Part shown: positions 1 through 64,000 of the stretch, in pieces | Position numbering within the stretch: the stretch's first letter is position 1 | How the letters are laid out: each line of letters opens with the position of its first letter | NCBI GenBank assembly: GCA_002189035.1 | Contig: NEEC01000002.1 | Location: 4,650,001-4,714,000, forward strand | Source: Utricularia gibba | Taxonomy: Eukaryota > Plantae > Magnoliophyta | Length of the DNA: 64,000 nt | Reading direction: 5' to 3' | Notes under the pieces: generated by a model | The model's input: only the letters and a program-made list of their open reading frames with translations | Databases searched by the model: none | What the model was told of the DNA's origin: nothing | Position numbers and translations under genes: made by a program

Positions 1-445
1 ACAGAAAATAATCTTGAACTTCAGCTTCGTTCCTGTTTGTCTTCCTTCTTCTTCCTCCCCAGAAAACCTTTCCAAAAAATGTGTTCATGAGTCTCCAAGG
101 GGAGATCTGCCTTCTCTCCCTACCTTTCTTCCTTTTTGTCCAAAATCTTTCTTTTTCACCTCCTTGGACTTTGTGTGTACTCTTTTTCAGTCTTCTGTCA
201 CCTTTTCTGCTACCACACTATTCATATTCGGTTCCTTCGGGTTTGTGTTGCGACCTATGCTGCATTGCTCGAAGGGAACTGTTAGAAGGTTGGGACTAAA
301 TCACAGATTTAGTCCCAACTAAGACTAAAAGTGCACTCCTACGGTACTTATATGCAAAAATATAGAAACAGCAATTAAACTTAATTTTTGTAGCACAAAA
401 TGAGTAAATTCCATGCATTGAGCCACTCAAAAATATGTGTTATCG
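1..445 (-). mobile_element. 5' part of an Athila-like LTR (family 'B'), running off the left edge of the window
   Basis: 1-445 is the reverse complement of about 19161-19600 (e.g. GACTAAATCTGTGATTTAGTCCCAACCTTCT). Its terminus reads (C)GATAACAC on the minus strand, against TGATAACGC at 19161. Confidence 0.7.
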
Positions 446-2850
446 GTTAGTCAAATAAGTGCATATTTAAATAAAAAACACATAAAAGAATCTCAGAACC
501 CATGATCCCACTTGCGCTTGACCAAATTTGATCGTTTCAACTCCGAAACCTTCCACAATATCTTTACATTGCTCCTGAAGAAAATCAAGATTTTAGGACA
601 CTTAATCAACTTACCACAAATTTATTCCCACAACCACGCAGACTACTCATCCTTCTATTCCAACTTGGTGTTCCTATGTTTCCTTTGATTTGGGGGACTT
701 ACAAATGCTTCAAAGCTTAATTTTCATCCTTACACCACTGCAAGTAATCCTTATCCTCAATACCATGGTGTCTTAATTCTCTTGTGCCACCTTGAGCAAT
801 GCCATTGGCTCAAAAGGTGGTTACCACATTGCTACAACCATTTTCATGTTTTCTATTTCCTTGTTCCCTCCTTTTTTGTATAAATTTCGGACGAAATGTT
901 GGTGCCTCACATCCTCCCCTCCTCAGAATATGCTTCATTTTGAACCATGATGTATGAATTCAGGATATTGTTGAATCAAATCAGATTCCAACTCCCAAGT
1001 ACTCTCATCTTTGCTATGATTGCTGCATTGCACATTAATCATTGGAATAACTTTGTTTCTCAATTTCCTTTCTTGTGTATTGATAACACTATTTTTATTG
1101 TGTTTTTACATGTGTTTTTAGGTGTGTTTTGTAGGGTTAAATGTTGTTTAGTGTGCTACATTGTCTTCTTTTGTGTATTTAGTTTGTTGAAGTGTGCTTA
1201 TTATGAAAAGAGGCTTAATTGGCAACAATTGAACAAAAAACGCTAATATTTCCTCTAGTCTGTATATAAATCTTACTATGGTAAGAGCTAGTACTGTAGC
1301 AATGCATTTTCCGCATTGACAAGTCAAAAGAGACAAAAAGCTATGCAGAAGTCACTTTTCGATGAAAGTAGCTGCTTTTCTGAAAAGATAAGATCTAGAA
1401 CAGAGATCTTCCTTCTAGAAGCCAATAAAAAACAACAGAGATACTCTTACTTTGAGCGGGAAAAGGAAAGAGGAAGGGAGAGAGAAAAGAGAATAGTAGT
1501 GAGGAGGAGAGTGAAGGAGAATGTTGGTTCTCCGATGAAGAGCTCTAGCCAGCATCAGATCTAAGTCTCTAGACCATGTTTTCGCCCTGAACTTTCATTT
1601 TCAAAAAATCTATAGCCCACAAAAGCAGCCTGATACTTTTATTTGCGTTTTCTTGCACTTTAACTGTTGTTGATCTTACTACTTTTACTTTCTTTGTTTT
1701 CATGCTTTCTGTTACGTTCTGGTGCCTTGTTGTGAACGAGAAGTCCCCTGTAGACCTTATTTCAGCTTATGAACATGTTCCTGTTTAAGCCCTTCATGCT
1801 TTCTTTTAACTTTAACATGTTATTTAATGTTCCCGCAACTATTTGCTCTGTTTTTAAGCATGTTAAAGTTGGGTTTAAGCCTATGAGTTCTCTTGAGTGA
1901 TACAAGAGTTAGACCTTGGTGTAAAACCCAGCCGAGACACCCTTACTTTATATTTTCAACACATCCTTGTTATTTTACGCGCTTGTTCACCCTTGCAACT
2001 CATTTATTTCAACTGATGCTATTTTATGTCTTACACACATGAGAGTTAAATCCTCAAAAACCCCCATGTTTTTCAATAAATGTAAAGGACTTCGAGGAAT
2101 TACAACCATTCCTTGTGAATTCGTCCATTGCTTGCCACACTATATTAATTTCTATGATTTGTGTAGTAGAATAGCTTGGTTTATAAACTTTTTTTGATGC
2201 GTTGAATTTGCTTAACCTGCGACATTTAGCATTTTATTCTAATGTTCATCATGTATCTAATACTCTCATATAGGTCATATTCTCCGTCAAGTCTTCATAT
2301 ATCTTAGTCACGGTTTCCATTTCCGAATCAGTGCACATCTTGAGTTGACAAACATGGAACACATTGTGAATTCTCTCCATCTAATCAAGGTTCCTTAATT
2401 GATATGCCACATTTCCTATCTTCTTTTCAATATGATATGATCCAACATGTCTTAGTGCTAACTTATGAGTCCTTCTAAATCAAGATATTCCTTTCATGGG
2501 CAAAACCTTCAAATATACCAAATCCCCAACCTCAAAACTCAAGGGTTTTCTTCTCACATCGGCCCAATTTTTCATCCTATCATGAGCCACCTTCAAATTT
2601 TTCCGAATTACCGCTACCTTCTCATTTGTCACATGCACAACTTCAGGTCCTGTAACATTCATTTCCCCTACCTTTGTTAATCTATCCACTATAACACACA
2701 CTTCATCCTTTTTCCACTCTTTAGCATGTAGACTAACTATTTAGTGTTTTTGGCAACGCAACAATGAAGTCCATGGTAACATGATCCCACTTCCATCTTG
2801 GAATTTCCAATGGTTGCAATTCACCTCCATGTTTTTGGTGCATCCACTAC
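446..2850 (-). mobile_element. Degenerate Tekay/Del chromovirus 3' end (integrase C-terminus, chromodomain, PPT, part of 3' LTR), interrupted by a solo LTR
   Basis: Minus-strand peptides [25 protein letters not shown] (~2750-2830), IRKNLKVAHDRMKNWADVRRKPLSFEVGDLVYLKV (ORF 2480-2701), HNVFHV (~2350) and chromodomain-like TQERKLRNKVIPM...STWELESDL (~960-1080). PPT GAGGAGGGGAGGA at 912-924 is followed by an LTR start TGTGAGGCAC at 911. Confidence 0.75.
1081..2251 (+). mobile_element. Solo LTR (1171 bp) with perfect 5-bp TSD TGTAT
   Basis: Termini TGATAACAC...GTTCATCA; TGTAT at 1076-1080 and 2252-2256. Removing it rejoins the Tekay peptide VLDT|QERKLRNK. Confidence 0.8.
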
Positions 2851-2859
2851 AAGGTTTCC

Positions 2860-5800
2860 CATACACCAATCAAAATTGTGAGTTTCGATTGTTGTTTTGT
2901 ACATTGTCCATATCGCCCAAAGTGGATCCTAAAGTCTCATAGTCCAATACTTTTTGTTTGGGCTCACAACTTTCTCCAAAGTCTATTTGATTTCCCTATT
3001 AGAAACTTCAACTTGGCTGTTGGTTTGTGGATGATATACTATTGAAGGCTCATAAAAAAGATTGAATTGCTTCAAAAAATTCCCAAAGGCTTGGTTGTGA
3101 AAATCAGATCCTCTTTCCCTAATCAAGGCCTTAAGAGTTCGATATGCACAATAATATTTTTGTGCAACAATTAAATTATAGTCTTCACATCAACTGATAT
3201 GTCTTGGAATTGCTTCAATCCTTTTAGATACATAATCATCAGCAAATAAGATATAGTCGAAACTTGCTCAAATGGAAAACAATTAAATTATAGTCTTCAT
3301 ATGTCGAATAACTCACATACTAGAATTCCATGTTTGGGTATATCATTTCTGTTTGATAAATTCTCCACTCTTTAGCATGGTTCACATCCTTTGCAATAAG
3401 CATAACAATATGTGAAAATATCTAGTTAGTAGAATCTACGATCAAAATTTTTTTGGCTATGCAATTAGGTCCATGATGACCACCAAATGGTTGTTACATG
3501 AATCAATAATTTAGGGAAGTTCAAATTCATGAACATACCATACCTTCTAATAATTTAGGGATCATCACAAATATAATACTTTGCATCACTCTTCCATTTG
3601 TTCCTTGCATGGCAATCCATTCATGGTGGTATTGATTTGATAAACGGAAATTTTAGCATATCGTTGCAATAAAAGCAAAATTCTGTATCAAATACATTTA
3701 TAAGCCCTAATCTACACAAAATACAAATTGAGAAATTTGTATAGTGGATGTCGGGGTTGATTACAAGGAGCTTGTGCTTGTCATGTATTTCAGCAGATGC
3801 AGAATTTAAAGTAACGGTAAGTCTTAGTCTAAGCTCGGACCAACAGTGGTAAACAAGTTCGGTAAACAAGATCAGTAAACAATATCAGGTCTTAATACTA
3901 AGGTAACAGGTACTGGTTCTAACTCAGAATAATACCAAGGTGCCTTAAGGGTATGCAGGTGGTATAGTGCCAAAATCCCTAATTTAATCTACCATGTTTC
4001 TACACTTATAACTTCAAATAAACTAAGTCTACCCAGGTCATTCATCATATTTTCGACTAAGCTAGTCCCCCATATCATCACCAATATTGCAATTAGGTCT
4101 ACCCGCATACAAAGCATATAGATCTAGGTCTACCCAGTTTTATTGGTTCTACCCCGGACTAACACCTACTACTCACGTCTTGATTTGTTGGTCTACCTCT
4201 AAATCAAGCATCTAAGTTGTGAAGCTACATGTTCCCCTCCTTAGGTCTACCCATGGCTTGATAGAAACAAAAGCTAAGAAACAATGGTGAATTTTATTAA
4301 GATTCCTAGACCCACACCATCATGCTTCACCTTAAGGCACCCCTAGGGCTTTAGCTACTCATATTTGGAAGGTAAAAAGTAATGACATTAACATAAAACA
4401 ACGAAAATGTTTAGAACATCATGCAGAATTTGGGTGCAAAAACTAAAGACATCAACAAACTAAAAGAAAGCAGTAGAGTTCTGGTTTTCTTCTGCTACTA
4501 TTCTTGGGCCAGAACAGTAGCGCTGAACTGGGTCTTGATCTTCTTCCTTCACGCTGGAGGTTCTTCTCCAGAAAAATCCCATTTCTTCCTCCTTCTCCTT
4601 TAGTTTCTTCGTGCTCAAGTTGGGGGAGAAAACTCCTCGTGTGTGTTCTGAAAAATTCTGGGTGAACCCCCCCTTTGCAACTCTCTCTCCTCCTTATCTT
4701 TCTCTCGCCTCCCACTGCCCAAGGCAAGTACATTTTCTGACAAATCAGCTGCTCCTGGCCCTGACTTGCAGACTGCCGCCGTGACAATGTACTCATTGCC
4801 CCTTGTAGCCTGGTGACTTGCATGAAATCCAGATTTCTTCCTTGACTTTCGAGTTGCTGCTAGACTCCAAAATCGGGTTAGATATGGGGTGGGCTAAATC
4901 CTTTGATTTAGCCCACTAATACACCAAAAAATCATATTTTCCCTAATCAAATAAAAATACTTAAAACCATAAAATTAACAACTAAACATAATTAAAAATT
5001 TGTGATTTTCTTATCATAAGAAAAGGAAAATTTGTGTGCTATCATGATCCTATTGAAACAAAGTTAGCACGGTTAGCAAACCCAGTTCACGTGTAGCAGT
5101 CCTAAACAAGAATAAATGTTCATGTGGAAATGCTTTTGCGATTATGTTGTCATCTTTATTTCTCTCAATCATGCTAAGGTGATCAGTCACAAGGTTTTAT
5201 ATTCCAAGGTTGCCTTTAATAACAATATCTAAACGTCACCATGAACTTTATTTGTTTTCATGAAGTTGAATTCCTATTTAAATGCAAAATCAATTGTTTG
5301 CTATTTGAAATGTCAATTTATGCATTTTATTTTCTACTTTTTAGTATAGAAGCCAGTAGAAGACTTTTACTAATTTAGTTAAAATAGAATTCCACTTCCA
5401 GATAAACCCTCCTATTTAATCCAACTTACATAGAGAAGCAACAAATAAAAACTATCTGCTCTGTATAGATCGACTTAGATTTACTGTTGCTACATTAATT
5501 TCCTAGCGAATTGAATGTAGTTTTTTTGTTTAGTTTATAAATTACTTTTTTTGAAGTAGAAAACCTTTAGGCTTTCCTAGCGAATCAAATGTAGTTTCTT
5601 TAATCCACTTGTCGAATTTCCTTTCCATCAACCATGGTCACTAGCACCACACATAATCTCAAAAATATAACTCTAGTTTGGTGGTTGGATTATAGGAGCA
5701 ATTGAGACAACCTTCTTCAAGTGATTGAAAGCATATTTACATGAATTATCAAAGTAAGAATGCACATCATGATGCAACAATCTGCTAAGTGGCAAAGCAA

Positions 5801-7977
5801 TTTTGGAAAAAAATTTTTAATAAAGCTCCTACATAATCAACATGTCCCAAGAATGATCTCATTCATGTCATATTAATTGGATAAGGAAATTTACACATAA
5901 TCTCAATTTTTGTTTTATCAACTTCAATACCTTTTGATGGTGATTCTACAACTACACAAAAACCATTGAAGTAACAAATAAAGATCCAATAAATATGAAT
6001 GGTCATTTTAAATCTTCATACGATTGATCAAAATATCCTTCAAGAATTTTGTACAAGTGGACATTTGTAACATCACATTGGTAAATTGGATGTTTATCCC
6101 ATTCATGGATCTTTAGAAACTTGGAATATTGCTGATACATTGATGATTTGACCTATCTCTATGGATTAGAAATGAGGCTTGCAAAGGTCTCAATCTCAGA
6201 GCTTCATAAACTGAATATGACATCACATTAACAGCAGCTCCTAAATCAGCCATAGCTCTCCTGATATTCAAATCTGCAATCTTACAAGGAATAAAAAATG
6301 TACCTGGATCCTTGCATTTTTCTGGAAGCTTTCGGATGAGTAATGTTGAACAACTCTCACTTAAAAATATCTTTCCTCTTTCCTTCATCTTGGATTTGGA
6401 CATACAAAGGTGATTCAAATGCTTTACACTTTGTAGCATGGAAATGTAGTCCAAAATATTCAAATTAAGTTGAGTATTGCCCAAGACCTTCAAAATCTTC
6501 TCCTTTTCTCGTGTTCTTCTTTGGTCTCAAACTTACCAGAAAAATGAAGGTTGAGTGATCTTTACTTTAGTAAGTTCTCAATGAACCATCACTTCTTCCT
6601 TGTCCTCAACTGCAACACAAAATTCCCATCTCGTTTCTCCTTTATGTTCTTCAATGTCATGGCATTCAAATATAGTGTTGCTGGTTTCTCCTTTCTTCTT
6701 TAGTTCTCCAAACTCCAGTGTCAATTGAGTCAATTGAGTCTCCAAATTCTTAATGACTTGTCGATTTTCCACTTCATTTTTGCTTGATTGTACCATAAAC
6801 ATTTTCAGCATTTCTTACGAAGAATTCCCAAAATTTCCTCCAGCATTGTTTGGACATTGAGATTGCTGGACTTGTTTTTGAAGTTGTAGAGGCTGAAATG
6901 AATGTTGCTACTGCTCTTGAAAATTCCGCTGGAAATTTTGTTGTCCTATGCTTGAACTTTCTCCCTTGTACATATTATCATAGCCTTGATGTGCTCCTCT
7001 TCAAAAAACTCTGGACATTAATCAACAAGATGTCCAAGTCTTCAACAGTTCCCGCATGACATATTCTTAGTTTGGAATAAAAATAGTTCCTTCATCATCT
7101 CAGACATCGCAGCAATATTCTTTGTGAGTTCACTTTCTGATTGTTTTGGCTTGCACTCTACCTCATAAACTCTCTTGTTCAAAGCTTACTTCCTGATGAT
7201 ACGCTTGGAGTACTTAGCCAACTCCTCAAGCAACGTAAGAGCTTCCGTGGGAGTCTTTTTTCTCAAAAATCCACCTGCAATTGAATCCACCATGGCCCTA
7301 TTTGTACATAAAAGTCTATCAAAAAATATTTGACCAATGCATTGATTTGAAATTCGTGATGTGGATAGGAGCCTAGCAGGTGATTAAATTGCTCCCAATA
7401 TTCATGTAGAGATTCCCCACTAGTTTGTTCAATGTTACTAATCTCTTTTCTTATCCCTTCAGCCTTAGAAATAGGAAAATATTTGTTGAGAAATACTTTC
7501 TTCATCCCTAACCAATATGTGATGCTTCCAAGCTTGAACGAGTTGAACCACGTCTTTGCACTTCCCTCCAGCATAAACTGGAATGCTCTCAAAAAAATAG
7601 CATCCTCAGTCATCCCAACACTCTTAAAAGAGGTGCACACAACAGTGACATTGTCCAAAAGTTCGTGTGGGTTTTCTCCCACTTTTCCATAATACTTAGG
7701 TTAAAAATTGATCATCGCAAGCTTCAATTGATTGGTTATATCATCAAAAAATCTGATGCACAAACCCTTGTACATCTAGTCAATTGTATCAAGCTCATTC
7801 AAGGTCTTCTCATATTCCGCCATGATCAAATTAACTTGAGTTGCAGCAAAGAGTCTTCTTATTGATAACTCTCTCGATTTCTGGATAGAAAACAAGATCA
7901 CCTACTCCTGAAGAATGCAAACGCATCAATTGAATCAAAAAACAATTAAGCACCGCTCCCCGGCAACAGAGTCAATT
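2860..7977 (-). mobile_element. Degenerate Athila-like internal region (gag, protease, RNase H and integrase relics) with a decayed tRNA-Asp-type PBS
   Basis: Gag ORF 7263-7682 (FLRAFQFMLEGSAKTWFNS) and protease ORF 6113-6493 (KCKDPGTFFIPCKI...AMADLGAAVNVM) are homologous to 59429-62083. RNase H at ~5640-5710; integrase YHPQTNSQVEVSNREIK at ~2960-3040. PBS-like TGACTCTGTTGCCGGGGA at 7957-7974 lies next to the LTR end at 7978. Confidence 0.75.
3638..5044 (-). mobile_element. Athila-like solo LTR (family 'A', 1407 bp) inserted in an Athila integrase relic
   Basis: Termini TGATAAAC...GCTATCA; flanks TGATT (3633-3637) and TGATC (5045-5049), a 4/5 TSD. Homologous to 8407-9810 and 62133-62716. Confidence 0.8.
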
Positions 7978-8094
7978 TGATAAACGAAAAATTTTGCACA
8001 CGTCGTGAATATGCAATTTTTCTTATCAAATAAATTTATAATCCTAATTCACATTCAATTATACGAAAAATATGAGCATAGTGGAGTAGGGTTA
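7978..8094 (-). mobile_element. 3' end of a family 'B' LTR (5' LTR of the 2860-7977 element), truncated
   Basis: Matches the reverse complement of about 20230-20335 and abuts the PBS. Confidence 0.65.
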
Positions 8095-8407
8095 TGTTAG
8101 TGTATGTGTTCTAGAGACAATCAACTCATTGGCAAATCTTATCTTTTGATATTTACTTTGAATTGTGATCAAATTTATATCATTGATAAAATCCTCTACT
8201 TGATCTATGTGCTATAGAAATTATGATGAGATCATAATGTGAGATTCTTCAAGCACTCATGATCAAGTTAAAACTCTCTGGCTAGAGTATTTGTGAAATG
8301 AAGATATCACAAATACGGATAAGCTGACACACATTGAGTTCCCTAAACAGTTTAGGCAATGGTTCTCACAATTGATGTAATGAGATTACTAGAATCTATG
8401 TGTGGGT
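8095..8407 (+). mobile_element. 5' fragment of an Angela-like copia LTR
   Basis: Near-identical to 36842-37154 (starts TGTTAGTGTATGTGTTCTAGAGACAATC). Homology stops at ...TGTGGGTG, where the next LTR begins. Confidence 0.7.
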
Positions 8408-9810
8408 GATAACACACATTTTTCCTAAAATTCATAACACAAAACAGCTATATTTTATCATGATTTAGGTTAGATAAATGTGGTTTTTCATGCTTTAGTG
8501 GTGTTTATGTTGCAAAGTGGACTAAATCCTTTGATTTAGTCCACAACTCTTGTTACTAATGTTTCAGTAAGTTCAGCAGGGAGATGAGCCGAAAATCAGA
8601 CTTGCAAACGTGTAAAACAAGCAAAAAAGGGCGCAAAATCCGGAGAAGGACAAAGAGCACTGTTCTACAGCCACTGCAGTCTGCAAGTTCAGGCTGGGAA
8701 CAGTGCTGGCGGTCGGGAACAGTACTAGCGGACAGCAACAGTGCAATGGAGTGAAGGAAAGGGGAAATTTATTTTCGAAAAAAAGGAGAGCGCGAAGAAA
8801 AAAGAGCGACTCAGAGAGGGGGGGACGCAAAGGGGGTCTTCTTCCCCAACGGGTGAAACACCAACCAGAAGGGGGAAGAAACGCCTCCATCATCAAGAAT
8901 AGCACCGGAGCCCAGTCCAGCACTACTGTTCTGGGCTGTGAACAGTAGCTAACGGGCGGAAGAACAATCTTTATTTACTTTCTAGTTTTCTGAACATTTC
9001 GACTTTCTGCATTTTACTTGTTTACAATGTTTCTGCCATTTTGACCAACTTATATGAATGAAATCGTGTTTTATTTCCAAAGCATGAGTGGCTAGAGTGT
9101 TAGGGATGCCTTAAGGAGAAGTGGGTGGTATGTGCTTAGGTTGATGATGAAATTTAGTTGTCTTCCTTAACTCTTGTTTCTAACAAACCATGGGTAGACC
9201 TAAGGAGGGGAGCAAGTAGTTTCACAACTTAGATGTTTGGTTTAGAGGTAGACCAACAAACCAAGACAGGATTAGTCGGTGTTAGTCCAGGGTAGAACCA
9301 GTAGAACCGGCTAGACCTAGTTCTATATGTCTTGCATGCGGGTAAACCTAATTGCAATGTTGGTTATGATATTGGGGACTAGCTTAAGCCAAAAATATGA
9401 TGAATGACCTGGGTAGACTTAGGTTATTTGAAGTTGTGAGTGTAGGAAGATAATAAATTAAGTTAGGAAGCTTAGCATAACACCACCCGCAGACCCTTAA
9501 GGCGTCCTCGTATTAATCTGAATCAAAACCAGTACCTGTTACCTTAGCGTAGAAACCTAATATTGCTTACATACCTTGTTTACTGAACTTGTTTACCACT
9601 ATTAGTTCAAGCTTAGACTAAGACCTATTGTTATCCGAAATCATGCATTTACTAAAACACTTAGCAAGCACAAGCTCTTCGTGATCGACCCCGATATCCA
9701 CTATACAAGTTTTCCAAATTTGTATTTTTTGTAGATTATGGATTATAAATTTATTTGATACGGATTTTCTATTTTTATTTTCAACGATATTAGGAAATTT
9801 CCGTTTATCA
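8407..9810 (+). mobile_element. Athila-like LTR (family 'A', 1404 bp) without TSD or PBS
   Basis: Termini TGATAACAC...CCGTTTATCA; homologous to 3638-5044 (inverted), 48500-49095 and 62133-62716. Flanks GTGGG and AATGC do not match. Confidence 0.75.
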
Positions 9811-10208
9811 AATGCTAATGTGTTCAAGAATTTGGATATCAATCATTCCATGTACTGATTGGGACACCTCTATGGCATTCAAGAAGTTAAGATCTTGCCT
9901 CACCCCCACATTGTTGTTATTCTCAAAACTTTTTTGATGTTATTTAGGAGCCATCTGGCCATCCAACCATGGGGTAGATTAATCAAACAATACTGCTACT
10001 TTCTGAAGCAGTCCCCTAGTGCTATCCACCTTATCACATTCCTCATCACCTAAAAAAGGAGTTAGACAAAAGCATCAAAGAACTCTAAGATGTTGGTTTC
10101 ATATGCCCCAACAAAAGATGGGGGTTGGCTAATACATATTAAAGTTCTATTGAATGAATCATATAGTTCTCAAATTTTCTTGAAATAGTGCTGAGAGCCA
10201 TCTTCCAT

Positions 10209-10808
10209 AATCAAAAGGATTTTGATGCCATAGAAGTCTCTGAGTTCATTAATTGTTCTTGGTTGTAGCCAAGAAAGCATTGCATCAATTTTACTAATGT
10301 TAGTGGCCACCCCTTGATTAGAGATTATGAAGTCGAGATAAGAAACTCGTTGAGTGCAGAAGGTGCATTTAGTAAGCTTGACAAATAGGGAATGGTGCTG
10401 TAAAATATCCTAGACAGTCGAAAGACATTGAATGTAAATTTGTCCTTTTTTCGATAATATTTTGGTTTACAGTAAATTGTGGGAATAACACATCTAGCAT
10501 CCTATGGTGGTCTTGGATATTTTACAATGCCACTCCCTAAAAGCTCTCCAAATGCATCTTGGCACTCAACGAGTTTCCTATCTCAACTTAATCATCTCCA
10601 ATTGAGGGGTGGCGATCGATAGTAGTAAAATTGATGCAATGCTCTCTTGGTACAGCCCAAAATAATTAAAGAACTTAGGGGTTTTCTTGGTTGGTCTAGA
10701 TATTATCGAAGATAAATCTAGAATTATGGCCTTTTAGTAGACCTCTTACTCAACTTCTAAAGAAGAATGGTTTTCACCAAACTTCTATAGCATCAAAATC
10801 CTTCTGAT
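10209..10808. repeat. Inverted duplication of an RT/RNase H-junction segment (arms ~10209-10413 and 10512-10680 plus 10781-10808)
   Basis: The reverse complement of 10209-10413 aligns to 10512-10680 (shared GGATATTTTACA, ACTCAACGAGTTTC, AGTAAAATTGATGCAATGCT) and then jumps to 10781-10808 (ACTTCTATrGCATCAAAATCCTT). Confidence 0.8.
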
Positions 10809-11849
10809 TTTTTTGCCCTTCCTAATTTTTCAACAAAATTTGTGGTTGAAATAGATGCTTGTGTGCAATGATTGGCCATCTCTAAAGAATATTTAATGAA
10901 CAAATTTTTCTAAAGAATTTTTCTACAAAATTTTTCTTACATTTAAGCAAATTTTTTATTTAATGATCACGGTTTATTTGTAATATCAATGAAGAATAGA
11001 GTGAATACCAGCATAAAGGTTATTAAAAGCACCCAATAGTAGTGTTGCAGGTGCAATCTATTGACAAAGCCACATAATAGCCTTAGGTTAGAGGATAGTG
11101 AATCATGTGGCTTAATAAATACTAGTGATGAGAGGACTTTGGGGAATATATTAAGAGGCACAGTTATGGAGGAGGTGAAATAGTAAATACAACAAATTAG
11201 TAAGAGATTTTGTTTATTTTATCTATAAGAAAGGGGTATTGTGCATGAAGTAAGTTAAATGGATGAGTCTTATTGTTTGCTACAAAAAAAACATGTTTCT
11301 TATCTTTATGTAGAACAAATGTAACTACATGTGTATGTGATTTCCTTGTTTTGTAGATACTTTTTTTCTTTGTTTTTCATTCTGAAAAATCCAACAAGGC
11401 ATTTTTTTTTTTGAATTAATCTCTTGTTTTATTGTTTGGTGTTTGCAAATGAGTTTAGAGTCCTTAAAATTCTTTGAAATTTGCTCCAACAATTTCTTGT
11501 AAAGATAAAGTGGCTTTTAGTTGTTTTCTAAAAGTGTTTTACCCATTTGATGTACATAGTAAATGCAGGTTCTAATAGAAGAATTGTAGGAACCATTCAA
11601 AGTTCCTTATTTATGTGCTACGTACTATGTGCTATATTTTAGAAAATGGTGAGGATGTGGACCCACACTCCTTGCAACATGGTTTTAACCATAAGATTCA
11701 AGGCTAATTATCTAAGGCATTTCTAAGGCATCTTCAACAGGTAAACCAACTAAGAAAGACCAAGAAGCAAGTTATATGCATGATATGGTGGTTGGTTGGT
11801 GGCTCTTTGGATCTCTACTTATCAATTTAGACAATACATGACTCACTTC

Positions 11850-12260
11850 CCAAGACCTTGAGATGATGCCTAAGCAAATGGTCAAGGGATTTGGGCAAGG
11901 ATAGATCATGGAATCCTACTCTCAAACACTAATGATTTTCTTCCTATTGTCAAACATGGTCACTTCATGTTTTAAACTTGTTCTTGTTGAGGAAGATAAT
12001 AGTTGAAGGTTGGGTGATCAATCAAAGTAGTAGTATGGTTCTTCAAACTATGAGAGGTCTTTTAATAGATATAGAATCTTTAGCTGTAGTATGACATGTG
12101 TCATATATAAGTTAGTTGTAGTACTCATACATGTAAGGATAGTTATCTTACAATGTGTGAAATTATTTTATGTTGTTTTCATAGAGTAGATTTATTGACA
12201 TACATTTTTCTAGGGAGATTTGCTATTGAAAGTTTCATATCTTATACACAAGTCTTGAAC
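11850..12260 (+). mobile_element. Highly degenerate Ty1/copia RT/RNase H relic
   Basis: Only short motif remnants: MVKGFGQG, FLPIVKH, IDIHFSREI. Confidence 0.35.
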
Positions 12261-12544
12261 ACCATGGATGGAAAAATAAATGAACTGCAGAATCTTTGAA
12301 TGTGCCATTGAATCCTCCCTCAATGAACTTGTGAAAATTTGAAGCTGTCCATTTGGAACTCACTTGCTAAACTATAGCCTAAAAATGGGTTGTACCATTG
12401 TGCGGCAATTGCTGTTTCTTGGTCGTGCTATGGAGAAGAAACGCTCTTGATGTCAAAAAGTAAAGATTTTTAACTTTAGCAAACTTTCTCTCCTCAAACA
12501 GCTTCCTAAAACTATTTGTTAAGGGGTGAACGACTTTTTTCTAA

Positions 12545-12745
12545 GGGGTATATGGATAATGTCATATATACATTAATCATATATCTAATTTTATACCCAT
12601 GTAAAAAAATGTTTTCATCTTAAACCTAAATAAATTAAACCTATCAATCAAATACGAATAATCTTCTAAACCCATAAAATCTATTTTTTAAAACTCAAAT
12701 AAACTAAACTTGGATTAAGAAATTACCCACCAACCAAATGTACCC
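12545..12745. mobile_element. Tourist-like (PIF/Harbinger) MITE
   Basis: TAA on both flanks (12542-44, 12746-48); imperfect TIRs GGGGTATATGG ... CCAAATGTACCC; AT-rich 200-bp interior. Confidence 0.45.
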
Positions 12746-14485
12746 TAAGTTTTAATGTTGTCAAGGACTTGGTAGTCAGAACTCATGCCTTCTAAGCCTT
12801 GGGCATCAACTCTATCCTCTTTTAAAACAGTCATCCCATTGCTTTCTATTCTTGTGCCATTGGAGAGATATACAAAGGCCTATCTATCTTCGAAAAATAG
12901 TTGATTGTTGTCCTCCAAGCAATTCTCTATTTGAAACACTATTTGGTTGGCTGCCCTTTATAGTGTACAACAATCATCATAGTCTGCATTTTTTTATGTG
13001 AACAAGGCTACTTTTTCAGCAAAAATGGATGTCCAAGCTACTCACCTTTGATTTTAAAATTCATTATAATTATGGGAAACTAAATCATGCAGCTAATGCT
13101 TTATCTCGTCAAGTTTATGTGCATTCCATCTCAATCTTACAACCTGATTGGTTGAGTGAATTGCAACTAAGCTACAAGCAGGACCCTTTTCTAGAAGCTG
13201 GGTACATTGATAAACTTCAAGATCCTTCATCCCACCCTACCTTCCTCCAATATTGCAACTAAGAATCGGTGACCACTTTGGCATTCAAACCACTTATCAT
13301 CATCTCAAGAGATATTTTATTGAAAAAAAAATTTTGAAAGATGTTCAATAATAAATCCATGAATGTATCCACTTTGACAATGCTTCAAGTCCCGGACTTC
13401 TCTAACCATTAGCCATCCTTAAATGCTAATGGACTTCCATAAGCATGCATTTTATAGAGGGACTTCCCTCTTCACATGGAAAAACTACGATTCTGGTTTT
13501 GGTTGACTATTTTATGAAATATGCACATTTTTTCACTCTCATGCAATCCTACACAACAGAAATTGTGGCTGATCTCTCCATTGACACAATTTATAAACTG
13601 CATAGCTTACCTGAGAGCATTGTTTCTAATCATGACAAAATTTTCACTAGCTTCATGTGGACTGCACTCTGTCAACAATTGTATATTCAGCTCAACCTCT
13701 CTACTGTGTACAACTGAGCGAGTTAATCAGATGGTAAAATTGAGCAAGTTAATCAATGTTTGAAAACACACCTTCAAGGCATGTGTCATCAGCATCCATT
13801 AAATTGAAGTCAATGCATACCTTTAGCTGAAATTTGATAAAACACCTCATTTCACCCTAGCATCAAACTCACTCCTTTTGAGGCTTTATATGGTTATCCT
13901 CCCACTCATTTACTTAGAGCACCATCCGATTTTCTAGAAAACACTCTTATTACAACCTTACAAGAGCGTCTTTAAATGATTGGCACCCTTACACAACATT
14001 TGGTACAAGCTCAAACTTGAATGAAATTCTATTCTTATAAGGGTCGCACAGAGAAGACTTTTGATGTTGGTAATCTGGTTTACCTGAAATTGCAACTATA
14101 TTGTCAGACCTCATTAGCTGTTCATTAGAATCTAATGCTAGCTTACAAATATTGTGGACTGTACCTCAGTTGTAGAGAAAATTGCAATCATCACCTATCA
14201 CCTAACCTACCTCCAAAGAGCAAAATCCACCTTGTTTCCCATGTCTCACTTTTGAAGAAATGCCTCAGCCCAAAATATGTTATGTCGCCTATCCCACCCG
14301 ATTGTGATCCGTGCCCTATTCGTATTTTGGATCGTCACATCATTGGCCATCACGACTACCCCTTTCTCACTTTCTTATCCATTGGGAGGGCACCCATCTT
14401 GTTATAGCTACCTGGGAAGATGCTCATTACTTCCGTCTCACTTTTCCACAACTTGATCCTTGAGGACAAGGATCTTCTACAGCAC

Positions 14486-16486
14486 TGATGTTGCATAAAA
14501 TTTTATCATATTTGTGCTACTTTCAGCATTAGGATAAGCAATTATGTGAATTAGAATAGAGAAAAAAGGGAAAAATTAGCGTTAGTAAATTTATTTTCAA
14601 TAAAAACATGTTTTAGGCCATATTTGTGAATCTGAGGATTGGTGATAGTACGATATTCTACATTGGTTATGGACGGGGGAAAAAGATGTGCTTAAATAGA
14701 GAAACCCTCCTAATCATGCATAAGGTCTTCTCCTCAAAAGGAAAAAAATATAAAACCATGAGGGTTAGGTACCCGAAGTGGATAATATAATGCAAGGTGA
14801 GGCTCACTCGTGCCATTTGGTATTAGAGCCAAACTCGGACTTGTGCCAATGCTGGGATGAGATGGCACTCATCGAGGATGCAAATGGAAAAGGGGAAAGG
14901 GTTCTGAAAAGAAAAGGAAAAAGAGGCTGCAACTGTGTGGAGTTGGTAAAGAGGGTGGCACCCTCTACTGATTTCATGAGGCCAAATCCAAAAAAAAACT
15001 CTTGATCTTGGTTTCTAAGGCTGCCACACTAAAGTTGTTGAGGTCAAGAGGATGCACCCATGCATGTAAATGGTCACATAGCTAATGTACTCATGATATG
15101 TTAAATGTTAATGTTTATTCTTCATGTTACTTAGTAAGCATTTATTTTGAATAGTTGCATACTTGCTCAACATGGTCTTATTGATTCTTTGTATTTCATT
15201 CAGTGCCTTGACCACTAATTATTCCAAGAAATGAAAATCAAAAGAAAAATTATGTGTTGTGATCTAGGTCATAGGGGAAGGGATCTCACTGCAAGCCATT
15301 TTGGTGTCTCTTGGTTGTGGGCCTAGGTTGGTCCTTCGAAGTAGAACTTGCATCCAAACCAGTCCTTATGTTTCTAGATTGTCTTTGTGAGTTCTTTAAA
15401 CGTTGAGTCTATGTAGGGAGTTGTGTCAATTAAACTAAACATGTTGTCCACACCATGCTTCTCTATGGTTATATGAATGACTTTTTTTTTTCATTTCACC
15501 TCTTCCTATGTGAATTTCACTAAACGACATCCAACCCTCATGGTTTTACGTTCTCCCCTTTCAATGAAAAAGTCTTATACAAGATTAAAAACATCACTCT
15601 ATTTAAGCACATCCTCTCCCCCATCCATAGTTAATGTGGGATATCATACTGTCACTAGGTCTCTAGCCTTACAAACAGCCCATTTGGGCTAGGCTGCATA
15701 AACTGACCGATTTGCAAAGTGATTATTTGTCTAGCGGCAAAAGGGGATCGCAAGTCCACTATGAAGAGAGAGATAAGCAAGATCAGCAGAAATAAAGGAA
15801 GGAACAACCTAAGGCATGCGAGGCTTTGTCATGGCATGCAAGAGGGGTAGGCCAAAGTGAGTGAAGAGAGAAGAGAATTCATCCTATTGGAGATATTTTC
15901 CAACAAAAGTTTTCATTTTTCCAAGCAAAGAAGATGAAGGAAGACAGTTCCAACATGACACTGAAATTAGCCTTTGATTCTCAAAATCCAACAATGAGAC
16001 CTTCTACAATGAAGCTCAAGGATTAGCAGTTTGAGAAGAAGATGACGCATGAGCGAGAATGGAACTCTGGAGTAGTAAAATGAACAATTTTATTGTTTGC
16101 ATTTCTCTTCATGAACTTGTGAGTTCTTTACATTTTTTGTTTGAATGCCATCATCAATTGAGCATGTTTACTTAATCATTTTACTATATTCATGACCCAA
16201 CCTAGAACAAGAAACCTGTTTTTAGTTATTCCAATGTAGTTTACTCTTGGATTAAGTGCAAAGTTTTCTATTAATTTCCTAAGATGCCAATTTACATATT
16301 CTATTCAATGCTTCTAGATTAATTGTAGATGTAATTTATAAATTTTAGTTGAAGTAGAAGCCCACTTTAAGACAAACCCCTTTTCAATCTTACATGCATA
16401 TAAGACTAATAACTAAAAACCATTTGATCTCTATGGATCAACGTAGATTTCTGTTACTACATTTTTTTCTTTGCAAATACTAATCA
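14486..16486 (+). mobile_element. Probable gypsy LTR (~2 kb)
   Basis: Starts TGATGTTGCATAAAATTTT immediately after the Reina LEDK end and ends ...TACTAATCA. Its 3' end (16380-16486) resembles ~5400-5520. No TSD. Confidence 0.4.
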
Positions 16487-19400
16487 TGTTAGTCACTACA
16501 ACTATCTTTGGTAGGAATATTGGATTTAATGCTCTTTGAAAACATGAATTATTAGTGTTGTGGTGTATTATGCACAAACAGACTTTGAACTTAGGTGCCA
16601 TGCTTGTTGAATAGATGAATCGGGATTATAGGCGTACAAAAATTCAGCATTTAAGCTTTGGTCATATTGTTACACATCTTGTTCATACTCTTTGCCCTGA
16701 AAAACTGTCTGAACTTGAATTCTTCCACGTTGAGACTAAGACAGTACCCGTGGATGCATATTCATTGAAAGTTTATGGACTAATAAAAGCCCAAGGAAGT
16801 GGCTTTGTTTTTAGATCTTTGGCAGGGTTGGAAGGGAGTGTTGTTCCAAGGAAGAAGAAAGAAAACACTTTTTCTCCCTCAACTTCAGCTCATGGAGAAA
16901 AACACTGTTGCTGCCCCAAAATATTGGAAGTGATGAGCAAGGAAATTTCAGACCGGGTTGGCATAGTTACAGAGTTGAAGCAGGGAGTGGCCAATGCCTT
17001 TCTGAACAAGTAATTTTCTACTATGAGGATTTAGTATATTTGGTTTTTATTTTTGTTCTATTTTATTTTCATGTTTAGGATCTTGTTTATGTCAATAAAG
17101 AGTGGTATCTATTAGTTCACGTCTAGACTTAGAGTAATGTTTACTGTATGTTTTTTTTAGTAGCAGTAAACTGTTTCTGATAGCTATGTGATTGAACATT
17201 ACAACTACTAGATAATTTAGTTGCATGAGCTTTGTAGACCTTTCTTATTTCCGTGAGCATGTTTGTATCTTTTTATTTTATGAGAGCATGTGTATGACTA
17301 GAGGAATCTAGGGAGTGTGATCTAGATTAGTTTTATACGAGTTGTTGAACTTCATAGTCACTATGGAATTAGTGGCCAACCACGAAAAAAAATAGAAAAA
17401 CGAATAAAGGGTTGTAAAATAAAGAGAAGGAAAAAAAACATGAGGCCCAAGTTCTAAAAAGCAGCACATATCAAAAGAGCATGTGCGGACTCAATAAGTA
17501 GTGAAAGGGTGAGTAGGAATAGACTAATCCAGAGGAGTATGAAGAAGTATGGTGTTACAAGGTGTGAATGCTTGCCTTACGCTCTGATAAAGAAAAGGCA
17601 ATGGCATTGTGCCCAAATTAGTCTGAAGCAAGCTACCCTTCACTACCCAAAAAAAAAAGAAGAAAAAAATGAGTTGACAACCATGATCTTAAGTGACCTT
17701 CGATGGATCAACTCTATAAGACATGATCTTTGAAAACACTTCTCAAGAGGAATCTACTCATGCACATTTGAGTGATGAAATGGCATGCATACTAGCACCT
17801 CTGTAGCTCATGCATCGAAAATTACTCTTGGTTGTTTATGTTCATCATTGATGCTGAAGGAATTAGTTTCCTGTTAATCTTAGCTAGGACTTGGGAACAA
17901 GTTTAGTGTCATTGTATATAGTGTGAGAGCACACAAATTTTCCTGTTTTATGATAAAAAAATTATGACTTTTTATTATATTTTAGTTTTTTAGTTTACAG
18001 TTTCAAATGTTTTTCCAAAACTTAGAAAAATATGAATTTTGTGTGCAACTGGGCTAAATCCTTCAATTTAACCCATCCCATGTGATTAACCCTCTTTTGA
18101 GTCTAGCAGCAAGTCCCGAAAAGCAAGGTAGGCAATATGGATTTCATGCAAGCATCAGGTTGCAAAAGAAAAAGTAACATGAAGGAAGGAACAATGAGTG
18201 TATTATCACGGCGGCAGTCTACAAGTCAAAGACAAGAATAACAGAGCTGTTAGAGATCATACTTGCCTTGGGAAATGAGAGAAGAAAAGATAATTTTGGG
18301 GGAGAGAGAATCACAAAGAGAGCTTCGGGAGCTACAACACGCACACAGGGGCTCCTCCAATACCACGAACATCAACTAGAGAAGGAGAGGAAGGAGATTC
18401 TCACGAAGAAGACTCTCATCCTCAAGAACACCACCAAGATCCAGGATCCACTTTAGTACTACTATTTTGGGCCATGAACAGCGGTAGACAAGAATCAGAA
18501 CACTCTTTACTTTCTTTTCTTTGTTGAATCTTTTAAGCTTCTGTGACTAACTTTCTCACAATAACTTTGATACTTTAACTACTCCATCTTAATGATATTA
18601 TGTTTTATCTTCCATACATGAGTAGCTAAACATTAAGAATGCCTTAAGGTATAGAATGGTGATGTGGGGCTAAGATTTATAATATAATTGATCATCATTT
18701 CTTAGCATTTGTTTCCATCAATCCTTAGATAGACCTAAGGGGGGGAGAGGAGGGACAAGTAGTTTCATAACTCAAATGTTTGATTTAGAGGTAGACCAAC
18801 AAATTAAGGGGGAAGTAGTAGGTATTAGTACAAGGTAGAACCACTAGAATCGAGTAGACCTAATTCTATATATTTTGCATACGGATAGACCTAATTTGAT
18901 ATTGGTGATGATATTGGAGACTATATTAGCCGAAAACATGATGAATGACCTAGGTAGACTTAGGTCATTTGGAGTTTTGAGTATATAAACTTTGTAGATT
19001 AAATTAGGGACCTTAGTACCACATCATCTGCATACCCTTAAGGCATCTTAATGTTACTTTGTACTAGAACCAGTATTTGTTACCTTTCACGTTGAGATTT
19101 GATTTATACATTGAACTTGTCTACCACTGTTAGTTTGAGCTTAGACTAAGATTAACATTTTGATAACGCATATTTTTTAGTAGCTCAATGCATAGAATTT
19201 ACTCATTTTGCGCTACAAAAATTAAGTTTTATTGCCTAGTTTCGTATTTTTGCGCATAAGCATCGTAATTGTGTTATTTTAGTCTTAGTTGAGACTAAAT
19301 CTGTGATTTAGTCCCAACCTTCTGATAGTTTTATTCGAGCAATGCAATGTAGGTCACAACACAAATCCCAAGGAGCCGAACATGCACAGTGTAGTGGCAA

Positions 19401-20514
19401 AAGATGAGTCCAAAAGTCTGAAAAGTGGTGCACACAAAATCCAAGAAGGAAAAAGGGAGATTTTGGACAAAAAGAGGGAAAGGTGGAGAGAGAAGACAGA
19501 TCTCCCATTGGAGACTCAAGACAAGTTTCTGGAGATTTTCCTGGAGGAAGAAGAAGGAGGGGACGACGAACCAGAAGAACACAACTTCTCTTGAGAAATT
19601 ATTTTCGTTCTTCATATTTATTGTTCCTAGCTAAGACTAGATTTGGATTTCTTGTGTGAACGAAGTGTCTTTCCTACTTCTGCTTCATATTGCTCGCTGT
19701 TGTTTAACATTTGTAGTCAGGATGTTACTTAAGATGTGCTATGAAAATGTTTTACTTTTCATTGTCATGAGTAGCTAAGCACTTAGAGGGGGGTGCCTTG
19801 GGGTGAAGAGGGGAGAAACATGCTAATCCATCCTTAGACCTAATAAATCATAAGTCACACTACTTCCTTAACAAACCAGGATAGATCCAGGAGGGGGAGG
19901 TAGTGAAACCCAACTAACAACCCTAATTAGAGGTAGACCAAAGATTGAGGGGAAAAACAAGAATCTGGGTAGACCTAGATCTTGTGAGTTAGTTGTATGA
20001 TTTTTGATTTATGTGAGCTTGCTTAGTGATAAGCATACATCCCCTAGGAGTCCCAAGGCATCACCCATTTTATTCCAGAAACAACCGAGCTCCAGAACTT
20101 ATGAATTTTCTTTACTGTATTTCGTTTTAATTCTGCCTTAGTACTAGCTAAGACCAATTTACCAACGTCACATTGATTTCATGCTTTGGCTAATCACTTG
20201 ACAAGCACCTACTCTTTGTATTCGACCCTAATCACTGTGCTCATAATTGTTTTATGCTTGAATGTGGGTTAGGTTATAAATTTATTTGATAGAAAAATTT
20301 GCATTTAACGACATTGCATAATTTTTCGTTTATCACATTTATTTTAAATTCTACATCTACTAAAATATTTTACATGCATCACTTCTTATGATCGACCCCA
20401 AAATCTACTATACAAGTTTTCTAAATTTATAATTTTTGTAAATTAGAGTTTATAAATTTATTTGATACGAAGATTTTATTTCTTACAACAATATTAAGAA
20501 ATTTTTGTTTATCA
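16487..20514 (+). mobile_element. Athila-like 3' internal region with accessory-ORF relic (16615-17013) and 3' LTR 17924-20514 (family 'A'-like, interrupted)
   Basis: The LTR starts TGAGAGCACACAAATTTTCC (17924), matching the 5044 terminus of the solo LTR, and ends TTTGTTTATCA (20514). ORF 16615 has the LSFGHIVTHL segment typical of Athila 3' ORF relics. Confidence 0.6.
19161..20335 (+). mobile_element. Solo LTR (family 'B', 1175 bp) nested in another LTR, perfect TSD CATTT
   Basis: Termini TGATAACG...GTTTATCA; CATTT at 19156-19160 and 20336-20340. The host LTR resumes colinearly. Confidence 0.85.
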
Positions 20515-21045
20515 GATCTACAACTTTTTAGAAAATATATATTCTAAGTAGTAATAGCTTTTGAAGAAATAACCATTGCAACTCTATTATAAAACACAAT
20601 CATTTTAATCAATAACATAGTTTTTGTGGAATGAAGAATTATGTTCTCTTCACCCTTGCCTCCTCCCTTGCTCTTCTTCTAGATTTCTACTCTTTAATCC
20701 CCACCATTTTCTTAAGTTGTGACGTCCATGTGGGTTGAGGCCTACTGAATAAGATGTAGTGGCCCTTCCTTGAGCGAAAAAAATACAAATTTTTCACTTC
20801 TTGGGCAACAGAATAGTGAGAACATGTGGCACGCATAGTGTGAACGTGCATCGTTAGCGGAGTGCGTCGAGTGGTGCTTAGCCTCTTTAGCTTTGGGAAC
20901 ACTTATAAAGGGTTACCAGGTGTAGCCACAGGCAGGCGCTTGCCATGTAGACATAATCGCATCTGCCCTTTTCTATTGGGAATTAGTTACCAAATAATAT
21001 CATTATAAAATATACATTTTTCAGGTTAATTTTCTTTTTGTATTA

Positions 21046-21115
21046 TGGGCTTATTCCTAAAAAAAAGGAAAGAAAATTGTACGGGTTTTGACGGTTTGGG
21101 CCAGAAAGCGGCCCA
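21046..21115. promoter_or_regulatory. Cluster of three Site II (TGGGCY) elements in the RAD51 proximal promoter
   Basis: TGGGCT 21046-51, TGGGCC 21097-102, GGCCCA 21110-15, about 110-180 bp upstream of the ATG. Motif match only. Confidence 0.4.
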
Positions 21116-21226
21116 CCATTCAAACAATTGGTTTGGCGCTTCTGCAAAACTGCATTTTCATTTTCGCTCTCATTTCAGAATAGTCAAGGAGAAGCAGCCG
21201 TGATTTGGGTGGAACCAGAGGTTTCG

Positions 21227-23266
21227 ATGGAACAGCTGAGGAATCAGAATATGTTAGCGCCGCAGCAGAATGAGGAATTAGAAGATATCCAGAGTGGGCC
21301 TTTGCCTATCGAGCAGCTTCAGGTGATTCTTCTTACCAAGATGCTAAATCGTAATTTCCAGGGTAGCGTGTCTCTTGATATTGGATGTATTCTGTTGATA
21401 TGCGTGTTTTAATGTTTTTCGTGTTTTCCGTGACTTGTTGATATGGTTTTTGCGGTTTATTGAATGTGGGTTTCGGTAATTTATAACTGATACTGAAAAA
21501 AATTTTGTTGCGCGGCGATGGAAGGCATCTGGGATTGCGTCTGTAGATGTCAAAAAGCTAAAAGATGCTGGATTTTGCACCGTTGAATCAGTAGTATACT
21601 CTCCAAGGAAGGAACTTTTGTTAATAAAGGGTATCAGCGATGCAAAAGTTGATAAAATTGTTGAGGCAGGCAAGTTTACCTATGCATTCTTGGTCCTTCC
21701 GCCGTTGATATTGTACATTGTATCTGGAATTTCCTCATTCTTTGAACACGTTGCAGCATCCAAATTGGTTCCTTTGGGGTTCACAAGTGCCAAACAGATA
21801 CATTCTCAGAGGCTTGAAATAATTCAGATAACTACTGGGTCAAAAGAACTGGATACTGTCCTGGAAGGTTGATGATACAATTGACGAAAAGGTAGAAACT
21901 TTCTTGGTTTATTGCAATACTCAAAATCATTTTTTTGTATTCCAGGAGGAATTGAAACAGGTTCCATCACTGAAATATATGGGGAGTTTCGATCTGGAAA
22001 AACACAACTATGCCACACTCTGTGTGTCACATGCCAAGTAAAGTTCTAGAATGCAATGCTCAAATAGCGTGCATTTCTTTCTTCTTTTTGTTGATTTCAC
22101 TGAATGGTAATGTCATTTTGATAGCTTCCTTTGGATCAAGGTGGAGGTGAAGGAAAGGCAATGTATATTGATGCTGAAGGGACATTCAGGCCACAAAGAC
22201 TGCTGCAAATAGCTGAGAGGTCTGTTCTCTTTGTTGAGAATAAGTGATTCTCATCTCTTTTAAATGCTTTGTTTTCGTTTAGGTATGGAATGAATGGGGC
22301 AGATGTGCTGGATAATGTGGCCTATGCCCGAGCATACAACACTGACCATCAATCTAGGCTTCTCCTTGAAGCTGCCTCAATGATGATTGAGTCAAGGTGC
22401 TGTCGCTATTATGTTATTTTAGTTCAATTTTACTGACAAGCCTTTCATGTTAGTGAAAATATTTTGATGTTCCAGGTTCGCCCTTATGATTGTAGATAGT
22501 GCTACTGCTCTTTATCGAACAGATTTCTCGGGAAGAGGTGAATTATCAGCTAGGCAAATGCATCTTGCGAAGTTCTTGAGAAGCCTTCAAAAGTTAGCAG
22601 ACGAGGTGATTTATTCCATTTGATTCCTCAGGGATATAATTTTTTAGACTGTCACTGAACCACTCCAGAGGCTTAGCTCTTCTTGTAGTGCAACTGAACC
22701 AAGTATACTGGAGTGAGGAGAACATGAACTTAGGAATCCTCCCAACCTCGCTGCATCCCATGCACATGCAGATTCTCTCATTCGATGATTGTATTTGCAT
22801 CCATTATCCTATGCGTGTTGATGCTCCCTGTTTTAATAATACAAAGTTTGTGCTTCATCGATGTAGTTTGGTGTGGCTGTTGTAATAACCAACCAAGTTG
22901 TTGCTCAAGTGGATGGGTCGGCGGTTTTTGCTGGGCCCCAAAGCAAACCTATTGGAGGAAACATTATGGCTCATGCTACTACCACCAGGTTTGTCATTGT
23001 GCTCAACTTGCTTACACACCCTAGTTTCTGAACCATGCTTTTGGAACACGCCCTCAAAAACCAATTTTTGCAACCTTTTGAAATATTTCCTTTACCCTCT
23101 TCAGAATTCAGCACTGGTTAATTTTTTGATGATGTTTAACAGACTAGCTTTGAGGAAAGGAAGGGGGGAAGAGCGGATATGCAAAGTGGTGAGCTCTCCA
23201 TGCCTAGCTGAAACTGAAGCAAGATTTCAGATAACAACAGCGGGTGTTGCAGATGCCAAGGATTAG
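21227..23266 (+). CDS. RAD51: DNA repair/recombination protein RAD51 (342 aa, 9 exons)
   Basis: Exons 21227-21322, 21525-21669, 21757-21867, 21946-22037, 22125-22219, 22283-22396, 22476-22605, 22867-22988, 23143-23266 total 1029 nt in frame. Walker A GEFRSGKT, Walker B MIVDS, FTSA polymerisation motif, [21 protein letters not shown]. Intron 2 is GC-AG. Confidence 0.97.
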
Positions 23267-23799
23267 TATCTTCGTGCCCCTGTGTTTCTAGCTGCAAATA
23301 TTGTGTGCTCTACCAACATGTTGCTCGTCTTTCGCAACACCTCGCTGTCGAACTCATCACAAGGCACTGTGTAAGATTTGGGAATGAAGAAACCAAGTTT
23401 TGTTGAACCATAAAGTTTCAGATAACCTTCTAGTGACCCTGGATCCTACTGCTCAAATATTTTCCATCATAGATTCATCCAGGTTTCATGAAAAACCATT
23501 AGAAATCTCTCTGCCTGAAGAAGTTGAAAATGCTAAACTTTGATATTTACTTGAATTATCAATTGCAATTGAAACTGAAATGGGATTGGTATTTGAACCT
23601 TTATACTTACCTTGCGCTATAGCTTTTTGATTGAGAAGCCCATGTTCTCGAAGTATGCAACGAAAATATGAATTTCATATTTATATTGGTTAATTGAGAA
23701 GGTTCAACTGCATGTAATAGAGTTTTGCATTATGCATTAGAGCATCTCAATAATTTTAAAGTACCCAAAGGTATGAATTATAAAAGTAGAATTGTGTAA

Positions 23800-24000
23800 A
23801 AGCTTTTTGATTAATCTAGTGTCGTCAATACTTTTTTTCTATTCTATATGAATGTACGTTATCATTTGAAAGAACAAAAAGTTGGATATGAGCATTCCAA
23901 AATGCAAGAGATACTTCAATATATAGCATATGTTAAATAAAAATGTGATTGAAAGGTTCACATGTTACGAAAATGAGGTTGGCAATCTTTTGAAGTGCTT
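23800..24000 (+). mobile_element. PIF/Harbinger DDE transposase relic
   Basis: Frameshifted peptides VRYHLKE (~23856-23876) and YFN...NVIERF (~23910-23960), characteristic of the Harbinger transposase C-terminal half. Confidence 0.5.
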
Positions 24001-24439
24001 GCTTCTATTCTATTAAGATGTAATATTTCACATAATTTTGACATGTGGTTTGTTAAACATTTGAAAAAAAGTTATATTGATCTATTTGAGAAGTTGATTC
24101 ATGAATAAAGCTCTCTAACCTAGAATTAGATGGTCATATTCGTACAATTCAAAGTTATGTAGCCTAGAATTCATGATAATTATGAGGAGACAATATTCAA
24201 TGCAGAAATTTAGTTGAATATGCTATTGATAATCAATTTATACTATATTATATGTTTGTGCTGATTTAGTCAAAGCTTGATATTTACAAAGACAATTGCA
24301 GATGTAAAGTAAATTATCTATATTATCTTAAATGTGTTTTATCAATTTAGACAAAATATATTTTTAATCAATTAAGATAACATGTTTTAGAATATTCAAA
24401 TTTTTATTTTACCAAAATCTAGAAAGTGAGACCTAAATG

Positions 24440-25950
24440 TACATGTACATCTTTGGTTTTCATGAAGCATAGCGGTTATGGTTTCTCAAATTTACTGCTT
24501 CTTTAGAATAATTGTTTCAGAACTATTTTAAGGAATATATTTAGACAATGCGAAATGAAAAATTGATACAAATGAATCTGTGATAAGGGACAATTACATA
24601 ATTAAGTAACAAGGGATTAATTTCAAAAGATGGAAGAGGGCTAAATGATTTTGAAAGATAGGTTTAACAAAAGATTGCAAAGACCTAATGTTGAAAAAAT
24701 AAGGAGAATAAGGACAAATGAATTTCTTTATTGATTTGTAATTGGAGTTTCTTTTACAAAATATGCAGATGCTTAAAATAATAATACATTTAATTTTAAC
24801 ATAATTAAACAACTCATCCATTAAATACCAACACATCTAGCTGTAAAAAGTTTCGACAAGTTTGAATTTATTTAATAAAATCAAGCATAAATATTAATTA
24901 ATATCAGAATGTCTACATTTCATATGCCTCATTTTTTTACCTACCTTCATAAGTTGCAGCCAAGTTATGCACGATCAACACACACTTAATTTCAATAGAT
25001 GAAAGAAAGTAGATGAGCTTCACAAAGTTAGTGCAAATAGTTTCAAAGATATCAGAAATGTGTATGGAAGTCAATGGTATTGACATTCTTCGGATGATTT
25101 ACTATGCTATGACTTATTTTTCCTTAGTCATTTGATCCTTTTCCCTCATTTTTGATGCAATAATCCGTAGTTCAGCACAAGTACAATCATTTAGTTTTGT
25201 GATTTCAGCCAAGAAATTAGAATCTCATGCAATGGCTTCTTTTTTCCCACACTTATGATTCATATGTTTTTGAAACCTCTTACATTCTGCTCATAGGTCT
25301 TGATTTCATAATTAGGTATTGTATATTATGAAAAGTTATTATTTTCAAAAAAATTAGACCATTGTTAAAAAAATAAATTCTATTGCCATCATATTAGAAG
25401 ATTGAATCCAAATATAATAGGAATAATGAAACCACTTATACTTATATCCAATCAGTTATTTACTTTATTATTTGATGTATGATAGTAATTATGCAAGTGT
25501 ACATAAATCATTAAAATAATAAAATAAGATTGTATTCATAAAAAAATATTATTGAAATTTTCTTTCACAATAATGACGCAAAAAAATCGAAAATAAAACA
25601 AAATAATAGTTTTAAAAATAATATAAAAGCGGTTTTGAATCTAGAATTCACATTGTTCAAAATTCACTCAAATTTGTGTGTATAAACCTTGATAATTGAT
25701 CTACTGGCGCAAGTTTTGAGGGTATTATTCCAAAATAGTGATATTCTGTAACAGTTATAACATCGTTCTTCATTTAATGGAATTATAAAATCAACCACAT
25801 TACCAGAATCATTTTATCCCCTATGACAACCCATGTTTTTTTCACATTTAAATCTAATCACTACAACTCACACCTAATAGACAAATTAGACATAATATGA
25901 CTTACCAATGATATCCGATTAAGTCTTTCTTTTTAAGTACTTGAGGCCAA
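24440..25950 (-). mobile_element. Possible MULE/MuDR transposase relic
   Basis: Weak motif remnants only (HKC...SNFLAEI at ~25200-25270; TYLSK...INPL at ~24610-24670), with many stops. Confidence 0.25.
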
Positions 25951-26819
25951 ACTTAGATTTTCTCATACTTCCTTAATGTTATGTGGTAGTAAAGAGTACA
26001 TTGGTAAAGAAAACATTGAAAAAAATTGAATTAAACATCAAATTAAATGTTGAAGAACATAATAAAATAGTCACATGCATAGGATTTATGCAAATAAGGT
26101 TATATTGCAGATTTTTAATTGCAAACGCTCACACGCGTTTTGACTTTAAATAACAAAAGTTGATAAAAAATGAAAGAAAATGAATCCAAAACATGATAGA
26201 TTCACTCTAAACCCTAAAATTGACTTTGATGACTCCGATCTTCGGATTCTGGTCTTTATATACAATAGAGATTTGTGGGCTTTTTTAATGGGCTCATATA
26301 AAATCTTTTATTTAAATTTTTTAAGATGAGATGTAAATCTTCTAGTACAAGATCCAAATATTTCAAGATAAGATACGGATTTTATTTTATCTAAGAATTT
26401 TTGATCGAGTCTTTATCCAAATAGACCAAATTTTTGCCCCCATCAAGATAAATTTGACTTTCCTCCAAATTAGATCAAAATCATTCTAAAAAATCAAAAA
26501 ACATACTATTTCTCTAAAAAAATCAAAGTAATATGAAAGATATATAGGTTTATCTAAAGATATAAAAAAAGTGAGACAAATGGATGTAAAACCAACTCAA
26601 TTAAGTTTTAAAAAGCACAATATAAGTGAAATAAAATTACTTATCATTAACTTTGTTTTTTCTAAAAATTTCCTATTAATTCTAATAGTATGGCCAAATT
26701 TTGAATCTCAGAACATACCATTTCTGGCAAATTTAGATTATATTTGATAAAATGTATTATGAATTAAAATGAAAAAGATTTCAGAAAAAATTTACTATAA
26801 AATAAAAACCATTATGTGT

Positions 26820-27180
26820 TCTAATTCCTTCCACATTTCATCAATGGCATCTAGTATATTGGTATTATCATTTAAACTAATTCCAAAACTACGTAAGAAA
26901 TCTGTTAAAGGTTATACCCATTTTTTCAATTGTGGATCTTTAAGTTGAAGTGCACTTATGCTCTAATGTCAATTTCCGATTTGAGTTTCATTAAAGCTAC
27001 TTCAAGGGTCACCTACTAATTTCCTCTAAATCCATTTTCAATCTTTCAACATTCTTTAATTATATGTAATGCTTCAATTAGATGTATCACTTCATCAGGT
27101 TTTTATTAATGTTTAATACTTGTTATATCATCTTCTTCATTTAGATTTTCATATCTTTTTTCATCATCATTATTGAGTGA
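26820..27180 (-). mobile_element. Harbinger-associated Myb/SANT-like ORF relic
   Basis: Minus-strand IENGFRGN..VTLEVAL...HFNLKIHN and LTDFLRSFGISLND...IDEMWKE resemble the NGFK...LE / SGFGWN...VW pattern of this family. Confidence 0.45.
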
Positions 27181-27881
27181 TAATTTAATTACATCAAGTA
27201 ATGTATATTTGAAAACAGAAAAATACAACAAGAATTCAATTGTAAAAGAAGATACATGTAACAAAGAATATTTATGATTATCTAATATTCAAAGAAATTT
27301 TAAAATGAATATGAAAATTTGAAATAAAGAATGAAATCTGACTACCAATTTGTTACTGTACATATGTATATGTATATCAAATATTTATATAAACCTAATA
27401 ATATTAAATTTACATATCATATGTAAAAGTATTGTATTTTTCAAATAAATTAAATCGATATAAACCCATGAAAACCTAATACAAGTAAAAAGAAACCACA
27501 CTATAATAAAGGAGTCTCTCCAGTTTTCCGAGCAGCTTCCGTCGCATAAAACGACACCGTTCTGGTAGCGATGGCGTCAGGCAACTTCTCAATCTCGTCA
27601 ATGTCCAAAAACCCTATAAATTAGTAAATCCAATGTTGTCCAATCATTGATTCCGCTTCTGCTCAATGAATCTGGTCAATTTTCCAACTTGTATGAGTTA
27701 CCCTCATCATCTTCACACGGAAACCCAATAAAGGAACCTTGAAAGTTCGGTATACTGAAAGCGGAGTAGCAGATTTTAATGGATGAGTAGTTTTTGGGTC
27801 TATTGTATTGTTGCTGCTACCGATTTTGCTGGTTTTGAGTAGAGAGGGCTTTGTTTTTTTTGAATTGTGGAAGGTTTTACA

Positions 27882-30800
27882 ATGGCTCAGTCATCGCGGA
27901 GGTACTACGTTGTTGGGGATTACATGGTGGGGAGGCAGATAGGAGCGGGTTCGTTCTCGACGGTGTGGCATGCGCGTCATCGTATCCATGGTACTGAAGT
28001 GGCGATCAAAGAGATTCTCACGGCGCGGTTGAACCCAAGGTTGCAGGAAAGCCTTAAATCGGAGATTTTTATTCTGAAGAGAATAAATCACCCGAATATT
28101 ATCCGCTTACACGATATGATCGAGGTCCCACTTTCTTCTTTTTTCTTCTTCTGAATCGCCATGGTAAATGAATGAATGATTAGATAGACTCCATGAATGG
28201 GTTCTTCCTCGGCAATACCCTTTGTATGGTTATAAGCTTCGAGTTGGTGACTTGGTCGAGGTTCCTCGGTGAAATGCTGATAAATTTGGATTGTGGATTG
28301 TGTATCAGATACCTGCTTTCTCTTCTCCAACATAAAATTTATATCTTGTTTGCTTTAACTATTTTTCTGGCGTAGGTCTGTTGGTTCTAGTTTGGTTTGA
28401 GACAGGTTAATGGGATGCATCTTAAATGCCCGACTAAATGAGCATTTTTATACCTTGACGGGTTAATAGTATTTTACTATTATGTTTTCCAAGATCAGGT
28501 TCATTATGTGTCTTTTGCCTTCCCAATGAATCCTGTTTGTTCAAGCTGTAGGATTCTGGAAAGATTTATATCATTTTGGAATACTGTAAAGGAGGTGATC
28601 TTTCTATGTACATTCAACAACATCAAGGAAGAATCTCTGAGGCAGTTGCAAAGCATTTTATGCAGCAATTGGGTACATTTTTCTGATTTTCCCCTTGGTC
28701 TTCTTCTTCTTTTTCTCTATCTAATGCTGAAACTCATGCAGCGGAAGGTCTTAAGGTTCTTCGTGAAAACAGCCTCATACATCGGGATTTAAAGCCTCAG
28801 GTATGTATCAGAAAAAGAGAACTTTTCACCAAATTCAGCCCTGCTACTTCTGTTTCTAAGTTGAAATAGCATTTGAAGCATAGCTCATCGTAATGCTGAT
28901 CAATGAGCTTCTTAGCTTTGCTTTAGCATGCCCTCTTCTCTTCTTGGAAAACTGGCCTTCACATTTGCACGTTTTGTGTTTCTGGGGCAGAATCTACTCC
29001 TCTCCAGTAAAGATGACAATAGCACCTTGAAGATTGCGGACTTTGGGTTTGCAAGGTGTAGATCATGCATAAATATCCAACATTGTTTGTACGAATGATT
29101 GATTTAGTTAGCCAGTCTTTGGCCTCGCATATTACTTCTACAATCTGCATAAACTTTGTCTGTATTGTCTATTTCTGAAGGTATTCTGAGACCCTTTCGT
29201 CAATTTTTTTTTTTTTTCTAATGCTGAAACACTTCCGTGCTTGTATTAGTCATGGGATGAACCTTGCAATTGTTGATTTTTTTTTTTCCCCTGGGGATGG
29301 GCTATCTGTGATAAGCACCACTAATATTACAAATTTACTTTGTGGTTGAATGCTGTCCAGTTGAGAAGATCTTCAAAATCTCTCTCTCTTTAAATGCTAA
29401 AAATTGAAGGTTTTATATTCTTCCAGGTCCTTGCAACCTAGAGGGCTTGCAGAAACCTTGTGTGGTTCACCATTATACATGGCTCCCGAGATCATGCAGC
29501 TTCAGAAATATGATGCTAAGGTGAGGTATTAACAATAATCAATTTGCCATTGACATAATAGACCTCTGTTAAGTTTACTCCAATAATTCCAGGCAGATCT
29601 TTGGAGTGTTGGTGCCATCTTGTTTCAACTTGTAACAGGGAAACCGCCTTACACTGGAAATAATCAAATACAGGTTGGTTAAGTTTAGGTTATTCTGCAT
29701 GCTCGTTCTGGTGTTTGATTTTCTTTTGTGTCTGAGTTCTGAAATGATCTTGCAGCTTCTAGATAACATATTGAAGTCAGGTGAACTCCAATTTCCACCT
29801 GAGGTGGGGGGTTTGAGTCCACCTTGCATTGATTTGTGCAAGAAATTGCTTCGCTGTAATCCAGGTCTTAAGGAAGCTTCATATTTCATTATACAACCCC
29901 ACACTGATGTAGATCTTCACAATCATCCTTCATTCACAGTACACATTTGTACCATGTTTAATCCCAGTACCTTTTTTGCACAGTTGAGCGGTTGACATTT
30001 GAAGAATTTTTCAGCCATCCATATTTTTTTGAAGGGCATCCTGATGATAGTTTTCGGTACTGAATTCCTTAGTTGAACTTTTACCTGAGTGCCGGAGCTC
30101 TCATTTTCATGTCAATTTTTTTACTGGAAGCAGGAGTGAGCAGTCTGAAAGGGTTTCCTACCATTTTCATCCTGCAATAAGCACGGAGCAATCCTCTCAA
30201 GATGATAGCTTGCCGTTCACACTAGATGATGATACAACTGGTCTGGATGGAAATGCTCCATTTGCTAGGAAGCCAAGTGGACAATCCACACACAGGTTTT
30301 CTCCTGGTCCACAGAGTGTCCCAGTTTTGAATCTTTGTAACCTAGCAGATTCTTCCAACCCCAGAGGTGGTAGGTATTTATATGATCATTTTCATTCTTA
30401 TCTTCCAATGTTCTTTTCTGATGCTGTTGAAACTGACAGTTCTGGATTCAATGGAGTCAATCGATCAGGATTATGTGATTGTCTCAGGCACACAGCTGGG
30501 CTCTTCGACATCAATACGTTCTTCTAAGGCAAGTCACTGTCCCTCGAAATTTGACAGTCATGATTCTAGAAATATGAACTCCACAAGTGAAGGGCTGCCA
30601 CTTACTTGTGGAGCAACTGCTGGGGTCAGTTGCAACGCTAATCTGGAAGATAGACTCTCAACCGCTGGAACTTCCCAACAAGGTTCAATGGATATAGCAG
30701 GTGCTTCTCAACAACCATGTGCCGATAGCCTTAGACGAATCAGTTCATTACAGCACCATGCTGCTGCCATTGTGGAACTAGTAAAAAGCAAGGTTGCCGT

Positions 30801-31731
30801 AAATAATACAGCGTTTTTCTTTTTTCTTTTTTTTTTTAATGTTGAAATGTCTTGGTTGTGGATGGTTGCCCCCTTGCAGCTTGATGCAGGGAAACAACTG
30901 GAAGCCTTTTCGATTCAGCTCGTGATTCTTGCCGTATGGAAGCAAGCATTGAATATTTGCTACGCCCATGCTGCATCAGCTTTTGATGGCAACCGCAGTC
31001 AAGAATCAGCAGGTCTCAAAGAAGCTTCCGAGGCTGAGTGTGGTTCAGACGTCAGTGAACCCGGAGGTACTGCCGGCGCACAGGATCCATTAGGCATTAG
31101 TGCAAAGATAGAGAGAGAATTTCTCCACGAAGTAGAGCGTGCCGAGGAACTTGCTAAAGCAGTAGATCCGGGTAAGATAAGCAGTCCGTCTGATTCCTTC
31201 CATGTCGGTTTTACACCATGTTATGTTTTTCAGGGAACCTGGACATGCCAGAAGCCTTGGAGCTGATATACCAATCGGCCCTAGAGTTGGGTAGACACGG
31301 AGCTGTAAGTAATCATTTCTGGTGACCGAACTCCAATATCCATCCATCCATCCATCCGTCCTGAACCACGGTTGGTGTCGTTGCAGGTGGATGAGTACAT
31401 GGGTGAGATGGAAAACGCCGAAGCCTTGTACTCAAAAGCAGTGGTGTTGTTGCAGTTTCTTCTGGAGGAGGCGCCATCCCTCATTCTGAATCCCCCGTTT
31501 TCGCTCACCAACTCCGACCGGTACCGGATTCAGGGCTACGTGGAGACTCTGTTGAACCGCCAGAGCATCTCGCGATCTCGAAGACGGGAGATTTTCAACT
31601 GTGAGGCCCATTCCCAGTGCCCCCCTGACCGCATGTCCATGTCTACTACTACTACTACTTGCATTGCTTCATTTGTTCATCACAGCCACAGGGAATTGTG
31701 TAGTGTGCATGTGTTGGAATCAATCGAGTAA
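27882..31731 (+). CDS. ATG1: Serine/threonine kinase ATG1 (ATG1c-like), 13 exons, 713 aa as modelled
   Basis: Exons 27882-28124, 28552-28672, 28742-28800, 28991-29055, 29427-29520, 29593-29673, 29756-29864, 29984-30056, 30134-30369, 30440-30792, 30880-31171, 31234-31304, 31387-31731 total 2142 nt in frame. Motifs [38 protein letters not shown]; acidic AIM DQDYVIV (~30465-30483); C-terminal [17 protein letters not shown] and [19 protein letters not shown]. Confidence 0.93.
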
Positions 31732-33043
31732 TTTGATCTGAAATATCCCCTCCCAAATTTCATCTTGGAAACCCAGAGAGAAGATCACGGAATGAAAATA
31801 TATTACTCACCTCTAATTGGTTTTTTTATTATCAAATATGAATACTTTTTATTTTAAAATGAATATGAATTTCAAAATATTTTTATTTTTAATACAATAC
31901 AGAAAAACTAATTTTATTTTATAATAAAATCAAATAGAATGAATAATAAAACATTTTAAATTGACTCGTCTCAACTCTCACATGGACAAAATGAACTCCT
32001 GAGGATTCTGGTGGGCCACACCTCACGCAGGCGGATTTTGCTTTAACCGAAAGCATCAACTACCCAAGGGGGTAAACACGCGAATCTATAATCATCTGGA
32101 GGGCATAAACGTCATACCAGAGAGCACGGCCCAAGACAAAACCTAGAAGCCCATCCATCCATAACTGCCCCCGCCCCGCCGCCTCAGGTAGAGTGAGTGA
32201 GTAGACTGCCGAGTGCTTCACCGCCACCTGGCGGTCCGCAAAGGTATCCTTCCTGACCGCCAGCACCCCGGGCCCACCAACAACCAATTTCTTTTCTTTT
32301 TCTTCGTATTTTTTTGATAATGTTATTCGAATTTAATCTGCAGACAGTTATATAAATATTTTCATGTCACGAATCAATATGTCAAAAGTGTCGGATACCG
32401 AACATAATAATTATTCACTCTATTTGAAATTTAAATACCAATAATTTGGGAAATATTTAATGTCATTAAACTATAAGCAAAAACACATAAATGGCCGGCC
32501 GGTCGGTCGAGCATAGCCAGCCAATGCGCTCGCTCTTCCTTTGCTTTTTCGTATTTAAATATACTGAAAAAATACAATATTTTTTTTCGGGTCGGTTTAT
32601 AAAAATTTCTTTTTATATTTTTAAACGATACAAATTCGTGAAATTAGAGAAATCGAATTGCTCCGAGCAATCACGCGCCGTGTCCGCCGCTGGTCCCGGC
32701 GGTTGCCGCCATGGCTCCACCGCTTATTCCTTTTTCCTTGCGCCATTTTTAAATATAAAACCAGATACCCATTGCCCTGCCCTTTATTCCTTCCACTCAG
32801 CCTACTCTCTGCTTCCCTCTTCCTTTCATCTCCTAGCTGCTCCCCGGCACTGCCCTGCAGTGGGCTGGGTCCCTTCAGATCTTTTCGCTTCATCCTGTGT
32901 CCACCGCCGGATTTTTCAACAACTCCTCTTCCTTCAACCAATCGCAATCGATTCCCATGGCTTCTTTTTGACTGTTTTTTGTTCAAAATCCCCCGCCCTC
33001 ATCCTCCTCTTTCTTTACCACTTTTTTCGTCTTTCGTGTTTTC

Positions 33044-34088
33044 ATGGGGCAGGAGCTGGACGATGTTGAGTTCTGGTTACCATCCGAGTTTCTCACCGAC
33101 GACGACTTGTTAACAGATTTTAAAACTCCTCCACTTCTGGTGTTTCCGAATGGGATTTGGGGAAATTTTCTGGGGGGTTTGAGTGCGCCAGTGGAGTCCG
33201 TCATTGGTGGATCCGCTGAAACTGAGAGCGACGAAGACGACTTTGTACCGGGGCTTTCTCGGAGACCCGGCTACCGATCCTATTCTCCGTCCTCTGACTA
33301 CACGGCGACGAAGGGAACTGTGAGAATGCGCCCGATGTTATCGCATCTCTGTTTTTTTTTTTTGTTTCAATGTAAACTTATTACGCTGTCCACTGCTAGG
33401 AATGGAAGATGTACGGCTCTCCACAGTCCACCCTTCCCTTGAACAGCGATTTGCCGTACGCCGCCGCAGAGGAAATCCGAAGGATCAAAATGTTGGAGCC
33501 CTCCCAACCGCCGCCTCAGCCGCTGTTCGGAAAGAGTTGCGCGGTGACTAGTCCGTTTTGCCCTCAACTACCTCAAAATGACACAGCTCTCTGCCTGGCT
33601 TATCTCCAACTGCAGGCATTCTCTAAAATCCATATTTCTTGTCGATTGTCGCTTCCCTTTCATTTGCCGAACTCTTAAGTTTCAGAGGATGAAGCAACAG
33701 CAGATGATGCGACGCCGAGTTCTCCGACACCCACCGTCGCCGGCGACGTACCATTTCCGTTCTCTGCACCAGTCGAGCCATCCCCTGCGTCCTGTGTCTG
33801 CAACCAAAGCCCCTCTCCTCCCTGACAACACCACGAAAAAAGGGCGAAACGGAACAGGGGTGTTCCTGCCGAGGCTCCTATCCACCTCAGCGACAGACAC
33901 CCTGAAAAAGCAAGGTGCGTTGCAACTTTTTTTCAAACCCGGGTTTCCTTTGCGCCATTAACGCCTGTAACAAAACCAAGCTCTTTTTTCCAACAGTGCC
34001 TCGTCGTGACAAAGAAGGGACTGCAAGGCGAGGTTTCGTAGCAACGAACTCGGAGACTATTAGGCTTCCCAAAGAGTGGATATACTGA
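33044..34088 (+). CDS. Conserved plant protein of unknown function (~272 aa, 4 exons)
   Basis: Exons 33044-33319, 33400-33615, 33680-33914, 33997-34088 (819 nt). Recognisable family motifs LDDVEFWLPSEFLTDDD, ETESDEDDF, MYGSPQSTL, GTGVFLPR and C-terminal LPKEWIY*. The intron 2 donor is uncertain (GC at 33616 or GT at 33544). Confidence 0.8.
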
Positions 34089-34504
34089 ACGGAACCTAAC
34101 ATTGGCGTCCTCCCGATGAGTGATTAGTGGGGAATTAGCGACTAGATTAGTAGGGTCAGGGTGAGTGTTAGGAACAGGAAGGATTACGTGTCGGAAAGGA
34201 ACGGAACTGTATGTAATAAAAGGAAGGCTGAGCCGGTGGGCGGTTCGAGGTACAAGAAAAGTCGTGACGTGTCAGCTTTTGTCCCCCCGGGGAAATTTGA
34301 AAGAAATAAATTATGTTCCTTCTGTTTGAAATTCGAGTGCTCCTCCCAAGGCACTCGACTGTTTCTTTTTCGGTATTAATGATATTATTTTTAATTACTT
34401 TATCGCGGGCTTTTTTTTTTTTTAATTTCAAAGAAGTCAAAGACAAGGAAACTGAGGAGCATTAGAATTCAAAAGGCAGAGGGACATGTGGTACAAAAGT
34501 TTGC

Positions 34505-34876
34505 CTAATTTGGGTTGGGCTTTTGTGCCTTGCATCCGGGCCCAAATGCCGAAACAGCGGATCCAGCTGCGTGTCCCAGCACGGCGGCGATTAGAACGCC
34601 TCCGTTGTAGGAATTCACAGACAACACAAGGATGTAGCCCAGGGCGGCCCGCAGCAGCGCCATCCCAAATTGTCCGCAAATCTTGAGAGCCCGGTTGGAT
34701 TTGGGGGCGCCGGCCTTGGACAAGCCCTCGGCGGCCGCGGCGAGAAGGAAGATGAGGGTGAGCGCCAGAGCGTACATGCCGGAGTTGGCATCCGGCCAGT
34801 TTGGGAACAGGAACAGGGCTTCGCTGCACCAGTAGAAGGAGTAGGGACGGCGGTGCATGTGCGGACTCATCTCCAA
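34505..34876 (-). CDS. COPT: COPT/Ctr-family copper transporter homologue, atypical (no MxxxM)
   Basis: Single-exon 123-aa ORF: SFYWCSEALFLFPNWP, GMYALALTLIFLLAAAAEGL (TM1), LRAALGYILVLSVNSYNGGVLIAAVLGHAAG (TM2/TM3 with GxxxG). Confidence 0.85.
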   Translation of the reverse strand: MEMSPHMHRRPYSFYWCSEALFLFPNWPDANSGMYALALTLIFLLAAAAEGLSKAGAPKSNRALKICGQFGMALLRAALGYILVLSVNSYNGGVLIAAVLGHAAGSAVSAFGPGCKAQKPNPN

Positions 34877-35449
34877 CTTTCAAGTTGTGAGGAAAATGCG
34901 GCGATGGATTTATGAAGAAGTTTGTTCTCGTCTTCTGTCGCAAGAAACTGTAAGGCTGAAGAAACACCTGCACCACATGGAGTGAACGCGACGCAAAGAA
35001 ACGCAGGGAGACGGAGTTTGCACCTGACCAACTTATATGCTTTATTCATAATTTTGAATTAAATTATTTATACAATCAATTCAATTTGGTTCATTTTATT
35101 ATACAAATAATTATTTAAATTTCAAAAAAGTTTAATTTTTTAAAATTATTAAATCGAATTAAAAAATTCATAAATCCAATGTTATAAGAATGATGGGATT
35201 TGGACGTGCAGTGGGTTAAATTTTGATCAAATAAAATGTAATTTATTAGATTGTCTACATACACCATTCATTTAATATGGATGAGTAGATAAATTACCAT
35301 TATCATTAGTTTTTTTTTAGTAAAGTACTTTCATTTGATTCTGCTTCCATTGATTTGAAGAAATATTTAATCGCTATGATGACAAATTTCCTTTGATTTT
35401 GTGATATCATTTTTCATGGTTGGCCAGTAATATCCACTCCTTATTGCTT

Positions 35450-36345
35450 TTCTTCATAGAGATCGTATCCCAATATGATTGCTGCACTCTTCCTTGTGCA
35501 AATCGGTAATTAGTTCTTAGGATTGTTCTTTTCTAATACTCCTTAGTAGGAGTCTATCAAAGAATTTCTTGTAGAGAATTCCATCAAGCAATGTATATCT
35601 TTTTGTCCTAACCTCTAGTTTTCAGGCTTCTAGTTTGTCAATTGGATTTTCCCCGATTTGTAGGTACTGAAGGTGACATCCAATCTTAACGACAGGTCTG
35701 GGGAGGAATATTGCTTATGGGTTGGTGAGAAATATGATTAACTGCTTGCAGGGTCATTGAGGACTTGTCTCATAACCGGATGACCACACTCCCCTTTCTC
35801 AAATCCTAAAACCCTATGGCAAATCAGGCCAAACTCTACGCCAGTATATTTTCCTCATGAGCCACGTGTGATAGGGTGAACTCTTTAAAGATATTTGCAA
35901 GTTCCTTCACCTTAACAAATATAAAGCCATCAAAGGATCATGAGTTTCGTACTCGTCTGAAAATTGCCCTTTCACCAACCGCAAATCGGTATAGATATCG
36001 AGTTCTGTGACTCCAAGTTCCTTGGCCATCTTCATTCCCTTGATTAGAGCTTCATACTCGACTATGTTGTTGGTGGAGGGAAATAAAAATTTCACAATAA
36101 AGTAGATATAATCTCCATCCTAATTTTTTATATATATTCCTCCTCCAACCCCGTTATATGTCAACCCATCAACATACATAGTGCATCGATCATTGACTTC
36201 CATGAATCGGTTAGTCGTCCTAGTCATCTCCACTACGAAATCGGTGAGTGACTGAGATTTGATTGCTATTCTTGACTTGAATTTGATATCCATAGTGCTT
36301 AACTCGACTGCCCATCTGATATCTTATCTTGTGGAGATATATGTA
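35450..36345 (-). mobile_element. Tat-like gypsy relic with archaeal-type RNase H
   Basis: Minus-strand WAVELSTMDIKFKSRIAIKSQSLTDFV, MYVDG, and ORF 35907-36095 FPSTNNIVEYEALIKGMKMAKELGV...IYTDLRLVKGQ. Confidence 0.7.
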
Positions 36346-36349
36346 TGTT

Positions 36350-37945
36350 CCAAATCTTATCTATATCATATCTTTTATTTTGATTTTAATCGATATTAAT
36401 CTCAAAATAACTCTCTATTTAATTTATCCACTTTACCAATTACATCTCATGTAATTGTGTCATTCTATTTTATATCGTTGAGTGACTCCACTATTGTGTA
36501 TGACCCTATAGCCTTCTTCAATCAAGGACGTAATAATGACTTTATTAATTAATTCTTAATTGATTAAGTCCATCATTATCGATCATGAGTGATGTCTAGT
36601 AACAAATCATGATCCTCAAGATGTAAGAATAATTAGGTGAACTGATTGAGTTTTTCTATGACCAGCCACCATGCAATGAACAGCTTTTATCATACTTATG
36701 TATCATTTGATACCAAAATGATCAAAATTACTACGGATGTTGTGGTTGTAGTTCAAAAGAATTTAAGGATAGCTCAAAATAGAATGAAAGAATGGGTTGA
36801 TATGCATAGAAGGCCATTGGAGTTTATAGTTGAAGACTTTGTGTTAGTGTATGTGTTCTAGAGACAATCAACTCATTGGCAAATCTTATCTTTTGATATT
36901 TACTTTGAATTGCGATCAAATTTATATCATTGATAAAATCCTCTACTTAATCTATGTGCTATAGAAATTGTGATGGGATCATAATGTGAGGTTCTTCAAG
37001 CACTCATGATCAAGTTAAATCTCCCTGGCTATAGTATTTGTGAAATGAGGATATCACAAATACGGATAAGCTGGCACACATTGAGTTCCCTAAACTGTTT
37101 AGGAAATGGTTCTCACAATTGATGTAATGAGATTACTAGAATTTATGTGTGGGTGTCAATTAGAGAATCGATTCATTGGATGACTCATCTTCGAGATGCT
37201 ACTATGGGAAGCTAACCAAGTGTCAGTAGCAAGATCTCGAATATGACAGCCGTGCAAGTAAGCTTAGACTTGAGGTCAACAAAGTTATCTTGATCTTAAG
37301 CTCACATTTTTGCTCAATACTAATGGGAGCCTAACCATGGCTTGCCTAGTATGGATGAGTAGGGATGTGACTCCTTAAGGTTGGAGATAGTTGATTGATC
37401 AATAAAGGATTCACCACTCATGTTAGCAATGAGATCATATCTCAAGTAATTGCATCAAAGCCTAACATTAAGTCCTGAGCCCAGGGTAGTGACACTCGAA
37501 TTGTTTGAGTAGATCATTGAGTGTTAGTGCTTGAATGCAATTATAAGTTCGATACATCAGAAAGACACACACCCATGTTCTGGTATTGAATGAGATATAA
37601 GTATGATGAAAGCTGTTCATTGCATGGTGGCTGGTCATGGAAAGGCTCAATCAGTTCACCTGATTATTCTTTAATCTTGAGGATCATGATATATTGCTAG
37701 ACATCACTCATGATCGATAATGATGGACTTAATCAATTAAGAATTAATTAATAAAGTCATTATTACGCCCTTAATTGAGGAAGCCTATAGGGTCACACAC
37801 AATAGTGGAGTCACTCATCGATATGAAATAGAATGACACAATTACATGAGATGTAATTGGTAAAGTGGATAAATTAATTAGAGAATTATTTTGAGATTAA
37901 TATTGATGAAGCTCAAAATAAAAGATCTCATATAGATATGATTTG
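36350..37945. repeat. Long inverted repeat, arms 36350-36715 and 37581-37945 (~365 bp, ~90% identical by eye), loop ~865 bp
   Basis: Long exact tracts such as AATTTATCCACTTTACCAATTACATCTCATGTAATTGTGTCATTCTATTT occur in opposite orientation. ORFs 36646(+) and 37468(-) both begin xSxSMTSHHAMNSF. Confidence 0.9.
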
Positions 37946-39867
37946 ATATGTCACAAAATATCTATCAAAAGATTTAGATCTTGAGATCTGCTCCAAGGTC
38001 TTCGTGCTCTACGAGACTAATCCACAAGTAGGCGTTTTTCTCTACTACCACCTGAGAAATTCGACCAACATTCAAGAGCCTTGAGAAGGTTATCGACGGA
38101 GTGCTCCACGTGTGGATACCATAGAGGCCGTCTGCTATTGGCGGTTGGTGAACAACGGAGTCATCTAAAAGGTACTTTGAACATCCATATGTCTGATGTA
38201 TACCGTATTCCAATATCTGCGTTGGGGGTTTCTCAAAATTTTTAAAATTCCGCTGCTTTTGAAACATACGATGTCTACGAGAAACCCAACATTTTGTATA
38301 TCTCAAGGTTACTCCAATGAAAGATGTATCCCGGATCAAAAGACCAAATAAACTTGCTCCGACATATATTGGTCCATACCAAATTGAGAAAAAAATTGGA
38401 TCAGTGGCATATATGCTAAGGTTACCTGAAGAGTGTGCCTGAATACACAACATTTTCCATGTTTCTCCACTACAAAAATGTTTGGATACCGACCAACATA
38501 AGGTGATTTCTGAATATATTGTTGTTGATGATCAACTATCCTACATAGAAGCACCAATCAAGATACTTGATAGACAAGAAAGGAAATTGAGAACTAAGGT
38601 GATTCCTATGGTGAAGGTTCAATGGTCGAATCATAGTACATGAGAGGCTACCTGGGAGGTTGAATCTCAGATACTCGTGGAAATTCTGCAGTTGGTATAG
38701 ATAACTTTAATCGAGTTTCGAGACGAAACTCAAAATAAGGTGAGGTGATTGGGGATTCAAGCTTTAAAGATTTTGCTCTTTAGTTTTAACTTGTTCTACT
38801 TCATACTAGCCTAACTAATCAAACATATCCAAGTGACCACCATTGCGTGTGTTCCACGTGCCATCTTGCATGTGCACCACATGTCCTCTTGCATGTGCAC
38901 CACGTGTCCTCTTGCATGTGCGCCACTTGTACGGCATGCATGTGTGCCACATGTAGTTATTTTTGAGTTTTACAAAGGCGAGGAGGAGAGGTTGGAAGTA
39001 AAGGTTATAGTACCTTTAGTGAACGAAGCTTTAGATTTGGTTTAAAGTCTAAGGTATTAAGATAAGTGTCATGATTTCTTTTGAAGCTTACTTATCTTTG
39101 AAATTGATTCATGAAAAGTTATGTGCCTATGTGATGTTGGTGTTTAATTTCCATTACTTTGGATGTGATTATATCTATGCTCAAAACTCTTTTATGTTGC
39201 ATGAAAGTTCTAATAGGGAGTAGGTTATTTTGTGTTATTTAAAAAAAAAGCTATATTTGCGTCCCAAAAGTATGATTCTTTTCACTGATAGCCACCCCTA
39301 TTATTATTATTATTATTAAGATGATATTGCAATATGTATTTCTATGTACTATGTGATAAACAAGCTAGGAAAGAATTAGGCATCATATATAAGTGGAAGG
39401 ATAAAAAAGTATGAAAGTTATGCAAGATATGATATGATATGTTATGCATGGCTTGAGTTTGTGGTTCTATAGTCGAAGGTGGCTCTCTTGAGTGCGGAAC
39501 CATGGACAAGGGTACCTTATGTCTCACCTATCATGAACTGATGGCAAGGCCATGACAAGATTGACATGAAAAGTGAGAAAAAATAGCAATGAGGACTTAC
39601 ATTGTGTTTCAAGTTTCTTTTATAAACTCTTTATATTATTTCTTGATTTGACTTGTTTTAAAACTCAAAAGCATGACCACTTTTTTATTTATTTTAGGGG
39701 ATAAAGGGAGCTAGTAGAGCTCTAGTGATCAACCATGCTTACATATGTAATTACCCAATTTAATATTATTGGATCTTGTTATGAAAGACACCGTGAGTTC
39801 TAATGTTTTAGCTAGGACTGGGTGGGCTCGACTCATCTTTACTGGGCCCTAACAATGGGTTGTGACA
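36716..39867 (+). mobile_element. Tekay-like chromovirus 3' end (integrase tail, chromodomain, 3' LTR)
   Basis: VQKNLRIAQNRMKEWVDMHRRPLEFIVEDFV|YLKVTPMK...IGPYQI...HNIFHVS and RKLRTKVIPMVKVQWSNHS.EATWEVE. GAGTTTCGAGACGAAAC at ~38713; the LTR ends GGGTTGTGACA at 39867. Confidence 0.7.
36842..38291 (+). mobile_element. Angela-like copia solo LTR (1450 bp), TSD CTTTG/TTTTG
   Basis: Termini TGTTAGTG...CCCAACA with TTCCGCTGC near the 3' end; flanks 36837-41 and 38292-96 match 4/5. It splits the Tekay EDFV|YLKV peptide. Confidence 0.8.
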
Positions 39868-39899
39868 CTAGGTTATGCATAGAGGGCATACGAACTTAC

Positions 39900-40680
39900 A
39901 TGAACCAACCAAGGTGCTTGGCAACATAACATCCTTGTCATTTTGCGGTTAATGAAGTTGGTTTGAATCGAGAAGAAGAGATGGCCCAGGGATTTGGATG
40001 TGCACCCCGTTTGACAATCGACATCTGAGCTAGCATACAAATGCGCTTGCCACCATGCTTGTCAATGGCATGGGTGTGTACCCTTGCTCGTGCTGCTGAT
40101 TTCGCATGCTATTGATGTGCTTGTAGTTGTATTATTTCCTTGGAAAGAGTTGTGAGCATGTGTCGGGCATGAATCCTATTTGGAATTGAAGGAGAACAAA
40201 AGTGAATCTTATTACGACTACCATATGGCAAACATTGATAGGTTTGTCATAAACCACAAGAAACATTGCTTTCTGGAGATGATACTCCTCGTTAGAAACC
40301 GACCAATCATTCTTTTTGTGAAAACTACGACACAAAACCTATTATGGTCTGCGATATCCATTGCTGGAGTTTAGCCTAATACCCCTCTAATGATGCGAGC
40401 AACTCGGCCACCTGCTTCTTCATGATGTTGTAGGAGTATTCCTGATCAATAAGAATCCTTCTCACTTTTGTACTCCCGCATATCCTAGCCACTACCAAGG
40501 GTTCATTTCAAGTCATGGGGCCGACTGGGATATCTCTATCACCGTAAACAATCTATTTCCTTTCCCAAGCATCAGGTCGATTTTTTCCGATTTCGAAAAC
40601 TTCTCCCTCCCATACTTCATCGAGATACCTCTTCTTTGCCTTTCCGGATTCATCAATTTCGGTGCCCCCGACATCACATG
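39900..40680 (-). mobile_element. Tat-like gag/protease relic (probably the same element as 35450-36345)
   Basis: Minus-strand EPLVVARICGSTKVRRILIDQEYSYNIM (~40400-40500) resembles the Tat protease PLVV...RILID.GSS motif. Confidence 0.5.
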
Positions 40681-41344
40681 TATTTTGCGAATATAGGGGG
40701 GACTTTCTTATACGTGGTTAGTATCCCTTGAACTTTTCATGTGTGTGAGATAAGTGGTGTGTTTTTATTGACCATCTTTAAAAATATAATATATATTGAT
40801 ATGTATGTATACAATTTTTTATTTTTTATAAAATAATATACATATATATGTACAATTATAGTTAAACTTATTATAGTTAAAATAATTACATAATAATATA
40901 AATTCAGTTTATTAATAATATCTAAATTTTATACAATACAATTCTTTCAAAATTTTCTATATTATTAAAAATATTTAATATCAAAAAAATTTTATATTAT
41001 ATTTGTAAAAAATTAGGAAGCCATATTTTAAATTATTTAATGTATATATTACAAAAATTAAAACTAAAATAAATCATGTTTTTCAAAAAACTTTATTTTT
41101 AAACAAATTAATATAAATTTGTTTAAAAAAATAATCTTTTAAAAATGAATTAAAATATCACAGATAATGATTTTTCCAATTTTATATTCCTATATTCCAT
41201 TTGAAAAAACTTTTTAAAAGGTAATGATTAATATGAAGTTATTTGACCTATGTTTTTTATTTAAATTATTTATTATTTTTAAAAAGTGAAAACGATTATT
41301 TTTTTAATAAAATACATTGTATAAATTATATGTGAATTTTTATT

Positions 41345-41535
41345 ATTTTAAATCAGTGCATAAATCAGGTCTAACGCTGGGAAAACACTGCAGTCAAATA
41401 AATTATTATAAATTTTTTTAATTTATACATTGTATAAATTATTATTTTAATGATTACCTGCCGAGACCTATCACCAACCTCCTTTGCTGCGGCCTTGTAA
41501 AGCCTGTTCACATGCATCGGATGGTTTTTCTTTCT
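41345..41535 (-). pseudogene. Second short copy of the SPT5L-like 3' end and 3' UTR
   Basis: Direct repeat of 45926-45943 joined to 51419-51560; encodes KPSDACEQALQGRSKGGW* on the minus strand. Confidence 0.7.
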
Positions 41536-42042
41536 TGCCAGAAAATCCACCTAGTTGTCCATACTTATGGAATATGAACATTATTCTAAAATAAAAAAAA
41601 TACTTTTCTATACTTTTTTAAAAATCCTAATTGTCGATAATCAGAGTAATTATAGAAAAGAATTACATTCTACATTTAGGTAATATTTGGTATTATTTCA
41701 CTTATTTCCAAAAAAATATCTGTTTTGAAGCTGTACACTATCTATTAGAGTGTGTTAAAAATGGGTTCAATCTATGCTTCGATTTATTTTTTATTTTGGT
41801 TAAAAATTTTTTTATAACGAATGGAATTCAATGTGAATTTATTATTTTTAAATAAAAATAATATTTATAAGATGTTTTTTCAATTTTAAAAAAATCGTGG
41901 AATTGAGTTATACATGATTTTGAAAAGCTGGCAATCACTTTATGAAGTTGGAGCGATTTAGGTATGCTCCACACAGTCACTTTCTGGAAAATGACTTGTG
42001 TAATACTTTTTGTTATTCCCTCACATTCATGCATTCGTCAAG

Positions 42043-44042
42043 TCACTGCCTGGCGGCGGCGGCGGCGGCACTCTTCATGACAGCTTCCTTCATGATTTGA
42101 AGCGAGTTCTGGAAATCGTCACAGACCTGATGGGGATCAGTTATCACCCGATTGTCGACCGCCATGAACACCGCCAACTTTTTCCCATAGGTTTGGAAGT
42201 GGATCACCAAGGGCTGAATACAAGTAACGTTCCATCTTTCCGAATCACAACAGTACACCTATTTCGTCCTTCATACCAGAAATTGGATGCTTACCCAGGG
42301 AGCTCCACTGACGGCTGCGGCGAGGTAAGTGAGGGGATGCCCCAAGAAGTTGATCTCCTCCGCAGGTCCAGGGATGTTAGAGACGGCAAGTGTTAAGTGT
42401 GCAGATAAGTTACCGATGAAACGAGTTACGACCTGGGAATTCGTTCCAGTTAAACTATAAAAAGACTAGGAGGAAGTTTGTCTTTCTGTGTTTGAAATTG
42501 AGAAAGGAAAATGAGAAGATATGAATGAAAGCGTACGTACATCCCGTCCCAGAAAGAGGTAGAGGAAGGGCTGCATAGCGTAGTACTGGATTCGGGGTAG
42601 CCATGACAGCTTCTTTCGATCCATGACCGCCTTAGAATCACGTACGTGAGCCAAGGGGTCCTCTTCGGTGCTCAGTTTCATGGGAACTATCATGAAGCTG
42701 ATCAAGTTCCCCCACATCTTCAGTTCCCGCATCTTCCTTCCATCTCGTATCGTCTCGAGTGTTTCACACTGAAGAACCAACCAGAAAGTTTTTAAAGGAA
42801 ATGGGATGGGAATGCACAAGAAAATCTTTCAAGTTGCTTACTTCGACCATAGCAGTTGGGCGTAGATTGAATGGTAAGAGTGCCCTTATACGGGGTTTCT
42901 TGAGGTGATTGTTGATCTTCTGCTTGGCCTCTGCGCCATTTCCTTCCTTCTCTGATACAATGCGGAGTTTCAGAATGATCTTTTTGTTGAAGGGGAGGAG
43001 CAGAAATTCACTTTACCATATCTGATTCTCTCAAGATAACCAGCGATGGCCGCCTGAGTCATCCCCAAGAAGACGTCGTTGGCCGTCTGCCAAAAGAATC
43101 CAAATTACAGATTCTCATTTCAGTAAAAAGGGTACAGGAGTAGAACAGAAAAAATTACCGCTTTTAATGAATTCTTGATAAGCTTAACATCCTCGAAACT
43201 GCGAACGCGGTGGACATATCTCATGTGAGAAGCGGGGTTCTCCATCTTGACCCAGGGCTGGTCCGGATCCGGGTTGATCGGATTCGGAGAGTCTTTCAAG
43301 AAGAGAACAGTAGCGATGTACTCCACAATGTCCATGACAGTGTAGTAAACAATCTGGAGCATTCTCCAAAACATCAGGGCCGCAGACAGGACACGCCCGT
43401 TACTGTTACCTTTCCGACGTTGACGTCGAACCGGAGTCCGAAGAACCGGCAACGCTTCGGGATCGGAGATTTTCCTTGCACAGGCGGAAATGATCGACAT
43501 GAGCGATGCGCCGTCGCCCACGGCGTGATGGAGCTTGAGCACCGCGGTGGAGGTGGCGTTGGTGGTCTTCACGTTGAGTATATGGAGCTCCCACAAGGGC
43601 TTGGAGCAGTCCATCGAAACATCCGCAATGGCCGATATGAAGTCCTCCACCAACTTATCCCCATCTCCGGTTACTTGGTCTATATCTGGCACCAGAACGT
43701 GCTCGTCGATGCTGGGTGTTGTCCGTTTCCACGACATTTTCAGACGCTTTTTATCCTCCATAACCTGGGAAACAGAGAATATCAGACACCACCCTCCTCC
43801 TCAAAATGATCCAAGAAGCAACGCCTGCCGGCTCACTCGCCACTCACCAGGATGCTGGAGAAGGGAGGATGCCTGATCAGTGTTTCTGACGCCAGATGCT
43901 TCACGAGCGCCACCTCCAGTGGCGTATCGAACCCCATGACTAAGACCACACACAGGTTGAAGTTGTACGTATGCATCATTCTGGCGTAGGGGTCGGTGCT
44001 CACCATTTCTTCATCACCCTTCCCCGTCATTCTCTCAGACAT
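42043..44042 (-). CDS. WSD1: Wax ester synthase/diacylglycerol acyltransferase (WSD1-type), 7 exons, ~505 aa
   Basis: Exons 44042-43848, 43764-43159, 43086-43017, 42951-42842, 42768-42541, 42432-42295, 42213-42043 total 1518 nt in frame with GT-AG introns. SKPLWELHILN, catalytic HHAVGDG, TANDVFLG, WGNLI, SNIPGP, IHFQTY. TATA-like TATAAAG at 44077-44071. Confidence 0.92.
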
Positions 44043-44280
44043 ATATCATCACCGTCTCCCCATCTTCTCGCTTTATAGGCGAGGGGCTTCAACTCAAAAA
44101 ATCAACCAACAACTTTTCATTGAAAATAAATGGCATAAAATAATTCTTAATATTCAAAATTTTGAAAAAAAAAACTCATTAAAAGTTCAAAAAATCTAAA
44201 TAGAAGTTCATGATTATGACGGATATCAGTTAAATATCTCCATCATCTGCCTGTTGGTGGAATACTCCTATGCAAAAAGT

Positions 44281-45038
44281 AGGTTTGAAGAAGAATACCT
44301 CTAATGTTAAAAGTATTAGTTAAATACCCTTTTTTATTTTAATATTTAATTATTTTATTATATATAGATTTAAAGAAATGAATATAAATTGTATATAAAA
44401 TATTTTTTATATATTAAAAATAATTATTGCATAATTATTTACAAAATATAAATATCTAATACTAAAAATTTAGTATATTGCATAATCACTTATTATGTAT
44501 ATTTTAATGTTATTAAAGTAATAAAATCCTATTATTAATATTTATTAATTTTGTTTCAAAAACTTTTTAAATATATAATTAATGTGTATCCGCATCCAAT
44601 ATGTAACACATAAGTTAACAATCTTGTTAGTTGAATATTTTTTATATATTATTATAATTTATATCTTTTAATATAGTCCAATATTTCTAAAATTATTAAA
44701 TATTATATATTACTTTAAAAATGTATGTGATTATTTAATTTAGTAAATTATCAAACTAAAATAAAATTATTTTTAATCAGTTATTAAAAAATATTTTGGT
44801 GATTGTAGGAGACAAACTAATTTGGAAATATAATAAAATTGAATCAAGTATTATTTAAAAAAATATGTATATAAATGTATTTTGATAAAATATATTTAAT
44901 TATTTTTAGTTTAAAAAATATATAATCATTTTTTTATTAATTTTTCTCACTTAAACAAGGGCAATCAACCAATGTACAAATAAAAAAAGAGGTATTTGGC
45001 AAATCACTTTTTCTGAGAGGGTACTTTGCTAAAAACCC
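44281..45038. mobile_element. Possible non-autonomous MULE-like AT-rich element
   Basis: Imperfect ~60-bp terminal inverted repeats (AGGTTTGAAGAAGAATACCTCT...AAAAGT...AAATACCC vs GGTATTT...ACTTTT...GAGAGGGTACTTTGCTAAAAACCC). No 9-bp TSD found. Confidence 0.3.
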
Positions 45039-46356
45039 GCCTCCTTCCTCTCTAAATTTATTGGGCTGTCCGGAATGAATGTGATGAGAGCAACTGACGT
45101 CATGTCAGGTACCCACTTACCATTCCAGTAGATGTCCTGATTGAAACCAGAAAACTATTCCTTACTAGGTATGTTCATGTGCACGGTTCGTTCAGCTACT
45201 AATAACAACCGAAACCTATGTTTTTAAAGCAGTATTACAAACCCAACCGATATGGGTTCGGTATGCTTGAATTTCAAGTGTAACATAATCCCTGTGGTGG
45301 CATGGTAATGCCATATCAATCATGAGATCTTGCTAAAAAACAATGTCGGAGCGGAGCAATGTGAACTGGCACAGATGAGAACACATGATTCGGGAAGTAG
45401 GGAGCATAAGAGGTAAGAGGGTGGGGTCAGGGGTCAGGTATGCTGTTTCCTGCCCTTTCCACTTGCACAAAGGGGTGTTAAGGACTCGACTGAACTTGGC
45501 AAAATAAGTTTGTGAACCAGTTGCAGCAGCATGGTGATTGGTGAGTGAGTTTCAGGGTACCCACGGGCACGGCATCCAACTCGCCCGAGCATCTGCATGG
45601 AGGGAATCAATTGGAAAGTTGTAGGTGAGCATCGCCTTGCAGTTTCAGAGGGGAGAACTGTGATTTGAAAGTGGAGACAAGCATCAACGTGACAATTTAT
45701 TGTGGTGGCAGACGAGATGGAAGTAGTTGCACTGATATGCATTACAAGGTACGCCTAGTCAAAGCATGAGGTTGATTCCAGCTAGTCACACAATAAAGTC
45801 TCCTTCAGCATGCACAAACACAGGCAGATTTTATGATGGTGTACAAGTTCAAATTCTTACTGCGCTTTCGAAGAGAAAGTAAACAGTCCCTCTTTGTTTA
45901 CACAAGCAAAACATCTAGAATCCGATTTTAAATCAGTGTATAATGTTGACGGTTGAAGGTGAACAAGAGTAAAGACAACATCATTCGGTAAGCAACACAG
46001 GAGGGTCGAGTTTGGAGATGTTGAGAACGACAGAAGAAAGAGAAAGAAGAAGATGCTACATGGACCGTAATGCTATGAAATGGGCCGCTGAAAGTACTTC
46101 AACTAGCAAGACGTATTTGGAACCATTCAAGGCCCAACGAGAGAGTGTCATGGCTACTGAACTGGAGGATCAGCAACGGCTACCTCCCACGGCATAGGCT
46201 ACCGTTATAGACAAACTTGTATATAAATATCTATGTTCATTTCCAAAAATGTAAGCCAAGCTTTCCATATCAAAGCCTGTGTCCAGAACAACATATGCTT
46301 CACTCTACTACATTTGCTCTCCTCCGTTAAAGCACATACCTCAGTTATTGCTATCA

Positions 46357-46374
46357 TGGTGAACCCAACGTGAA
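46357..46374 (+). promoter_or_regulatory. Primer-binding site complementary to tRNA-Trp
   Basis: TGGTGAACCCAACGTGAA starts directly after the LTR. It matches the complement of the plant cytosolic tRNA-Trp 3' end as I recall it (TGGTGAACCCGACGTGAA) at 17/18. Confidence 0.7.
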
Positions 46375-48499
46375 GAAAGCAGCACAACACCGACAACCTT
46401 CAAAAACTGGTTTGAAACTCCAAACTCCACACTTGTTATTGCAAGGTTCTATCTTCTGCACCCCTGCAAGCATCAAATTCACCATGTCTATAAAAAATAT
46501 ATCACCGCCAACTTTTGATGGCAAGGAATATGATATCTGGGCTCCAAAAATGGAAATATATCTCCAACTACACGGCCTCTGGAAGATTATTGCTACTGAT
46601 CCCATCTTTGAGGGAACGTCTGATGAGAAATCTGCTACAGAAAAACCCTATAGAGAAAAAGAAATTCAGGCCTTAGCAGTATTAGCCTCAGCCGTGGTTG
46701 GAGATGCTTACCGCTGCATCACTAGGAAATCTCCTCGAGAAGCTTGGCTTACTTTGCAAAAAACCTTTGAGGAAACCAAGGAAGACAAGCAAAGGGAGAT
46801 CCAAAGATTGTGGAATGAAGTCTACAACTACAAGATAAAGGATGGAGAAGTTGCTATCAGCTCTAAACAATTGTTGCAGAACTTGGAAAAACTGAAGAGG
46901 CTCGGTGAAGAAGTTGATGATCGGGAGGAACAAAAGCTCAAAGCTCGTGTCATTCATGGAGCACCATCTGAATTTGATGCGGTTATAGAATTGCTGGAAG
47001 CTACCGGATTTCTCGAGACCCTGAGCCTGCATCAACTTCTCAACCACCTCAGGAATGTAGACAGCAGACGAAAATCTCGCAATGAAGAAAAATCACTCAA
47101 AGCTGCATTCAAAGCTTCATTCTCTCTAACTGGATCAAAAGGAGAAAGTACAAATTCACCATATGTTGCTCCCAACTTGCGACCACAGAAAAAAGAAAAA
47201 AAGGGACCTCATCCTCCCTGTCCATATTGTGCCAAGAAAAATCATTTACTTATGAGCTGCTTCTGGCATCCAGATGCCTTCTGCACGAACTGTTCCAACA
47301 AGGGGCATGTGGAGCGTGTGTGTCCCTCCAAACGGTCACAAAATTCTGGATAATCAGCTGCTGTACCTACTGAAAATTCGAAAAACTCAACAAACCATGT
47401 ACCTTCTGATGATATGAATATGAAACTGAAGTCTTCAGCTAACTCTTTATGCAGCAACACTATAATCACAGATTTCTTAGACCTTCGGCACAACTCCACG
47501 TGGTTTGTAGACAGCGCCTGCAGTAATCATCTGACCAATGACAAAAATATGTTCACCACTTATTCCACTGTATCAAGAAAATCACTTACCATAGCTGACG
47601 GCTCTCCTATTGTGGTAGAAGGCGTGGGATCCATCTGTCTAGAGATAGATCAAAATTTGATTAAGATTGCCGATGCATTCTATGTCCCTCAAGCATCACA
47701 CAATCTATTGAGCGCAAGACAGTTAATAGAAAATGGATATCAATTCATTCTCAGAAATAATACATGCCTGCTCAAAGATGCTTCACAGAATGTGGCACTT
47801 AGAGTACCAATGGTAAACCGTTTGTTTCCTATTCAATGTAAATCCACTAACAACAATGTAAGTTTTGCAGCTATTGATACATCATATTTATGGCACAAGA
47901 GACTTGGACACCGTCATTTTGAGGTCATGCACTCAGCTCAAGTTCAAGAAAATGTACAAGGAATTCCCAAAATAAAAGATTGGAAACATTCGTGTAGTAC
48001 TTGCCTTCTTGGCAAGATGAACCGGAATTCCTTCAAGCGAAGAACTGCGATCTCAGACTCTAAATTGAAATTGGTGGTTAGTGACGTCTGTGGCCCTATG
48101 CATGTAGATACCCTGGGGGGAAAGAAATTTTATGTCATTTTTATAGACGACTACTCACGGTACACTTGGGTTTACTTCCTCAAATACAAGTTAGAGGTCA
48201 CTAAATATTTCAAAATGTTCAAAGCCATGGCTGAACTGCAAAGCAAGTGCAAAATTCTTACTCTTCTCACCGATAATGGTGGTGAATATAAGTCGGCTGA
48301 AATCCGTGATGTCTGCAGTGCTAGCGGGATTATACACCAATTCGCGATGCCATATACCCCTCAACAAAACAGCATCCGCGAAAGGAAAAATCACACAATA
48401 ATCAATATGACCAGATGCCTTCTAATGCAACATAATCTACCACTGCATTTCTAGGGGAAGTTGTAAACATAACAATATTTTTATTAAACCGTCTACCCA

Positions 48500-49095
48500 T
48501 GATGACACACATTTTTCATGAAATTTATAATGCAAAATAGTTATATTTTATTATGGTTTAGGTTAGATAAATATGGTTTTTCATGTTTTAGTGGTGTTTA
48601 TGTTAATCTCATGTGATTATGTGAAAAGTGGACTAAATCAAGCCACAACTCTTGTTACGGATGTTTCAGTAAGTTCAACAGGGAGATGAGCCGAAAATCA
48701 GACTTGCAAACGTGTAAAACAAGCAAAAAAATGCACAAAATCTGGTAAAGTACAAAGAGCATTGTTCTACTACCACCGCAGCCTGCAAGTTTAGGGCTGC
48801 GGAGCAGTACTGGCGATCAGGAAATTAATTCAGATAAAGGAAATTAATTCGGATAAAGGAAATCTGGTAGTAGAGCATTGTTCTACTACCAGTACTGATC
48901 GCCAGGAGCAGTACTGGCGATCAGGAACAGTACTGGTAGTCAGAAACAGTGCAATGGAGTGAAGCAAAAGAAAAGGAAATTAATTCGGATAAAAGGGGAG
49001 AGCGCGAAGAACACAGCGAGGAGGACGCAAAGGGGTCTTCTTCCCCAACGAGAGAAACACCAACCAGAGGGGGGAAGGGAGGCCTTCATCACCAA
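48500..49095 (+). mobile_element. 5' fragment of a family 'A' Athila LTR replacing the 3' half of the copia integrase
   Basis: Starts TGATGACACACATTTTTC and is colinear with 8407-~8895. The copia integrase breaks at LNRLP and resumes only in the INT-RT spacer. Confidence 0.8.
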
Positions 49096-51493
49096 CCAGA
49101 GCTAGAATATGGACTTCACTTCACAGAATCAATGGAACAGGAGGAAGATGAGGCACAAAATTCCTTAAATTTAGAAGAACACCTCGAAGAAAATCAAGAT
49201 CTTATGCAGACTGTGTCAGAAGATTAAGAAACCAATAATCACTCCTATGTACCTCATTTCCTACAAGACAACCTTGATCACCATGGAGACTACGACTCTT
49301 ATGTTCCAATATCTGATATTTATGATCATTCTCTGATGATCTGTGAGCCTATCTCACCATCTAAAGCCCTACGTGACCCTGCATGGAGAGAATCAATGAA
49401 CAATGAATTGAAGGCAATCGTAGAGCACCAAGTATGGACAGCAGTGGACAGGCCACCTAATGTTAAGCCACTTGGCTTGAAATGGATCTATCAAACTAAG
49501 CTTAATCTTGACAGCTCAGTTAATAAATTGAAATTTAGACTGGTTGCAAAAGGCTATTTACAGAAAGCAGGTGTGGATTATTGGGAATCTTTCGCACCTG
49601 TTGCCCGCTTGGATACTGTCAAGTTGGTGATTGCCTACGCTGCCTGCCAAGGATGGACTTTACATCACCTGGATATAAAAAAATGCTTTCTTAAATAGAG
49701 ATCTGAAGGAAAATATCTATGTGGAAAGCCCTCCTGGTTTTACACTAATAGATGGTCCACATAAGGTATTGAAACTGCAGAAAGCGTTTTACGGACTCAA
49801 ACAGGCACCAAAAGAATGGTATGATACCATAGACACATTTTATCATCAGCTTGGATATGTGAAGAGCAAAAATGATCCTACCTTATACACTCTACTACCT
49901 TATACACTCTAGACAATCATGATGGACGAATTATAATATCACTTTATGTAGACGATATACTACTGACTGGAAACAATGAGGCACTAATTGCAGAACAAAA
50001 GGCCAGACTCAAAGGAAAGTTCGAATTAACAGACCTAGGACCAACATGCTAAATTCTGGGGCTGGAGATAATTCAAGATCACAACTATGTATTTCTAAGC
50101 CAGCAAAAATATACAGAAGACCTACTGAAGAAGTTTGGCATGGAAAACTCTAAAGTAGCAGCAACTCCATTTACCCCTTATTTGAAGAATAAGGCGAATC
50201 AAAGCTCGAAATCTCTCCACATTTCATAGGTAAGCCCTCAAGACACTCCTAAAACACAGGTAAATATACAAGAATATCATAGAATTATTGGGGCTCTCCT
50301 CTATCTCACGTCAACCAGACCGGACATTACCTTTGCTGTGACTTTTCTCTCCAGGTTTATGCATCATCCTCTTGAGTTACATCTTAAAATAGCCAAGAAA
50401 ATATTTAGATACCTGAAAACTATAAAAACGATGGGATTATATTTAAAAAAAAATACTGACGTGTCTTTGCAAGGATTTGTGGATTCTGACTTTGTAGGGT
50501 ACGAATCCGACCTCAAGTCAACCACCGGATACTTATTCACGTTGGGGGTCCGCTGCCTCCTCTTGGAATAGTAGAAAACAGAGCCTCGTTGCACAATCTT
50601 CTGCAGAAGCAGAATATATGGCAGGTGCATCAGCATCCAATCATGTACAATGGATACTGAAACTATGTGATGACCTCAAAATCAAAATCAAGAAGCCTCT
50701 TATCTTGAAAATCGATAACAAGTCCGCAATAAGCATAGCCCAAAATCCGGTTATGTTTGGCAAAACGAAACATATTAAGATCAAATATCATGTTCTGCGA
50801 GATTACATCAAAGAAGAGAGCATAAAGTTGGAATACTTGCCTTCAGAAGAACAAGTCGCAGATATTTTGATCAAAGCCCTCTTTCCCAACCATTTTTCCC
50901 AAATTCAGGAACTTTTAGGGCTTCACTCAAATCCCTTGAATTCTACTGTCCCACCTCATGTGCATCTTCAAGGAGGAATGTTGACGGTTGAAGGTGAACA
51001 AGAGGAAAGACAGCATCATTCAGTAAGCAAAACAGGAGGGTCGAGTCTGGAGATGTCGAGAATGACAGGCGGAAGAAAGAGAAAGAAGAAGATGCTACAT
51101 GGACCGAAGCTTATTATGCTGGACCGTAATGCTATGAAATGGGCTGCTGAAAGCACTTCAACTAGCAAGACGTATTTGGAACCATTCAAAGCCCAACGAG
51201 AGAGTGTCATGGCTACTGAACTAGAGGATCAGCAACGGCTACCTCCTACGGCATAGACTATCGTTATAGACAAACTTGTATATAAATATCTGTGTTCAGA
51301 TCCAAAAATGTAAGCAAGGCTTTTCATATCAAACCCTGTGTCCAGAACAACATATGCTTCACTCTACTACTACATTTGCTCTCCTCCGTTAAAGCACACA
51401 CCTTAGTTAGTGCTATCACATAAACTAGGTCTAACGCTAGAAAAACACTTCAATCAAGAATGGGTGCGTGGATTGATTACCTGCCGAGACCTA

Positions 51494-54400
51494 TCACCAA
51501 CCTCCGTTGCTGCTGCCCCAGGCGCCTTGTGAAGCCTGTTCCCATGCATCAGATGGTTTTTCCTCCCTTCTGGAAGATGTGCCAGGTCCCCCATCCATCA
51601 GAGGCATCACTTTTACCACCCCATGCATCAGATGGTTTTTCTTTCATATCCCAAGCATCAGATAGTTTCTTCTCCTTGCTAGAAGACCGCCTGCTCCCCA
51701 TCCATCAACGGCATCTTGTTTCTTACCCATGTCGGAAAGTTTCGCTTTACTCCATGATGAGGAGTCATCTAATTCCTTTGAATGATCTGATCATAATAAT
51801 AAGAAGCTTCTCAGTGTGAGGTTTTTATATTCAACAAAAAAAATCAGCTCGTTATATACAAGCTCATAGTGCAAATTACCAGATTCTCTTTTTTCAGAGT
51901 TGACTAATTCCCAAGGATGGGCTCCTGCTGCAACATTAATTGATTCCGTGCCCATCCCCCGTTCACCTGCAACTGGTTTAGTTGAATTCCAACTCTTAAA
52001 GGAAGGCGCCTTTTTCAGAGCTTTCAATGTTCCAACTACTTCTATGTTGTTGACTCCAACTCTGACCACCAATCTGCCTCCAACATCATTACGTTTCCAT
52101 CCCTCCTTGCCAATGTTTGAGCTATTACCCCAGCTACGGGAGTTGTCCGCGTCTGAATTATCTCCAGTATTTCTCCAGTCACCACGACCACCCCTGCCAT
52201 AGGACCTTTCTACATCACCTCAACCTTGGAAGCCACCATGGTCACCCCTACCTCGAAAGCGGCTGCGATCACCCCTCCCCTGGAAGCCACGCTCATTTCC
52301 ACATCTTCCCCCAAAACCATTTCCGGAGCTCCAATTGCCCTTGTAACCCCACGAGTCATTGCTCGAGCCAATTTCATTGGTTCTGCTCTTAGAAAAGTTA
52401 CCTTGGCCCCAAACACCTATTCTTTCACTAACATCATTCGATGTTGATTCCTTATTCTTGTTAGAAGCATTTCCTTCACCTAAAATACTGGAACTTTTAC
52501 TACCCAAAGCTGAAGTAGCATTAGCCTAAGTACTTAACTGATTAGTGTCTCCCCACTGAGAATTCGAATTTTCACTTGTAGATTTCCATCCCTTAGCTTT
52601 GCCTCCAGCATTTGTGTCGGGTTGATTCTCCCATGAAAGCTTATCAGAAGATAAAGCTTTACCATGTCGGGTTACGCGCAGCGGAAGGTGGAAAAAACAA
52701 AAATTTTCCCTTTTTGTAACCAACGACATCTCATATCGCTTATACCACCCAAACAACGATAAATCTAGTTTGTTCACACGAACCAGCGACATCTCATATC
52801 GCTTATAACACATAAATCCAGTGCTAATATCTCATATTAACACTTGAATGCCAACGCAGAAGAAACACAGGTAATTAGCGAAGAAAATTACAAAACTTGA
52901 AACCAGAGTCGAGTTCTCTTCTTCGTATCTCTATTCACCGGACTCGTTTCTTCCTAGAGCGTCTTTCCTCTTTTGGAGCTTGAACACCTCTTCCCATAAG
53001 AACACCAAAAACCCTAGGAAATAAGCCAATTGCCTCCTATTTATAGCCAAGCATTGGCATGCATTTTAATGCGGTACGCTTTTGAATGTGGGCTAATAAA
53101 TATGGGCTTGGGCCTAGTGGCCCAAATCGTCAGCCTATATTATTTGGGCCTTGGTTCCCTATATGGGACTGGGCCCATATAACCAATGTTTAACCAACAT
53201 GTGATCCAAATTTAAAGACATGCTAGAGTCTACCAAAACCCGAATCACAAGCGTCTCAGACAACTTCTAATTCTTTGTGTGTGTGACTCATTAGGTTCAT
53301 TTTTAATCAGCAATGGGAGGCGAGAAATCTCATTTCTCTAACAACAATATTGTCCCAAGATATCGTGTCTCTCATAAAATACAAGGGATGCCTAGCATAG
53401 CATATTGTATTTACCCGATTAAAACTGAATACGATATTCAATGAAGAACCTCAATTGCTATCCTTATGAATATCCCTTCATTGGAGACCTTGATCTAGAA
53501 TGGAATCATGGATAATCAAATTCCATTTCATCTAAATCATCACGATTATCTTGAACTCACGTTTCGACGGCAAAACTAGAACTTGGAATCTCATTCCAAT
53601 ATCTCGACAACCTGGCCAGGAATTTACCCGACAAAACAATCAGGAAATCTGAAGTCTCATCTCCGTTTACCCGGAGTGATGATTCCCATCTTGGTTATTC
53701 AAAGATCTTCATATACTATCAACTTAGACCATCACTATTGCTGACATGTATATTTCAACAAGCCTAAATAGTAACAAATCTAAGGCAATAATATATAAGA
53801 CATAATGAAACCTCAAGTCGAAGGATTTCCATAAAGCAATATGAATAGCATTGTGTTGACATGTGTAAAATACCATGTATATGTTATTCAACGTCACATG
53901 TTTGGTCAGCTCATCTCATGAGCCCCCACGTGTTTATTCACACATCTCATGTCAAGCAGCATTTGACTCACTGCCTACTGTATCTTGATAAACATTTTAT
54001 CAACAAAGTAAAATAAATAGAGGTGACAGTTAAGCCAACTATGATGCCCAATCAAAGTATTCAAACTGTGAACCTTTCGAATATATATGTTACAGGAGAA
54101 TCTGTCGAATACTTCTAACAACTTAAAAATACATTCTCCAAACATATAATTCTGGACATTGCCGAAAAAAAGAGAACAACAATTATGGGATGCTAGATTA
54201 CATGGCTTTTGATCATACTTCCAACATACTAGACGGCTTTGACCCTCCCCAACTTGTATCAATGCATCGTGCATCATTTATTCCCTTACCAGCTCCACCC
54301 CAGCCACTATCTCCATGATCTCCTATGTGTTCCGAATTGCCCGAGGTTTCATTCCCACCTTTAGTATTTACCTCAGCATTTCCATCCGGTGGCTTTTCAC

Positions 54401-54562
54401 AAGCTGATTTCCAAGGAGAAGATGACCTGTCCTCATTCTGTCTCCACGAGGAGTCACCCTCATGCTCAGTCAATACATCTTCAGTTCTTTCCCATGACGA
54501 TTTAGAATTCTGATTACCCCATGAAGCTCCACAGTCAAAAACCTCAGATTTTGGTTTGCTCC
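51494..54562 (-). pseudogene. SPT5L/KTF1(RDM3)-like WG/GW-rich C-terminal fragment, split by an LTR
   Basis: About 1.5 kb of coding-like sequence (54562-54203 and 52664-51494): at least a dozen WG/GW dipeptides, KGNWSSGNGFGGR, the RG-rich tract RGFQGRGDRSRFRGRGDHGGFQG, KPSDAW repeats, ending GAWGSSNGGW*. It retains a GT-AG intron (51879-51787) that splices in frame, and carries premature stops and frameshifts. Confidence 0.65.
52665..54202 (-). mobile_element. Angela-like LTR (~1.5 kb) inserted in the SPT5L-like fragment
   Basis: The minus-strand 3' end TTCCGCTGCGCGTAACCCGACA has the same type of terminus as 38250-38291; TG...CA ends. The host peptide WKYDQKP|GKALSS flanks it. No clean TSD. 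Confidence 0.6.
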
Positions 54563-54777
54563 TTATCTGTTATTGAGGAATATGATTTGCAGTTGGGGCA
54601 TCAAATGCATAGTTTGGTCAAGAAAATGGGTTTCGATGGAATGGCATCTGTTTCTAGTTGTCTGATTACTATATATAGTAAGGCGGGAGATTCATCTTTG
54701 GCTGAGAAAATGTTTAATGATGCTCCAATGAAGGACATTGTGTCCTGAACACTCTTCTTGGTACTTGTGTCGCACTG
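54556..54777 (+). pseudogene. PLS-class PPR gene fragment
   Basis: DLQLGHQMHSLVKKMGFDGMASVSSCLITIYSKAGDSSLAEKMFNDAPMKDIVS*NTLL has typical PPR L/S motifs, with the conserved W of VSWN read as TGA. Confidence 0.75.
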
Positions 54778-56019
54778 TTTTATTTGGAAATTACTCTAAA
54801 ATTTTAGTTTATTGAGTATTTTATAATGCATATGATTTAAAAATTAATTTTCGTACAAAAGAAGATATTTATGTTCAAACCAATTTTAATTAACAAAAGG
54901 AATCAGACTTTGTCATATTAATAATCTTCTACTAATATATTTATTATACATACAACATATAAATTTTCTATTTTTAAAAAAATCGAAATAACAACAAATT
55001 AAAAACTATTTTTACTCACAATGCTACTTGAGTATTTTCGTTAAATTAATAAATAATTTTTTTAAAAAATAAATAGCATATTAAAAAATAAATTCTTTTA
55101 CCTAATTCATAATTTTTATTACTGCACAACTAAAATGGTTATTATTATGGATTATGAAAAATATTTAAATATCTACAATCGTTATTGTTATTTTTAATTT
55201 ATAATTTTTTTTTAAATAAATTACATTTTATTGAACATAAGCATGGGTCTTATAAAGAAAAAAATGAATAATTAAAAAAACTAAAATACCTCGAGTTAAA
55301 ATGAAAAATATAAATATTATTAAAATCATTTTTACATATGATTAAATAATTTTTTTAATTCATTTTTGAATAAAAAATACATAATTTGATGTGAAAATAA
55401 TTTTATAATTATAAATACATTATAATCGCCTTAGATTCACTCTCCAAAATTCTGAATTTGACATAAATCTTTATAATTTAACTACTATTGAACTGGGTGA
55501 AAATTCAATAGAGACCACTCAAGTAAAATTATATATATTTTGTTGTTTTATTTTGAATTATTTAAAATTTTTTATTGCAATAATTTATTTACATTGTTCT
55601 TGTATAAGTGTGACTTATAATTACGAATAATTGATTGAAACCACTTATGCACATAATCATGGAGAATATGATTTCTATGAAGATTTACAAGTTATTTCTT
55701 TAGACACTTGATATTACAATAATATTAAAAGTATTTTTTTTAAATATCCATTCATTCAGTAACGTAAATCTTTGTTTTTGTGGCAACAACAAATCCAATA
55801 ATTCAAGAAGAACATGCATTTTCAAGTTAATCTGATAATGAATCTGTTCTAAATTCAAAAGATATGATTGTTGATGAAGTTATCAAGTCAACAATTCAAG
55901 AGACAATTACAAATTTCTTAAGTCAAATAACTCTTGTAGAAAGTGAAAATATATTTACTTATACGGATACTTTTGAAATAATGAATAGGATGAATTCTTA
56001 CAATGAAGAAAAAATGTAA

Positions 56020-56153
56020 CTGAAGTAAAGTATGCATTTTCCTAATAGATAAAATCTAATTGATGCAGTCACAAAGTATCATATTTCCTTAGCACAACGA
56101 GAATTCAAAGTTATAAAGAATGACAACAGACAACGTCGGATAGAATGTGCATA
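56020..56153 (+). mobile_element. MuDR/MULE transposase N-terminal DNA-binding domain relic
   Basis: PNR*NLIDAVTKYHISLAQREFKVIKNDNRQRRIECA fits the F.sk..l..Av..y.i...refkv.ks...r..v.C pattern. Confidence 0.55.
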
Positions 56154-56761
56154 GAGAAGAATGAAAAAATCAAATTGTCTTTTTTACTTACATTAGGATA
56201 TCAAGTAAAAATAAATATTGTTTAAAAATGACAACAGACAGTGTCGAATACAATCACATTGCTTGTTTGAATGTTAACCTCACTACAATGTTTGTCTTGC
56301 CTTAACTTGTTTCTTTCATCATTTAATTTACTGTTTTCACATATGAATCGAAATAGTAACTTGAGAATGTTTAAGTTTCTTTTAAGCATGATTAATTTTT
56401 AAATTAAGTGAAATATTTACTTTTAAATTTCCTGACATGCTGATCTACTCATGTTTGTTTTTTTAGTGTAGAAAGCATTTTAAAAATTTTACTAGTTTTT
56501 TTTAGAGTAGAAACCAACTTTCCAATAAATATCTCTTGTTTAATCATGCATACATGCAGGATTTGCAACTAACAACCATTTGATTCAGTTTTACCATTAC
56601 TATATTATTTTCTTCCTGAATATGATATACATTATTTATTCAGTTTTATAAATATTTTTTATCTTTATGAAATAACCACTTTTTAGAAATTATTTCATGT
56701 AGTGCTCATGTTTTAATTTATATTTTTTGATAGCACATGAATTTTCCTACGTTTATGATAT

Positions 56762-59700
56762 TGATAAACAGAAATTCCTAATGTCGTTGCAAAAATAGAA
56801 ATTTCGTTATCAAATAAATTTATATGCCCTAATCTACACAAAATAAAAATTTGGAAAACTTGTATAGTGGATATCGGGGTCGATCACGAAGAGCTTGTGC
56901 TTGCTAAGTGTTTTAATAAATGCATAATTTGGGATAACAATAAGTCTTAGTCTAAGCTCGGAGCAACAGTGGTAAACAAGTGCGGTAAACAAGATCAGTA
57001 AACAATATCAGGTTTCAATGCGAAAGATAACAAGTACTGGTTTTAACTCAGAATAACACGAAGATGCTTTATGGATATGCGCATCATAATAACTCTTAGT
57101 CCGAGCCTTGAATAGTTTTGAGCTCTCGTACGCATCATTTCTCAACTCCTCCAATTCTGAAAGCTGTAGCATCCTTTGACTTGCACTAAGGTTCTTATCC
57201 AAGTTCAACTTCTTCAAAGCCCACCGGGCTTTGTGCTCAAGAGCTGTTGGTAGTCTACAAGGCTTCCCATATACCAACCGAAATGGTGAGGTTCCAATGG
57301 AAGTCTTGTATGCTGTTCGTATGGCCCAAAGTGCATCCTTTAACCTCATGCTCTAGTCCTTCCTGTTTGGGTTCACAACTTTCTCTAGAATTTGTTTGAT
57401 TTCTCTATTAGAGACTTTAGTTTGTCCATTAGTTTGTGGATGGCATGCTGTAGAAGGCTTGTACCAAACATTGAAATACTTCAAAACACTCCTTAAGGCT
57501 TGATTGTAAAAATGGGTTCCCCTATCACTAATCAGCGCCTTAGGAGTTCCATATCTCTAGAAGATGTTGTTGCGCAAGAAATTAATCACAGTCTTGGCAT
57601 CATCAGTCCGTGTAGGCATTGCCTCAATCCATTTGGACATTTCGTTTTGAAGTAAGAAATGGTCCAATAAAATCTATACCCCATACATCAAATAATTCAC
57701 ATACCAGGATTCTTAGCTGAGGCATTTCGTTTTGATTTGATAAATTTCCTACCCTTTGGCATGGTTCACAACCTTTGCAATAAGCATAACAATCTCTAAA
57801 AATATGTGGCCAATAAAATCCACAGTCTAGAATTTTTCTAGCTGTTCTATTTGGTCCATGATGGCCACCAAAAGGTCATGCATGACAAGAATCAATTATT
57901 TTTGGAATTTCACTTTCATGAACGCACCTTCGAATGATGCCATCATTGCATCTCTTCCATAAATATGGATCATCCCATATGTAGTATTTGGCATTACTCT
58001 TCAACTTGATCCTCGCATGGTAGTCCATTCAAGGTGGCATCGCCCCTGATGAAACAAAATTTGCAAGATCAGCAAACCACAATTCACGTATACTAGTCCG
58101 AACTGAGAATAGTTGTTCATCCTGAAACATTTCAGCGATGATTCCATCTCCTTCACTTCCTTCAATCCTGCTGAGATGATCATCCACCAAGTTCTCCCTT
58201 CCAGGCATGTACTTTATCTCAACATCAAACTCCTGGACGAGAAGGACCCATCTGATAAGTCTCGGTTTGGAGTCCTTCTCCATCAAGTGCTACACCGCCA
58301 AATGATCAGTGTATACCACCACTTTGCTACCTAAAAGATATGAACGAAATTTTTCCAAGGCAAAAATAATAGCAAGAAATTCCCTCTCATTGATGGTATA
58401 ATTTTTCTGGGCCTCATCCAAGGTTTTCAAAGCATAAGAAATAACATGGTGCTTTCCTTCAATTTTCTGTCCCGAAACAGCACCCACAGCATGATTACTT
58501 GCATCACACATGATCTCAAAATTATATTTCCAATCTGGTGGTTGTATCACAAGTGCGGTAGTAACAGCCTTTTTCAAAGAATTAAAAGCTTGCTTACATG
58601 AGTCATCAAAATCAAAGGCAACATCATTATGCAACAACCTACTAAGAGGCAAGACAATTTTCGAAAAATTCTTAATGAACCTCCTATAAAAACCGACATG
58701 GCCTTAAAAGAATCTAATACCTTTCACATCAATAGGATAAGGAAGTTCAGACATAATCTCAATTTTTGCCTTATCTACCTCAATCCTTTTTTAAGAAATC
58801 ACATGTCCTAAAACAATTCCATGATCCACCATAAAATGACATTTTTCAGAATTTAAAACCAAATTTTTCTCCACACATTTCGTCAAAACCTGATCTAAAT
58901 GGTTTAAGCATGACTCAAAATTTTCTCCATATACCGTAAAATCATCCATAAATATTTCAATAAAATCATCACCAAAATTAGAGAAAATACTGGTCATACA
59001 CCTCTGAAATGTGGCTGGAGCGTTACACAATCCAAAGCGCATCCTCCTATAAGTATAAATTCCAAATGGGCACATGAAGGTTGTCTTATCTTGGTCCTGC
59101 CCTGAAATAGGAACCTGATTATATCCAAAATATCTCTCTAAAAAATAATAAAACGATTTTCCAGCCAATTTTTCCAACATTTGATCAATAAAAGGCAAGG
59201 ATAATGGTCTTTCTTTTTCACTTCATTTAATTTTCGATAATCATTTTGCACCCTTTGTGGAACAAGCTCGCCTTTCTCATTTTCCACCACAGTCATCCAT
59301 GTTTTCTTTGGCACCACGTGAATGGGGCTCACCCATTCACTATCTGTGATAGAGTAAATAATTCCTGCATCATGGAATTTAACAATTTCTTTTCTTACCA
59401 CCTCCATCATGTTTGGGTTGAGGCGTCTTTATGGTCGACAAACTGATTTTGCACCATCCTCTAGAAATATTCTATGCATACATATGGATGGGAAGATCCC
59501 CTCAATGTCATCAAGTGTCCAACCTATTGCCTTCATGTTTCTGTTCAGGACCTCGAGCAGTTGTGACTCTTGGTCTGAGCTTAGACCAGTGGAGATTATA
59601 ACAGGATTCCTGAACTCTACGTCAAGAAAAACATATTTTAAACGGTTAGACAATGGTTTCAATTCAGCTAACCTCTCTTCTTGAGTCCTGGCTTGCACCA

Positions 59701-62700
59701 CATTTAATTGCTTGAATTTTTCTTCAGCTTCAATTTTTGCAAATAAAGATTCTTCATGAGCCTCTTCTTTTTCTTGAATTTCTTTCTTCAAGTGCTCCTC
59801 AATGAGTCCATCCATGACATCGACAGCACAAATGCTCTTAAAATCATTGGGATAATTCTTGACATCCTTCATGTTCAGTGTGATTTTGTCTTCATCGAAA
59901 GAAAGCTCAATGGTTCCCATCTTCACGTTGATGATAGCATTTGAAGTGCTTAAGAATGGTCTTCCTAAAATAATTGTCGTGTCCTTTGATCCTCCAGTGG
60001 GCATGTTAACCACATAAAAATCAGCTGGGAACACACGATGCTCGATTTTCACCAAAACATCCTCCACCAAGCCTTTGGGCGAAATCACTCTCCTATCCAC
60101 TAACTCATTTTGCACACCCGATGCTTGCAAAGGTCCCAACCTAAGTGCCTCATAAACATAATTCGACATGACATTTATAAAAGCTCCCAGGTCTGCCATA
60201 GCTCTCCTGATGCACAAATCTCCTATTTTGCATGGGATAAAAAACGTACCCGAATCCTTATGCTTTTCGGGTAGTTTCCATGTAAGAAGTGTTGAACAGC
60301 TTTCACTCAATTTCACCTTCCCCTTCTCTTTCAGCTTCGGTTTAGACATGTATAGCTGCTTCAAATATTAAACACTCTTGGGCACAAGATCAATATACTC
60401 TAGGAGAGTTAAATTCAATTGAGTGTTCCCTAATGCCTTCAACATTTTCTCCTTCTCGGTTTGCTCATCTTTCAGCTTCAACCTTCCTGGAAAAGGGGGC
60501 TAGGTCACCTTCACTACAACAGGTTCTGGAAGTACCTCAACTTCGTCTTCATTTTGCACAGCTTCGTATTCCTCTGTTTCGTTCTCCTTAGTCTCAGGCT
60601 GGACTAATTCTCGTCCAGGTGTCTCTTTTCCACTCCTAAGTGTCATGACGCTGATGTTCGGTCCTCCACTGGAATTAGGGTTTGGATTGGGTTGAGATGG
60701 TATACTCCCTTTCTGTTTCAGGTCTCCAAGCTCTGCTGCCAACTGACTTACTTGAACCTCCAAATTCTTGATTGCTTGTTGATTTTCAGCTTGATTCTTG
60801 ATTGATTGCGCCATGAAGGTCTTCAACATTTCCTCCAATGAATTTCCAGAATTTCCTCCAGCATTGCCTTGATTTGAGGCTTGAAATGGATGCTGGTTCT
60901 GTTGGTTTTGCCTTCGAAATGGAGGCGTCTGATAAGATCTTTGCTCTTGAAAATTTTGCTGCCCCATGGTTGAGCTCTCCCCTTTGTAAGAATTTTCGTT
61001 GTTGCTCCAACGAAAATCTGGATGATCCCTCCAGCCTGGGTTGTAATTGTTAGAATATGGATCATATTTCTTTCTTTGCTGGGACTCCAAGAATCCCATA
61101 GCCTTGAATTGCTTCTCCTCAAATAAATCTGGGCACTTGTCCGCAATATGCCCTATTTTGTGATAGTTTCTGCACGGCATGTTCTTAGCCTGGAATAAGA
61201 ATAGCTCCTTCATCATTTCTAACATAGCAGGAACATTTTTTGTAAGTTCAGTCTCTGAAATAATGGGCTTGCTCTCCACTTCATACACCCTCTTGTTTGA
61301 GGCTTGCTTCTTGATAATATGTCTTGAATGCTCAGCCAACTTCTCAAACAAGGAAAGAGCTTCGGTTGGTGTCTTCTTCCTTAAAAATCCTCCTGCCGCC
61401 GAATCTACCATGGCTCGGTTAATGCATAATAATACATCATAGAAGTATTTGACCAAAGCATTGGTCTGAAAACTAGGGTGTGGGCAAGAGCCGAAAAGAT
61501 GATTAAATCTCTCACAATATTCGTGAAATGGTTCTCTACTCATTTGTTCAACATCACTGATTTCCTTTCTAATACCTTCGGCCTTGGAAACTGGAAAATA
61601 TTTGTTCAAAAACACTTTATTCATTCCAGCCCAATTGGTTATGCTTCCAGACCTTAGTGAGTTGAACCACGTTTTAGCTCCTCCTTCCAAAGTAAATTGG
61701 AAGGCTCTCAAACAAATGGAATCTTCAGCCATTCTAGCTCCCTTGAATGAAGTGCATACCGCTATTACATTATCTAGATGCTTATGGGGGTTTTCTCCAA
61801 TATTTTCATAAAACTTGGGAAAAAAATTGATCATCACTGGTTTCAGCTCGTTTGCTCCTTCTTCTGGAAATCTGATGCACAGACCCCTGTAAGTATGATC
61901 AACAACATCCAATTTGTTCAAAGTCTTCTCAGGTTCAACCATTCTGAAATTGTTGTTGGTCTCTGGTGGGAGCTGCGTCAATCTACTCGCTTCCCTAACT
62001 CTTACCCTGTTCTTGCTAATAGCTCTCTCAATTTTTGAAAGGAAAGTGAGATTACCTGCACCAGAAGAATGTAAATGCATCAACTAGAAACACAAAACAA
62101 TTAAACAACGCTCCCCGGCAACGACGCCAATTTGATAAACGGAAATTCCTAATATCGTTGCAAAAATAGAAATTTCGTTATCAAATAAATTTATATGCCC
62201 TAATCTATACAAAATAAAAATTTGGAAAACTTCTATAGTGGATATCGGGGTCGATCACGAAGAGCTTGTGCTTGCAAAGTGTTTTAGTAAATGCATAATT
62301 CAGGATAACAGTAAGTCTTAGTCTAAGCTCGGACCAACAGTGGTAAACAAGTGCGGTAAACAAGATCAGTAAACAATATCACGTTTCAATGCGAAAGATA
62401 ACAAGTACTGGTTCTAACTCAGAATAACACAAAGATGCCTTAAGGATCTGTAGGTGGTGTTATGCTAAAGTTCCTATCCAGGTCATTCATCAAATTTTAG
62501 GCTAAGCTAAACACCAATATCATAACCAATACATCAAATTAGGTGTACCCGCATGCAAAGCATATAGAACTAGGTCTACCCGGTTCTACTGTTTCTACCT
62601 CGGACTAACACCTACTGCTCCCACCTTGATTTGTTGGTCTACCTCTAAATCAAGCATCTAAGTTGTGAAACTACTTATTCCCCTCCTTAGGTCTGCCCAT

Positions 62701-62716
62701 GGTTTGATAGAAACAA
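56762..62716 (-). mobile_element. Athila-like Ty3/gypsy element with both LTRs truncated; gag-pol broken by frameshifts
   Basis: 5' LTR part 62716-62133; tRNA-Asp-type PBS TGGCGTCGTTGCCGGGGA at 62129-62112. Gag 60500-62083, protease 59429-60364, RT 58791-59410 (FMDDF), RNase H 58290-58652 (MCDAS), integrase ~57070-58030. The 3' LTR remnant 57067-56762 differs from the 5' LTR at 13 of ~306 sites. Confidence 0.9.
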
Positions 62717-63105
62717 GCATCTACCGTAGGTGTTAGTTCACATGCCACTTTGCATGTGGGTAGATTAAGCTAGGTATTTTAAACACCACACCACCTACAG
62801 ATCCTTAAGGCATCTTCATACTATTCTAAGTTAGAACCAGTATTTGTTACCTTTTGCATTTAAACCAGATTTCGCTTACTGAACTTGTTTGCCACTGTTG
62901 GTCCGAGCTTAGACTAAGATTTACCATTACTTTGAGTTTTGCATCTACTAAAATGCATGACAAGTACAAGCTCTTTGTGATCGACCCCGAATTCCACTGT
63001 ACACCTTTTATTTATTTGTATTTTGTGAGGATTAGGGCTTATTAATTTATTTGATTAAGAGATTTGCTTTATTTGCAACGACATTGCAAAAATTTCCGTT
63101 TATCA
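62717..63105 (+). mobile_element. 3' part of a related Athila LTR in opposite orientation
   Basis: Ends AATTTCCGTTTATCA (63105) and is inversely homologous to 62133-~62470 (shared TCTTAGTCTAAGCTCGGACCAACAGTGG, GATGCCTTAAGGATCTGTAGGTGGTG). Confidence 0.75.
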
Positions 63106-64000
63106 TGTCTAATCATAAGCCTTGACATGTGGAACATGGGAGTCCTTGGCATGCGAAATCATTAGCGTATCATTGTCAGAGCAGAACTTTTGTGCAAGTC
63201 ACTTCAATTCACAGCAGAACCAAGAGGACATGAAAACTCAGACTCTCATTGAAGTTCAGTTCTTTTCAAACAAAAAGTTTGAGTTGGAAGTTTCAATTTA
63301 GACTTTGTTTCTTTTTCTAGAGGATATTACTCTAGCTTCTCTCTAGAACCTTGCTTTCGTTTTCTTTAGTTTGTATGGCCATTCGCAGCTAGAAACATCC
63401 GTTTTTGGGGTTGGGATACTCTGAGATCTATGTTTCGTTAGTTTATCTTTATCACTTCTTTTAATCCGAATGGCTTTCGTATGTTTTCGCGCGACTATGT
63501 TACAGTCTTTCTGTAACAGTCCCCTTATATAAGATTCATTATTAGCTGATCACTATCTACAAGTTTTGGAGAGAAGCAAGGTGGAGAGAACTCAGACCTT
63601 TTTGGCATGAGGAAGATCTTTTTTTGTCTATGGCCGTACCTCTGGATCAATGGACATATAGTGACATCATATCTGGACTCATTGGGTCATTAACAACACT
63701 CGGGCACACGTGCGCAATTCGACCGTGAGGGTACGTTGGTAGGACCTCTTATCTTCACCTTCATCCAAGGAGGAGCAACGCTGGGCTATTCTCATGCCTT
63801 CTTGCAAGAGTGTAAGGGAGGATAGGCAATTCCTTACTCCTATAACCGAGTACTCGAGAAGATCAAAGAAGAATGGAGACGCAACGAATGTAGCTGGCAG
63901 GATTCCAAACCCAGGAACATTTGTTTTATTTAAGGTTCATCGCTTACGTTTACTTCTGTTGTTTGTTTAAAACCCTCTTACCCCCTTACTCAAGTTTCAT

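Follow-up and report, generated by a model that had tools for sequence, protein, structure and literature searches.

The window, that is, the whole stretch of 64,000 nt of the Utricularia gibba genome that was analyzed, carries one gene of the Ctr/COPT family of copper transporters on its minus strand, next to an expressed gene on the plus strand. The features of this part of the window are as follows.

30300-31760: upstream gene, covered by the RNA assemblies X1-X4 at a depth of 42-199
32800-34319, plus strand: neighbor gene, tail-to-tail with the COPT gene, expressed and spliced (depth 5-9, GT..AG joints)
34411-34423, minus strand: run of 13 A residues (A13), 82 nt past the COPT stop codon; relic of a retrocopy poly(A) tail or intergenic low-complexity sequence
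34505-34870, minus strand: single-exon Ctr/COPT coding sequence, 121 amino acids plus a TAG stop codon at 34505-34507 (ORF list, PF04145, homologues at 45-55% identity)
34547-34603, minus strand: TM3, residues 90-108, with an intact GxxxG motif (G99-H-A-A-G103, 34562-34576) (AlphaFold2 helix)
34610-34693, minus strand: TM2, residues 60-87, with VLSVN replacing MxxxM (sequence; AlphaFold2 helix)
34715-34783, minus strand: TM1, residues 30-52, with conserved GMY and Glu48 (AlphaFold2 helix; conserved columns kept)
34829-34861, minus strand: N-terminal HMHRRPYSFYW, the counterpart of MHMTFFW, with Tyr at the column of the canonical Met before FYW (alignments)
34880-34882, minus strand: in-frame TGA, three codons 5′ of the COPT ATG (three-frame translation)

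The COPT ORF starts with the ATG at 34870 and runs on the minus strand to its TAG stop codon. Because the TGA at 34880-34882 is in frame, the N-terminus cannot extend upstream, and its shortness is real for this sequence. The product matches the Pfam Ctr family (PF04145) with 40.5 bits (cut-off, 25.3; E = 5e-10). A chance ORF is ruled out by protein matches down to E = 2.5e-17 and by the retention of 28 of the 37 alignment columns that are at least 85% conserved; most of the nine changes in these columns are conservative. No second Ctr copy was found within the 64-kb window.

Residues of TM2 determine the unusual character of this product. TM2 reads YILVLSVNSYNGG (also given as GYILVLSVNSYNGG; residues G-Y-I-L-V-L-S-V-N-S-Y-N-G-G), in which VxxxN takes the place of MxxxM. 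Direct reading of the minus strand gives GTG (34625-34627) as the codon of Val82 and AAT (34613-34615) as that of Asn86. The segment preceding TM1 is HMHRRPYSFYWCS; 11 residues, including one internal Met, precede FYW, vs. 30-39 in most Lamiales relatives. The scaffold features GMY, Glu48, Arg74, Tyr79, S-x-N-G-G (with the NGG motif intact), and GxxxG are kept, and Gly99 and Gly103 are invariant in a 51-row alignment (A2). The earlier note had described an intact COPT homologue that has lost both MxxxM methionines, and every descriptive element of that claim (ORF, codons, NGG, and GxxxG) is correct. A remnant of the ancestral N-terminus was sought in another frame, and the likeness found (PHFPHNLKVGDESAHAPPS vs. 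LPLHHNIISAPPPP) is too weak for a claim.

An upstream ORF of about 22 codons (ATG...TAA) lies at 34900-34967 on the minus strand, within what would be the 5′ leader of the COPT gene, and a TATA-like site lies near 35072 on the strand of the COPT gene. GTAC copper-response motifs are not in excess upstream of the gene (2 vs. 3.1 expected). At a greater distance, at 43123-43761 (minus strand), lies an acyltransferase exon of WS/DGAT type, which matches PF03007 (E = 5e-11) and has an HHxxxDG motif. Long ORFs of LTR-retrotransposon type occupy 46370-51256 and 57008-62083, with gag, integrase, and reverse-transcriptase pieces of both copia-like and gypsy-like kinds, and the part of the window from 46370 to 62083 is transposon-rich for a compact genome.

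Transcripts were examined in X1-X4, which are spliced RNA assemblies; X2-X4 are identical to the window sequence. The neighbor gene at 32800-34319 served as the internal positive control for the RNA runs. Its introns lie at 33320-33399 and 33913-33994, the segment 33613-33682 is also spliced in some contigs, and the introns of the neighbor genes measure 62-87 nt, a length that, like the Lamiales placement of the COPT protein (see below), fits U. gibba. No RNA contig in the four assemblies covers any part of 34437-36200, which includes the whole COPT coding sequence and its presumed promoter, contigs being able to show presence and not absence; nor was any RNA run containing the stretch listed. 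The missing contigs limit COPT expression in the X1-X4 samples without proving silence.

An X1 contig skips the 70-nt segment 33613-33682 of the neighbor gene, an X4 contig retains it, and X2 contigs leave it uncovered (one ends at 33615 and the next starts at 33683). Skipping shifts the reading frame and may represent alternative splicing or intron retention. X1 derives from another accession and differs from the window by 18 single letters over 30.7-34.1 kb. Past 34264, the X1 transcript of the neighbor gene continues with letters unlike those of the window and then with a poly(A) run; an indel-rich allele or a different 3′ end may exist at this site, beside the 3′ flank of the COPT gene.

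Placement in the COPT4-like Subfamily

A full HMMER search against 1.84 billion representatives gave 132 matches, 37 of which have E ≤1e-10 (best E = 2.5e-17) and none of which exceeds 46% identity. Seeding a profile search with the window protein plus its best relative (L001:278-706) gave 111 named proteins, and the top matches are Lamiales proteins named 'copper transporter 4(-like)' from Salvia, Sesamum, Penstemon, Erythranthe, Paulownia, Striga, Dorcoceras, and others. The 121-residue product itself is not on record in an exact look-up of protein records, and a single-sequence word search gave three matches (best, 52% identity), which indicates that the collection holds no close orthologue. 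A sequence search of the PDB with the COPT protein gave no match even at E up to 10. The database protein P0001 (208 amino acids) is an artifact in which a TGA is read as sense; the real ORF is L001:278-709, with the stop codon at 707-709 and a product of 143 amino acids.

In a maximum-likelihood tree of 64 rows, the window protein lies inside a Lamiales COPT4-like clade, with support of 97/95 for the smallest supported set (23 rows) and 93/88 for the 21 core rows. No other row of the tree has so long a terminal branch (1.68 substitutions per site vs. a median of 0.2), and because of this length, the exact sister of the window protein is unsure. This tree places the gene in the COPT4-like subfamily, and the right comparison is with this subfamily and not with canonical COPTs. 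Arabidopsis COPT4, which had been named as a precedent, was correctly chosen.

The states at the two filter positions (first Met/second Met) were compared in 112 aligned rows. M/M is present in 85 rows, I/M in 16, V/M in four, I/V in four (Dorcoceras, Primulina, Lithospermum, and Brassicaceae COPT4), I/A in one (Penstemon), and M/I in one (Cinchona). VxxxN, the conservation of which across relatives had been raised by the earlier note, is confined to the window gene (V/N in one of the 112 rows). As subfamily states, Ile or Val occupies the first position in 20 rows, and Val, Ala, or Ile occupies the second position in six. The sampled tree requires at least seven changes at the first Met and at least five at the second, the latter being separate losses. 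At the Met-before-FYW column, the relatives have Met (62), Leu (16), Thr (11), Val (7), or Trp (3). The N-termini of Lamiales COPT4-like proteins contain 0-2 internal Met and 3-7 His residues, whereas canonical COPT rows have a median of eight Met residues.

Judged from these alignments, loss of the Met before FYW and loss of the first MxxxM Met are common traits of Lamiales COPT4-like proteins, and the second Met has been lost repeatedly; Asn86 and the extra shortening of the N-terminus alone are particular to the window gene. The three losses relative to canonical COPTs that were listed at the outset are all present, but two of them are already common in Lamiales COPT4-like proteins and are not unusual.

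Like canonical Ctr1/COPT1, the window protein has the Pfam Ctr domain, three TM helices, the GxxxG packing motif, and a predicted trimer. Unlike these proteins, it is devoid of the hallmarks of Cu(I) transporters, namely MxxxM in TM2, the Met just before TM1, and a Met-rich N-terminal ectodomain, which are held to be necessary for Cu(I) uptake (PMC3103425, PMC10648262). Rice COPT2, COPT3, and COPT4 form heteromers with COPT6, which indicates that COPT subunits can rely on, or work through, other members of the family (PMC3103425). The rice COPTs keep MxxxM, unlike the window protein.

Arabidopsis COPT4 is without the key Met residues, and its role in copper homeostasis is doubtful (PMC4400860). 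Brassicaceae COPT4 (P0019, 'Copper transporter 4') shares with the window protein the Ctr fold, the lack of a Met-rich N-terminus, and the retention of GxxxG and S-x-N-G-G. Both MxxxM methionines are replaced in both proteins (I..V in Brassicaceae COPT4 and V..N in the window protein), but Brassicaceae COPT4 is only about 33% identical to the window protein (alignment A2) and has Val, not Asn, at the second position. The tree, in which the relevant forks are open, gives no single origin for Brassicaceae COPT4 and the asterid COPT4-like genes.

Lamiales COPT4-like proteins (Sesamum P0160, Erythranthe P0167, Penstemon P0161, and Dorcoceras P0170) are in the same clade as the window protein, are likewise encoded by a single exon, and share with it FLF-x-x-WPD, GMYALAL, and SYNGGV-IAAVLGHA-G. 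Their first Met is often Ile or Val, and both Met residues are likewise missing from the proteins of Penstemon (I..A) and Gesneriaceae (I..V). Lamiales COPT4-like proteins are 70-87% identical to one another, whereas the window protein is 48-55% identical to them. The window protein further differs in an N-terminus that is shorter by about 20-25 residues, in the unique Asn86, and in the absence of the HSP20/FKBP neighborhood (see below). Met-less COPT4 proteins are already known, and the window gene is an extreme example of them, not a new system.

Selection and Genomic Origin

For codon analyses, the coding sequences of seven Lamiales relatives were taken from their contigs. Pairwise dN is 0.41-0.47 in pairs that include the window gene, with dS saturated or undefined; among the relatives, pairwise dN is 0.07-0.26 and omega is 0.07-0.25. 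Because dS is saturated or undefined in the window pairs, a branch model was used in place of pairwise dN/dS, with our own GY94-F3x4 likelihood, a fixed topology, and two placements of the window branch. The background omega is 0.16. Omega on the window branch is 0.10-0.11, which does not differ from the background (p = 0.4-0.6), and is bounded from above only (95% upper bound by profile likelihood, about 0.33) because of synonymous saturation and a shift in GC3 (0.74 vs. 0.48-0.62). Omega = 1 is rejected on this branch (2ΔlnL = 28-35, p = 1e-7 to 3e-9); the earlier note had regarded a dN/dS near 1 as one mark of a decaying pseudogene.

A model-free comparison is available from four-fold sites in codons for the same amino acid, which are 21-44% identical between the window gene and its relatives and thus near saturation, vs. 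about 50% identity for the amino acids. In a neutral simulation run to about 55% amino-acid identity, which corresponds to about 0.3 substitutions per site, the ORF stayed open in 3.6% of runs, with indels uncounted. The indels that separate the window gene from its relatives are all in frame. These data indicate that purifying selection has acted on the coding sequence along almost the whole of its branch, the length of which is due to numerous substitutions, synonymous and nonsynonymous alike, and not to relaxed constraint. Published work reports elevated nuclear substitution rates in U. gibba (PMC3141634).

The omega of about 0.11, the rejection of omega = 1, and an ORF that is open despite saturated synonymous sites refute a pseudogene in long decay. 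Of the young pseudogene proposed by the earlier note, the part that implies long decay is therefore discarded; very recent silencing is still compatible with the missing RNA contigs and is discussed below.

In Sesamum, Erythranthe, Paulownia, Penstemon, and one Logan contig, the COPT4-like gene adjoins HSP20/UDPGT/DUF3527 genes and FKBP-TPR or further Ctr genes. When the contigs L002, L005, and L006 were compared with the 64-kb window by tblastx, the Ctr gene alone matched, and HSP20, UDPGT, DUF3527, and FKBP-TPR were absent. Because the ancestral neighbors are missing from the window, the copy may be a relocated paralogue. The gene could thus have arisen by duplication and relocation, perhaps as a retrocopy, from a conserved COPT4-like gene that would still reside at the ancestral HSP20-FKBP locus elsewhere in the genome, and such a duplicate would evolve freely or gain a new role. 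This origin is considered possible but rather doubtful; it is compatible with any of the functional readings given below, and its likelihood is counted outside their sum. It is favored by the HSP20/UDPGT and FKBP-TPR (or further Ctr) context in the contigs named above, which the window lacks, and by the A13 run past the stop codon, whereas no target-site duplication of at least 8 nt was found around the possible retrocopy, and the omega well below 1 argues against free decay. Intron loss is useless as a test for a retrocopy because the parent genes are intronless. The U. gibba genome is heavily rearranged, so that lost synteny is weak evidence for relocation.

Predicted Trimer and Probable Role

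The AlphaFold2 monomer, predicted from the 51-row alignment, has helices at residues 30-52, 60-87, and 90-108, with a mean pLDDT of 66. A Foldseek search of the PDB with this model, a small, low-confidence three-helix bundle, gave nothing significant, and assignment of the Ctr fold therefore rests on sequence and secondary structure. The three-copy prediction has a score of 0.55 vs. 0.00 for the best control; in calibration, the 0.55 mark is reached by 21 of 30 proteins solved as one-chain pairs and by none of 23 solved single chains. The trimer runs agree in at least 76% of contacts, with a partner pLDDT of at least 54, and the lowest-error contacts include 82-82 and 86-86 across copies. The trimer model, the construction of which the earlier note had suggested, places the Val82 and Asn86 rings on the three-fold pore axis, at the positions of the Met rings of Ctr1, and favors a resemblance to Ctr trimers. 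The score may stem from solved Ctr1 trimers that the model has learned and is not evidence of assembly in the cell.

With confidence only a little above even, the gene is considered to encode a COPT4-type protein that is maintained by selection, acts as a subunit that does not conduct Cu(I) or is modulatory, and is weakly or conditionally expressed. The protein would keep the Ctr-type trimer scaffold or would join canonical COPT subunits, as rice COPTs do. Without thioether rings in TM2, Cu(I) would be unable to pass, and it is this predicted lack of passage that points to a non-conducting or modulatory role of the COPT4-type subunit. Expression would be low or limited to certain conditions.

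Recent silencing is the next reading to be considered and is judged unlikely. The gene would have been functional for most of its history, its transcription would have ended, perhaps owing to the loss of its tissue context in a plant that has no roots, and no disabling mutation would have occurred as yet. The four assemblies fit this account in that they contain no contig for the gene even though both upstream neighbors are covered, as does the lack of a listed RNA run with the stretch; contigs, however, show presence and not absence. Shortening of the N-terminus by an in-frame stop codon, the longest branch in the tree, a position outside the ancestral neighborhood, and GTAC motifs below the expected number are also in its favor. 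Against it, the ORF and its start codon are intact, all indels are in frame, and GC3 is 0.74 in a region of 37% GC, which shows no drift to local composition. In the simulations, moreover, the probability that the ORF is still open has already fallen to about 0.5 by about 0.05 neutral substitutions per site, and this limit is lower with indels included; because ORFs are lost so rapidly, any neutral phase must have been very short relative to the branch.

A broader reading, which is regarded as improbable, takes the COPT4-like class as a whole to consist of conserved Ctr-fold proteins that do not conduct Cu(I). Here, in a carnivorous plant that evolves rapidly and is probably without roots, the pore re-lined with Asn would serve a channel for a new ligand or ion or a regulator, or the protein would act as a dominant-negative brake on copper uptake. 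This reading arises from the background omega of 0.16 despite repeated loss of pore Met residues. Also improbable is that the Ctr fold here forms a channel for something other than Cu(I), such as a harder cation, which a ring of Asn carboxamides under a ring of Val would pass or bind: Asn at the second Met position has no parallel in the 112 aligned relatives, and Asn86 is on the modeled three-fold axis of a scaffold under purifying selection, but the family offers no precedent, Val, Ala, or Ile at this position elsewhere suggests that it is unconstrained once Cu(I) conduction has been given up, confidence in the trimer is moderate (pLDDT 54-72), and no expression is seen in the four RNA assemblies.

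For a long time, Arabidopsis COPT4 has been passed over as a family member that is probably inactive. COPT4-like genes are under purifying selection across Lamiales, yet the second pore Met has been lost at least five times, and even the most divergent copy, the window gene, still evolves as protein-coding sequence. This pattern, seen at the level of sequence, argues for a COPT4-like function that is independent of Cu(I) conduction through Met rings. The locus alone would be a modest result, an unusual gene of a known subfamily that can nevertheless be explained and whose current expression is unproven, and the wider COPT4-like pattern may be more useful than the locus itself. It provides a natural set of variants (M/M, I/M, I/V, I/A, and V/N) for functional tests.

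Further Ctr-type Genes in Lamiales

Just downstream of the COPT4-like gene, four Lamiales genomes contain another Ctr-like gene, which is highly divergent, at the following positions.

L006:10821-11210: second divergent Ctr-like gene
L008:11343-11639: second divergent Ctr-like gene
L007:11344-11643: second divergent Ctr-like gene
L005:11386-11682: second divergent Ctr-like gene

TM2 of these products resembles YLAIIAILATDF, both filter positions being without Met, and the products are 28-32% identical to the window protein. A Pfam search with the Erythranthe product gave no match. Representatives of the 'TTDF/ATDF' type are P0071, P0092, P0120, and P0135. The second Ctr-like gene may represent a conserved, unnamed Met-less subfamily of Ctr proteins.

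The tandem cluster of Paulownia includes a third gene (L007:13356-13790), a canonical COPT with a Met-rich N-terminus and MLSVM. At the matching place in Penstemon (L008:12445-12753), there is a Ctr match with 42% identity to the window protein. These loci of Paulownia and Penstemon indicate that the Ctr cluster of Lamiales comprises three genes, which differ in functional type.
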